A stretch of DNA of 64,000 nucleotides, taken from assembly GCF_003918875.1 (NCBI RefSeq), contig NW_025766525.1:502865-566864 (forward strand), read 5' to 3'. Each line of letters starts with the position of its first letter. Position 1 is the first letter of the stretch. The translations under genes and the position numbers were made by a program. The stretch comes from Haliotis rubra (taxonomy: Eukaryota). Under the pieces are notes generated by a model. It was not told the origin of the DNA. It worked only from the letters and a program-made list of their open reading frames with translations, and made no database searches. Shown here piece after piece: positions 1 through 64,000 of this stretch.

Positions 1-589
1 GTACGATTCAGTAGTTGATTTGCCACAAGTCTGCGATGGTTTTGGTGATGTCTTCTGAAAGTATTTGTAATAAATAGGTCATAACAATAACTAGTTGTCA
101 GGAATGTATTAACATCAATGGAATCAGTGGTGTGGGAGGTACTATATAATTATGCTTATTGAATCTTAAGACTAATAAAACATTACTGATATCTTTCTAG
201 AATGTACTACGCATAGGGCTAAGTGTATGCCTCTATTATATCACATTACATCAAAATCAGTGGTGAGCAGCTCATCTTCTCACTCTGGAAAGCCTAGGCT
301 TTCGGAGCCTTGACCACTTGCTGCTACGTTTATAAATACTATCACTGACTTTTAAATTTACAACAAAGTTGTTAGTTTTATATTTCTTTGTTATTTATTG
401 CTTTCACACACATATCTTTTGCAAAAAGATGCAACATGTCAGCATGCAACACATTATACACTCCGTCATATTCCCACCTGAAGTTTGGGCCAGTCAACTC
501 CGATGTTTATCGCAGAGATGGCATCATGTGTAAATCGAAGACATTAACACTATCAAGATGGACCATCATTATGTTTGTGTGGCTGCAAA

Positions 590-980
590 ACCTGTACAAA
601 CTTAGTAACCATAACATCGGGAACCAGTCTTGTGTAACCATGACAACTGGAGCTCGGTATGCCATCAAACTTCTTTTATTGTGTAACCATGACAACTGGA
701 GCTGGGTAACCATCAAACTACCATCAAACTTCTTTCATTGTGTAACCATGACAACTGGAGCTGGGTATACCAAACTTCTTTCATTGTGTAACCATGACAA
801 CTGAAGCTGGGTATACCATCAAACTTCTTTCATTGTGTAACCATGACAACTAGAGCTGAGTATGCTATCAAACTTCTTCCATTATGTAATCATGACAACT
901 GGAGCTGGGTATACCATCAAACTTCTTTCATTGTGTAACCATGACAACTTCAGCAAGGTATACACTTCTTATATTGTGTA
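590..980. repeat. Tandem satellite, roughly 48-60 bp unit x about 7 (core gtgtaaccatgacaactggagctgggtat...)
   Basis: Direct reading shows repeated units containing gtaaccatgacaactgg. ORFs 388..804 and 507..716 lie in this array and are probably spurious. Confidence 0.8.
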
Positions 981-1284
981 ACCATGGCACTGTTTACCAT
1001 GGTCTGTACGTATAGTCTGTGTTCTGACATCTGGAGCCGGAAGATACACATACAACCTACACTGCTAGGGCCAAGATATCCGCTTCAACTTGATTTTTTT
1101 GTTGGGTGTTTCTTGTGGCAAGTCCGGCACCACCTGCAGACAAACACAGCTCTGTAACATGTGGAATAGGATGCGTGTGACAGACATTACACCGTAACTA
1201 CAAATACTAGGTGAGAGTTGGGCACATACTTTGTGTGTTTATAAATTGTTGACAGTGAGGATTTAACCAAACCTGAAGAGGTTT

Positions 1285-1632
1285 TCAATTCTTTGAAGAG
1301 AGTCGTCCTTGGGGTACATATATGCATTTTCTGCGCTGAAAATGTCCTGTGACAGTTGTATCAATGTTTTAATAAAAATATTGTACAATAAATAAAATCT
1401 GTTTTATCTATTATACGGCCCCCACCTCGTGGAGTTACCTCCCGCTACGCATGAGCAGCCAACCAGGTAAGCACCTAGGCCCGTATCATCATTCCTTCTG
1501 CTGTCACTCCATTGAACGGATTGCCGCGGTCAGAGCTGAACTCCTTCCTTGGGTTAAAGAGAATAATGTCTGGGACACCACCACCTGTATGTATGGTCTT
1601 TATTTATGTCCTATGAACAGAACAGTAAGGCC
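1285..1632. repeat. Left inverted terminal repeat of element 1285-4565
   Basis: The reverse complement of 4205-4565 matches almost base for base (e.g. ggcccccacctcgtggagttacctcccgctacgcatg...). ORFs 1451..1732 and 4197..4403 are mirror-image artefacts of this repeat. Confidence 0.85.
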
Positions 1633-2004
1633 GGAGGCGGAGGAGGAGGGAATTCTCAAAAACACACAAATTGTATTAAAGAATAATGTGACTAACGCCA
1701 CAATCACGCACTTGTCACATGTCCCGTTTTGAGCTTCCGCGAGAGGCATGATGGGAGGGTAACCGACAGGGAGGAAAGGTACTGAGAGTTGACCTCGCAG
1801 GTTAAGCATAAGAGAACGCACAGAGTGCGAACGTAAACAACCCCACCCACCTTATGGTCTATCAGAGAGCACCGTAGGGGGGAAAAAACACTCACTACCG
1901 ACTATAATCTCCGTAGAGAATCGAAAGGAGGTATTACACCCAGCAGCGGACATATCAATAAAACACAATTGAAAGCAGCGTCAACAAAACCAGATAACCA
2001 AGAC

Positions 2005-2744
2005 TCACTCGGTCAGGGTGGCAGGACACTGTCCACTGGAGAGAACAGAATGGCCAAAGCTCGCACGATCACGTGAATGTGTATCGAGCTGATAGTGCCT
2101 GATAAAAGTGCTAGGCCGGCTCCAAAGAGCGGCAGAGCATATCTCTTCAATGGGTAGTGCCGATGCAAAAGCTTTTGACGTGGCTACTGCCCTGACCGAG
2201 TGAGCCTTCAACCCCTCAGGGGGAGGCTTGCCCTTAGCCTGATAAGCACCACAAATGACCGATACAAGCAAGCGAGACAGGGTCTGCACCAGATGTTACC
2301 GCCACCAGAAATACAGCCTTCCATGATAACAACTAAATGGAAATAGCCGATAGACGTGAGAACGTAGGACCGGATAGCCAATCTAGCACAATTGACAAAT
2401 CCCAAGGTGGGCTGGTTCGCCTGACAGCAGGTAGAACCCGATCCGTGCCAGCTGGGAGAGGACCAGGGGAATGAAAGCGCTTGTACAAGAGGGTGCTGCC
2501 CCAGAAGAGCACCATCGACAGGGGTGTGAAAGGTGGAAATAGTGGTGGAGTAGCCACGAATGGTCGAAGCCGCCAGGCCTTCTTCCAAACGAGCTTGCAA
2601 AAACTCCAATACTCGGACTAAATCTGCAGCCCAGAAAAGAGATCTGCAATCCCCTATCTGCACCGGCCCTGCACCAGGGACGGCAGGATGCGGAGGCGGT
2701 GAATTATGGTGGGCCTCCCTTCCACAGTGGTAGGTGGCCGACAC
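2005..2744 (-). pseudogene. Tyrosine recombinase (DIRS/Crypton-type YR), split over two overlapping ORFs (frameshift)
   Basis: ORF 2208..2744(-) carries a SAM-like core-binding motif (LVRVLEFLQARLEEGLAASTIRGYSTTISTFH). ORF 2005..2289(-) carries the H-x-x-R box and catalytic Tyr region (HSVRAVATSKAF...WSRPSTFIRHY). The two ORFs are in different frames. Confidence 0.6.
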
Positions 2745-3067
2745 TGACGGTGGACCCCAGCACCCAAGTGTTGCTTGTAGCCTTTCCCCTCCGGCAGGGA
2801 ATAGAGGCGGCCTCCCACTGGGGCGATGTGGTAAGAGAGGCGTGAGTGGTCCGAGTAGCTTGAGCTGGTTGGGACGGACCTAATGGCGACAGCCTGCCAA
2901 GAGGGTTAGCAAGGAGTGGTCGAGGGGCAGACCTCAGCGCCCTTGAAAAGGCTGGGAGCCAGGCTGAGAGGGTTGCCTCCAACAAGGCCTTAGAATCCTT
3001 GAAGGAGGTAGCTGCAGTGGGCAACGCCTCCCCAGGCTGGAGGAAGGGCCAGGCAAGGTCTGCTATG

Positions 3068-4045
3068 CTAGCTGCCAAAGTGGTAAGGGCGCGCCTGGCA
3101 GGCGGAACTCAGCCGAGGCAACCCGGAGTGTCCCAACCAGGAGGGGGATCCACCGCGTCCTGCACCTGGTAGGGCACTGAGTGGTTGGTAGGCAAGCGCC
3201 TGCGCCTGGATAAACTCAGCAATGCTTTGCCGCACCTCCCTCAGAGCGTTGCCGCCTCCCTCAAGCGGAAAGCGCCCTCCGGCTCCTCTACCTCCCCAAC
3301 GTCCATGGACTCGGCAGCCCGAGAGGGCTGGGACAGCGTGAGGGACCGGAACCCCAGGAATCCAGAGGGAACGGACCCTGGAAGGAGCTCCCGCCAACAC
3401 CGTGAACCAGAGGGGACTGGGAGCGAACCCTCCCTCTCATGGGGCGTAGCGGGCGAGGACTCGGTCCCGAGGAATCCGACCGGGCCAGAGGCAACGGACT
3501 CTACAGACGCCTCCGGGGGTAGCCGAGGATCGAGCCGGCTCGGGCGATCCCACCAAGGGAGGACTCTCCGGACCTCCTGCTGCTCAGAGTGGGCGAGGAA
3601 CTCCTGCCGGAGACCTCCAACCGACTCATGAACAAGGGACTTCACTGAGTCCATGTGCTGCTGAAAAAGCTGTGTTATTACGGACATGTCAAAACCGCTG
3701 GGAGCAGTAGAAGGCGCGCCTTACTGCGCGACTTAGCCTTTTTGCCTGTTTTTTGGCTTTAGACGGGGGGACCTGGGTCAGTTCCCCTCCCGCCTCTCGC
3801 ATTTCTCTATAAAAGAGGAAATCGGCAGCCCTTCTTTTCTGGGCTCGGGGGGAGAAGCCCATACAGAGTTCACATATGTCGGGATTATGTCTGACTTTCT
3901 CCAGACAAACGAGACACTTGTCATGCTTGTCTGCTCTGGGTATACTTTGTCCGCAGACAGTACAACCGGAAAACGCCTGAAAGCAAACACGCAAGCATGT
4001 AGCTAACAGCGGAGCCAGCAGCATAAATATACACATACAAAACAT
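3068..4045 (-). other. Gag-like region of the DIRS-like element (Cys/His-rich ORF 3689..4045 plus overlapping ORFs 3241..3687 and 3068..3400)
   Basis: ORF 3689..4045(-) carries CTVCGQSIPRADKHDKCLVCLEKVRHNPDICELC, which has zinc-knuckle-like spacing. Its position upstream of the YR in the element's sense orientation fits a gag-like role. Confidence 0.35.
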
Positions 4046-4204
4046 TGAAAATTACGTGAATGCGACCACGGGAAGAAATACTTGGTTAAAACGCAATATG
4101 ACAACCACGTGGCACGCTAAACTTCCCGCCATGGCAAAGCAACAAGTGCGTAAACCACGGGAAAGTTAGCGGAAAATATTTAATACAAAGTCACAATTAT
4201 GAGA

Positions 4205-4565
4205 CAACCGACCGCAAAGCCTTACTGTTCCGTTCATAGGACAAAATAAAGACCATACATACAGGTGGTGGTGTCCCAGACATTATTCTCTTTAACTTCG
4301 TTTTATGGAAGGAGTTCAGCTCTACACGGCACATCCGTTCAATGGAGTGACAGCAGAAGGAATGATGATACGGGCCTAGGTGCTTACCTGGTTGGCTGCG
4401 CATGCGTAGCAGGGAGGTAACTCCACAAGGTGGGGGCCGTATAATAGATAAAACAGATTTTATTTATTGTACAATATTTTTATTAAAACATTGATACAAC
4501 TGTCACAGGACATTTTCAGCGCAGAAAATGCATATATGTACCCCAAGGACGATCTCTATGAAAAA
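4205..4565. repeat. Right inverted terminal repeat of element 1285-4565
   Basis: It is the reverse complement of 1285-1632. Confidence 0.85.
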
Positions 4566-4935
4566 GAATTAACAGATTGTCAATGAATTGTCCTGTTTAG
4601 AAAACAGGGTTCTGCCACTTGGAATACTGTTGATCCATCGTCTAACTCGGGGACTGTCACAATGAGCAGATAGATAATAAGCAGACATAACTTAGAAACT
4701 TAAAACCTCTTCCTTTTCATTGAGACTGAGAACTAACTTTTCAATTTTTGAATCCCAGAAATATTTTGTGAATCATAACAGCATGTTTGTAATGAATTCC
4801 ATGTATTTGTCTGATTTCGTAGTCACTTGTGCATTTATCTCTGACTTCACATATTTAACATGTCTGTTATGGAATATGACAACACAAGATGACCCGAGGA
4901 AACATGGATGCGAAAGAGCTCGAGGATTCTATATG

Positions 4936-5377
4936 TTATAGTATGTGGAATCGGACTTGTATTGATATATTCAATGTAACCATGGTTACCTTGTTTATAC
5001 TCTCCTGTACATCCTTCATTTCAACATCTCCGTTCTCCTTCACTTTTGAGAGCTTCCCCTGACTTGGGCATTCCAAATGTTTGTTAATTAACTTAATAGT
5101 ACTATTTGTACTTGGCTTCTTTTCTTTAGAATCTGATGTAGGAGACATTGTAATTTTCACAATCTTCTTGGATAGTGTAGAATCATCTTGAGATACTGAT
5201 TTAGTCGGGGAACCTGGTGTGGTCGACTTAGACCCTGATCCAAGCTTGATCACCTTCCTACTCGTATCAATACAAGATGGCGGGGGCTTCAGGCGGTCAC
5301 CACCACCCTTGCTGGGATCACTGAATGATGTTAAGAAACGAGAAGACGAGGAATCTAACCCAGCGATTTTCTGTTTT
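4936..5377 (-). CDS. Ashwin (C2orf49-like) last coding exon, with stop at 4936-4938
   Basis: An AG acceptor (tatttcag) precedes it. The translation ...KQKIAGLDSSSS...GDRLKPPPSCIDTSRKVIKL...STNSTIKLINKHLECPSQGKLSKVK matches human Ashwin ...DRLKPPPQASFTSNAFRKL.... Its phase is consistent with exon 2. Confidence 0.6.
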
Positions 5378-5879
5378 CTGAAATACAAGGATATCATGAA
5401 CATAAATATTGTTAAAATCATGACATATGTCATATTAACAAAACTTTGCTCAGAGTTGGGTTATGTATGAATCACAAATCCTGGGTGTTGACAACAAAGG
5501 TGTTGAGCTACACAATGATAAACACCGTGACAGTCTGGCAGGGACAACTTTACCTCCAACATCATGGGGCAAACTCAAGGTGAATCTCATCCCTGTAACA
5601 ACATGAAGGTTTAGAACACATGGTCATCCGTCACCACAGCAGTCAGTACCGCAGCCTTCACCCTGATCGTATCTAATGTAAAACACTTCCCTTGTCATGC
5701 TCATATTGTTCCCAGCAATTGTATGAACTATTTTCTGCAACATAAACAATCTATAAAGAAGTCCCCATTTTCACTCAATCTGAAGCAAGTATGTTTAATA
5801 CGATCGGCAAAATGAGACAGTCATTAAACAATCGAACAAGGAATTCAACTTTTAATCTTATCACTGTCACATTGCTCAA

Positions 5880-6085
5880 CATCCAAAAGTTTGGTTTTCA
5901 AAATGACTGGCAAATGAACAGGGAATAAACCTGTGACGACCTTTACACTTCTTTAAACATGGTTGGTAGTCAGGGAATGAAACCTGTGACAACCTTTAGA
6001 CTTCTTTAAACATGGTTGGTAGTCAGGGAATGAAACCTGTGACAACCTTTAGACTTTTCAAACATGGTTGGTAGTCAGGAAACTA
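5880..6085. repeat. Tandem repeat, about 62 bp x 3 (cctgtgacaacctttagacttctttaaacatggttggtagtcagggaatgaaa)
   Basis: Direct reading shows three near-identical units. Confidence 0.8.
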
Positions 6086-6158
6086 ACCGAAACTTAGAAT
6101 GATCACATAAACAAAGACAGATACATGCAACATGTGTAAGCATGACATGATTACATAC

Positions 6159-6352
6159 TTTTGTGGAGGTTCATCCATGTCAGGAGCTGTGATGCGTCTC
6201 TTCTTGGCCAGAAGGATCTGTTTCTTAGTCAAGTCTTGTCCGCGGCGGTTCTGACGGTACTGCCTCTGAGGGAGGGGCAGGATGTACTTGTAGTAGAGCT
6301 GGAGGAGCTCTTCCTTATCCAGATCCTGCAGGTTGGGCATCTGGATGTACCT
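6159..6352 (-). CDS. Ashwin (C2orf49-like) coding exon 2
   Basis: It has the acceptor tttttcag|AGGTAC and the donor CCACAAAA|gtatgt. It encodes RYIQMPNLQDLDKEELLQLYYKYILPLPQRQYRQNRRGQDL..., matching human ...[33 protein letters not shown]. Confidence 0.6.
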
Positions 6353-7789
6353 CTGAAAAACACAGAATACACCATCAGTATCAGGAGCAGCAATGGTATT
6401 GATAATCACAAACACTTTAACTTGGACGATGATGAGTAAATATGAATTAGGTGGACACTTTGATACATTATCTCCAAATGGCACCAATGAACACTGATGA
6501 ATGCTGAATCAGGTGGTTGTCTTAGTGCTAAGATTCATATAAAGGTGTTGTAGCAAGAATAAATCTTTGCTGAGTCTATACTTGAAGCTGCCTTTACACT
6601 AAGATATCTTACATTTACAACAACAATACTTGAGACAGGGTCAGACTTGTGTTAGAAGCTTTAAATGGAACACAAGAGACAGCATGTTAAAGACAATCTT
6701 AATTTTAATGTTAAAGGACATTATTCAAACGAGTAGTTTCCTCAAGCACTAAGGAAAAACAAACCACAGATCCAACCAGTTGCGCCACCCAAATGTTGGA
6801 TTTACTCATTAAGACATGGTGGCTAACAATCATTCCATACAAAATGCTAAATGAATCAACATAGCCTTCCCATTTATTTTGGTTGAAACCCAAGCAGCAT
6901 GATTGAAAGACAATGCCTTTTTCTTGTCAACATGGTCAACAGAAGAGCAGAGCTAGATGTCAAGCTGCTTTAAAACAGCTTTAACAAGTTTATGAATAGG
7001 TAAATATTTTTCCTTTACAAATGAAAATGATTCTAGTTTGTGTTTCACCACTGTTGTGTAGAAATTACATTAGATGTATCAGGTCAGTTTACAGTCCAGA
7101 TACCTTGAAAGTTGAATCCCATTCATTTCCTTATACAATCATATATGGTTGTTTTGCATAAACCATGTGGCAGGTTTGGAACATCCTGTCTGTATACATA
7201 TATAGTCTATATGTATACATGTTGCATTGTTGTTCAGGACGTCCTTCTTCCTTCTACCAAAAGGATGTTGTTCCATGTATTTAAAGCAGTGACACAGGTC
7301 TTGTCCTGATAGATAATTTCAGCGTAAAGGACATCACAAGGACATCACAAGGACATCACAAGGAAGTCCTGAACATACAACAATGAAACATGCCTGCATC
7401 AAGGATATGAAATAGCTATCCATGATTTTCAACTCCCAACCTTTTTTCACACATATTTTTACTTCTTAGATGCTCTGAAGACATGCACAAATAACAAACA
7501 TATGTTAAATAAATCAGATCACTATGACTAGTGTAGAGGAATCTGTATTCTGACTTACAGTCAAGCTTTTAGTAAGAACTGAGCATCGCTCTTCTATCAA
7601 GCATGGCTGCGATCAGAGCGTGCAACATGTATCATATCACCAAGTACATAAATGATTGAACCTAACAATCAGTGTTGGATAACATCATTTTATATTGTGT
7701 CAGAAGTTACGTACAATAACATTAACTGACTTTTGTGCAGTGTCATGCTGAGAACTTTGTAACAGTGTGTGGTTTTGTGACTGTGAAAT

Positions 7790-8203
7790 TTGTTGTTTGA
7801 TCTGCGAGCATTTGCTCCAATGGCGGACTGTCTGAACAGACCGAAACCATTCTCCTGTGAAAGGAATGTTGCAGAAAACAGGCGACAGTTTGAGCAGGAA
7901 TTTGACATTTTACTTGTTGCTGCCTATAGCGACAAGTATGATAATACTCAAGCTTACATTTTCTTCAACACTGCAGGCAAGGAGCACACTGAAAGGGGCA
8001 AGTCATTTCAGTACGTGGGTGAGGAAACAAGTGAGAAATTGACTGTGCTCAAAGATATATTTAGTAACTGTGCATTCCTCAAACAAACATTACACTTGAG
8101 AGATTTAGATTCTTTTCATGGAATCAAGAAAAAGGTGAACCATTTCAAACATTTTATCCAGATCTCATCAACAAAGCTAATTCATGCAACTTTGGAAATT
8201 TGA
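7790..8203 (+). other. Unassigned 137-aa ORF in Ashwin intron 1, possibly a retroelement Gag-like remnant
   Basis: The ORF is MLFDLRAFAPMADCLNRPKPFSCERNVAENRRQFEQEFDILLVAAYSDKY.... It has a weak resemblance to the retrotransposon Gag (PF03732-like) spacing. No splice context was identified. Confidence 0.2.
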
Positions 8204-8312
8204 AAGATGAAATGTTAAGAGACAGGATAGCACTGATAAACACTGATGGTTTGAGAAAAACATGATCTTAATCTACCAGAGGCTGTAGCCCCAGTTGTAC
8301 AGTAGGACACCT

Positions 8313-10510
8313 CTAGCAAGGGTATATAGGAGCTGTGGACCACAGAGGCTCTAGCCCCAGTTGTACAGGCTGTAGGACATCTCTAGCATGGGTATATAGG
8401 AGCTGTGTAAACCTACAGAGGCTGTAGCCCCAGTTGTACAGTAGGACATCTCTAGCAAGGGTATATAGGAGCTGTGTAAACCTACAGAGGCTGTAGCCCC
8501 AGTTGTACAGTAGGACATCTCTAGCATGGGTATATAGGAGCTGTGTAAACCTACAGAGGCTGTAGCCCCAGTTGTACAGTAGGACATCTCTAGCATGGGT
8601 ATATAGGAGCTGTGTAAACCTACAGAGGCTGTAGCCCCAGTTGTACAGTAGGACATCTCTAGCATGGGTATATAGGAGCTGTGTAAACCTACAGAGGCTG
8701 TAGCCCCAGTTGTACAGTAGGACATCTCTAGCATCTAGCATGGGTATATAGGGAGCATGTGTGTAAACCTACAGAGGCTGTAGCCCCAGTTGTACAGTAG
8801 GACATCTCTAGCATGGGTATATAGGAGCTGTGTAAACCCACAGAGGCTGTAGCCCCAGTTGCACAGTAGGACATCTCTAGCATGGGTATATAGGAGGGTA
8901 CAGAGGCTGTAGCCACAGTTGTACAGAGGCTGTGTAGGAAACCTACAGAGGCTGTAGCCACCAGTTGTACAGTAGGACATCTCTAGCATGGGTATATAGG
9001 AGCTGTGTAAACCTACAGAGGCTGTAGCCCCAGTTGTGTAGGACATCTCTAGTGGGACATCTCTAGCAGGACATCTCTGGGTATATAGGAGCTGTGTGTA
9101 AACCTACAGAGGCTGTAGCCCCAGTTGTACAGTAGGACATCTCTAGCATGGGTATATAGGAGCTGTGTAAACCTACAGAGGCTGTAGCCCCAGTTGTACA
9201 GTAGGACATCTCTAGCATGGGTATATATATAGGAGCTGTGTAAATCTCCTGTAAACCCACAGAGGCTGTAGCCCCAGTTGTAGCACAGAGGCTGTAGCCC
9301 CAGTTGTACAGTAGGACATCTCTAGCATGGGTATATAGGAGCTGTGTAAACCTACAGAGGCTGTAGCCACAGTTGTACAGTAGGACATCTCTAGCATGGG
9401 TATATAGGAGCTGTGTAAACCTACAGAGGCTGTAGCCCCAGTTGTACAGTAGGACATCTCTAGCATGGGTATATAGGAGCTGTGTAAACCTACAGAGGCT
9501 GTAGCCACAGTTGTACAGTAGGACATCTCTAGCATGGGTATATAGGAGCTGTGTAAACCTACAGAGGTTGTGTAGCCCCAGCTTGTACAGTAGGTACACA
9601 TCTCTAGCATGGGGTATATAGGAGCTGTGTAAACCTACAGAGGCTGTAGCCCCAGTGTGCACAGTAGGACATCTCTAGCATGGGTATATAGGAGCTGTGT
9701 AAACCCACAGAGGCTGTCTAGCATGGGTATATAGGAGCTGCCCCAGTTGTACAGTAGGACATCTCTAGCATGGGTATATAGGAGCTGTGTAAACCTACAG
9801 AGGCTGTAGCCCCAGTTGTACAGTAGGACATCTCTAGCATGGGTATATAGGAGCTGTGTAAACCTACAGAGGCTGTAGCCCCAGTTGTACAGCCCCAATT
9901 GTACAGCAGGACATCTCAGGACATCTCTAGCATGGGTATATAGGAGCTGTGTAAACCTACAGAGGCTGTAGCCCCAGTTGTACAGTAGGACCCCAGCTGT
10001 GTACAGTAGGACATCTCTAGCATGGGTATATAGGAGGCTGTAGCCCCAGTTGTACAAGGACATCCTACAGAGGCTGTGTGTAGCCCCAGTTGTACAGTAG
10101 GACATCTCTAGCATGGGTATATAGGAGCTAGCATGTAAACCTACAGAGGCTGTAGCCCCAGTTGTACAGTAGGACATCTCTAGCAAGGGTATATAGGAGC
10201 TGTGTAAACCTACAGAGGCTGTAGCCCCAGTTGTACAGTAGGACATCTCTAGCATGGGTATATAGGAGCTGTGTAAACCTACAGAGGCTGTAGCCCCAGT
10301 TGTACAGTAGGACATCTCTAGCATGGGTATATAGGAGCTGTGTAAACCTACAGAGGCTGTACAGAGGCTGTAGCCCCAGTTGTACAGTAGGACATCTCTA
10401 GCATGGGTATATAGGAGCTGTGTAAACCTACAGAGGCTGTAGCCCCAGTTGTACAGTAGGACATCTCTAGCAAGGGTATATAGGAGCTGTGTAAACCTAC
10501 AGAGGTACAT
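8313..10510. repeat. Satellite array, roughly 69-70 bp unit x about 32 (ctacagaggctgtagccccagttgtacagtaggacatctctagcatgggtatataggagctgtgtaaac)
   Basis: The periodicity was measured directly (cctacagagg at 8411, 8481 and 8550). All six-frame ORFs from 8313 to 10510 are stop-free repeat artefacts. Confidence 0.9.
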
Positions 10511-10799
10511 GCCACAAGTAACTAGAACTTTTCCTAAGTGTAGAAACTGTTGTTATGAACATCCTATTGGATGTGGCCCTTCCAAAGGAAAGAAATGTAA
10601 CAAGTGTGAAAAAAAATGAATCACTTTGCCAGTGCTTGCAAATCCAGATCTAATGCAAGACAAGACAAACAAACACATCATCGCTGACAAACACAAGGCA
10701 GACAAGTCAAACATACACCAAGATGCACAGTATATGACACTGGTGAACAATCAGAGTATGATGATGATGATAATGAAGATAATTATTTCCTCACTGATT

Positions 10800-11440
10800 C
10801 CCTAGAAGTTTATGACATAATTCACCGCTGGAAGCTTATGCAAGTGTCCTTATCAACAATGAGCAAGTTCGACTGAAGGTTGACAGAGGAGCTACATGCA
10901 ACGTTCTTCCTTTTGCCACATTCAAGAAAATTAGAAGAAAAGAAAAGATTGATAAACAGAGCACTCTGTAAATTTTGTTAACTATGGAGGTAGCTCATGA
11001 AGAACACTGAGCAGAACCAAATTGATGTGAAGTACAAGAATGAAGGGGAAACTCTCACATTTCATGAAGTCACTCAAACCAATCATCGGATTGAACATGT
11101 TGAAGGATAGTGTACGAAGGCACAGATTCTGAAAGTGAAACAGTGCTATACACTGTTTGATGGCAGGCTAGGAATCCTACAGGTGGAGTATAGTGCTGAA
11201 CTAGATAATGACAAACTACCTGTGTATGACTTCAAGTTATTGTCTTTTGATGAAGATGTATTCAACATTTGTGAACACTCTTTGAACGAGAAGAAGACAC
11301 AGCCTCTGACGAAGGCACAGATTCTGAAAGTGAAACAGTACCATACACTGTTTTATGGCAGGCTAGGAAACCTACAGGTGAAGTATAGTGCTGAACTAGA
11401 TAGTAGTGTTGGGAATTGGTTAAAATCTCATAATTGATAA
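10800..11440 (+). mobile_element. Degenerate LTR-retrotransposon pol fragment (retropepsin plus start of RT) with an internal ~190-bp duplication
   Basis: 10888-10945 encodes VDRGATCNVLPFATFKKI, a retropepsin D-[TS]-G-A active-site context with T mutated to R. ORF 11135..11437 repeats ...AQILKVKQxYTLFDGRLGxLQVEYSAELD... twice, in a pattern like the PR-RT junction (vF..lG.l...h.I.l....P). Confidence 0.45.
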
Positions 11441-12584
11441 TTGGTTCATTACTACCGATCAATCATCGAAAATAATTGGTTAGCGTCATTATTGAAATGT
11501 GTTAATGCACATAACAAAAAGGGAAAAAATGCAGTTCTTTGGGGTTTTTTTGGCAGAATTTCACATCTTTAATGGATGACTAGTATGTTAGGAACCTAAA
11601 TTTCTTGGAATCTTTAAGATAAATTCAATCATGACTTGAAACGAGCTTGTTGTGCTTACGAAATGTAACAGACAAAACCAACCATGTGAAAAATATTGTT
11701 AATGAAAACAAGTGTTCCAGAATTGTTTGTGTTCGATTATGAGAAATTATGATCGATTGCTTGGTCGTTTAGTCACTACGACCAATCTTCGATTATTTCA
11801 ATTAATCGGACCACCACTACTAGATAGTGACAAACTACTTGTGATACATGCTCGATGTCAAGTACAGAAGTGAAAGAGGAACTGGACGAGATGGTGCAAG
11901 GAGTCATAGCCAAAAAGAAGGATACCAACAAGTTACGAATATAAAAAGATCCTATGGACCTAAACAAGGATCTTAACAGATAGCACTATCCCAGAGGACA
12001 GTGTGCCCAATGGCAAGAATGCCCAATGCCAATTAAGTGGTTTACAAAACTTGATTCATCACCGAGGAGTTTGGCAGATTCCTCTCTAACACAGCACATC
12101 ACTGTTGACCACTTTCAATACTCGGCACATGTATCTCAGAATGTCCCCGTTCGGCATCACCCCAACAAGTGAGGGGTAAGGTTTCCTTACGTACCCCCCA
12201 CCTAATTTTTAACTATGCACTATTGACTAAACTATAGTGTTTGCTCATCACAAAAATAGGAGGGGTACGTAAGGAACTCTTTCCCGGCTAAGGCTACCCG
12301 TGCCGACAACGACCCATTAAATTCTTTTGAAGCGAATTAAAGCCCACAAGCGGATTGCTATTAATAGATCCCCATCGTGGGGGTAGGATACTAGGCTATT
12401 ATGTGCCAAGATGTGCATTTGACATGTTGTCAGCATGTGGAGACTGATGCAATATTCCCTAGGTGTGAGCCACACCGCTCATGCACGCCTTGGCCTGTGT
12501 AATATTTCATGTCTCCTGAACAAGGTACTGACAAATGGAAAAGATAACTTGAGGATGCCACAAAATACAACCGCAAACATCCAC

Positions 12585-12677
12585 CTGCTCAAGTATGTAC
12601 AGAAGTCCATCTTTCGTTAGTAATTCAGGATGAAGCCAGTCAATATCAACATGCTTCGAGTCCGAAGAAGACGCCAT
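12585..12677 (-). CDS. Ashwin (C2orf49-like) coding exon 1, with ATG at 12677-12675
   Basis: It encodes MASSSDSKHVDIDWLHPELLTKDGLLYILEQ and ends at the donor CAG|gtggat. The motif LHPELL...LEQ matches the human Ashwin N-terminus ([20 protein letters not shown]). Phase 0 joins it to exon 2. Confidence 0.55.
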
Positions 12678-13253
12678 TTTGAAAAATACACCACGCAGTA
12701 AATGGCTTCCTTTTATTTCATTGGTTAATATGTGTAAACTCTTTGCCGACATTCGGGGGGGCCTTAGAGGGTTCGGTAATCTCCTCAAAAATGCAACCGC
12801 ATACAATGTTAGTGCTGTAGTAGAGTATGTGTCGACTATGTTACTATGTATAGCTTGTTTACTCACGCCTACATAGTGGTACATTGGGATGTAGTTGTTT
12901 GATGAAAGAAATTAGGTTCTAACTTGTTCATCGCCAAGAAAGGTATTGTTCTTGACTTAGTAATAATAGTTTACTTCTGTAGTACATGACATTGGGGATG
13001 TCAGAATATACGAGCGTTTCAGCATTGGTATCCCTGTTGTCGATTTCACTTCCGGGACAGGAAATAAATGTGTAAAAATATGCTGACAGTCCATTTTAAT
13101 ACGTGTTGCCGTCAAAGCATATATTTAAAATCCTTTATATTTTGAAACTGTGATAAATAGTTAGGTCCCCTTCGACAAAAGTTCAAATGTTTCCTCCTAA
13201 AAATTGCCACCCATCCCACCCGGATACTGCTTGCATCGTGATACAGAAAGGCA

Positions 13254-13860
13254 GACATACCTGAGGCGTGTTCAGAACCGCGAGCGCCCGTGCGATTGCC
13301 TCCCGCGAGCGCTCGCATCGGCCCTGAACGGACGCGAGCGCTTGGTTACAATAAACCATTCGTGACCAACTCGTGTTGTTCCGGGACAAGCCGAATAGCT
13401 TCTTTTATTATATTCTTAAGGGTGAAATACTGACATTGGTGAAAAGAAAAATGGTATTTTCATTTTCACTGAGTAGAATATCACTTTTGCCTGGAACAAC
13501 GAAACGCGAACTACGAAATCGATGTCTCGATCATTTATAAACATTGATCAAAATATCATAAATAGAATATATTTTGTTAATGTTGTCAATGGTTACGCCA
13601 CTCGTGAACATATCAACTTTGTCAGACCACTCGATGAAATGTACATGTTATTTGACAACATTAACAAAATATCCTCCATGCCTTCTTTTTGGAGGTTACG
13701 GAAAGGGGCGAGTGGTGACGAATGACATTAAACATGATCGCCATGTTGGTTCGCTTGGCGAGGCACCTGTGAGGATGGTTCGCGGGCGCTCGAACGGGCA
13801 CAGGCGTTCAGGATCGAGCGTTCGCTAGCGTTCGCGGGCGCTCGCGGTTCTGAACACGCC
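13254..13860. mobile_element. MITE-like element with GC-rich terminal inverted repeats of about 30 bp
   Basis: aggcgtgttcagaaccgcgagcgcccg at 13254 pairs with cgggcgctcgcggttctgaacacgcct at 13834. There is no convincing ORF inside. Confidence 0.45.
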
Positions 13861-14224
13861 TCTGGTTGTATACATATCCGCCCACATTTCCTTCTATCTT
13901 TTATTCACACATAACACATCTCATACAATTCAGCTCAGCACTTTTACGGTACCAATGAATACTGTACATTCTGCAATGCTATATCTGGAATTCCTGAAAT
14001 AATCCAAATTAATTCATTGAATCATGGGAAAATGTGTTGTCTCAGCTGTATCAAAATACAAAAATGTTGACTGGTTGCCGAACAGTTATAGCCTTGTGAC
14101 AGTTATCGCCAAAACATCAATATCACATGTGCACAATTCCGGTCAATCACAATTCCAGTATTTTTTCCACAGTATTTGACAACAATAAAGGACAGCAAAA
14201 GAAACTTCTTCATGGTAAGTAACA

Positions 14225-14545
14225 TAAGGCCAGACCAATTTTATTTCTTGTTTTATGGATTTTTATCCTCCAATAACCTAAAGGCAGAGAAAAAACATAA
14301 GAATAAAATCACCAGTCAAAGTAATATTCCTTCTAAATATTAAAGGTATTTTACTTTTGGTAAATTGTGAAGTGCATATGGGGCAAAAACACAATTTATA
14401 AAAAACATTTTCTTACAAGTTTACATTTTTCCAAATAAAAACATAAGGATTTTATTTTTGGAGCAGGAAAAATTAATTATTATTTTTTTCTTATTCTTGA
14501 AAAATTATGACCGGCTGATCCGTAAAACAAGAAATAAAATTGGTC
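14225..14545. mobile_element. MITE-like element with TIRs of about 30 bp
   Basis: ggccagaccaattttatttcttgttttatgg at 14228 pairs with ccgtaaaacaagaaataaaattggtctggc at 14518. Confidence 0.45.
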
Positions 14546-16119
14546 TGGCTTAAGAGAAAAATTAAAGATAAAGTTATGAACCCAAAAACCTTTTTTAACT
14601 TAGTCTGGGGGAATATCACACAATCTATATAATAGCAAGTTCAAGTTATAAGAAATCATTAAAGGTCACATGCAACCAAAAAATCAAACATAATTAAAAC
14701 ACAATTATCCCTTCTTCATGACATATAATATGCATTGCTGATTATGAAAAAACAAATAAACAAAATTATAAGCGTATAATCGCAAATCAAAAGTGCAATA
14801 TTTTGTACTTGGGTTTACCTCCCTCGAAACGAAGCAGCCGGGATACCGAACCCAGTCAGAGCGGGTGGGTGTGCACTCAAGTGTAACGGCTGGTTCATTA
14901 GCAGATGCTGCCTTCACGGCTCATTGTGTGTGTATATATAGAGATGTTGGGTTTTGTAAATACATGCTCATTTTTTGTGTATAACATTTTGCAATCAACA
15001 GACATCATAACATGTCATGTGTTCAAGTATCACACCTGCCTGTCTGTGTAATTACATAATGTGACAGAGACTGAACTCGGGCCATAAATCAATGCGTTTT
15101 GTTTATGGTGTATAGCCTGATTGGTGTTAAGTTCAAATTGCATGTGGTCAGTGATCGAAGTTGTGTATTGAATATTGTCATTAGCAGACAGGCAGGCAGA
15201 CACACAGGTGTCAATAAAACAAGACATTGAGTTTTGTCTTTGACAACGACATATCTATATCACAGTTAGAAATTGTGTCAACGCTAAATAATGACATTGC
15301 TTTTAAGTATCGAACTGAGAAAGTGACTCGGTAAGAAGAGCGTGTGGTCAAATAGACAAATGAAATTATATAAACAGTTTATTTACTGTCATAACATATA
15401 AAAAGCGGCGCCTGTGAGATATCAACAAAACATTATGAAAATAGCTCACACCAAAGCCTTCACCGAGTAATTCACCAGACAGCCCGCTTCGAACCTATTT
15501 CACTGCGCAAGACGCTATGAGCGCAGCCCAGCTGTTGAAACCTGTATTCCCCAGAAAAGTCTGGGGAAAATTAGTGAAACGTTTGAACTCCGATTTCTCG
15601 CGTTTTTTTCATCGCGTTATTTTTCAACTTTATAAGTTGAATTTGCATTTTTGACGCTTTGTTTCGGTAAGTCCATACCGAAAGGTATCAGAATCTGCAA
15701 AGTTGTGTTTTACGTTGCATGTGACCTTTAATTGTTTCATTCACTATCAGTCTACTGTGAAAAAAAAAAAACACTCAGTAAAGTCATGTATTCAATTATT
15801 CGAGGTTACAGTTAGTTGTGAGAAAAGACCTCTTTGAACTGACATGATTTCCTTCCGCAGCGTTATATAAAAGCATGATTGGCCTCAGTGAACTGGCTGG
15901 ACACATTGGTGAATGGCTAATTAAGTATGATAGTTAATTCTTTTTCATAGTAATTTTGTAAATACCGCTCAAATATGGCGATAACTTTTCAGCAGCCAGT
16001 GAGACATTTTGTGCCATTCATCACCACTCATTTATTTCTGTAACCTCTAAGAAGACTTGTCCTCTCGATGAATGTTGAGACATTTATGTGACTTAAACCT
16101 TGTAGGATACACAAGTCAA

Positions 16120-16555
16120 TATATATACTACCCATCAAAAGTTTAGACTCACTGAAAGCACTCACTATATGTTATGTATATGTATGTGGTTACATCGAAG
16201 ATGAATTTCTCCACCAACTTGGGGGAACCAACTGAAAACCTTATGCAGATGAATTGCACAAGGATGATGCTTCAAATTGCGAAAGGCATGAGCAAATGTC
16301 GTGCATGTGAACAGATTTGTTTTGGTGTAAAGTTTTGTTAAGAATTCGCCAATTTTCACAGATTTTAATCATTTACTGAACTCATGACAATAATCTTTTC
16401 AATGTTACGAATATGTTTTACAATACACCAGTTCATAACTAAACAGTACCTTTAAACAGTATGGAATATTTTGCAAAAAGCTAGTTTAGAACAGTGGACA
16501 AGTAAGTGGCTACATTTACACTAGTGAGTCTAAACTTTTGATGGGTAGTATATAT
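16120..16555. mobile_element. MITE-like element with TIRs of about 30 bp
   Basis: tatatactacccatcaaaagtttagactcactg at 16122 pairs with cactagtgagtctaaacttttgatgggtagtatatat at 16520. Confidence 0.5.
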
Positions 16556-17395
16556 TTGTCTATTTTTGTACAATGCCATGTTCTTATTCAATGACGTCTC
16601 ATGTTGTCAGTCAGGGTTAATCACAGGCTTGAGATTGGTTAATATGTTCTCTGCATGATGATCTGTTCGTGCATGTTGAAGTATAGCAGTCAGAAGTAAA
16701 TACATCAAGCCTGAAGAACACAACTCTACACACCTGTACACACCTGTACACACCTGTACACCTGCCCAACAACCTGGGTTTGGACCTGGTGAGGGAGTGT
16801 CTTCTTGAAAACCATTGTATAGGAATTTGTGTATTTGATAAGAATGTATGTACAAAAATCTTTCATTTGCAAATACATTAAAGAACATGAACAAAGATGT
16901 CACACGTACTATCTCAGCTGACCATTGAGGCCTGACACTGATGTGAACTACCTGAAATAAACTTTTGTGATCAGTTGAGAGACAAGCACGAGGTCAAATA
17001 TCCTGAAATGTTTTAGATATTTTTAAGCATTAGATTGCCACAAAGACATGTGACATTGAACAAGTTTGTTTGCACAGCTTTAGATGTATGTGATATTGTT
17101 CCTATATGGGATATTGACAGATGTATTCCATCGAACAATATTCCTTTTGGTTTCATTCATTTGCTGTAGCAGGAATGCCTGAAGCCTCAGCGGTTGCTGA
17201 TCATATGGTTCCATGCATAGAATTATTTAGCAGTGCAATCAATTATTCCAAAGTGGTAATATTTTATCAAATATGTTGAGTATAAGCTGCAACTAAAATA
17301 ACTTGATACTGGGATATATAATGCCGTATAAAATTTTCATTCAATCATTGCAACCCAAAAATTTAATTGTATATTATTGTACAATATAGAACAAA

Positions 17396-18175
17396 CTTTA
17401 TGGATAACAACTTCTTTTTATTGGTGAATGCGACGTTTTGATACAGATTCTTGTACCGTTGTCAAGCATAATGGAACATGAAGAAGGGGGAAGTATATAT
17501 ATACTGGATGTAACAATGGAACAAAGAAAACAACATAATTAACATAATTGGCTAGGCAGAAAGCTGATGAAGCCAGAGAGTAGACAAAGGACAGGCGTGG
17601 AAGCCAATGATGTACAAATAATAATGAGATGTTTATACAGCAGAGTTTATACAGTAGATTGGGCTTGGTGGATGAGTGCATCATAAGCGGATGGAATGAA
17701 GTATCCTTGGTCTCGGTTGATGGTGGGCTTTTGGCGTTTGATGTGGATGGCTTCGGTCATCTACAAAATATACTGTGATTGTGGGCAGAGCTACATAGGC
17801 GAAACTTCCCGACCCATCAACACCCGAGTGAAAGAACATCAGACCTCTGTTACCAATTCCGACAGCAAATCAGCCATTTCCGACCACATCAAAGCAAGCC
17901 CCAATCATCAAATAGAGTGGTCTGACATCACTATTCCCTCTAACAAACAAACAGACTTCACTAACCGCAAGCTCACCGAAGCCATCCACATCAGCTTTCT
18001 GCCTAGCCAATTATGTTAATTATGTTGTTTTCATTGTTACATTGTTACATCCAGTATATATATATACTTCCCCCTTCTTCATGTTCCATTATGCTTGACA
18101 ACGGTACAAGAATCTGTATCGAAACGTCGCACTCACCAATAAAAAGAAGTTGTTATCCATAAAGTTTGTGTCTGT
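17396..18175 (+). mobile_element. Penelope-like element (PLE) 3' fragment (GIY-YIG endonuclease domain) in an inverted partial-duplication arrangement
   Basis: ORF 17696..18019 encodes VIYKIYCDCGQSYIGETSRPINTRVKEHQ...AISDHIKAS...KLTEAIHISF, the PLE-type GIY-YIG with a CxC insertion. The ~180-bp 3' end (17990-18175) is present as its reverse complement at 17396-17580. Confidence 0.6.
17696..18019 (+). CDS. GIY-YIG endonuclease domain ORF (PLE-type), 5'-truncated element
   Basis: It has the motifs YKIY..CG..YIGET.R....R..EH and ...EAIHI. No upstream RT is present. Confidence 0.55.
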   Translation: MKYPWSRLMVGFWRLMWMASVIYKIYCDCGQSYIGETSRPINTRVKEHQTSVTNSDSKSAISDHIKASPNHQIEWSDITIPSNKQTDFTNRKLTEAIHISFLPSQLC

Positions 18176-18564
18176 CACTAAGCATAATACTGATGTTAAC
18201 AATAGCATTACACTTTGATGTTTTGCAGAACAGGGCGAAACAAAGTAAACCTGTCAAAATTATTGCCCGTAACAAGCAAATTTGTATTCAGGGAAGAAAC
18301 AACTGATCCATATTTCAACACATTCAGTGTTTGAGTTTTGTTTCCCTTTAAAGCTAGCATGTAGTATATCATTACTACAAGCATTTAGGTGCTGTAGACG
18401 CACATGGTAGGCCCCCTGTGAGTGAACTACGTTACTATGTGACACGTTAGAAGTGTACGTGTATCACACCATTGTCAGTAAACCCTCATGGGTTCTTCTT
18501 GCTCCCGCCCCAGGAAGGATGTGTAATGATCACGGTATTGACATCTGCTTCAGCTGATGTCAAC

Positions 18565-18741
18565 ATGGGGGTTTTCTCCACTTGTGTGATTGCCCTTGAC
18601 CTCACAACCAGCGTCAGTTTCAAGAAGAAAGTTGAGATAAAGAAGAAGATACTGGACAATGGGGGCATTGTTTCTTTCATCGTCACAAAAAAAGGTACTA
18701 CTTTCTTGATGATAGATATGCTGGATAGATGGCTTGGAAAG
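18565..18741 (+). CDS. PARP4: PARP4 (vault PARP) exon 1, from ATG 18565 (alternative upstream ATG at 18472)
   Basis: MGVFSTCVIALDLTTSVSFKKKVEIKKKILDNGGIVSF matches the human PARP4 N-terminus MVMGIFANCIFCLKVKYLPQQQKKKLQTDIKENGGKFSF. The donor is AAG|gtgtga, phase 0. Confidence 0.55.
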
Positions 18742-19417
18742 GTGTGATAGAGGTGTTACGTTTCTGAAGGATGGGAAACATTTACTCACGTTTATTTCAT
18801 GAAAGTTCTAAGGCTCTGGAAGAATTTGATAAAATGGATAAGGTCATGAAAGTAGAAATGCATGTATCAAGTGGCAAGTGAGGTTTAAAACATCTTGCAG
18901 GGGTTCAAAAATCCCATCGCCCGACGGGCAATCAAATAATGGTATCTTACTTGTCCGTGGGCTACTAGGTAATTTCCATTTATGGTTTCAAACTGCAAAT
19001 AAACTTTGATTTAATTTCATATCTGCTCAAAATGTAGCTATTAAATTTCGCAATGTAAAGTAGAGTTATCTTTCTTTGCTATTTAACACTTTTCAATAAA
19101 TAGTCCAGTAAACATTAACATCAAATACCATGTTGATTTCTTCTTTCATAATTACATCATCATAATTATGTCATAAAATCATGGCAAGTGGAAAATTAGT
19201 CAGGACAAGTTACTTTCTTAAAGTCACTTGCCCTGTGGCAAGTGGCTTTTTAAAAATAAATTTGAACCCCTGTCTTGATTTGCTTGCTGACTAAATAATT
19301 ACTTCCAGAGTGGTTGCAGATATTGTAATTAATTCAGCTTTTGTTTTTTAGAAGACTATTTACATTATATATCTAAGATATATATAACACTAAAACATTC
19401 CTGATTACTTGACACAG

Positions 19418-19616
19418 ACAACACATGTCGTTGGAAATGATCCAGAGAAGTTTGACGTGTCATCAAAATGCAGGATGGCTGTCAAGTACGGCATTCCAGT
19501 TGTCTCCCCAGAGTATGTGTCTGACGCCATCAGGCATGGCCAACTACCACTTACAGATGAGTACATCATTGGTGGGAGAAGCAAGACATCAGATTTCAAG
19601 TCAGGAAAAATTACAG
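19418..19616 (+). CDS. PARP4: PARP4 exon 2 (BRCT region)
   Basis: The acceptor is cacag|ACA. TTHVVGNDPEKFDVSSKCRMAVKYGIPVVSPEYVSDAIRHGQLPLTDEYIIGG matches human CTHIILDNADVLSQYQLNSIQKNHVHIANPDFIWKSIREKRLLDVKNYDP. The donor is ACAG|gtaaaa, phase 1. Confidence 0.7.
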
Positions 19617-20008
19617 GTAAAATATCATCCAATTTTAACCACTGAGTCTACTAATGACCAGTGACGAGGAACAAGTTTCTCACAAGGATCTGTTGGTAGT
19701 GATGTCAGTATTAGACACAAAGTTTGTTGAGAAGCAATGAAACCATCTCTCTGTCTGTTGTCTCTCTGTCAATGGTGTCATTTTATTGGACACATGTTTA
19801 GCATTCTGTGATTTGAATTAGACTTAATACAAACATTTTGTTGAGAATCAGATGTAAATCCTGGACCATTAAGAATTTTCTTCGTGTTGACTATGTGTAA
19901 ACGTGTTGACTATGTGTAAACGTGTTGACTATGTGTAAATCTGCAATATTGATTACTTGAACATGTTGGTGGTTTGGTGGCGTTTAAACATTCACCCTTG
20001 ATTCCAGC

Positions 20009-20150
20009 GCTAACGCCAAAGACAGAGCAAAGGAAGAAGACCAAGTCCATTTTCAGCATCAAGGGGGTTAAAGTATGGCAGTATGGGGACAATAAGGCGC
20101 CATTCTTTGATGAAGACAAATATGAAGTTGCCAAGTATGCCATGTTTGAG
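20009..20150 (+). CDS. PARP4: PARP4 exon 3
   Basis: The acceptor is ttccag|CG, which completes the codon GCG. ...FFDEDKYEVAKYAMFE matches human LPQDFEVAKYNTLEK. The donor is GAG|gttggt. Confidence 0.7.
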
Positions 20151-21099
20151 GTTGGTGTAATTATAATGTTGTGGGTGAGTCAGCTACCTAGGTCCAAGGT
20201 TTGTTTGGAAGTCTAGTGAGTGAGTGAGGTTATTTTTATGCCGCACTCAGCAATATTCCAGCTATATGGCGGCGGTCTGTAAATAATCAAGTCCCGACAA
20301 GACAATCCAGTGATCACCAGCATGAGCATCGATCTATGCAATTGGGAACCGATGACAAGTCAGTGAGCCTGACCACCCGATCCCGTTAGTCGCCTCTTAC
20401 GACAATCATGGGTTACTGAAAATCAATATTCTAACCCAGATCTTCACAGGTATTTGGAAGTGTAGACTGCCAGTTGTCCGACTACCATTTTTGTGGAAGT
20501 CGCGGCAGCTGAGTGAGTTAGATGGCTGACTTTGTGTGCTGGCGATTAGGTACCTGACTCTGAGGGTGGGGGTCCCTCATGGGACTCAACCCAACAAAAG
20601 TACTACAATCTATACTTTACTGAGAAAGCAGAATATAATCCCAAATATAACATATGTTACATTTGACCACTTTCTAAATGGCATTGTGTATTCATATTCT
20701 ATTCCTATTAAATATAAGTGTACACATAACTGCATGGTAACAAGGTTATATACATTACTACTTAATAGTAACTATTCTTAATCTACCAAATCTTTATTAA
20801 AAGATATAAGACATAAGTCTGCTTAAATTTTCAGCAGTATGACTTTTTTCCCAATTTGCCTGCACTTGATGTGGGATCCATGGTGTGACAAACAAGTTAC
20901 AACTCAACTCCAATACAATCAGCCTAAACTCAATCCTTTACTCAGTTGCTCTTTCCCTCTGTCGACCCCTGTATCCACAGGCAAACTGTAGCACTAATAG
21001 GGTTGTGCATCAGAGAGTAAATGACCAGGAAGTATGTTGCCAACCTTTGTTTGTTTTGCTTGCAAATAGGAAGCCTGGTCATTTTTCTCTCTGTTGAGC

Positions 21100-21630
21100 A
21101 ACCATATATGTGCTGCGGTTTGCCTGTGATCTATCGTGACCAGTAGCAGATTCAGCTGCGGTTTGCCTGTGATCTATCGTGACCAGTAGCAGATTCAGCC
21201 ACGGTTTGCCTGTGATCTATCCTCACCAGTAGCAGATTCAGCTACAGTTTGCCTGTGATCTATCCTCACCAGTAGCAGATTCAGCTATGGTTTGCCTGTG
21301 ATCTATCCTGACCAGTAGCAGATTCAGCTATGGTTTGCCTGTGATCTATCCTCACCAGTAGCAGATTCAGCTTTGCCTGTGATTATCCTCACCAGTAGCA
21401 GATTCAGCTACGGTTTGCCTGTGATCTATCCTCACCAGTAGCAGATTCAGCTATGGTTTGCCTGTGATCTATCCTCACCAGTAGCAGATTCAGCTATGGT
21501 TTGCCTGTGATCTATCGTGACCAGTAGCAGATTCAGCTATGGTTTGCCTGTGATCTATCCTCACCAGTAGCAGATTCAGCTACAGTTTGCCTGTGATCTA
21601 TCGTGACCAGTAGCAGATTCAGCTGGCCAC
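21100..21630. repeat. Tandem array in PARP4 intron 3, about 43 bp x 12 (ggtttgcctgtgatctatcgtgaccagtagcagattcagct)
   Basis: Read directly from the sequence. Confidence 0.85.
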
Positions 21631-21639
21631 AGGACAGTA

Positions 21640-22960
21640 CATGTAGGACTGGGCACAGGGGCATTTCACACTGAGAAACAGCGTTAGAAAGACATATAGG
21701 TATATGGACCCTACCCTAGTACTATATAAAATGAAAGGGATGTAACGATGGAACCACCCCCTGCTCAATCAAAGTTAGATTTCACTGCGTAAACTATATT
21801 TAAGGACCCGTCGAGGCCTACGGATCGAAAGCGAGATGATTTCCCTACAAAGAGAACTATAAATGGTCACAAGCGGATCATTATTTCAAACGTTATACGC
21901 CACAACTCACCGAAAACAGCTACCTCTGCAATTCCAAGCCAAAATCATGGATCACCCAAGACAGCAAAAACTCACCTTTTAAATTCATTTATTAATTCCA
22001 GCCACGTTGACAGTACCTATGTAGGGCTAGATTCGATCGGCAGCGTCATTCCACGGGTCTAAAAACTCATTGCAACATCTACAAATCATTTCCTCGACAG
22101 TAAGTAGGCATTTTCTCCCAAACCACCGGCAATCATAATCACTTGTTGGCCATAGATGGCCTTGACATTCAAGTGATCTGAGCAGATCCGCAGAAACTGA
22201 ACTGGGCCATCCGATTGGTGGAAAATATAATATACTGTAAGATTTTGCCTGTTTGCTAAAGGGCGCAAAATATGAACTTTGTAATATTCCTTCTATTCTG
22301 GATGATATAAGAATAATTTTAGAGGTTGTAAAAATGCATTCGATATTGATTTATTTTTAGGAAAATTTATTTATAAATATTTAACCTCTAAATTATTCTT
22401 ACCAATTTACTGCTCAGGTCTCTTAAATGTCAAGGCTATCTATGTCCGACAAGTGAGTATGATTGCTGATGGTTTTGGAGAAAAGTCCAGCTTACTGTCG
22501 AGGAAATGATTTATAGATGTTGCAATAAGGTTTTAGACCCATGGAATGCCGCTGCCGATCGAATCTAGCCCTACATAGGTGCTGTCAACGTGGCTGGAAT
22601 TAATAAACAAATTTAATAGGTGTGTTTTTGCTGTCTTGGGTGATCCATGATTTTGGCTTGAAATTGCAGAGGTAGCTGTTTTCGGTGAGTCATGGCGTAT
22701 AACTTTTGAAATAATGATCCGCTTGTGACCATTTATAGCTCATTTTGTAGGGAAATCATCTCGCTTTTGATCCGTAGGCCTCGACGGGGCCTTAAAAATA
22801 GTTTACGCAGTGAAATCTAACTTTGATTGAGGAGGTGGTGTTTCAGTCGTTACATCCCTTTCCTTTGATATAGTACTAGGGTAGGCTGTATATACCTATA
22901 TGGCTTTCTAACGCTGTTTCTAAGCGTGACACGCCCCTGTGGGACTGGGAGGTACTGTCC
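21640..22960. mobile_element. Foldback-like element, a long diverged inverted repeat (arms about 21640-22330 and 22350-22960) with almost no spacer
   Basis: The left arm 21640-22100 is the reverse complement, at roughly 80-85 % identity by eye, of 22480-22960. The arms continue inward to a palindromic centre near 22340 (aagaataattttagaggtt ... aacctctaaattattctt). A (cactcact)n microsatellite follows at 23003-23040. Confidence 0.55.
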
Positions 22961-23208
22961 ACCTGCTTTGAGCAGTACTGGTATGCTGAATACTGGAGGC
23001 TCACTCATTCACTCACTCACTCACTCACTCACTCAGCTACTGTCTACCGTTGTCGTAACTCCTCGAACATAGTCTCTATGATCACTGCGTGAACTTAGCT
23101 CAATCACTTCTTGTCCCATGTTGTTAGATTTTATACAATGTTGTCCAGTGTTGTCAAGTCTTGTCCCATGTTGTCCAGTGTTGTCAAGTCTTGTCCCATG
23201 TTGTCCAG

Positions 23209-23346
23209 GGCTATGATAAGAAGACAGATGCAGCTACTTTCTTTGTGGTGGAGATCCACGTGACTCAGTCCCAGGACCAGAACAAGGACTCAGAGGACCC
23301 CCGCTTCAGGGTGTACACACACCACGGCAGTCTCAAGGATGCTCAG
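23209..23346 (+). CDS. PARP4: PARP4 exon 4
   Basis: The acceptor is ttgtccag|GGC and the donor is CAG|gtgatg. It encodes GYDKKTDAATFFVVEIHVTQ...SLKDAQ, aligning to human VGMEGGQEAVVVELQC.... Confidence 0.65.
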
Positions 23347-23759
23347 GTGATGTCATGTAACACGTTTGAATAAAGTATTTTCCAGTTTAGAGAGTGCCTC
23401 AAAATGAAATGTATTATCCGTTATATATTGTGATATGGCTTTTGCAACACAATAGTGCATTCTCTTAAAAGGTAGTAGTTACAATAGACTGGAATAGATA
23501 ATTAAAAGAACGTTGTGAGACGTAACACTTATTGATGCACCCTGTGGTGGGTATGTGTGGCATTCAGTGTATCAAACGTTGTGAGACGTAACAGTTATTG
23601 ATGCACCCTGTATGTGTGGCATTCAGTGTGTGGCATTCAGTGTATCAAACGTTGTGGTTCTACAAATATCTAACATGAGTTTATGAATGAACTGTGTCAT
23701 TTCCAAACAAGCTAACATTTCAAGGCATTAGTGATTGTTATTGTATTTATCTGTTCCAG

Positions 23760-23924
23760 GAAGGGTATGACTGTTGTAGGGAGTGTAGATATGCCAAAAC
23801 ATCGGAGGAAATACTGGCCATATTTGGTAATGTGCACAAGGAACAGACGCTGCCAGGCAAGAAGATGGCCGTGGTTACAGGGAGGAAAGTCAGCAGGAAT
23901 ATTGGATCTCCAAAACTGCAAAAG
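23760..23924 (+). CDS. PARP4: PARP4 exon 5
   Basis: The acceptor is ctgttccag|GAA and the donor is AAG|gtgaaa. EGYDCCRECRYAKTSEEILAIFGNVHKEQ aligns to human RRQFAIKKTSEDASEYFENYIEELKKQ. Confidence 0.7.
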
Positions 23925-24303
23925 GTGAAATACCTCATGCAAACATGAACCCTGAAGCTTGTGTGTTGACATCAAATGCATTAATATTTTTGACATTATT
24001 GTATACAAATCTTCATAACATGATACATGATACACTTACATAAATAGATGTTTATATTAAGTAGTAGTATATTTCCTGTCTGTGAATGTGGTCATTATAA
24101 CTCTTCAAACATTTGAGGATCCCACATGATGAATTCATCATTTGTAGTGAAGTGACAACACCCTATCCACATTCATAAGAAAGGTGTACAAGGTGATCGT
24201 ACAATTCTCATTATACTATGAGCATCTGTTTGTTTGTTTATTTACCTGTATGTTTAATGCCACCAGTCTGTAAATAATCATGTTTCATGTCCATGTGTTC
24301 CAG

Positions 24304-24441
24304 ATTTTGGCAGAGTTACCTTCTGAAAGTAATGACCTTGACCCCCATGTGTCCGACCTTGTTGAACATGTGTGGCGTGAGGTTGCAGGGGAGATAACTG
24401 AGGTTATCACAATGCCAGTTGACAAAGTGAAGATGGACCAG
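24304..24441 (+). CDS. PARP4: PARP4 exon 6
   Basis: The acceptor is tgttccag|ATT and the donor is CAG|gtagga. ILAELPSESNDLDPHVSDLVEHVWREVAGEITEVITMPVDKV matches human LSQEVSDLVEMIWAEALGHLEHMLLKPVNRI. Confidence 0.8.
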
Positions 24442-24839
24442 GTAGGACTTCTATTTGGGTTGTACCACCTCACATATTATTTGCTGGAAATTAGTTTCGA
24501 TGTCCACAGTGTGAGGATAGTAGTACAAGTTGTTATTTCAGTGAAGTTTTATTCTTTCCCAGAGAAAGTCCATATAAGCACTATGCACTTGTCCAGCAAC
24601 TTCTAGAATACAACTAGGATACAACTAGTTGTGTTCCAGCGTTACTATGAGGATGTGGTATCTTCTCACCTTGGAGGAACCTCAGGCTCAAGGACGACTC
24701 TGGGCGACTGGGTTTACTTGTAGAGTTCCTTCCCTTACCTGTGATTGATCCACTGATAGTGGATTTGAATTTCAGATTTGTTTGGGGGATAAGCCTTGGT
24801 TTGTCAACACCAGATCTATAACAGAATTAACAGCAGCTC

Positions 24840-25170
24840 TTGCTTAGCCTGCCTAAACAGATGGGTCGGTAGAAACATGCAGGGTGGCAGCCTAAACAGA
24901 TGGGTTGGTAGAAACATGCAGGGTAGCTGCCTAAACAGATGGGTTGGTAGAAACATGCAGGGTAGCTGCCTAAACAGATGGGTTGGTAGAAACATGCAGG
25001 GTAGCTGCCTAAACAGATGGGTTGGTAGAAATATGAAGGGTAGCTGCCTAAACAGATGGGTAGGTAGAAACATGCAGGGTGGCAGCTTAAACAGATGGGT
25101 TGGTAGTAATATGAAGGGTAGCTGCCTGAACAGATGGGTTGGTAGAAACATGAAGGGTAGGCAGCTAGGA
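24840..25170. repeat. Tandem array in PARP4 intron 6, about 39 bp x 8 (cctaaacagatgggttggtagaaacatgcagggtagctg)
   Basis: Read directly. ORFs 24796..25209 and 24816..25151 are repeat artefacts. Confidence 0.85.
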
Positions 25171-25199
25171 TTATGGCACCTTAATTGGGTCGTATCGCC

Positions 25200-27600
25200 A
25201 AAGAATTGATGTGAGGTGCTACTAATGTGTATTAAAGTGCAAGAGAAGTACGTAGGAGGTTGCCTACTGGTGTATCCTGGGAGAAGTGCGTAGGAGGTTG
25301 CCTACTGGTGTATTGGGAGAAGTGTGTAGGAGGTTGCCTACTGGTGTATTTGGGAGAAGTGTGTAGGATGTTGCCTACTGATGTGTTTGGGAGAAGTATG
25401 TAGGAGGTTGCCTACTGGTGTATTGGGAGAAGTGTGTAGGAGGTTGCCTACTGGTGTGTTTGGGAGAAGTGTGTAGGAGGTTGCCTACTGGTGTGTTTGG
25501 GAGAAGTGTGTAGGATGTTGCCTACTGGTGTGTTTGGGAGAAGTGTGTAGGATGTTGCCTACTGGTGTGTTTGGGAGAAGTGAGTGAGAGGTTGCCTACT
25601 GATGTATTTGGGAGAAGTGTGTAGGAGGTTGCCTACTGGTGTGTTTGGGAGAAGTGAGTGAGGAGGTTGCCTACTGATGTATTTGGGAGAAGTGTGTAGG
25701 AGGTTGCCTACTGTGTGTGTTTGGGAGAAGTGAGTAGGAGGTTGCCTACTGATGTATTTGGGAGAAGTGTGTAGGAGGTTGCCTACTGGTGTGTTTGGGA
25801 GAAGTGCCCTACTGATGGTGAGAGGTTGCCTACTGATGTGTTTGGGAGAAGTGTGTAGGAGGTTGCCTACTGGTGTGTTTGGGAGAAGTGTGTAGGAGGT
25901 TGCCTGCTGGTGTATTTGGGAGAAGTGTGTAGGAGGTTGCCTACTGGTGTATTTGGGAGAAGTGTGTAGGAGGTTGCCTACTGGTGTGTTTGGGAGAAGT
26001 GAGTGAGAGGTTGCCTACTGATGTATTTGGGAGAAGTGTGTAGGAGGTTGCCTACTGGTGTGTTTGGGAGAAGTGAGTGAGAGGTTGCCTACTGATGTGT
26101 TTGGGAGAAGTATGTAGGAGGTTGCCTACTGGTGTGTTTGGGAGAAGTGTGTAGGAGGTTGCCTACTGGTGTATTTGGGAGAAGTGAGTAGGAGGTTGCC
26201 TGCTGGTGTATTTCGGAGAAGTATGTAGGGGCTTGCCTACTAGTATATTGGGAGAAGTGAGTAGGAGGTTGCCTGCTGTTGTATTTGGGAGAAGTGTGTA
26301 GGAGGTTGCCTACGGGTGTGTTTGGGAGAAGTGAGTGGGAGGTTGCCTACTGATGTATTTGGGAAAAGTGAGTGGGAGGTTGCCTACTGATGTATTTGGG
26401 AGAAGTATGTAGGGGGTTGCCTACTGGTGTATTGGGAGAAGTGTGTAGGAGGTTGCCTACTGGTGTATTTGGGAGAAGTATGTAGGAGGTTGCCTACTGG
26501 TGTATTTGGGAGAAGTATGTAGGAGGTTGCCTACTGGTGTATTTGGGAGAAGTGTGTAGGAGGTTGCCTATTGGTGTATTTGGGAGAAGTGTGTAGGAGG
26601 TTGCCTACTGGTGTATTTGGGAGAAGTGTGTAGGAGGTTGCCTACTGATGTATTTGGGAGAAGTGTGTAGGAGGTTGCCATTTGGGAGGAGAAGTGGAGG
26701 TTTACTGGGAGGGTGAAGTGTAGGAGGTTGCCTACTGGTGTGTTTGGGAGAAGTGAGTGGAGGTTGCCTACTGATGTGTTTGGGAGAAAGTATGTAGGAG
26801 GTTGCCCACTGGTGTGTTTGGGAGAAGTGTGTAGGAGGTTGCCTACTGGTGTGTTTGGGGGAGAAGTGTAGGATGTTGCCTACTGGTGTGTTTGGGAGAA
26901 GTGTGTAGGAGGTTGCCTACTGGTGTATTTGGGAGAAGTGTGTAGGAGGTTGCCCACTGGTGTGTTTGGGAGAAGTGTGTAGGAGGTTGCCTACTGGTGT
27001 GTTTGGGAGAAGTGAGTAGGAGGTTGCCTACTGGTGTATTTGGGAGAAGTGAGTGGGAGGTTGCCTACTGGTGTGTTTGGGAGAAGTGTGTAGGAGGTTG
27101 CCTACTGGTGTATTTGGGAGAAGTGTGTAGGAGGTTGCCTACTGGTGTGTTTGGGAGAAGTGAGTGAGAGGTTGCCTACTGATGTGTTTGGGAGAAGTAT
27201 GTAGGAGGTTGCCTACTGGTTACTGTGTTGTTTGGTAGAAGTGTGTAGGAGGTTGCCTATTGGTGTGTTTGGGAGAAGTTAGTAGGAGGTTGCCTACTGA
27301 TGTGTTTGGGAGAAGTGTGTAGGATGTTGCCTACTGATGTGTTTGGGAGAAGTGTGTAGGAGGTTGCCTACTGGTGTGTTTGGGAGAAGTGTGTAGGAGG
27401 TTGCCTACTGGTGTGTTTGGGAGAAGTATGTAGGAGGTTGCCTACTGGTGTGTTTGGGAGAAGTGAGTGAGAGGTTGCCTACTGATGTATTTGGGAGAAG
27501 TGTATAGGATGTTGCCTACTGGTGTGTTTGGGAGAAGTGTGTAGGAGGTTGCCTACTGGTGTGTTTGGGAGAAGTGAGTGAGAGGTTGCCTACTGATGTG
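25200..27600. repeat. Minisatellite in PARP4 intron 6, about 37 bp x about 65 (gggagaagtgtgtaggaggttgcctactggtgtgttt)
   Basis: Read directly. Confidence 0.9.
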
Positions 27601-27636
27601 TCCTGGAAGTATTCAGTCCTATTGTCCTTGCTGCAG

Positions 27637-27804
27637 CTGGAGAAGGCGGAGGCCATCTTGATGCAGATCCAGGACTGTTTAATGGCCAACAAGACAGACC
27701 AGCTCAACTCCCTAACGAGTGACTTCTACGAAGCCCTACCACACAGATGTCCGGACCAGGGTGTCAGCAAACAGTGGGTGGCCACTAAGCTTGACCTGTG
27801 TCAG
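27637..27804 (+). CDS. PARP4: PARP4 exon 7 (PARP regulatory helical region)
   Basis: The acceptor is ctgcag|CTG and the donor is CAG|gtgggt. LEKAEAILMQ...DFYEALPHRCPDQGVSKQWVATKLDLCQ matches human SKAEGILLL...EFYRLIPHKGTMPKEVNLGLLAKKADLCQ. Confidence 0.8.
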
Positions 27805-28095
27805 GTGGGTCAGTTCTCTTACAGCTGGAATATGTGTGTTAATGCAGTATTTTGTTTGTGTAATACTCTGCAACACTACAGCTATATGTCAGTATGTGTG
27901 TAATTAAGTGTGGACCACACATTCCAGTGATTGCTATGATCATTGAGTTGGGATATATTGACATTCAGCTTCTGTGTATTGGATGGTACATTTATGTAAT
28001 ACAGTAGACATACAGATACTTGGCACTGATGCCCAAACAATAACACTGGTTGGTCATTGCGTGGGAGTGCTCACATTAATCATGGACTGTTCCAG

Positions 28096-28256
28096 TTGAT
28101 CCGGGATATGATCTCCGTGAGCGAGGCCACTAATTGGTCAACTAGAAGCAGCACTGAGGCCAAATACCGAGCCCTGCGATGCAATATTGGCCATCTCGAG
28201 TCACATGACCCACAACACAAGTTGGTGAGAGACCTTGTGGAATCGTCCATCGAAGG
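28096..28256 (+). CDS. PARP4: PARP4 exon 8
   Basis: The acceptor is ttccag|TTG and the donor is GG|gtaagt, phase 2. LIRDMISVSEATNWS...AKYRALRCNIGHLESHD matches human LIRDMVNVCETNLSK...AKYRALRCKIEHVEQN. Confidence 0.85.
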
Positions 28257-28604
28257 GTAAGTTTCACAAGTCTTTATTGCATGTTTTTAACATTCTGTAA
28301 GTGTGTGCTGCAGTGTGCCTGGATGGAACTCTACATTCAGCCACTGAGGTAGCTGTTTTCACTGCATGTTAGATCAGCCTTGTCAGACACTGTAACAAGC
28401 TATTTGTCAGCTCAGCAATATGAAGGCGGTATTTGAACAGATCTGGCCCACAGTTCCTGAGGGAAACCTCCACTTTGAATGCATAGAAAATAGTCAGAAT
28501 CAGCAGCAAGCATTGGTAGAAAGACTATAGGACTGATACCTATCGTGATTTGGTTATTCGTTTTGTCTGATGTTCTCTTGAACAAAATGTCCTTGTTTTG
28601 TAAG

Positions 28605-28742
28605 CGATTTAAAGATGGAGATCAAAGCTGTGTACGAGGTGCAGCGACCCATCGAAGAAACCAACTTCCGTCATGATATTGACCCCAAACGACTCCTGTT
28701 CCATGCATCCAGGCCAGAAAACTTTGTCGGAATATTGTCACG
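28605..28742 (+). CDS. PARP4: PARP4 exon 9 (PARP catalytic)
   Basis: The acceptor is ttttgtaag|C and the donor is CG|gttggt. DLKMEIKAVYEVQRPIEETNFRHDIDPKRLLFHASRPENFVGILSR matches human VDVLQIFRVGRVNETTEFLSKLGNVRPLLHGSPVQNIVGILCR. Confidence 0.85.
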
Positions 28743-29177
28743 GTTGGTTTTGTTTGGTAATAATTGAAATTACTGTGGTATTCATGTGAAAAATATTGAA
28801 AGAGTTTTAGCTGTTATTGTGATAATTATATTTACCTGATGACTTGTTCATCTGTCTGTGTCGATCCCCGACCGCGTCATACCAAAAGACGTTAAAATAT
28901 GGTACTTGTTGGTCCCTGCCTGGTGCTCGGCATTAATGGGTACAACAAGGACTGGTCAGCTCGGAGTCAGTATAATGTGTCTGAGTGGGGTATCCATGCT
29001 TCACTGCGGCATGGTATTTCACTGGGCTAGCACTATAAAACCAGCTTAGGTCTGGGCTAGTACAAGCAGCCGCACATACACACACACACACACGCGCATG
29101 CACGTCGAAATATTCTCAAGCACGACGTTAAATCCAATTTCACCTCACCTCATCTGTCTGTTTGTTCCTGTTTTCAG

Positions 29178-29276
29178 AGGACTGTTGTTGCCGAAAGTTG
29201 TAGTGGAGAACTACGGGGGTCAGAGGTCAGACGCAGGGATGCTGGGAGGTGGACTCTACTTTGCCAGTGCTGCCAG
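29178..29276 (+). CDS. PARP4: PARP4 exon 10 (PARP catalytic)
   Basis: The acceptor is ttttcag|A and the donor is AG|gttagc. GLLLPKVVVENYGGQRSDAGMLGGGLYFASAA matches human GLLLPKVVEDRGVQRTDVGNLGSGIYFSDS. Confidence 0.85.
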
Positions 29277-29289
29277 GTTAGCTTGGGCT

Positions 29290-32040
29290 CATTGTGGTCA
29301 TTATTGAGTACTCACTGAAGAAGATAATGTTATGTAGTTAGCTCACCTGATGCAAGTGCCCAAGACAATGTTATTAAGTAGTCTCACCTGATGCAAGTGC
29401 CCAAAACAATGTTATCAAGTAGGCTCACCTGATGCAAGTGTCCAAAACAATGTTATCAAGTAGTCTCACCTGATGCAAGTGATGTTAGAGTGCCCAGGTG
29501 AAAGGTGCCCAAGACAATGTTATTAAGTAGTCTCACCTGGTGAAGAGTGCCCAAGTCAATGATATCAAGTAGTCTCACCTGGTGAAGAGTGCCCGAGACA
29601 ATGTTATCAAGTAGTCTCACCTGATGCAAGTGCCCGAGACAATGTTATTAAGTAGTCTCACCTGGTGAAGAGTGCCCAAAACAATGTTATCAAGTAGTCT
29701 CACCTGATGAAGTGCCCAAGAACAATGTTATTAAGTAGTCTCACCTGGTGAAGAGTGCCCAAAACAATGTTATCAAGTAGTCTCACCTGATGCAAGTGCC
29801 CAAGACAATGTTATTAAGTAGTCTCACCTGGTGAAGAGTGCCCAAAACAATGTTATCAAGTAGTCTCACCTGATGCAAGTGCCCAAGACAATGTTATTAA
29901 GTAGTCTCACCTGGTGAAGAGTGCCCAAAACAATGTTATCAAGTAGTCTCACCTGGTGAAAAGTGCCCAAAACAATGTTATCAAGTAGTCTCACCTGGTG
30001 AAGAGTGCCCAAAACAATGTTATCAAGTAGTCTCACCTGGTGAAAAGTGCCCAAAACAATGTTATCAAGTAGTCTCACCTGGTGCAAGTGCCCAAAACAA
30101 TGTTATCAAGTAGTCTCACCTGGTGAAAAGTGCCCAAAACAATGTTATCAAGTAGTCTCACCTGGTGAAAAGTGCCCAAGACAATGTTATCAAGTAGTCT
30201 CACCTGGTGAAAAGTGCCCAAAACAATGTTATCAAGTAGTGCAGAAAAGTGCCCAAAACAATGTTATCAAGTAGTCTCACCTGGTGAAAAGTGCCCAAAA
30301 CAATGTTATTAAGTAGTCTCACCTGGTGAAAAGTGCCCAAAACAATGTTATCAAGTAGTCTCACCTGGTGAAAAGTGCCCAAAACAATGTTATCAAGTAG
30401 TCTCACCTGGTGAAAAGTGCCCAAGACAATGTTATTCAAGTAGTCTCACCTGGTGAAAAGTGCCCAACATAATGTTATTAAGTAGTCTCACCTGGTGAAA
30501 GAGTGCCCAAGACAATGTTATCAAGTAGTCTCACCTGGTGAAAAGTGCCCAAAACAATGTTATCAAGTAGTCTCAAGTAGTCTCACAATGTTATCAAAGT
30601 CTCACCTGGTGCCCAAAACAATGTTATCAAGTAGTCTCACCTGGTGAAAAGTGCCCAAAACAATGTTATCAAGTAGTCTCACCTGGTGAAAAGTGCCCAA
30701 AACAATGTTATCAAGTAGTCTCACCTGGTGAAAAGTGCCCAAAACAATGTTATCAAGTAGTCTCACCTGGTGAAGAGTGTGCCAAAGACAATGTTATCAA
30801 GTAGTCTCACCTGGTGAAAAGTGCCCAAGATAATGTTATTAAGTAGTCTCACCTGGTGAAAAGTGCCCAAAACAATGTTATCAAGTAGTCTCACCTGGTG
30901 AAAAGTGCCCAAAACAATGTTATCAAGTAGTCTCACCTGGTGAAAAGTGCCCAAGACAATGTTATTAAGTAGTCTCACCTGGTGAAAAGTGCCCAAGATA
31001 ATGTTATCAAGTAGTCTCACCTGGTGAAAAGTGCCCAAAACAATGTTATCAAGTAGTCTCACCTGGTGAAAAGTGCCCAAGACAATGTTATCAAGTAGTC
31101 TCACCTGGTGAAAAGTGCCCAAAACAATGTTATCAAGTAGTCTCACCTGGTGAAAAGTGCCCAACATAATGTTATTAAGTAGTCTCACCTGGTGAAAAGT
31201 GCCCAACATAATGTTATTAAGTAGTCTCACCTGGTGAAAAGTGCCCAAAACAATGTTATCAAGTAGTCTCACCTGGTGAAGAGTGCCCAAAACAATGTTA
31301 TCAAGTAGTCTCACCTGGTGAAAAGTGCCCAAAACAATGTTATCAAGTAGTCTCACCTGGTGAAAAGTGCCCAAAACAATGTTATCAAGTAGTCTCACCT
31401 GGTGAAAAGTGCCCAAAACAATGTTATCAAGTAGTCTCACCTGATGCAAGTGCCCAAGACAATGTTATTAAGTAGTCTCACCTGTGCAAGTGCCCAAGAC
31501 AATGTTATTAAGTAGTCTCACCTGGTGAAGAGTGCCCAAAACAATGTTATCAAGTAGGTCTCACCTGATGAAAAGTGCCCAAAACAATGTTATTAAGTAG
31601 TCTCACCTGGTAAAAAGTGCCCAAAACAATGTCATCAAGTAGTCTCACCTGGTGAAGAGTGCCCAAACAATGTTATCAAGTAGTCTCACCTGGTGAAAAG
31701 TGCCCAAACAATGTTATCAAGTAGTCTCACCTGGTGAAAAGTGCCCAAAACAATGTTATCAAGTAGTCTCACCTGGTGAAAAGTGCCCAACATAATGTTA
31801 TTAAGTAGTCTCACCTGGTGAAAAGTGCCCAACATAATGTTATTAAGTAGTCTCACCTGTGAAAAGTGCCCAACAAATGTTACAAGTCAAGTAGTCTCAC
31901 CTGGTGAAAAGTGCCCAACATAATGTTATTAAGTAGTCTCACCTGTGAAAAGTGCCCAACATAATGTTATTAAGTAGTCTCACCTGTGAAAAGTGCCCAA
32001 CATAATGTTATTAAGTAGTCTCACCTGTGAAAAGTGCCCA
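29290..32040. repeat. Minisatellite in PARP4 intron 10, about 42 bp x about 65 (gtagtctcacctggtgaaaagtgcccaaaacaatgttatcaa)
   Basis: Read directly. The unit resembles the sequence just upstream of the exon 11 acceptor (aatgttatga...atttagctcacctggctctgttgcag). ORFs 29866-31449 are artefacts. Confidence 0.9.
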
Positions 32041-32112
32041 ACATAATGTTATGATTTATTAGTCACCGAAATGTTAATGACATGGTATTTAGCTCACCTG
32101 GCTCTGTTGCAG

Positions 32113-32296
32113 CACCAGTGCCCAGTACTCCCGTGAGAGCAAGACAAAGGGCACACGGCTGATGCTGGTGGCTGATGTTGCTCTTGGCCAGTGTAAGGAT
32201 CTGTTTAACCATGACAGGACCCTCAAGTGCCCCCCAGAGGGCTATCACAGTGTACATGGTGTCAAGAACTCTCCCAACACACCATCAGACTTCATG
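32113..32296 (+). CDS. PARP4: PARP4 exon 11 (PARP catalytic)
   Basis: The acceptor is tgttgcag|C and the donor is ATG|gtagga. TSAQYSRESKTKGTRLMLVADVALGQCKDLFNHDRTLKCPPEGYHSVHGVKNSPNTPSDF matches human TSIKYSHPGETDGTRLLLICDVALGKCMDLHEKDFSLTEAPPGYDSVHGVSQTASVTTDF. Confidence 0.85.
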
Positions 32297-32299
32297 GTA

Positions 32300-33286
32300 G
32301 GATGCTTTGACTGCCAGGCTGATGTTTGAGTATGTTTTGATTGCAAGGCTGATGTTTGAGTATGTCTGACTGCCAGGCTGATGTTTGAGTATGTCTGACT
32401 GCCAGGCTGATGTTTGAGTATGTTTGACTGCCAGGCTGATGTTTGAGTATGTTTGACTGCCAGGCTAATTGTTTAGTATGTTTGACAGCCAGGCTGATGT
32501 TTGAGTATGTCTGACTGCCAGGCTGATGTTTGAGTATGTCTGACTGCCAGGCTGATGTTTGAGTATGTCTGACTGCCAGGCTGATGTTTGAGTATGTTTG
32601 ACAGCCAGGCTGATGTTTGAGTATGTCTGACTGCCAGGCTGATGTTTGAGTATGTCTGACTGCCAGGCTGATGCTTTAGTATGTTTGACTGCCAGGCTGA
32701 TGTTTGAGTATGTTTGACAGCCAGGCTGATGTTTGAGTATGTCTGACTGCCAGGCTGATGTTTTAGTATGTTTGACAGCCAGGCTGATGTTTGAGTATGT
32801 TTGACTGCCAGGCTGATGTTTGAGTATGTTTGACTGCCAGGCTGATGTTTGAGTATGTCTGACTGCCAGGCTGATGTTTGAGTATGTCTGACTGCCAGGC
32901 TGATGCTTTAGTATGTTTGACTGCCAGGCTGATGTTTGAGTATGTTTGACAGCCAGGCTGATGTTTGAGTATGTCTAACTGCCAGGCTGATGCTTTAGTA
33001 TGTTTGACAGCCAGGCTGATGTTTGAGTATGTTAGACTGCTAGGCTGACGTTTTAGTATGTTTGACAGGCTGATGTTTGACTGTTTGACTGCCAGGCTGA
33101 TTTTTGAGATGTTTGACTGCCAGGCTGATGTTTGAGTATGTTTGACTGCCAGGCTGATGTTTGTGTATGTTTGACTGTCAGGCTGATGTTTGAGTGTCAG
33201 GCTGATGTTTGACTGTTTGACTGCTAGGCTAATGTTTGAGTATGTTACTGTGCCAGGCTGATGTGTGATGATGTTTTTACTTCCAG
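32300..33286. repeat. Minisatellite in PARP4 intron 11, about 29 bp x about 34 (ctgatgtttgagtatgtctgactgccagg), abutting exon 12
   Basis: Each unit contains ccag|gctgatg, which is identical to the real acceptor plus the first 7 nt of exon 12 (ccag|GCTGATGag). Confidence 0.9.
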
Positions 33287-33443
33287 GCTGATGAGTATGC
33301 TGTGTACTGCGTCAAGCAGCAGCGTCTGAGATACCTGGTGGAGTTTAGCCTGCAGGGGGACCAAGTTCGGGATGTAATTCTAGCAGACATCCAGCAAGAC
33401 TTGGAGCAGACGGCACTGGCTGACATGTTGCAGGACAACTTGG
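33287..33443 (+). CDS. PARP4: PARP4 exon 12
   Basis: The acceptor is tacttccag|GCTGATG and the donor is G|gtatgt, phase 1. ADEYAVYCVKQQRLRYLVEFSLQGDQVRD matches human DDEFVVYKTNQVKMKYIIKFSMPGDQIKD. Confidence 0.8.
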
Positions 33444-33696
33444 GTATGTAGCGTCCACGTTTCAGTTGTGCCAAACACCAGTGAACACACAAGTGTTTTG
33501 GCCTACAACTATATAACCGTCTCTCCATCTGTCCATCCATCCATTCCTGTTCACTCCTGTCCTTGTCATTCGTCATTCTTGTGCAATATTCACTATATTC
33601 CCTGTATTTAGTGTGTTCACTATATTCCCTGTATTAAGTGTGTTCACTATATTCCCTGTATTAAGTGTGTTCACTATATTCCTCCCCCTACGGCAG

Positions 33697-33830
33697 ACTT
33701 GTCGGACGTGCTGGGCATTGAGGACCCTCTGTCTAAGGTGGAGGCTGGTCTGGTTTCCGAGGGCAACAAGATGGCTGTGGAGCTGCAAGGAGTTCACATC
33801 CGCTCCAAACTGGTGGACCTGGCTGCTCAG
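33697..33830 (+). CDS. PARP4: PARP4 exon 13 (start of VIT domain)
   Basis: The acceptor is ctacggcag|AC and the donor is CAG|gtggga. ...GVHIRSKLVDLAAQ matches human EDVHIKGRIIDTVAQ. Confidence 0.75.
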
Positions 33831-34314
33831 GTGGGATTCATTGATTATTTGCAAGAAGTCAATAAGTCAATAAGTCACGTACTGCTGACCATCCCTTACT
33901 GGTGACACCTACAGTGTGCTGCTTGACACTGCATGAATGTAGAGCTTGTTCCAGTGGCCAGTTGATATTTCCTTCATAAACCAGAAGACAGCATGAATAT
34001 TACATGTTAGCACATTGTCATCTGCAACATTATGTTGTATAATGTGTATACATTTTTCTTAGGTTTCAGGAAGAATTGCTTTTTCTCATATACTACCCAG
34101 ACTAAATCCTATCACTTCAGGTGAATTAACTGGAGATCAGAAACTGGAACAATGTTAGTGTCAAACTAAATAATGACTTAAAATGTTGACAATTGTGTTT
34201 GTTATTGTGGCATTTCTCAAACATGAGAAAAACTTCTCTAACCTTATTCCAAGGTGCAGTAAGATATTTGTAAATGACTGACCCTGACTGATGTACCGTG
34301 CAACACATCTGCAG

Positions 34315-34539
34315 GTGATAGTTCTCCAGGAGTACTACAACACCAGTGACACTGCTGTGGAGGCCAAATATGTGTTTCCTCTGGACGACATGGCTGCTGT
34401 GTGTGGGTTCGAAGCATTTATCAATGACAAGCACATCATAGGCGAGGTCAAAGAGAAGGAGCAGGCTCACAAGGAGTACAAGAAGGCTGTCAGTGAAGGT
34501 CATGGAGCTTATCTGATGGACAGAGATGAAGAGACACCG
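34315..34539 (+). CDS. PARP4: PARP4 exon 14 (VIT domain)
   Basis: The acceptor is tctgcag|GTG and the donor is CCG|gtaagt. VIVLQEYYNTSDTAVEAKYVFPLDDMAAVCGFEAFINDKHIIGEVKEKEQAHKEYKKAVSEGHGAYLM matches human VIVFQTYTNKSHVPIEAKYIFPLDDKAAVCGFEAFINGKHIVGEIKEKEEAQQEYLEAVTQGHGAYLM. Confidence 0.9.
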
Positions 34540-34605
34540 GTAAGTTTGGCTGAAGGTCAACAGTGAAGGTCATGGAGCTTATCTGATTGACAGAGATGAA
34601 GACAC

Positions 34606-35172
34606 CATTCTTTTCCCACAGAGGTTACTCCTGTCATATCTTCCCACATGTAACCTCTGTTCTAATAATGCCCTTTCATGGTGTGAGCTGCTTCAAGACT
34701 CCTCGGATTGGAGACAATCAGATTTAGTTGTGCAATCAGCAACGCTTGTTTCAAAAGTGATCATTCGCAAGGCCCTCGGTAATTTCCGTGATACTTCGAG
34801 AAAACTAAACCTTCTTCCCGCGCCGATGCGCTAAACGCTTCCTCTAGACAGAACTCAGTCATGTTATGGCGGATCAGTGGATCTCCATCGCCTCGCTGAC
34901 AACGGACAAGCTAGCCATTAAACGCCTTGTGTGTAACATCAACACAAGTCCCCGCAGATGGGGATATTTGTGGCTTCACATTTGCTTGTGTTAGTCAAGT
35001 TGAATCTAAGTCGATGTAACACCTGTTCTGATTGGATAGAAAGAAGGGAGATAATTCATTTTGCGATCTTTGCCGCTTAGGGATTTTAAGAGAACCGGGA
35101 AATATGGCCGTATTAGAACAGAGGTTACGTGTAGGAAGATATGACAGGAGTAACCTCTGTGGGAAGAGAATG
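34606..35172. mobile_element. MITE (about 567 bp, TIRs of about 55 bp), copy 1, in PARP4 intron 14
   Basis: The left TIR is cattcttttcccacagaggttactcctgtcatatcttcccacatgtaacctctgttctaata. Its reverse complement lies at 35118-35172 (tattagaacagaggttacgtgtaggaagatatgacaggagtaacctctgtgggaagagaatga). Confidence 0.7.
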
Positions 35173-35809
35173 ATGAAGAGACACTGGTAAGTTTGGCTGA
35201 AGGTCAACAGTGAAGGTCGTGGACATTATCTCATGGACAGAGATGAAGAGACACTGGTAAGTTTGGCTGAAGGTCAACAGTGAAGGTCATGGAGCTTATC
35301 TCATGGACAGAGATGAAGAGACACTGGTAAGTTTGGCTGAAGGTCAACAGTGAAGGTCATGGAGCTTATCTGATGGACAGAGATGAAGAGACACCGGTAA
35401 GTTTGGCTGAAGGTCAACAGTGAAGGTCATGGAGCTTATCTGATGGACAGAGATGAAGAGACACCGGTAAGTTTGGCTGAAGGTCAACAGTGAAGGTCAT
35501 GGAGCTTATCTGATGGACAGAAGATGAAGAGACACACCTGTAAGTTTGGCTCAAGGTCAACAGTGAAGGTCATGGAGCTTATCTGATGGACAGAGATGAA
35601 GAGACACTGGTAAGTTTGGCTGAAGGTCAACAGTGAAGGTCATGGAGCTTATCTCATGGACAGATTAAGAGACACTGGTAAGTTTGGCTGAAGGTCAACA
35701 GTGAAGGTCATGGAGCTTATCTGATGGACAGAGATGAAGAGACACCGGTAAGTTTGGCTGAAGGTCAGTAGTGATGCTCATGGAGCTTATCTGATGGACA
35801 GAGATGAAG

Positions 35810-36377
35810 CATTCTCTTCCCACAGAGGTTACTCCTGTCATATCTTCCCACGTAACCTCTGTTCTAATAATGGCCCTTTCATGGTGTGAAGCGTTCAAGA
35901 CTTCGTGATTGGAGACAATCAGATTTAGTTGTGCAATCAGCGGCGTTGTTTCAAAAGTGATCATTTGCAAGGCCTCGGTAATTTCCGTATACTCGAGAAA
36001 ACTAAACCTCTTCCCCTGCGCGCGATGCGCATAGCGTTTCCTCTAGACAGAACTCAGTCATGTTATGGCCCGGATCAGTGGCGTCTCCATCGCCCTCGTT
36101 GACAACGGACAAGCTAGCCATTAAAGCGTCTTGTGTGTAACATCAACACAAGTCCCCGGCAGATGGGGGATATTTGTGGCTTCACATTTGCTTGTGTTAG
36201 TCAAGTTGAATCTAAGTCGATGTAACACCTGTTCTGATTGGATAGAAAGAAGGGAGATAATTGCATTTTTGCGATCTTTTGCGCTAGGGATTTTAAGAGA
36301 ACGGGAAATATGGTCAGATTAGAACAGAGGTTACGTGAGGAAGATATGACAGGAGTAACCTCTGTGGGAAGAGAATG
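35810..36377. mobile_element. MITE copy 2 (same family as 34606-35172)
   Basis: It is near-identical to copy 1 and sits in the same donor-repeat context. This implies duplication of a MITE-plus-array block. Confidence 0.7.
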
Positions 36378-36679
36378 AGATGAAGAAGAGACACTGGTAA
36401 GTTTGGCTGAAGGTCAACAGTGAAGGTCATGGAGCTTATCTCATGGACAGAGATGAAGAGACATTGGTAAGTTTGGCTGAAGGTCAACAGTGAAGGTCAT
36501 GGAGCTTATCTCATGGACAGAGATGAAGAGACACTGGTAAGTTTGGCTGAAGGTCAACAGTGAAGGTCATGGAGCTTATCTCATGGACAGAGATGAAGAG
36601 AGAATGGTAAGTTCGGTCATCAGTGAAGGTTATGGGGTGTGTTGTAAGAGAAGGTCATTTATCCATTCTGATGGACAGA

Positions 36680-37200
36680 ATTTTAGGATTGCAGTAAGTT
36701 AGAGGTGAAGGTCTGACAGGGATGTTGTCAGGGAAGATTGTGGATCTTGTCTGATACAGTAAGTTAGAGGTGAAGGTCTGACAGGGATGTTGTCAGGGAA
36801 GATAGTGGCTCTTGTCTGATACAGCAAGTTAGAGGTGAAGGTCTGACAGGGATGTTGTCAGGGAAGATTGTGGATCTTGTCTGATACAGTAAGTTAGAGG
36901 TGAAGGTCTGACAGGGATGTTGTCAGGGAAGATTGTGGATCTTGTCTGATACAGTAAGTTAGAGGTGAAGGTCTGACAGGGATGTTGTCAGGGAAGATTG
37001 TGGATCTTGTCTGATACAGTAAGTTAGAGGTGAAGGTCTGACAGGGATGTTGTCAGGGAAGATAGTGGCTCTTGTCTGATACAGCAAGTTAGAGGTGAAG
37101 GTCTGACAGGGATGTTGTCAGGGAAGATTGTGGATCTTGTCTGATACAGTAAGTTAGAGGTAAGGTCTGACAGGGATGTTGTCAGGGAAGATTGTGGATC
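36680..37200. repeat. Tandem array, about 62 bp x 8 (cagtaagttagaggtgaaggtctgacagggatgttgtcagggaagattgtggatcttgtctgata)
   Basis: Read directly. Confidence 0.85.
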
Positions 37201-37319
37201 TTGTCTGATACAGTAGAGAATAACGTCTTGATTGAAAGAGAACAACAGGGCTCCCACGGGTCAGGGAAAAGTCAGAACCAGGCATATTGATATTGCTGTC
37301 ATCACTAAGAACCAGTTTC

Positions 37320-37376
37320 TGTGAGCATGTTTAATGTTTCAGGATGTTTAATGTTTCAGCATGTTTAATGTTTCAG
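37320..37376 (+). repeat. Triplicated exon 15 acceptor motif (atgtttaatgtttcag x3) immediately upstream of exon 15
   Basis: The sequence reads gcatgtttaatgtttcag gatgtttaatgtttcag catgtttaatgtttcag|GATGTG. Confidence 0.85.
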
Positions 37377-37541
37377 GATGTGTTCACAGTGAGTGTTGGC
37401 AACCTCCCACCCCATGCATCTGTCCTCATCAAGATTACTTACGTAGCTGAACTACAGGTTGAAGCAGAACTTATAAGTTTCCGGTTACCAGGCAGTGTGG
37501 CACCATGGAAGCAAGACTCTGCAGCTGATGAAATCACTCAG
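37377..37541 (+). CDS. PARP4: PARP4 exon 15 (VIT domain)
   Basis: The acceptor is gtttcag|GAT and the donor is CAG|gtattt. DVFTVSVGNLPPHASVLIKITYVAEL...VAPWKQD matches human DVFTVSVGNLPPKAKVLIKITYITEL...VAPWQQD. Confidence 0.9.
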
Positions 37542-37749
37542 GTATTTATTGATCTGAACTATTCTGACACTAAAACTATGTGCTTGTGAAATAATTGCAA
37601 TTGTAGTGAAACTATGGAATTTTCTTTACATTTGATTTTTCAAATGATGTCTAAGAAATTATAAGTTTTGTTTTATATAGATGTTCTTATATATATAATT
37701 TCTTGTGTTGCTAGTTTGAAGTTTTGTCAGTTGTTGCTAATGGTTACAG

Positions 37750-37863
37750 ACTGAGCTGGAAACACACAAGGTTCAATCAGGGGACACCACTGTGCAGGTT
37801 GCCGTGGAGATGCCATTTGACATTCGCTCAATACAGTGTCCTTCACACAAAGTCCGAATCAAG
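37750..37863 (+). CDS. PARP4: PARP4 exon 16
   Basis: The acceptor is ggttacag|ACT and the donor is AAG|gtgaga. ...VAVEMPFDIRSIQCPSHKVRIK aligns to human ...TMSIEMPYVIEFIFSDTHELKQK. Confidence 0.7.
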
Positions 37864-37985
37864 GTGAGAAGCACTCAAGCATTTTCAGTTTTTTTGTGAT
37901 TTCAAATATTGTGTTGTCATGTAGTGCTGCCATGTTGTACTGTCCTGTTGCTGCTGGTCTACATTGTCTACTCATGTTCTTCCAG

Positions 37986-38125
37986 AGAACTGCTGCCAAG
38001 GCTGTAGTGCAGATGTGTCATGGACAGTCAATACAAGATGGCTTCCAGCTCCTGATTGGGCTGGCTGAGATACACGTGCCACGGATGTGGGTAGAGAGAC
38101 ATCCAGAGAGAGAGACATGCATCAG
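37986..38125 (+). CDS. PARP4: PARP4 exon 17 (end of VIT domain), with a phase problem at its 3' end
   Basis: The acceptor is cttccag|AGA. RTAAKAVVQMCHGQS...GLAEIHVPRMWVERHPERETCI matches human RTDCKAVISTMEGSS...GLSAAYLPRMWVEKHPEKESE. The only GT donor (CATCAG|gtaggc) leaves phase 2, which is incompatible with exon 18 (phase 0). The difference is one AG unit in a (AG)5 run. Confidence 0.6.
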
Positions 38126-40010
38126 GTAGGCTGGCAGAGGAATGATGGTCTAGTTTGTGGGTAGAGAGACATCCAGAGAGAGAGAGACATGCATCAGGCA
38201 GGCAGGCAGAGGAATGATGGTCTAGTTTGTGGGTGGAGAGACATCCAGACAGAAAGAGACATGCATCAGGTAGGCTGGCAGAGGAATGATGGTCTGGTTT
38301 GTGGGTGGAGAGACATCCAGAGAGAGACATGCATCAGGTAGGCAGGCAGAGGAATGATGGTCTAGTTTGTGGGTGGAGAGACATCCAGAGAGAGAGAGAC
38401 ATGCATCAGGTAGGCAGGCAGAGGAATGATGGTCTAGTTTGTGGGTAGAGAGACATCCAGAGAGAGAGAGACATGCATCAGGCAGGCAGGCAGAGGAATG
38501 ATGGTCTAGTTTGTGGGTGGAGAGACATCCAGACAGAAAGAGACATGCATCAGGTAGGCAGGCAGAGGAATGATGGTCTAGTTTGTGGGTGGAGAGACAT
38601 CCAGAGAAAGACATGCATCAGGTAGGCAGGCAGAGGAATGATGGTCTAGTTTGTTGGTGGAGAGAGACCAGAGAGAGAGAGAGACATGTATCAGGTAGGC
38701 AGGCAGAGGAATGATGGTCTAGTTTGTGGGTAGAGAGACATCCAGAGAGAGACATGCATCAGGTAGGCAGGCAGAGGAATGATGGTCTAGTTTGTGGGTG
38801 GAGAGACATCCAGGAGAGACACATCAGGTAGGCAGGCAGAGAGATGGTCATGCATCCAGAGACATGCATCAGGTAGGCAGGCAGAGGAATGATGGTCTAG
38901 TTTGTGGGTGGAGAGACATCCAGAGAGACATGATCATAGGCTGGCAGAGGAATGATGGTCTTGTTTGTGGGTAGAGGACATCCAGGCATCAGAGGAATGA
39001 TGGTCTAGTTTGTGGGTGGAGAGACATCCAGAGAGAGACATGCATCAGGTAGGCAGGCAGAGGAATGATGGTCTAGTTTGTGGGTAGAGAGACATCCAGA
39101 GAGAGAGAGACATGCATCAGGTAGGCAGGCAGAGGAATGATGGTCTAGTTTGTGGGTGGAGAGACATCCAGAGAGAGACATGTATCAGGTAGGCAGGCAG
39201 AGGAATGATGGTCTAGTTTGTGGGTGGAGAGACATCCAGAGAGAGACATGTATCAGGTAGGCAGGCAGAGGAATGATGGTCTAGTTTGTGGGTAGAGAGA
39301 CATCCAGAGAAAGACATGTATCAGGTAGGCTGGCAGAGAAATGATGGTCTGGTTTGTGGGTGGAGAGACATCCAGAGAAAGACATGCATCAGGTAGGCAG
39401 GCAGAGGAATGATGGTCTAGTTTGTGGGTGGAGAGACATCCAGAGAGAGAGAGACATGTATCAGGTAGGCAGGCAGAGGAATGATGGTCTAGTTTGTGGG
39501 TAGAGAGACATCCAGAGAGAGACATGCATCAGGTAGGCAGGCAGAGGAATGATGGTCTAGTTTGTGGGTGGAGAGACATCCAGAGAGAGACATGCATCAG
39601 GTAGGCAGGCAGAGGAATGATGGTCTAGTTTGTGGGTGGAGAGACATCCAGAGAGAGACATGCATCAGGTAGGCAGGCAGAGGAATGATGGTCTAGTTTG
39701 TGGGTGGAGAGACATCCAGAGAAAGACATGTATCAGGTAGGCAGGCAGAGGAATGATGGTCTAGTTTGTGGGTAGAGAGACATCCAGAGAGAGAGAGACA
39801 TGCATCAGGTAGGCAGGCAGAGGAATGATGGTCTAGTTTGTGGGTGGAGAGACATCCAGAGAGAGACATGTATCAGGTAGGCAGGCAGAGGAATGATGGT
39901 CTAGTTTGTGGGTGGAGAGACATCCAGAGAGAGAGACATGCATCAGGTAGGCAGGCAGAGGAATGATGGTCTAGTTTGTGGGTAGAGAGACATCCACAGA
40001 GAGAGACATG
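38050..40010. repeat. Exon 17 donor-derived minisatellite in intron 17, about 68-76 bp x about 27
   Basis: The unit gtgggtggagagacatccagagagagacatgcatcag|gtaggcaggcagaggaatgatggtctagttt reproduces the exon 17 3' end (WVERHPERETCI) plus the GT donor. The (ag)n length varies between copies. ORFs 38028-38614 and 39253-39525 are artefacts. Confidence 0.9.
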
Positions 40011-40150
40011 CATCAGGCAGGGGATGCCGCATGCGACATGTTATATGTGTGTTTGGATCGTTGTTGTTGTTTGAGTAACATCATGGTGTGCCAGGTTCAT
40101 GTTGGGTATTCCCTCCACAATCATTCTTTGTTCTTCATTCTATATTCTAG

Positions 40151-40337
40151 GCCTGCATGTTGACATTTTACCCTGAGTTTGAGGCTGACGAGGACGATGA
40201 TGTGGAAATTGTGTTCGTCCTTGACCTCTCCAATTCCATGTCTGGTGATGCAGTGCTGGATGCCAAGAAGCTGTTGATGATGTTGCTGCACAACTTGCCA
40301 CCGCGCTCTACCTTCAACGTCCTCTGCTTCGGAACAG
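40151..40337 (+). CDS. PARP4: PARP4 exon 18 (vWA domain start)
   Basis: The acceptor is tattctag|GCC and the donor is ACAG|gtcagt, phase 1. ACMLTFYPEF...VEIVFVLDLSNSMSGDAVLDAKKLLMMLL...FNVLCFGTG matches human ACMLVFQPDL...EVIICLDCSSSMEGVTFLQAKQIALHAL...VNIIQFGTG. Confidence 0.85.
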
Positions 40338-40469
40338 GTCAGTGTCATCCACAGAGTGTGGTCCTAAGTATGTGATTTGACAATGAATTGTTGATGGGGA
40401 ATGATAAGACATATAAAGGAAATAATTAGTAAACTTATTCAATGACATAATACTTAGATGATGGGGGGA

Positions 40470-43140
40470 TGTTGTGGATTGGTAACGTCATGACACAAGG
40501 TTGTGGGAAGGTTGTAGATTGGTAACATCATGACACAGCGTTGTGGGAAGGTTGTAGATTGGTAATGTCATGACACAATGTTGTGGGAAAGTTGTAGGTT
40601 AGTAACATCATGACACAACGTTGTGGGAAGGTTGTAGATTGGTAACGTCATGACACAACGCTGTGGGAAGGTTGTAGATTGGTAATGTCATGGTACAATG
40701 TTGTGGGAAGGTTGTAGATTGGTAACATCATGACAACATTGTGGGAAGGTTGTCGATTGGTAATGTCATGACACAAGGTTGTGGGAAGGTTGTAGATTGG
40801 AAACGTCATGACAACGTTGTGGGAAGGTTGTAGATTGGTAACGTCATGACAGCAATTTTGTGGGAAGGTTGTAGATTAGTAACGTCATGACACAAGGTTG
40901 TGGGAAGGTTGTAGATTGGTAACATGATGACACAGCGTTGTGGGAAGGTTGTAGATTGGTAATATCATGACACAGTGTTGTGGGAAGATTGTAGATTGGT
41001 AACGTCATGACACAACGTTGTGGGAAGGTTGTAGATTGGTAACATCATGACACAGCATTGTGGGAAGGTTGTAGATTGGTAACGTCATGACACAACGTTG
41101 TGGGAAGGTTGTAGATTGGTAATGTCATGACACAATGTTGTGGGAAGGTTGTAGATTGGTAACATCATGACACAATGTTGTGGGAAGGTTTTAGATTGGT
41201 AACGTCATGACACAATGTTGTGGGAAGGTTGTAGATTTGTAATGTCATGACACAACATTGTGGGCAGGTTATAGATTGGTAACGTCATGACACAATGTTG
41301 TGGGGATGTTGTAGATTAGTAACATCATGACAACGTTGTGGGAAGGTTGTAGATTGGTAACGTCATGAAACAACGTTGTGGGAAGGTTATAGATTGGTAA
41401 TGTCATGAGAAAAGGTTGTGAAAAGGTTATAGATTGGTAACGTCATGACACAATGTTGTGGGAAGGTTGCAGATTGGTAATGTCATGACACAATGTTGTG
41501 GGGATTTTGTAGATTGGTAACGTCATGACACAATGTTGTGGGGATGTTGTAGATAAGTAACATCATGACACAGCGTTGTGGGAAGGTTGTAGATTGGTAA
41601 TGTCATGACACAACGTTGTGGGAAGGTTATAGATTGGTAATGTCATGAGAAAAGGTTGTGAAAAGGTTATAGATTGGTAACGTCATGAGAAAAGGTTGTG
41701 GGAAGGTTGTAGATTGGTAATGTCATGACACAGCGTTGAGGGAAGGTTGTAGATTGGTAACGTCATGAGAAAAGGTTGTGGGAAGGTTATAGATTGGTAA
41801 TGTCATGACACAGCGTTGTGGGAAGGTTATAGATTGGTTACGTCATGAGAAAAGGTTGTGGGAAGGTTGTAGATTGGTAATGTCATGACACAGCGTTGTG
41901 GGAAGGTTGTAGATTGGTAACGTCATGACAAAGGTTGTGGGAAGGTTATAGATTGGTAATGTCATGACACAGCGTTGTGGGAAGGTTATAGATTGGTAAC
42001 GTCATGAGAAAAGGTTGTGGGAAGGTTGTAGATTGGTAATGTCATGACACAGCGTTGTGGGGATGTTGTGGATTGGTAACGTCATGACACAATGTTGTGG
42101 GGATGTTGTAGATTGGTAACGTCATGACACAAGGTTGTGGGAAGGTTGTAGATTGGTAACATCATGACACAGCGTTGTGGGAAGGTTGTAGATTGGTAAT
42201 GTCATGACAGCGTTGTGGGAAGGTTGTAGATTGGTAATGTCATGACACAGGCGTTGTGGGAAGGTTGTAGATTGGTAATGTCATGACACAGCGTTGTGGG
42301 AAGGTTGTAGATGTCATGACACAGCGTTGTGGGAAGGTTGTAGGTTGGTAATGTCATGACACAGCATTGTGGGAAGGTTGTAGATTGGTAACATCATGAC
42401 ACAACGCTGTGGGAAGGTTGTAGATTGGTAATGTCATGACACAGCGTTGTGGGAAGGTTGTAGATTGGTAATGTCATGACACAGCGTTGTGGGAAGGTTA
42501 TAGATGTCATGACACAGCGTTGTGGGAAGGTTATAGATTGGTAATGTCATGACACAGCGTTGTGGGAAGGTTGTAGGTTGGTAATGTCATGACACAGCGT
42601 TGTGGGAAGGTTGTAGATGTCATGACACAGCGTTGTGGGAAGGTTGTAGGTTGGTAATGTCATGACACAGCGTTGTGGGAAGGTTGTAGATTGGTAATGT
42701 CATGACACAACGTTGTGGGAAGGTTATAGATTGGTAATGTCATGACACAGCGTTGTGGGAAGGTTGTAGATGTCATGACACAGCGTTGTGGGAAGGTTGT
42801 AGATGTCATGAGACAGCGTTGTGGGAAGGTTGTAGATGTCATGACACAGCGTTGTGGGAAGGTTGTAGATGTCATGACACAGCGTTGTGGGAAGGTTGTA
42901 GGTTGGTTATGTCATGACACAGCGTTGTGGGAAGGTTGTAGATTGGTAATGTCATGACACAACGTTGTGGGAAGGTTATAGATTGGTAATGTCATGACAC
43001 AGCGTTGTGGGAAGGTTGTAGATGTCATGACACAGCATTGTGGGAAGGTTGTAGATGTCATGACACAGCGTTGTGGGAAGGTTGTAGATGTCATGACACA
43101 GCGTTGTGGGAAGGTTGTAGATGTCATGACACAGCGTTGT
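40470..43140. repeat. Minisatellite in PARP4 intron 18, about 39 bp x about 68 (gttgtgggaaggttgtagattggtaacgtcatgacacaa)
   Basis: Read directly. ORFs 42660-43208 are artefacts. Confidence 0.9.
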
Positions 43141-43459
43141 GGCAAATTGCCAAATAAACATTGAAGTGAATTTCTGCTTTGTTTCTTACTACTGGGAAAA
43201 CAATTCAACTATTAACATAAATAGAACGTTAAGTCAACGTAAAATACGTTAGTGTCAAATACCTTAACGTAAATGGGAGCCCATCAGAATAACGTTGTAA
43301 CAGCGAAAGCATAATGTGGTGACTTCATTTTGTAGAATAGACGAATATGGGTCTGAATGATGACATAAAGGAAGACACCCTAGTTTGTGAACTATGATAA
43401 ATTGGGAGTAATATTTGAGTAAGTTATGTTCCTGTACATGGTGTTTGGTGTGTTGCCAG

Positions 43460-43533
43460 GCCACAGGGAGCTGTTCGCAACCAGCCAGTCGAACACAAAC
43501 ACTACCATCCAGGCTGTAGAGACATTCCTCAAG
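43460..43533 (+). CDS. PARP4: PARP4 exon 19 (vWA)
   Basis: The acceptor is gttgccag|GC, which completes GGC. The donor is AAG|gtagga. HRELFATSQSNTNTTIQAVETFLK matches human YKELFSYPKHITSNTMAAEFIMS. Confidence 0.75.
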
Positions 43534-43634
43534 GTAGGAGGAATCTGAAACCATGACACTTTCTGGATATTACAGGGAAGTGAGGGAACTTCTACTTCTG
43601 TCAGAATCATTACAGTAATTGTGGACTCTACTGT

Positions 43635-43755
43635 CAGCTGGTTATTGCAGGGCCTAGATTTTCAGAGCTCTCTTAGCGCTAAGATTGTCGTAAGTTAATG
43701 TTAATATATGGCACAACTATCTTAGCGCTAAGAGACCTTCGGAAATCTAGGCCCA
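43635..43755. mobile_element. Small palindromic MITE-like element (about 120 bp)
   Basis: gggcctagattttcagagctctcttagcgctaagat pairs with atcttagcgctaagagaccttcggaaatctaggccc. Confidence 0.4.
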
Positions 43756-44243
43756 GGAGTGAAACTACTGTAGTGTCAGGATGAAATAAGTTGATGTCGT
43801 TCTATTGACTTCCCACAATGCACCAGTGCTAGCTCTATTGCTGTGCCATGTAAGTCCATATATCCTCATCAGTTCAGTAGTCTGGAAAGGTGTTACTCCA
43901 GGTGTGTGTAGGATCTCAGATGTACTCCACAACATAAGACCAGAAGTTTTTAGTATCTTTGTGTAGCTGTCAGAATTTTAAATAATCTTGTTGTGCATCA
44001 ACGTCACCTAGCAATATTTTATGTTTGGCCATCAGAGCATGAACTGTTCATATCCAGTTCACAGACTGACTCGAGGCTTAGAGATCTGATTGTACCAGTG
44101 TAGATTCACTGGAATGGAGGATTATATGATATTTTGTTATCCGATGACTAAGATGAAGCTCTGAGGTTGAATATTGATAATGTTGTGGTTAGTCTTCCTT
44201 CCACTGGGTTAGAGATTAGTTGGCAGCTCATCTTGTTGTGCAG

Positions 44244-44431
44244 ACGGCGTGTGCAGACATGGGCAACACGGAGGTGTTTAAACCCCTCCACTCCTACCAC
44301 CTGCTAGCCTCCACAACAGCAACACGCAACATCTTCATCATCAGTGACGGACACTTCAACAACGAGGACAGTGTTCTCAATGCTGTCCTCAACAACGCTA
44401 CTCATACTCGAGTCTTCACGTTGGGTGTCAG
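44244..44431 (+). CDS. PARP4: PARP4 exon 20 (vWA)
   Basis: The acceptor is ttgtgcag|ACG and the donor is AG|gtatgg, phase 2. ADMGNTEVFKPL...NIFIISDGHFNNEDSVL...THTRVFTLGV matches human PTMGNTDFWKTL...NILLVSDGHLQDESLTL...PHTRLFACGI. Confidence 0.85.
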
Positions 44432-44739
44432 GTATGGAGATTAGTCGACTTCTGTAAGTTCATCAGTAACAAGGAGATAAACAACAGTATACTGGTTCAC
44501 GGATCTAGGTTGTTGTATAGGGCACTGAGAGTTTAATCACTTGTTATCATTCACTTTGCTTATAGTTTTCTTGGGAGCTTCAAGAGATTTTTACTCTCCA
44601 GGATCCAGTCAGTTAGGTTTTCTCAAACAACTGAATAGACAAGAAAGTAAGATTATATATGGCTTCCTCTTATTGTCACTACATCCATTGTTGTTGTAAA
44701 TCCCCTTGATTCATACCTACAGGTTGTTATTACTTGATC

Positions 44740-44860
44740 CCTGTTGATGTATGTAAGTCCCTCCTGTGCTGTACTACCTCACTCTTGCTTGACAACGGTA
44801 TAAGAATCCATATTGAAACGTGGCACCATATATAATAAAGAAGTTGTTTTCCATAAAGAA
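44740..44860. repeat. Solo copy of the PLE terminal segment (homologous to 18060-18175) in PARP4 intron 20
   Basis: cttgacaacggtataagaatccatattgaaacgtggcacc...ataaagaagttgttttccataaag matches cttgacaacggtacaagaatctgtatcgaaacgtcgcactcaccaataaaaagaagttgttatccataaag. Confidence 0.55.
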
Positions 44861-46015
44861 GCTTACTTTCTTATTACTCACCAACTTCTAAAATGCCAAT
44901 GAAACCGATCAATGGAATTGACATATTTAAGAACAATTGCACTTAAAAAGTGAGACCCAGTCACATGAACAGCAGCGAAACATGGAAGAAGTTTGATGTA
45001 GAGCTTCGGTGGGTAATACACTGCACCCAGTCCCAGACCGCGTTGTATCACTAGTACCACACAACATGATATTGATTTATCACATGATATTGCAGTAATA
45101 GCCCACTTTCCTTAGAAGAGGACTATAATGAAGGAAAAACAGAGGCACAACTGTGGATTTAATGGCCGAGGGTGTGAAGGTTCTAGTGGGCTACCCCAAT
45201 CTTGAAATAGAATGCTAATAATAAGCCTAAAAGATTTTAGCTATGTGGCAACTTGCGTCGCCAACATAATTGTTACCAGCCAAAATTGCTGAGGCCCAAA
45301 TGATGGAAACGTCGCAACCCGACCAACGCTGGGGGTCAACAATGGGAGCGAACGCCGCCAGGCCCCGATACTTAACTTAACTGTTACTAGATTCCCCGAG
45401 TGAAAACCTGGGAAAGACTGGGTTCCAACTGGTAAGAAGGTAACCCAGCCGAGGTTCTCGCTGGAAAGCAGGTAACCGGAAACCCTAATTAACATATATA
45501 TATTCTTATGAGTTATGTTGAAAGGTACCCACAAGAACCACGCACTCCACGACATGATTTATTCAGGAACTATAATCAAAATATATATACAGTATGTTGA
45601 GGTAATAGATATGTACAATTGTTCATGTCCGGTACCTATAATGTACAACAACACGAGATGGACAATGAAATTTGATAGATGGAGGCAAGCAGGGCGGGAG
45701 GGTGGAAAGCGAAAGAGAAAACGGTACGAGTATGCCCGGTGAACGGCTCACGCGAAGTGATGCGTAAAGAATTACTGTTAGATTGATGACGTAATGCATG
45801 AGGTGTTATGCATGAGTGCCGTAATTTTCAGGGAGCTGCGCGTGCAGCTCCACTCATGTGCGAAGTCAAAATGTAAACATAAGATAGCATACCTGCAATA
45901 AAAACATTTAATAACTAGTACTTGATGCCATTAGTCATAACACATGCATACCAGCTGTATTGTTAGTCTTTTCTACCGGGAATCCCAGTTCCTGAACTCC
46001 TGTGTTTTTCTGTAG

Positions 46016-46115
46016 TTCCACTGCCAACATGCACCTCCTGCGAGCCATTGCAAGAGTTGGAGGGGGAGCATTCGAATTCTTTGACCGGAAAGCCAAGTCC
46101 AAGTGGGAGAGGAAG
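46016..46115 (+). CDS. PARP4: PARP4 exon 21 (vWA end)
   Basis: The acceptor is tttttctgtag|T and the donor is AAG|gtaagc. STANMHLLRAIARVGGGAFEFFDRKAKSKWERK matches human STANRHVLRILSQCGAGVFEYFNAKSKHSWRKQ. Confidence 0.9.
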
Positions 46116-47459
46116 GTAAGCTGTGGTAGCATCACTCTGCCCTATGTGAAGAATGGGTCCTCTTGTTGTTAGAAGTGACGTCACACGTGGTAAAGTGTCA
46201 CTGTACCTCAATGGTGTGGGATGTTTTGTCTATAAGTCACTGGTTTGTGTGGGCCTGACTGTTGACAGGCCATATAGTGGGGCATAATGGTCTCATATAT
46301 CATGTTAAGTCAGTCTGATATTTCTCTGTTCTGATTGGTCAGTTAGATATTTCAAATTACAAAAACTACCTGTGAATGAATTTTTGCCGATTTCACTCCT
46401 GCATCACTGTGAAGCTGATACATGTATTAAAGAGGTTGAATGCCGTGGTTTGTGGGCATACCGTATGTGACGGGATGTGACAGTAGGAGCGTGTAGTTAT
46501 GTTACGCAGTTATTTCCCTTTATCTTGCTTCTAATCATACTTCATGATATTTTGGCCACACAAGCATTTGTCCTGAGGTAAACCTGGGCAAGAGTTACCT
46601 GCCCTTAACGTTTTCTCATCGATGAATCAATACTTTTTTTAATATTAGTATGTCAATAAAAACATACTGCCTTGAAATTTGATTGTCCTGCTTTATTTCA
46701 TATCAGTACTGAAATATCTTTATAACAAAACACATACTGAATAATAAAAGTAAACAATGTACTTTTCAGAGAACTTTTATTGACATAATACATTTTAGAG
46801 ATGGTTCAACAAGAGGGCGCCACTTGTCAAACAAATGCGGTGACTTGCTATTTTTTTACAAGTCAAGTTACATTATTAGATTTGGGACACATTTTCCCAC
46901 AAAATGATACCAAATTTAGCAATTTTTTGACGTTTTGATATTTTGTATCTAACCTCCTTAATAGAAATTCCATCTCAGTCATTGTTGGAAGCATATTTAT
47001 ATATTATAAAATATTGTGTTTATGACCATATTTAGTGTGTACACTGTAGTGAGAACATGTGACTGTAATCAACAGACAGCTTAGGGCTCACAGTATGTTT
47101 GAGATTTGGCACTATTGTGCAGCTGACTGTGAAGTCCTATTGTTTTAGTGGTGGGATGTTGTAACAGTGATGTGTTGTGAAGGCTTGTCCATGTTGAAGT
47201 ATATGGCTTTATGGCACATGTTTCTGTTGTAACTATGCTACCTTCACAGTTGATAGCCTACATGCTTTGTACATTACCAAATTATTCTCTGCAAAACAAC
47301 AGGTTCGTCTTGTGTTTGTCATCATTAATTATTGATAATAGGTCATATTCATGCAGTCAGTTGTTGGAACATACATGCTGAAAATATTGAATCTTACAGT
47401 GATGTTAGCATTGTGTAAAGAATATACATTCTGAAAGTACAACTATATCTGCTGTGTTT

Positions 47460-48700
47460 AAACACTGTCAGTGTTGTGGGGTGGCTTATCTCACCACTGT
47501 GGGATGGCTTATCTCACTTCTGTGGGGTGGCTTATCTCATCACTGTGGGGTGGCTTATTTCACCACTGTGGGGTGGCTTATTTCACCACTGTGGGGTGGC
47601 TTATCTCACCACTGTGGGGTGGCTTATCTCACTACCGTGGGACGGCTTATCTCACCACAGTATGATGGCTTATCTCACCACTGTAGGGTGGCTTATCTCA
47701 CCACTGTGGGGGAATTATCTCTTTTCCGTTGGGGGCTTATCTCACCACTATTGGGTGGGGTATCTCACCACTGTGGGGTGGCTTGTCTCACCTCTGTGTG
47801 TGTGTGTGGGGGGGCTTGGGGGCCTTATCTCACCACTGTAGGATGGCTTATCTCATCACTGTAGGGTGGCTTATCTCACCACTGTGGGGTGGCTTATCTC
47901 ACTTCTGTGGAGTAGCTTATCCCATCACTGTGGGGTGGCTTATCTCACCACTGTGGGGTGGCTTATCTCACCACTGTGGGGTGGCTTATCTCACTTCTGT
48001 GGAGTAGCTTATCTCATCACTGTGGGGTGGCTTATCTCATCACTGTAGGCTGGCTTATCTCACTTCTGTTGGGGGCTTATCTCACCACTATTGGGTGGGG
48101 TATCTCACCGCTGTGGGGTGGCTTGTTTCATGACTGTGGGGCTGCTTATCTCACCAATCTGGGGTGGCTTATCCCATCACTGTGGGGTGGCTTATCTCAC
48201 CACTGTGGGGGTTTATCTCACTTCTGTGGAGTAGCTTATCTCATCACTGTGGGGTGGCTTATCTCACCACTGTTGGGGGCTTATCTCACTTCTGTTGGGG
48301 GCTTATCTCACCACTATTGGGTGGGGTATCTCACCACTGTGGGGTGGCTTGTCTCACCACAGGGTGTGTGTGTGGGGGGGCCTTATCTCACCACTGAGGG
48401 GTGGCTTATCTCACCACTGTGGGGGGCTTATCTCACCACTGTGGGGTGGCTTATCTCACCACTGTGGGGTGGCTTATCTCACCACTGTGGGATGGCTTGT
48501 CTCATCACTGTGGGTGGCTTATCTCATCACTGCGGGTGGCGTATCTCACCACTATTGCTTGGCTTATCTCACCACTATTGCTTGGCTTATCTCACCACTG
48601 TGGGGTGGCTTATCTTACCACTGTGGGGTGGCTTGTCTCACCACTGTGGGGTGGTGTATCTCATCACTGTGGCTTATGTCGACACTTTTGGGTGGCTTAT
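47460..48700. repeat. Minisatellite in PARP4 intron 21, about 23 bp x about 54 (cactgtggggtggcttatctcac)
   Basis: Read directly. ORFs 47454-48747 are artefacts. Confidence 0.9.
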
Positions 48701-48916
48701 CTGACCCCTGGCTGATCACTGTGGCTCGATTCCCCATGGGAAGATAATGTTTGAGGCGGGTTCCTAAAGCCCTTGCTAACAGGACCCAAGTTAAAACAGT
48801 ACATTGATTGGATAATACATTGTTTAATGGATTAAAGTTATTGATGTTGCAAAAACCATACATGTAGAAATGTTCCTATTTTCCCTGATGAATAAACTGA
48901 AGCCTTCCATCAACAG

Positions 48917-49087
48917 GTGAAGTCTCAGCTGAGTAAGGCCTCACAACCAGGTCTGACCTCGGTGGCAGTTGAGTGGCAACAATTTGACAATGATGCAGCA
49001 ACATTGCCACAAGCTCCGCGGCAGATCACAGCTCTATTCAATGGCTCACGTCAAGTTGTATATGGACTGGTACCTAACTGCACCATG
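48917..49087 (+). CDS. PARP4: PARP4 exon 22
   Basis: The acceptor is catcaacag|GTG and the donor is ATG|gtgggt. ...SVAVEWQQFDNDAATLPQAPRQITALFNGSRQVVYGLVPNCT matches human ...SVSVKWQQLNPDVPEALQAPAQVPSLFLNDRLLVYGFIPHCT. Confidence 0.9.
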
Positions 49088-49122
49088 GTGGGTATATATG
49101 GGTAGTAGATGTGTTAACGCTT

Positions 49123-49125
<3 letters not shown>

Positions 49126-49180
<55 letters not shown>
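49126..49180. repeat. (GAT)n microsatellite inside the 114-bp PARP4 intron 22
   Basis: gatgatgat... repeats about 18 times. Confidence 0.95.
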
Positions 49181-49201
49181 TATCTGACTGTTTCGATGTA
49201 G

Positions 49202-49282
49202 GCAACCTTGAAAGCTGTTGTTGGGGGACAGGAAGTGTCAACAGTAGTCTCGACGTCTGAACTTAGCATCACAACAGGAATG
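49202..49282 (+). CDS. PARP4: PARP4 exon 23
   Basis: The acceptor is tcgatgtag|GCA and the donor is ATG|gtaaga. ATLKAVVGGQEVSTVVSTSELSITTG matches human ATLCALIQEKEFRTMVSTTELQKTTG. The preceding 114-bp intron contains (gat)n. Confidence 0.85.
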
Positions 49283-49652
49283 GTAAGATATTTTAGTGTT
49301 GTTTTCATTCATGCTGAGAAGTAGTGAGTGTGTTGTTCACTCCTGTGACTCACAGATAGACATGTCTTCATTGTTTGTGTATTGAATGTAAATACATATC
49401 GATGCAAACATATTGATATCTCCTTGTCATATATTATCGTTTTTTATGATCCTATTTCATGTGTAACTAGTAAAATCAGGCCTACTGGCCTAACATCAAA
49501 TGCTTCCCTTGTATGGCCCAGTGGTAGGCTCATATATAATCATCATGATGCACCTATTTGTTGTAATCCCACAGGTAAATCACTAAATAGGTACAAATAG
49601 TGAAAAACATCTTAACCTGGTATCAACTGACCCCTGTATGTCCTGATTACAG

Positions 49653-49733
49653 ATCGTTCACCGCCTGACAGCGCGGTCACTTATACGAGACTGGGAGGAT
49701 GGTATGCTGTCTGCAGATCGCACACAACACGAG
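49653..49733 (+). CDS. PARP4: PARP4 exon 24
   Basis: The acceptor is gattacag|ATC and the donor is GAG|gtcagt. IVHRLTARSLIRDWEDGML...TQHE matches human IHKLAARALIRDYEDGILHENETSHE. Confidence 0.9.
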
Positions 49734-50213
49734 GTCAGTCCCATGATGCACTGTCACTTCTTTTCTCGAAACTGAAGAAATGAGTTAATCTTTATTTCTG
49801 AACCCATCTCTGTGACTTCAAATCTGTATAAAGCTAGACCAGTTATATTTTCCCAACATACTTGTACCTCTGGTAGGATCAGGGCTAGCCCACAAAGTGA
49901 TCCCAGCGCTACAACTATCTTAAGCCTAGGTTGGAGAAACGGAGTTACAATCATCGTAGTGCTAAGATCGTTTTGTGCAAGTGAGCCCTGTAGGAGAAAT
50001 ATATAATGTTGTTGAAGTTATTTAAGGATGGTTATCTTCTTGAAAAGTGTTTCATTAAAAAATGAAGACAATGAATTTAAAAGGTTCTGCTTGTTGTACC
50101 TTTAACATATGGAGTCAACACTTGTTTGTAACGTTAGAAAATACAGTTCACCAAACTTGGCACTGTAGATACATGTGTTTAACATTCTACCAACAAGCAC
50201 CTGTATGTTGTAG

Positions 50214-50315
50214 ATTTTGAAACTGAATCTGAAGAACTATGTGATTGACTTGAGCAAGGAGTATTCCATTGTCACTCAGTTCACCAGCTTTGTTGCCATA
50301 GAAACCAGAGATGAG
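50214..50315 (+). CDS. PARP4: PARP4 exon 25
   Basis: The acceptor is tgttgtag|ATT and the donor is GAG|gtaagg. LKNYVIDLSKEYSIVTQFTSFVAIETRDE matches human LKSLIIKLSKENSLITQFTSFVAVEKRDE. Confidence 0.9.
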
Positions 50316-50869
50316 GTAAGGAATTTCTTCCCCACCATCAGGGCCTGTCAGTTGGAGTGATCAGATGAGTTAGGAACCGTACGTGTCTTGTCTGAGGGAA
50401 GAATCCGCTGCCTGCTGATCAGGTGCTCTTTAGGATCTGTCCAGATTTATTATTTGGGGGTTTATACAGAACCAAAAGTGTTGCAAGAAAAATGTCTGCT
50501 GCTCTAAGTAGATATTCTCACCTGAAATTTTCAAGCTATGAATACGACTTTAAATAATGTATTTGAAACAGATTAGTTTTTCAGTCAGACTTTCAGTTTA
50601 ACATGCGCTGTCAATGGAACAAGGAAGTCTGCCATGTTGTGGAGTGGTAGCGCGCCATCTTCCTGAGGAGCAGACTGCTACAGAGTATGTGGCCCTGACG
50701 TTGACATTGATGTAATTGTCCGTCTCGTACCCAGATTCTGATGTTTTGTGCTCCTTTTCTGGAAGGAGGCGTCAAACCAGTTAGTTACTGTCATACATGA
50801 TATTAGTAGACTCTGTCCACTGAGAAAATATTCAAGTTTTGATCTGAGTAATATTTGTATCCCGGCTAG

Positions 50870-51179
50870 GATGAGAAGAAAGGCCTGCGGGAGTCAGGTG
50901 GCCCCAGCATATTTGAGTTGGTGAGTGGTCACAGCATGGACATCCTGGACTACATGGGATGGGAGGGGGGACAAGGACGAGGAGAAGATGAGCAGGTCGG
51001 AGGAGGAGCTGGAGGATTTGATGATGGAGCCGGAAGAGCATGACTCATTGATGGAGGAGCTGGACTACTTGATGGACGAGCCAGAGGAGTATCAAGCGAT
51101 GATGTTGGACCTGGACGAGGCGAAGATTATGGAGGAGCAAGGGACAGGGATGGAGCTGGACAAGCTTCAGTCTGAATTT
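50870..51179 (+). CDS. PARP4: PARP4 exon 26 (acidic, repeat-containing C-terminal region), with an apparent +1 frame discontinuity in a G-run near 50960-50970
   Basis: The acceptor is cccggctag|GAT. ...SIFELVSGHSMDILDYMGWEG matches human ...VSELIAKEDVDFLPYMSWQGE. After the gggagggggga run the long acidic ORF (EELEDLMMEPEEHDSLMEELDYLMDEPEEYQAMMLDLDEAKIMEE...SEF) continues in the +1 frame and ends at the donor TTT|gtaaga. The exon is 310 nt, which is 309 plus 1. Confidence 0.5.
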
Positions 51180-51575
51180 GTAAGAATACCTCAGTAAAAC
51201 TCTGTAGTTGCAGACAATAGAAAGCAAACTTAATACTCCCCCTTGATCTATTTGACTAGGAAGATATATAGACATCTTGCATTTCATTCTGTATTGATAT
51301 ATTACGTCAATAAATCTAGATACCAATGTACTTGGTTTGTTGCCAGTGTAATGACCAACAGTTTGTCAACTTGTGCGTGGAAATATACCTTATGTTAGCA
51401 TGTACATTAAAACATAATAAGATTGGTCTCAGGATGCAATGTTTATGTGTAAAGTGTATATTTTTCCTTATCCTGACTCATGCTCTTTTGCTTACCTCAT
51501 GAGTCAGGATAAGTATAAAATATCAATTTTATTCAGAAAATTACATGTTTTTATAATTGATGTTATTCTTTCCAG

Positions 51576-51600
51576 GCAACCTCGCCCCCGTCGATGCAGG
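51576..51600 (+). CDS. PARP4: PARP4 putative 25-nt micro-exon 27
   Basis: It runs ttctttccag|GCAACCTCGCCCCCGTCGATGCAGG|gtaatg. It is needed to bring exon 26 (phase 0) into phase with the terminal exon, and it is an inference from phase bookkeeping. Confidence 0.4.
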
Positions 51601-51965
51601 GTAATGATATTTTACATTTTTATGGCAAAGAGTATTTTTTCAAGTGATGGACATTTTGTTATGACATATGTGTTTCTGTATTTCGTAAGTGTTTTTGATT
51701 GATCTGTCTTAAACAAAATAGTAGAAGTTGTTAAAGGTGACTGAGCTTTGTCAAAATGTCAGTCCTACTGTTTTGTCTATGTATTAAATATATGTCAATG
51801 CATATCAGTTTGACACAAGGCTGAGTTCTAGAAGAAAGATAATGAATATGAGTAGATGTTGACAGTGAAAAGCAGAACCCCCTTTAACACTGTAGGACAA
51901 TATCCAGGAGTAGATGTAAAACAAGATGTGTAGTTTGACAATGAGATGTGTTCTTGTGTTTACAG

Positions 51966-52087
51966 AAAAGCTGATGGCTTTCAAAGGAGCTGATTTCTCA
52001 GCCTTTGATGATTATGATTCTAGTGAGAGCTTGGATGATGAATGGGATGACGGAGCCCAAGACAGTTTGCGGACATCTTATTTGTAG
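51966..52087 (+). CDS. PARP4: PARP4 putative terminal coding exon, with stop TAG at 52085-52087
   Basis: The acceptor is tgtttacag|AA. In phase 1 it reads EKLMAFKGADFSAFDDYDSSESLDDEWDDGAQDSLRTSYL* as an uninterrupted acidic tail. In phase 0 it stops immediately. Confidence 0.45.
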
Positions 52088-52276
52088 GTTGATTTACCCT
52101 TCGTACTGCTATAGGGACATCACAATCCCTGTGGAGGGTTGCTTCCCCTTGATGTACCAGGAACCTATGATGGTTGGTTCACATCAAGTTTGTGCCCTCT
52201 GTGTCCTGTATTAATATCTGTATTATTTTCACATTGGTGTATAGTCTCATTGGTCACCCAAGATAGCACACCTGGC

Positions 52277-52391
52277 TAGCTATTCTCGAAACGTTCGTAG
52301 CCCTACGGACTTCTTATTCCCATTCTTAAAACGTTGGCTACGATCAAACTTAAGAATTCTTAGGGCTACGAACGTTTCGAGAATAAGGGCA
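52277..52391. mobile_element. Palindromic MITE of about 115 bp with 5-bp TSD (ctggc), a filled site
   Basis: The sequence reads cacctggc|tagctattctcgaaacgttcgtagccct...agggctacgaacgtttcgagaataagggca|ctggcaactaa. The paralogous empty site near 53950 reads cacctggcaactaa. Confidence 0.7.
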
Positions 52392-52743
52392 CTGGCAACT
52401 AATTGCATAATCTCCCCCATTCTTTAAAGAACAAGTAAACTTTGTTTTTTTAACTATTTTTTACGATCTCTTTTAACTATTACATATGAAAGATTTGTGG
52501 TTAGTCTTATGTGGAACACCAAATTAATTCTTAAAAAACTTGTGATTAATTAATACCGAGCGATTAAAAGTTGCCAAAAAGTAGCCTGCTTCACTCTCGC
52601 CCGCAAACGAAACCACAGACAGGTTACGTAACTCTGTCGCCAGAGCACTGCAGTGACGTCATATGAGGAACGATTTTCAGTTAGTTGTATAGAAAGTGTG
52701 TAGCAAGCTCGTCATTTTGATGCTTTCTCGACATCAACGAAGA

Positions 52744-52925
52744 CATGCCGAATCGTTGTGTTGTCATCAATTGCTCCTAGGGGTCGGGTGATGGTGTCAC
52801 CATGCACAGATTTCCACAGGACCCCGCAGTTCGTGCTAAATGGGTTATGTTTGTGAGTGCGAAGCGAGCGTTGTGGAAGCCTGAAACGATATCTTACTTG
52901 TGTTCAGATCGCTTCACGGAAGTTA
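52744..52925 (+). pseudogene. Decayed THAP-type zinc-finger domain (P-element transposase-derived DNA-binding domain)
   Basis: The translation is MPNRCVVINCS*GSGDGVTMHRFPQDPAVRAKWVMFVSAKRALWKPETISYLCSDRF. The C-x4-C, HRFP, (R)AKW and WKP...LCSD[H to R]F hallmarks are present, but there is an in-frame TAG and the His ligand is lost. Confidence 0.5.
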
Positions 52926-53470
52926 AAGAATCAAAACTACTTACTAGTTGTAGTGAAATATGTATATGATTTATGACATAAAGATTGTCCATGACACAAC
53001 TTGTAACATAACGATTTCTTTCTCGGAAGCGAGGTGGTCGAAGTAACAATAATACTGTAAGTAGTATTATATTGACACCCACCTCGATTCCACGAGAGAA
53101 ATGTTATGTTATATCCTATGTCATGCAAAATGCTATTGGCCATCAATCAAATACATATTTTACTACCAGTAGAAAGTAGTTTGGATTTTGTAACTCGGTG
53201 AAAACAAACCTAAACAGCATTTATCCTCACACTGGCCGATGTTCGCGACAGGGCGCCGCAATTTTTTAAATACGTGAAGTCACGGGCTAAAGTCTGTTAG
53301 TATTAATGAGATTATGGTTTGTTTTCATCAAGTTAGAAAATCAGAACTACTTTCTACTCGTAGTTAAATATGTATTTGAATCATGACCAAAAGGATTTTG
53401 CATGACACAACTTATAACGTAATGATTTCTTCCACGGAAGCAAGAAGGGGTTCAAAGTCACAATACTGCG
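52900..53470. repeat. Diverged inverted and direct repeat cluster (hairpin arms about 52900-53030 and 53040-53170; a third, direct-orientation copy at 53330-53470)
   Basis: caaaactacttactagttgtagtgaaatatgtatatgatttatgacataaagattgtccatgacacaactt... recurs in the same orientation at 53330-53470 and as a diverged reverse complement at 53040-53170. Confidence 0.45.
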
Positions 53471-53904
53471 CGATAACTTTCTTGCTACATTCACGTGGTT
53501 AACGTCTATTCACCAGTATGCAGATACTAGTCAATGTACGTCTTTATATTTGGTCTTATAATCCTAATTAGTTTATTATCATACTTGTGTGCATTTTGAA
53601 ACTAAATAAAGAGGAGACAATCTGCTGATACTTATAACAGGACAGTAATATCTAGACATTTTATAGTTTGCCAATGTGAATCATAATCCGCACACACGCC
53701 CTATAGTGTATTCACGGCGAAAACAATGATTCTGTTGAATGCTACCACAAATGAATAAGAACAAAATGCAAATATCAAAATTAAGACAGATTAAAGTTAT
53801 AGGAACAATGTCAGGCTATTACCTTGCTCGGGGAATGTATCCATCAATATCCACAAAAACGAGATGTGTCTTTTAACATTCTAATATATGAAAAAGTGAC
53901 ATAT

Positions 53905-54010
53905 CGTTTCAGGTATTTCACATTGGTGTATAGTCTCATTGGTCACCCAAGATAGCACACCTGGCAACTAAATGCATAATGTCCGCCATTCTTTAAAAAA
54001 AAGTAATTTA
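53905..54010. repeat. Local duplication of 52215-52276 plus 52392-52440 (the empty-site paralogue of the MITE insertion)
   Basis: cacattggtgtatagtctcattggtcacccaagatagcacacctggc(aactaaatgcataat...) occurs at both places. Only the first copy carries the MITE. Confidence 0.7.
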
Positions 54011-54999
54011 GTTAGCCAACAATGAGCAATCAATCAATGTATTGGCGGTCAATCCTTTGAAAGAAGGACGTTGTTTTTTCGCAGACACAGACACGACAGA
54101 GTGTATTCAGTATAGATTAGTAAATCTACATACAAAAACACCACCTCTTGACAAATCCGCTGTGTAAGATAAAAGTAATTAATCAATCAGCGTGCTATCG
54201 GTTAATCCTTTGATCCTTTGATCGATGTTTATAATTTTGAGTATTTACTCCTGACACAAGAAATGTCAAATGGGAACCTTTGTCGGGTAATCTAAGTAGT
54301 GTTACCGCTAATTATTCCTGTTAAAATTCATTAACTGACCATCAAGTGAATGATGACAAATAACATGTGTAGGTTTATACCACCTAATCAGGTTACAGAA
54401 TCGTCTATGAAAACAAGTTGTAACTCGGAAACTAGGCAAAGTAGGAGACAAAAATAAATGACAGTAGATTGTGAGAACATATAGCTTTCATTTTTTTTTA
54501 CAACAGTTGTCACGATTTCAGGTTTATACAAACCTGTAAACAAGATAATTTACCCCCTGAAATGTACATGAATTCTGCATCAGCCCTCATATTTATTCCT
54601 CACATGATGTCACAGAGACGCATCGCTCTGATTAGTTGAAATTTCATGCGCGGGTGAGAATTGTGCACTGTTGTCAAAAAGGTCAATTTAAGTTAATTAA
54701 AGATCAAAATGAGTAGTTTTAATGACAAAGTTTCATTTATAACAATGCGACTAACAGGATCGGGTGGTCAGGCACATTGACTTGGTTGACACGTTATCAT
54801 ATCCCAGTTGCATAGGTTGATGCTCAAGCTGATTGTGTGGATTGTGTGGTTCATTTGTTGATTATTGACAGATTTTTAACACATTGCTTTGTTTCACCAG
54901 AACTGGGACTGAAATTGAAGAAGCATATACAGCTGGTGAGAAGAATAGTACCGATGACAGTCTAGAATCTGGTAGGTGTTTCAGGATTGTAGTTCTGGG

Positions 55000-55104
55000 C
55001 CCTTATTCTCGAAATGTTCGTAGCCCTAAGAATTCTTAACTTTGATCGTAGCCAATGAGTTGAGAATGGGCTTAAGAAGTAGGGCTACGAACGTTTCGAG
55101 AATA
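55000..55104. mobile_element. Second copy of the same palindromic MITE family
   Basis: The sequence reads ttattctcgaaatgttcgtagccctaagaattcttaactttgatcgtagccaa...agggctacgaacgtttcgagaata. The internal segment is inverted relative to copy 1. Confidence 0.6.
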
Positions 55105-55254
55105 GCCAGCCTGGCTAGTAACATTGTCTTGAATGCACATGTTAAAGATGCACTTCACACAATGCCTCAATAGCTGACATGTTCATGTGTTGTAAAGGCA
55201 CCAAGCACATTAGGGTATAAATGTTCAATTTAGTTTCCTGTGAGGAAGTGTGTG

Positions 55255-55560
55255 GTCATCACTGAGGTAAAAGATCATGGCAGACCTAGAAGACCGAGGA
55301 AGACCAATGACTGTTATGTTGTGACTGTTAAGTCCACACTGCTGGTGTGGTGTTGTGTGTGGCCATCAGTGAGGTAAAAGATCATCGCAGACCTAGAAGA
55401 CCGAGGAAGACCAATGACTGTTATGTTCTGACTGTTAAGTCCACACTGCTGGTGTGGTGTTGTGTGTGGCCATCAGTGAGGTAAAAGATCATCGCAGACC
55501 TAGAAGACCGAGGAAGACCAATGACTGTTATGTTGTGACTGTTAAGTCCACACTGCTGGT
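55255..55560. repeat. Tandem repeat, about 120 bp x 3
   Basis: ggccatcagtgaggtaaaagatcatcgcagacctagaagaccgaggaagaccaatgactgttatgtt.tgactgttaagtccacactgctggtgtggtgttgtgtgt occurs three times. Confidence 0.85.
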
Positions 55561-55952
55561 GTGGTGTTTTGTGTCAATGAGTTGGATCTCGTTACCGGGC
55601 GGAAGTACTGGATACTGCAATCATGCCACATTTGATCACCATCCCAATTCCAGGCCCAGCTTGTTACTGTAAAGGGCACTTGCTCTTCAGCCACTGGTGC
55701 TCCACAGGGATGTGCCCTTTCTCCTATCTCGTTTATTTGCTCTACAAATAACTGCCAGTGTACAATAACTGTCTTATGATGCAGCTCAGCTGGTTTTGAT
55801 AAGGATTCAGAACTGGAATACAAAGCAGAGATTTCTAAATTTGTCATGGTGTAAAGGTACTTTTCTATTCTTTAATTGTAACAAAACTACAGAAATTAGT
55901 ATAGATTTCAGAAAATGGAAATGGTCTTAGTCTTTGGTTCTGAAATTTTAAA

Positions 55953-56156
55953 CTTATCCTATCTCACAGTATGCACCTCTCCTCTTCTTCTACGACCATG
56001 TTTGGAAAAGTGCTGTAGGCTAAGTTGAATCAAATCTTGCTGGCCTCTGACCCGCCCTGACCTCTGCCCCCACTCCGACATCAGCACCTGTCAATCATCT
56101 CCGCAAGTGTGGAGCTCGCTCAGATGATCATGTGACTACCTGTGCCTGTCATTCTC
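55953..56156. repeat. DIRS-like element left ITR
   Basis: It runs cttatcctatctcacagtatgcacctctcctcttcttctacgaccatgtttgg...cctgtgcctgtcattctc, the reverse complement of 62501-62701. Confidence 0.85.
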
Positions 56157-56692
56157 TTTCTTGTCACTACGTGGTGTGGACGTGTGCTTGTCTCTAAGAA
56201 AGTTTGATTGTGTTTCCAACAATGGGAAAATCTAATCGCAGTGGTTCTAAGAAGCGCAAACATCGCGGTAATTGTAACAGTAACTTCTCGGCGGCAGACC
56301 CACATGCTTAGGTCGTTGTGAGTGGTCTCAACGTTGTACTTTTTGTGCAGACCTCAACGACGATGATTTCTCTGAATACCGACGGGTGGCTTGTAGACGC
56401 ATGTCAGATAGGGATCGTTGAAAACCATCTGAGGGTCCATCTGCATCCGTCGTTCGAAGTCCCCGACTCCTAATGAAGATTTCCTAGGGGAGGCGTCTGA
56501 TTCTTACCTCAGTGGAAACTTACGGCAACTTTTCCGACCGCATGCCTCTAACCCCATAACTTTAGAAGACTCTTCTCCACCTAGGGTTGTCGTGTTATCT
56601 ACATCTTCTCTTCAGCCCCGTCCGTCTTCGGTGATAGCTATCCCTCAGTGCACTTTGGGTCCTGAGGTGGGGATTTCTGGTGCGGCGATGGT

Positions 56693-57759
56693 GTGATTCC
56701 TAGCATTACATCTCAAGTGACGCTTCCTTGCAGTGCGGCGCTTTCCACTTTGGTGGTTGTTACTACGTCTGTTTCCCATTCGGTGTTTGCGTCGAATGTG
56801 TCACTTGCTTTGGGTACAGGGGATAGTTTTGATGCGGCGCTTTCTCATCCTCCGGTGGGGTTGACAAGTGTGTCGATGATTCCCAGAGTACCTTTTTCCA
56901 CTTCTATCCCGTATCCTGTACCGTTTGGTTATGGGCCACCATTCAGCGTTCTTGTTTGCCCCCAGTTCAGTGCTTACTACTGGTGCTCCTGGTTCGGCGC
57001 TTCCTCTCGGTGTTCCCGGTTCGGCGCTAATTCATGCAGGCTTGGGTTCGGTACTTCCTCATGGTGCTCCCGGTGCGGCGCTTACTCATAGTACTCCCGG
57101 TTCAGCGCTTCCCCACGGTGTTTGTGCTTCGGTGCTTAGGCATATTGTTCCTGGTTCGGCGCTTTCTCATAGTTCACTGGCTTCAAGATTGACTCATGGG
57201 GCGTTTGGTTCGCTGCTTCCTCAGGGTTTAGTGCTTACCTATCATGTGTCTAGTTCAGCGCTGGGTCCGCTCAGCTCAACTTTTGCTGTCAATGCCCGGG
57301 ACCTTACGGCTTCATCGTTGCTTCATAGGGGTGTGTCTCAGTCTGCTAGAGGTCCGTCTTCTCTTAGTGAGGTGCCACATCATCTCTCGGTGTCTGCTTC
57401 TGTTTCGTCGGTTCCTCCTACAATGGGATCGGTGGCCAGACCCATTTTACCGGTATCCTGGAATCTGGGGTCTGAGGTTTCGAGTTCTCAACCTATGGAC
57501 CTATGTTATTGTGCTAGCGGTAGCGTCAGCATTACGACAGCAGGTGTCAGCATCTTCCTCTGCTAATCAGTCATCAGGTCCTTTGACTACTCCAGTTCCT
57601 CTTTTAGAGGAGGTTCATCGTTCGACGACGCCATCTCCTTCGTGTGATGATACGGCACTATCCGATGGGTGCATGGATGCTGTTGACACACCTCAACTAC
57701 TTGTCTGGATTGCCGATAGCCTTCGTTTACAGCATAGTAGTTTGCCGGGGGATTTATAA
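56693..57759 (+). other. DIRS-like element 5' ORF region (putative gag-like), spread over three overlapping frames
   Basis: ORFs 56693..57091, 56925..57566 and 57244..57759 overlap in different frames and are Ser/Pro/Leu-rich. Frameshifts or decay are implied. Confidence 0.3.
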
Positions 57760-58473
57760 TCCAGTTTTGACATGAAGCCAGGTGACTTTGGCTCTATCAC
57801 GTTCCCGCCTCGTCCGTGTATTACTCAATTGGCAGCATCTCTGGATGAGGCTTTTGGTAACCTGAGGAAGGTTAAGGATGGGTTTGCGGCTCCTCACTTC
57901 AATTTAGCATCTGCTCATGTTCATGGTTTTTCTACGCTAATCGTCTCCCCTCCGGTGGATGATGATATTGCATTGCTGTGCACTAAACAGAAAGCCTACT
58001 CGCCGTTGCTGGTTGAGGATCGTGAGCTTTTGCATTTGGATGGTGTCATAAGGAAGATTATGCCGCCACTCAACATGTTGTTGAGGACTACCGAAGCGGT
58101 GGCTATGTCGGTTGCGCATGCTACGTCCCATCAACATGTGTGTATATTCGGGCAGCTATGGTCTTATTGCAACAGCAATTCCAGACCATTCTAGATCAGT
58201 TGGCTCACTTCTTTTCGTACATCACAGCTGTGCGTCGCATGGGGCCTTTGCACTTATCCTCTTTGGAGGATTGGTTCCGTATTGATCTCTTTCGGCAGCC
58301 ATGGTCTGGCAGATAAATTTTCAACGGGGCAGTTAGAGATGTCGCCAACAGAGTAGGTCAAGATGCTCATTTACAAGTGTCAGTGGAATTGTTGAAGTTC
58401 CAGCGTTTGCAGGTGGAGGAATCATTGCGCCAGCGACGGCCAGCCCGTTATGTCCATGTGAATCCGGACCTTC

Positions 58474-59364
58474 GTGCGGGTTCTGCTGCTTCCTTTCGTG
58501 GTAATGGATCCTTTGGGAGAGGACGACTCAACCATCAACGTCGGGCATCCACTGCTTCACAATCAGCTCCCACTTCCGACCAGCCCACTTTGCAAACACC
58601 TGACAAACAGTGACTTGAGGACATTAGCAGGCGACTTGGTTCTTCCACCTCCAGTCATGCCCATTCTGACTTCCCCAGTAGGCGGCTGGCTTGGGACTTA
58701 TGCTCCCAACTGGACCATCTTGGGAAACCCCTTCGTCCTCTCCATGTTGTCCATGGGTTTTCAGCTGCCACTCATCGGGGATCCTCCTCTCACTTTACTT
58801 CCAGATCGCAGAACGTATCCCGCTCAACAAACGGCAGTTCTGCGATCCACAATAGACACCTTACTCAAGAAACTTGCGATCGAATCCCTGGGTCCGGCTC
58901 CCACCGCCCCGGGGTTCTATTCTCCAATCTTTCTGGTCCCCAAGAAGGATTCGGACAAACTGAGGTTAATCTTCAACATGAAGATTTTCAACGAGATGTT
59001 TCTGCAGCCTCCGCCCCATTTTCGCATGGTATTGGTGGCACTCCTCAAGACCATTATCAAGCCGGGAGACTACATGGTCAGTTTGGATCTCCAGGATGCG
59101 TACCTTCACATCCCGATCTTCCTGGCTCATCACAAGTTCCTTCGGTTTGTCTTCGAGGGCACCCACTATCAGTGGCGTGTCCGCCCGTTTGGAATTTCTT
59201 CAGCCCCGTGGCTGTTTACATGGGTAACGAAACCTATCACCAGCTTCCTTCACCACAAGGGGATAGTGTTCGAAGCTTACATTGACGACTGCATTCAGGC
59301 GCAGACCGATCATGCCCTTTTGCTTCGTCACATGCAGTTACGATACAGCTTCTTCGCCAATTAA
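58474..59364 (+). CDS. Reverse transcriptase domain ORF of the DIRS-like element
   Basis: It carries FYSPIFLVPKKDSDKLRLIFNMKIFN (RT motifs 1-2), LDLQDAYLHIPI (motif A/B region), QWRVRPFGISSAPWLFT and YIDDCI (a YxDD-like box). Confidence 0.8.
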   Translation: MRVLLLPFVVMDPLGEDDSTINVGHPLLHNQLPLPTSPLCKHLTNSDLRTLAGDLVLPPPVMPILTSPVGGWLGTYAPNWTILGNPFVLSMLSMGFQLPLIGDPPLTLLPDRRTYPAQQTAVLRSTIDTLLKKLAIESLGPAPTAPGFYSPIFLVPKKDSDKLRLIFNMKIFNEMFLQPPPHFRMVLVALLKTIIKPGDYMVSLDLQDAYLHIPIFLAHHKFLRFVFEGTHYQWRVRPFGISSAPWLFTWVTKPITSFLHHKGIVFEAYIDDCIQAQTDHALLLRHMQLRYSFFAN

Positions 59365-59813
59365 GCTGGTTAATCAATCTGCAGAAATTGGAACTAGCCC
59401 CTATGCACCATCTTCAATTCATTGGAGCAGTGTTCGACACAGAGGCCAACAAACTCTTTGTCCCGAGGGATCGTTTCTACAAGATTCAGCGATTGGTTTC
59501 TCTGGCACTGGTGCAACCCAGGACGCTTCGTCAGTGGCAGGAGCTCCTGGGCCTCTTGACGTCGGCTCAGGCGTTCACCCTCAGGGGTCAACTACAACTT
59601 CGTCCCTTGCAGTTCTTTGTAGCGCCTTACATCAGAGTGGGAGATCCCGTTGCCTTGATCACTCTACCTCTGCAGCTCCATCCCCATCTCCTGTGGTGGA
59701 TGGCAGAATTGAATGTTTGCGACGGAGTTTGTTTAGGGCCGTTTGTTCCGTCTTACCACCTGTATGCGGACGTGTCTCTACACAGGTGAGGAGCTCATCT
59801 TCTCAATCAACAA

Positions 59814-60407
59814 GTGGCAGGGCGGTGGTCTCCCATCGATCGCGCCTGTCACATCAACGTTCTGGAGTTCAGGGCGGTGATGCTTGCAATCAGTCACTGG
59901 CAGGATGTCCTACGAGCAACTTCCCTCATGATCCGGTCGGACAACGCAGCGGTGATTTGGCATATCAACAGGATGGGGTCCACGGGGTCAACTCAACTGC
60001 TGCAGTGGACCCAACGGTTTCTTCGATCTGGTGGACTCTCTCCACATCATGGTATGAGCCAACTACATTCCGGGGGTGAAGAATGTCATCGCAGATTCTC
60101 TGTCCCGACTGAGTCGTCCCTCTCCAACGGAATGGAAATTACATCCTCAGGTGTTCCAGACCTGTTGCCTTCCATTGACGACTCTGACAGTGGATCTCTT
60201 CGCCACTCAATTCAACCATCAGCTGCCTCGGTTTGTGTCACCGATTCCGGATCCTCTGGCTTGGGACCTCGATGCCCTAGCCATTCCGTGGGAGGACCTG
60301 AACGCTTACGCGTTTCCACCAGTGGCCCTTCTTCCTCGCATATTAGTGAAGCTGCGTGCAACTCAGAGGATGACTCATCTTTTGGTCGCGTCCTATTGGC
60401 CGGCTAG
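59814..60407 (+). CDS. RNase H domain ORF of the DIRS-like element, frameshifted relative to RT
   Basis: It carries INVLEFRAVMLAI and IRSDNAAVIWHINRMG, typical RNase H catalytic motifs. The adjoining ORF 60076..60561 carries KNVIADSLSR, the end-of-RNase-H motif of DIRS/Ngaro pol. Confidence 0.65.
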   Translation: MAGRWSPIDRACHINVLEFRAVMLAISHWQDVLRATSLMIRSDNAAVIWHINRMGSTGSTQLLQWTQRFLRSGGLSPHHGMSQLHSGGEECHRRFSVPTESSLSNGMEITSSGVPDLLPSIDDSDSGSLRHSIQPSAASVCVTDSGSSGLGPRCPSHSVGGPERLRVSTSGPSSSHISEAACNSEDDSSFGRVLLAG

Positions 60408-60506
60408 AAGCTGGTTCGTAAACCTTCAAGACATAGCCGAACCAGATCCCGTGCCACTTCCTGTTCGACCTGATCTACTGGTACATCCGCACACCGACCA
60501 ACTGCA

Positions 60507-61644
60507 TTGGTCCCCGATGACGCTCCATCTGCACGTTTGGTGCATCTACATCGGTCGTTAACGGCTAAGACCTATTCTAAGCGTGTGGCTACTGCCATTA
60601 CTACAGCGCATCGTACTTCTACGAGGTCACTCTACGATGACAAATGGAAGAATTTCAAAGCGTATTGCAGGAAGAGGGGCGTCTCATCCCTCACTACGGC
60701 GTCCCCGCAGATGGTGGCAGAGTACCTTTAGCATCTCTGAACCTCCAGAAAACTCAAAGGTTCTTCACTAGCTACCTATCTGGTGGCTCTTAACACGGTT
60801 ATTGCAGCGGCCTCAGGTGTGAAGGTGTCCACCGAGCTGAACTCGAGTCTCTCCTCCGGTCTTACACCCGCCGTGATGTTGCTGGAATATTGCTAAAAGC
60901 AACGTAAAACCAAACTCAGTCAGTCAGTCTTACAAACTGGCTCACCAATCTCGGAAGTTCCGGCCTCCAGCTTGGAATCTTTCCGTTGTACTTGCTCATC
61001 TCACGTCAGCTGATTATGAACCTTTGGAAGAGAAAGATTTCGAACATGTCTCCTTTAAGATCTTCTTTCTATTGGTCTTGGCTACGGCTGCTCGTATTTC
61101 TGAGTTGCATGCTCTTGATGATTCTCGGGTGCGGTTTGAAAGGTCTAGACATACAAAAGTTTTCCTTGGTTTGCGGTGGGATCTTCTCGCCAAGAATCAG
61201 TTACCAGGACAGCCGGATCGCACATTCACGATTCCGCCGTTGTCCTCTATCTTGGGCCCATATGACACTGAGGATCTGTCCTTATGCCCGGTGCGTGCAT
61301 TAAGGATTTACTTAGCTGCCTCACAGGATCGCCGCAGACTGCGTAAAAGATTGTTCATTCCATTGTCTACTGCCTCCACCTCGGAAGTCTCCCGTACTAC
61401 CTTGGCGTTTTGGATGCGAACTACAATCCTGCGTGCTTATGCCTTTGCTGACCTACCTCCACCGTCGAAGGTGAAGCGTCATGAGACTCGAGCTCTTGTC
61501 TCCACCATGGCTCTTCACAGAAATTGTTCCCTGCAGTCCATCATGGAGGGCTGTTTTTTACGATCAGATACGGTGGAAGGTCTACATCAATTCGGCCCCC
61601 TGGTCCTGGCGCAGCAATTGTCATCGGCCCGCGTTCGCAGATAA
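60507..61644 (+). CDS. Tyrosine recombinase of the DIRS-like element, across two ORFs (60507..60731 and 61024..61644)
   Basis: The N-terminal part is SLYDDKWKNFKAYCRKRGV...VAEYL. The catalytic part carries FLLVLATAARISELHAL, CPVRALRIYL and RHETRALVSTMAL (H-x-x-R box). Confidence 0.75.
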
Positions 61645-62367
61645 AGCAATCCTTCTTTGGTCGGTGTTGCTCTGTACATAATAAAAGATATCGATGTAAT
61701 CCATGTCTTGGTACTTTTTTCTATTTGTGCTTAGATTATTCTCACCTATGGGAATAGAGCGTGTCTGCACTGTCATCAGTTATGACTTAATAGACTGTGA
61801 GGCCAGTCTTGTGCTACATGCAGAGATGATCGACACTCCACTTACTGACCTCTACGCTCTGAGCAATTACGTCAGTTAAGTGTTGATTTCCGATTACATA
61901 CATGGTTTTCAAAGCGTTCTGCTCCTGATTCCTTTCTCACCTTTGGTACGTTAGGGAGATTGGTACTGAACGTTAAACTAGTTGAGCAACCGAACTATTC
62001 CCTCTTTCACCGCCTTCCAGCGTGTGTCTGTGGGGGGTAGTTTCGAAGCAGGGACTGGCCAGATTAAGGTCCTCAACTTTAATTCACTGGGGTCACCTGA
62101 TAAATCGCGGGACGGCGGTGCCTAGTTGCCGAACTGCATCCTTTTGCTTGTCAAAAGTTGCGGCTGAAAACCACATTAATTCGGGAACACCCACTCCCTA
62201 GAGTTTTTGTGCTGTGTAAGCCAAGGGGTTACGTGAAGAAACCCATCTCAAGTTGGAGTTTGCATATCGGGAGTTGGTGCTTTCTCCTGGCCTCCTTGGG
62301 TTATGCGTTTTTCCTAGTGGTAGTAACGGGGTAATCTGCGACTTGCCTACCAGCCGTGGGATTATGC

Positions 62368-62446
62368 ATACCGTGAGATAGGATAAGTTTAAACATTTGA
62401 AAATTTTATTATATATTGTATATTTATATACTTATCCTATCTCACG
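62368..62446. repeat. Internal complementary region (ICR) of the DIRS-like element, a hairpin-forming segment
   Basis: Within gtgagataggataagtttaaacatttgaaaattttattatatattgtatatttatatacttatcctatctcac, the left half is the reverse complement of the left outer terminus (tgaaattttaaacttatcctatctcac, 55940-55967). The right half is the reverse complement of the right outer terminus (gtgagataggataagtatataaatatacaatttataat, 62686-62725). Confidence 0.7.
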
Positions 62447-62500
62447 CGATAGGACCCACCCAACCTGCCCCACATCACAGATTACTGGAAGCTCCAAGAC

Positions 62501-62701
62501 GAGAATGACAGGCACAGGTAGTCACATGATCATCTGAGCGAGCTCCACGCTTGCGGAGATGATCGACAGGTGCTGATGTCGGAGTGGGGGCAGAGGTCAG
62601 GGCGGGTCAGAGGCCAGTAAGATTTGATTCAACTTAGCCTACAGCATGTTTCCAAACATGGTCGTAGAAGAAGAGAGGTGCATACTGTGAGATAGGATAA
62701 G
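62501..62701. repeat. DIRS-like element right ITR
   Basis: It runs gagaatgacaggcacaggtagtcacatgatcatctgagcgagctccac...ggtgcatactgtgagataggataag. Confidence 0.85.
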
Positions 62702-63155
62702 TATATAAATATACAATTTATAATAAAATTTTCAAAATTTGAAACTGTTTATCAGTACAAGTATCTTGGTACACTCAGAACATATTGTCTTTAGTACAAG
62801 GTGAATTTGCTTAAGTATTCATATAAAACATGGCATGCACACTGTGTATGTACACACACTGAAGTCGATTCTTATAAACATATGCATCGTCTTTTCAGAT
62901 TGCTAATGTAATAATGAGCTTGCAGAATATGTAGATAACTCTACAAAATCAGTGCAATAAGTGCAATAATGCAACACAAGCCCCGCCCATTGTTTTTCCA
63001 GCCAATCAGGCAACAGTTGTTTGTTTGTGGGTACAGCGCAATTTCTTTTTAGTTTTTGGAAACAATCTTGTTTAACTAATCTCTTGCAATTAGTGAATTT
63101 AAAAATGTAAATGTGATTCATATTTTAATGTAAATGTATGTGTTTTTCTTTCAGG

Positions 63156-64000
63156 CTATAGTCTCCTTGGACTACAACGTAAATTGTTGCGGGAAGAGCC
63201 CGCTGAGAAAAAGAAGCAACATGGAGCACAATTTGCAACAGGCAATAGAGGTAGTACAAGACGCCCGCTTCCTCCATTGACTGAGACTGGGGGTCTTGGC
63301 CAGGCAATGGCAGCTGAATGGATAGCTGAACAGTGTGGTGAGTTGGAGGAGTCGGAGGATGAAGACATGGGGTTTGGATTGTTTGATGATGACACTCCCA
63401 CAAGTTCCAAATATGCCGCTCCTGATGGACAGGAGGTCTTGCCTGGAAACACAGCAGTAGGAGGAGGGGCCCCACCCCACTTGCCAGTCCGAGCTGTTAC
63501 AGGCATTGAAGGAGTGGAGTTTGGTCATGTTGCAGCGAAATCAGTGAAAATGAAGAGAAAGTCCAAATTATTCTTTCCTCCTCCACTTCCAGTCATCCAT
63601 CCAATGATGTCTGCAGGGCCCCCAATACCCACTGTGGCACCTGCAAGTCATGGTCGTGCTTCTCTGCTTCAACAAATAGGCAATGGCAAACAGTTAAAGA
63701 AAGTTATTGAGCCTCAAATTGCTCGTATACAAAGTAATGCACCCATGCACTTTCAAGCTAAACAGTTTTCTGATGAAGCATTTCGCCCTTATGCCAGATG
63801 TACCAGTTCGGACACAGCCTCTCCAAGAGCAGGACTAGCTTCAAGCCATCGTAAAGCCCCACCTCCACCACCTCCCCCTCCTGGACGTCATGCAGCTCCA
63901 CCTCCCCCTCCAGGACTAGCTCCTCCTCCACCTCCCACTTCTAGCCATCATGAAGCCCCGCCTCCACCACCTCCCCCTCCTGGACGTCAGGCAGCTCCAC
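63156..64000 (+). CDS. Exon of a WH2-motif, proline-rich (verprolin/WIP-like) actin-regulator gene; the ORF stays open to the window end
   Basis: The acceptor is ttctttcag|GC. The translation contains EESEDEDMGFGLFDDD, then SHGRASLLQQIGNGKQLKKV (a WH2 consensus, cf. human WIP RNALLSDISKGKKLKKT), then PPPPPPPPGRHAAPPPPPGLAPPPPP. The minus-strand ORFs 63125-63528 are the poly-Pro reverse complement. Confidence 0.5.

Follow-up and report, generated by a model that had tools for sequence, protein, structure and literature searches.

A single copy, old and non-autonomous, of what we assign with high confidence to the DIRS1-like elements (order DIRS, a group of tyrosine-recombinase retrotransposons) lies at 55945-62739 (+) of the window, the whole 64-kb stretch of Haliotis rubra DNA analysed here. 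It sits in sense orientation, with a host exon (63155-64000, for which no homolog was found at E 1e-3 or better) ~415 bp downstream, and a blastn search with the element revealed no second copy anywhere in the window. The window is very repeat-rich and contains an isolated second tyrosine recombinase (YR) relic at ~2050-2410. The best-fit ends are ATT at 55945-47 and ATT at 62737-39, as is also the case in published mollusc DIRS1-like elements (PMC3266345). These boundaries may be off by a few nt, because the junction of the internal complementary region (ICR) contains two mismatches. The earlier note had placed the element at 55935-62760; the core of that span stands, but 55940-55944 and 62740-62750 are host flank. 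The features are as follows (ITR, inverted terminal repeat).

55945-62739 (+): whole DIRS1-like element, 6795 bp, best-fit ends ATT...ATT, set by the limits of complementarity between termini and ICR
55945-55952 (+): left terminus, 'divergent ITR' part (ATTTTAAA), from a four-way alignment anchored on the shared 15-mer
55953-56156 (+): left ITR, conserved part, 204 nt, beginning with the 15-mer CTTATCCTATCTCAC and 96% complementary to 62501-62701
56223-58613 (+): ORF1 (putatively gag-like), broken across all three frames, from three-frame translation
58648-59355 (+): reverse transcriptase (RT), Pfam RVT_1 1.3e-12, tblastn with the homologous proteins P0009 and P0001, frame 1
59340-60057 (+): RT connection and RNase H (RH), tblastn with P0009 residues 241-469, frame 3
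60076-60561 (+): methyltransferase-like (Dam-like) domain (MT), between RNase H and YR, pol stop at 60559-60561
60555-61644 (+): YR, SAM-like in its N-terminal half at 60555-60836, catalytic half at 60949-61644
61645-62364 (+): 3′ non-coding spacer from the YR stop to the ICR
62365-62395 (+): left ICR (lICR), reverse complement of the left terminus 55945-55975, 28/31
62393-62446 (+): right ICR (rICR), reverse complement of the right terminus 62686-62739, 50/54
62501-62701 (+): right ITR, conserved part, 201 nt, from repeat search, blastn and global alignment
62702-62739 (+): right terminus past the ITR, divergent for 8 nt and then a right extension (rE) of ~30 nt

The ITRs of about 200 bp that had been proposed from the sequence were recovered. 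When the element was searched against the window by blastn, 55946-56156 aligned to 62708-62501 over 211 nt (95.3%, E 7e-93), and the repeat search returned an inverted repeat of 175 nt at 97%. Global alignment of 55953-56156 with the reverse complement of 62501-62701 gave 5 mismatches and one 3-nt indel (96%), and the differences between the two ITRs include changes of the CpG-to-TpG/CpA type. Beyond the conserved part, ATTTTAAA is complementary to the left ICR but just 5/8 complementary to its counterpart at the right ITR, and the complement of 62702-62739 is found solely in the right ICR. The window contains exactly four occurrences of the 15-mer CTTATCCTATCTCAC, at 55953(+), 62431(+), 62373(-) and 62687(-), one per ITR end and one per ICR half in the expected places and orientations. 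This matches the motif of at least 10 nt that is common to both ITRs and both ICRs in the published definition of DIRS1-like elements (PMC3266345).

The ICR itself occupies 62365-62446, its two halves overlapping by ~3 nt at the circular junction, which here reads CAT. Blastn matched 62365-62398 to the reverse complement of 55943-55975 (34 nt, 94%, E 4e-7) and 62386-62445 to that of 62687-62746 (60 nt, 93%, E 1e-19). Folded as DNA, the region forms a hairpin of -15.5 kcal/mol (z = -5.7) and no shuffled sequence was equally stable (0/200). The complementarity that had been noticed by eye therefore persists on alignment, at the 28/31 and 50/54 positions listed above. It had been placed just outside both ITRs, which is correct for the right side, where a true extension of 38 nt is matched by the right ICR; on the left, the lICR complements mostly the outer 23 nt of the ITR itself and only 8 nt beyond. 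The spacer upstream of the ICR showed no protein similarity in tblastn with the relatives and no Rfam family above chance. Across the element, Rfam yielded only sub-threshold miRNA-hairpin lookalikes, confined to the ICR hairpin (E 0.15-0.9, far below gathering scores), and no tRNA genes were found.

The best protein matches were RT-RH-MT proteins of Haliotis species, with E-values down to 2e-216, as against only 1e-22 for Gypsy-type (Tf2) matches, and all strong homologs have the RT-RH-MT architecture. In a search of 5.8 billion proteins the nearest, from Haliotis, were at most 64% identical in amino acids. The closest sequences found are uncharacterised Haliotis proteins, among them H. rubra LOC124252889 (P0001, whose gene model joins pol and YR pieces and in which the catalytic Tyr block is present), and the elements L001-L004 on metagenome contigs; they are 47-64% identical to the element in RT-RH-MT and 43-47% identical in YR. 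Judged by this amino-acid identity of no more than 64%, they are a different family. A same-family copy was found neither in the protein database nor in the metagenome contigs, and an RT search of the latter returned only two distant loci (27-29%), which were set aside. In L001-L004 the ORFs are intact and there is an ICR hairpin; the rICR and the right terminus are complementary at 96-100% and lie 197-228 nt apart, and the ICR/terminus sequences of these relatives are unrelated to those of the H. rubra element. The left ITR is absent from these contigs, which break there; two further contigs, L005 and L006, begin inside the ITR and have ITRs of at least 98 nt. Fragments of this kind have evidently been called as host genes in some Haliotis gene models, where DIRS RT segments are joined to DPY19L1 or PRMT5-like proteins.

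The genes follow the order ORF1, RT, RNase H, Dam-like methyltransferase and tyrosine recombinase, with no long ORF overlap. The RT, RNase H and YR first proposed were all found, together with a tentatively gag-like ORF1, but the methyltransferase-like domain had been overlooked. Within ORF1 a 27-nt (9-aa) unit is repeated in tandem at 56966-57267, and 58137-58562 is weakly similar to ORF1 of L001 and L002 (E 1e-3 and 2e-4). No Pfam family matched ORF1 of this copy or of the relatives, and its sequence only hints at a gag-like character. In the RT, the motifs LDLQDAY (59086) and YIDD (59278) are followed by a frameshift at ~59335-59345. The RNase H region contains LYADVS (equivalent to xTTDAS) at 59760 but is interrupted by two in-frame stops (59787, 60055) and shifts frame at ~60020; its Pfam RT_RNaseH match is weak (0.008) compared with 1.5e-6 in the intact relative P0009. 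The MT region contains ADSLSR (60091), AFPP (60310) and SYW (60391; PxW with P changed to S), and aligned with the Dam-matching regions of the homologs P0055 and P0065 by BLASTP (E 1e-21 and 1e-20). Dam (PF05869) was matched by 9/25 aligned homolog segments (best 6.6e-7), whilst the MT segment of this copy gave no direct Pfam match and a profile of the region found nothing meaningful among PDB sequences (best cyclin A2, E 0.17). The distances between motifs agree with published values (Additional file 3, PMC3266345): LDLQDAY to YIDD is +192 nt (published 192-195), YIDD to LYADVS +482 (476-501), LYADVS to ADSLSR +331 (327-336), ADSLSR to AFPP +219 (213-222) and AFPP to SYW +81 (78-81).

The YR carries in-frame stops at 60729, 60738 and 60894, a frameshift and an extra segment of ~20 aa. 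Comparison with L001 and L002, in which the YR is intact (45% and 43% identity), showed that the R of ATAARISEL and H-E-T-R are kept (HETR, as against the published HSTR, HSIR and HSLR; PMC3266345), but the W..S.F.S.YLR block is missing: an in-frame deletion of 14 aa (42 nt) near 61555 removes the catalytic Tyr block. The YRs of the relatives match PF00589 (3.7e-7 and 3.3e-4) and SAM-like domains, and in this copy the Pfam result was below significance (Phage_integrase weak). The YR gene is present but dead.

Taken over pol and YR, there are at least 3 frameshifts and the 5 in-frame stops given above, and ORF1 is broken; tblastn with intact relatives confirmed the frame changes, in line with the splitting of the ORFs reported earlier. 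With breaks in ORF1, pol and YR alike and the nucleophile tyrosine of the YR deleted, the copy is dead and unable to move by itself, a stronger outcome than the probable inactivity first suggested. The earlier note had also raised assembly indels as a cause, and the corresponding alternative is that the element is intact and potentially active, its frameshifts being assembly or sequencing indels. Some of the single-base frameshifts (~59335-59345, ~60020) might conceivably be homopolymer errors, and the repeat architecture is nearly complete in this copy. However, the five in-frame stops are due to substitution, and the deleted Tyr block is present in L001, L002 and Haliotis P0001. Between the ITRs there are 5 differing sites besides the 3-nt indel, and ICR and termini match at 90-93% (93% for rICR and right terminus), against 98-100% in intact relatives. 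We therefore regard an intact element as very improbable; the ITR divergence and the CpG-type changes point to real decay and not to assembly error.

The assignment of this decayed copy to the DIRS1-like elements is based on architecture, motifs and motif spacing. As defined in PMC3266345, such elements have ITRs, an adjacent lICR and rICR just upstream of the right ITR and a right extension, along with the shared motif described above, and encode GAG, RT-RH-MT and YR in that order without long ORF overlap and with conserved motif spacing. Every one of these structural and coding features was found in the element, which supports the DIRS1-like reading, and the DIRS-like identity first proposed for the locus holds in its motifs, spacings and ITR/ICR layout. 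PAT and Ngaro elements likewise encode RT, RNase H and YR, and PAT-like elements carry MT too, so that a PAT-like or Ngaro-like YR retrotransposon has to be weighed. PAT and Ngaro elements are, however, bounded by split direct repeats, whereas the terminal repeats here are inverted; the one direct-repeat signal seen at the ends (71%) arises because the ICR is palindromic, and Ngaro and VIPER are without the MT domain whose counterpart is present here. There is thus scarcely any likelihood of either. The very repeat-rich surroundings and the isolated YR relic could be taken to mean that unrelated elements, for instance a Gypsy-type RT element and a Crypton-type YR transposon, make up a composite here, or that assembly has produced an inverted duplication, with ITR and ICR coincidental. 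Against this, RT-RH-MT, YR, ICR hairpin and right-terminus complement occur with intact ORFs on single contigs in L001, L002 and L004, and neither a DDE integrase nor direct LTRs were found in our element. A four-fold 15-mer and an asymmetric right extension whose complement is confined to the ICR are also unlike an inverted assembly duplication. Next to no room is left for this explanation. A Ty3/Gypsy element was rejected, as the repeat search found no direct LTRs, no ORF matched a DDE integrase (rve) and a YR is present.

The DIRS1-like element is of a kind already well described. An ICR as clean as this one had been thought rarely annotated, a view that does not survive the literature: in 2011 the ITR/ICR architecture was annotated in 28 DIRS1-like elements, with ICRs mapped to the base, and five of these are molluscan, from Aplysia and Lottia (Piednoel et al., PMC3266345). 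A comparison of published features and motifs, as opposed to sequences, shows that LgDIRS1-3 (Lottia gigantea) and AcaDIRS1-2 (Aplysia californica) share with our element the ITRs, the lICR and rICR side by side just before the right ITR, an extension on the right but not on the left, ATT...ATT ends (a best fit in our copy), the absence of a long pol/YR overlap, and Y[I/L]DD, ADxxSR, AFPP, PxW and HSxR at the same spacings (PMC3266345). The H. rubra element is longer (6795 bp vs 4680-5808 bp), with a longer conserved ITR (~204 nt vs 31-141), a much shorter divergent ITR part (8 nt vs 30-36) and a shorter rE (~30-38 nt vs 46-49) (PMC3266345); it also differs in its long, repeat-containing ORF1 and in being degenerate. 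DIRS-1 of Dictyostelium discoideum, the founding member (Malicki et al. 2020, PMC7192593), likewise has ITRs, RT-RH-MT plus YR and a right extension, and its ICR parts complementing the outer repeat ends are of similar size (33 + 55 nt, compared with ~31 + 54 nt here). DIRS-1 is 4.8 kb with long pol/YR ORF overlaps, whereas our element has no ORF overlap, and the preferred targets of DIRS-1 are other copies of itself at centromeres, whereas ours adjoins a host exon.

How active members of the family would move is taken from the model of Cappello et al., in the form in which PMC7192593 summarises it, and only the sequence anatomy was read here. Transcription would start inside the left ITR and end inside the right ITR, giving an RNA that lacks both outer ends, and the RT/RNase H of the element would convert this to single-stranded cDNA. 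The ICR, being the complement of the right and left ends joined head to tail, would provide a template inside the element for rebuilding the missing termini and linking them. The double-stranded DNA so produced, joined or circular, would then be inserted by the element's tyrosine recombinase through recombination at a short identical core (ATT/AAT in molluscs), without target-site duplication. The anatomy needed by this model is complete here (ITRs, lICR and rICR, rE, 15-mer and RT-RH-MT-YR) and recurs in the relatives. The earlier note had invoked the ICR in a rolling-circle scheme. The ICR is experimentally essential in Dictyostelium DIRS-1, the sole member in which this has been demonstrated, but the rolling circle is only a model, and DIRS-1 cDNA is mostly linear and single-stranded (PMC7192593).

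A closer look at the junction reveals a departure from the norm, in which a 3-bp circular junction in the ICR is complementary to the NTT trinucleotide that opens and closes the element (PMC3266345). Here the ICR junction reads ...TTTAAA-CA-TTTG..., as against ...TTTAAA-AT-TTTG... predicted from the termini. The two are of equal length with 2 adjacent mismatches, so that the 3-bp circular junction is not exactly recoverable. The trinucleotide is CAT and not AAT, which is probably the result of decay in an old copy. Each host flank reads TGAA, and an 11-nt direct repeat with a single mismatch, AAATTT[T/G]AAAC, is common to the two junctions. The shared TGAA and this repeat may stem either from a repeat already present in the target or from a short target-site duplication.

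For the most part the locus is of little importance beyond annotation: it should be masked and labelled a DIRS1-like relic, and its RT, MT and YR fragments kept out of host gene calls. It also provides a further example of an ITR/ICR/right-extension layout and four-fold motif conserved in molluscan DIRS1-like elements despite unrelated sequences. The one remaining point of some interest is the similarity of the junctions beyond 3 nt. We hold it improbable that the element combines such extended junction sharing (10/11 nt, where 3 nt is canonical) with membership of a new family, at no more than 64% identity, that has an unusually short divergent ITR. Were this joint reading true, it would hint at a recombinase that chooses its targets, in the manner of an att site, by their likeness to ~10 bp at the junction of its own circle, or that resolves off-centre.

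Searching positions 55900-62800 against the 64-kb window (blastn) recovered the inverted terminal repeats (ITRs) and the internal complementary region (ICR) that the earlier note had placed here. The ITRs match over 211 nt (55946-56156 against 62708-62501, inverted) with 95.3% identity (E 7e-93), and their conserved parts (55953-56156 and, reverse-complemented, 62501-62701) are 96% identical in a global alignment, with 5 mismatches and one 3-nt indel. Two shorter inverted matches both involve one internal segment, the ICR, whose complementarity persists on alignment: 62386-62445 matches 62746-62687 (60 nt, 93%, E 1e-19) and 62365-62398 matches 55975-55943 (34 nt, 94%, E 4e-7). These repeats are far above chance, and blastn found no further copy of the element, whole or partial, within the window. 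There are exactly four copies of the 15-mer CTTATCCTATCTCAC in the window, one at each ITR's outer end and one in each ICR half, all oriented as expected; they anchor the following layout.

Repeat layout of the element, anchored on the 15-mer
55945-55952 (+): divergent left ITR
55953-56156 (+): conserved left ITR
62365-62395 (+): left ICR
62393-62446 (+): right ICR
62501-62701 (+): conserved right ITR
62702-62739 (+): divergent right ITR and right extension

So delimited, the element measures 6795 bp and has ATT at its start and end. The two termini whose complements make up the ICR are inverted repeats, and as single-stranded DNA the ICR accordingly folds on itself (-15.5 kcal/mol, z = -5.7); 0 of 200 shuffles were equally stable.

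The reverse transcriptase (RT), RNase H (RH) and tyrosine recombinase (YR) named in the earlier note were all found, and a methyltransferase-like (MT) domain missing from its list lies after RNase H (60076-60561, +). Pfam matched RVT_1 in 58474-59364 (1.3e-12) and, weakly, RT_RNaseH in 59814-60407 and Phage_integrase in 61024-61644. The MT domain of this copy is by itself below Pfam significance; the stretch matches the PF05869 (Dam)-matching parts of two homologous proteins, P0055 and P0065, at E 1e-21 and 1e-20, and PF05869 was matched by 9 of 25 aligned homolog segments (best 6.6e-7). When joined across the frame breaks of the three-frame view, RT-RH and the downstream region gave 74 matches among 5.8 billion proteins. 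Top matches were uncharacterised proteins of four Haliotis species, with identity of at most 64% and E down to 2e-216. Other top matches, encoded on metagenome or transcriptome contigs, were 47-53% identical and spanned 96-100% of the query, while Gypsy-type Tf2 matches were no better than about 1e-22. Intact relatives (tblastn) traced pol (RT-RH-MT) through frame 1 (58648-59355), frame 3 (59340-60023) and frame 1 again (60019-60540), and YR through frame 3 (60555-60836) and frame 1 (60916/60949-61620).

The YR is 45% and 43% identical to the intact proteins (336 and 362 aa) that follow pol in L001 and L002, two contigs encoding related elements. It retains the first catalytic arginine (ATAARISEL) and the H-x-x-R box (HETR) and lacks 14 residues, the W-A-x-x-S-x-F-x-S-x-Y-L-R block that is the site of the nucleophile tyrosine. 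Since the Haliotis protein P0001 has those residues, the deletion is specific to this copy. The N-terminal half has an additional segment of ~20 residues and a frameshift; coinciding with both, 60868-60937 resembles 20203-20275 (-) (73 nt at 73%), which may be a small secondary insertion. A second, isolated YR relic at 2050-2410 (-), with E down to 1e-9 for the YRs of L001, L002 and L007 (tblastn), has no adjoining RT and lies inside a block of 58% GC (2001-4000). ORF1 (56223-58613, +) is broken across all frames, matched no Pfam family and is weakly similar to ORF1 of L001 and L002 in 58137-58562 only. It contains a tandem repeat (56966-57267, +) of ~9-11 copies of a 27-nt unit (9 aa, PGSALxHGx-like). 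Another related contig, L004, has its own 60-nt repeats (L004 611-1068) inside a 968-aa ORF1, and ORF1s expanded by repeats may be frequent among elements of this group.

For comparison we took the contigs encoding seven homologs (L001-L007, the first four from metagenomes). ORF1, pol and YR are open and ordered as in the window copy in L001, L002 and L007, and ORF1 and pol are among the called genes of L004 and L005/L006. In L001-L004 a segment 3′ of the coding region has its reverse complement another 197-228 nt downstream (44-60 nt at 98-100% in L001-L003; 26 nt at 96% in L004). An internal hairpin is formed from a shared motif in L001 and L004, a hairpin is also present in L007, and L005 and L006 have ITRs of at least 98 nt. 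The match between right terminus and ICR ends sharply in L001-L003 (...AAT, ...TT or ...TTT). Because the repeat sequences are unrelated among elements, it is the complementarity itself that is maintained. The assemblies break at the inverted repeats, so none of the seven contigs spans a whole element plus its two flanks. The distant relative L005 has a 43-nt perfect direct repeat (6510-6552 and 6938-6980, spacing 428 nt) flanking its right ITR, at odds with a simple ITR/ICR layout; this may stem from the assembly, or the element may be arranged in tandem or as a concatemer.

DIRS1-like elements encode GAG, RT-RH-MT and YR, and carry ITRs, two adjacent ICRs whose overlap is a circular junction of 3 bp, a right extension complementary to the right ICR only, and a motif of at least 10 nt common to both ITRs and both ICRs (PMC3266345, Piednoel et al. 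2011). Their ends are NTT trinucleotides (ATT/ATT, with junction AAT, in 4 of 5 mollusc elements), molluscan elements have no long ORF overlap, and Additional file 3 gives motif strings and positions for 28 elements (PMC3266345).

Conserved motifs of the element, with published values (PMC3266345)
59086 (+): LDLQDAY, first motif
59278 (+): YIDD, +192 from LDLQDAY (published 192-195)
59760 (+): LYADVS, +482 from YIDD (published 476-501)
60091 (+): ADSLSR, +331 from LYADVS (published 327-336)
60310 (+): AFPP, +219 from ADSLSR (published 213-222)
60391 (+): SYW (for PxW), +81 from AFPP (published 78-81)
61480 (+): HETR, YR motif (published HSTR, HSIR, HSLR)

Compared with the published mollusc elements, this one is longer overall and has a longer conserved ITR, a far shorter divergent ITR (8 nt against 30-36) and a shorter right extension; the differences are quantitative. 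The original finding is correct, and concerns a known kind of element already annotated in detail in molluscs.

The ICR reads TTTAAA-CA-TTTG where the termini predict TTTAAA-AT-TTTG, equal in length with two adjacent mismatches. The left and right element/host junctions (55941-55953 and 62735-62747) have AAATTT[T/G]AAAC in common (10/11) and, given ATT...ATT boundaries, the host flanks are TGAA on both sides. This similarity is longer than the 3 bp reported for integration of DIRS1-like elements; nothing comparable was seen at the right ends of L001-L003. In one AT-rich, decayed copy it may be due to chance, to a target similar to the circle junction, or to a short duplication.

The surrounding window is filled with minisatellite arrays (periods 23-111 nt, each up to about 2.6 kb), which explain why the GC skew swings strongly at 24-28 kb and 38-44 kb.

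Minisatellite arrays in the window
8277-10505
21112-21624
24849-27601
29326-33195
35172-37215
38086-43142
47475-48672
55248-55574

Just 5′ of the DIRS copy, a short open frame (55636-55776, +) has a LINE-type reverse-transcriptase motif (...TGAPQGCALSPISF...), so that the insertion lies among other repeat relics; the 47-aa piece had no Pfam match. On the other side, ~415 bp downstream and on the same strand, is a host exon (63155-64000, +) preceded by a canonical 3′ splice site (ttttctttcag, then GC). Its sequence is rich in proline, includes a WH2-like motif (LLQQIGNGKQLKKV) and had no homolog at E 1e-3 or better among 5.8 billion proteins. The DIRS copy is probably intronic. Several of the Haliotis rubra gene models at NCBI (P0001, P0015, P0047), such as 'C-mannosyltransferase DPY19L1' and 'PRMT5-like', are chimeric and include stretches of DIRS RT; P0001 consists of fused pol and YR pieces. 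This points to unmasked DIRS copies in those Haliotis annotations.

At least three frameshifts and five substitution-type in-frame stops (59787, 60055, 60729, 60738 and 60894; three-frame view) interrupt pol and YR; YR has also lost its catalytic tyrosine, and ORF1 is in fragments. Between the two ITR arms there are 2.5% substitutions and an indel, ICR/terminus matches are 90-93% as against 98-100% in intact relatives, and several of the differences have the CpG to TpG/CpA pattern (CGATCATC against CAATCATC; AGCGTGG against AGTGTGG; CACGG against CACAG). The earlier note had offered inactivity or assembly indels: the stops and the tyrosine deletion bear out the former, whereas these same two features, together with the ITR and ICR divergence and the CpG-type changes, speak against a handful of assembly indels as the cause. 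This copy is the true decay of an old insertion.

Lastly, the anatomy of the element agrees with the Cappello et al. model as set out in PMC7192593; in Dictyostelium the ICR is required, and the cDNA is single-stranded and mostly linear (PMC7192593, Malicki et al. 2020). Judging by family membership, the transcript of this element would have lacked its outer ends, the RT would have copied it into cDNA, the ICR would have served as template for rebuilding and joining the termini, and the YR would then have carried out recombination between the joined ends and a short, identical stretch of target. The element is a new, dead member of the DIRS1-like retrotransposons.
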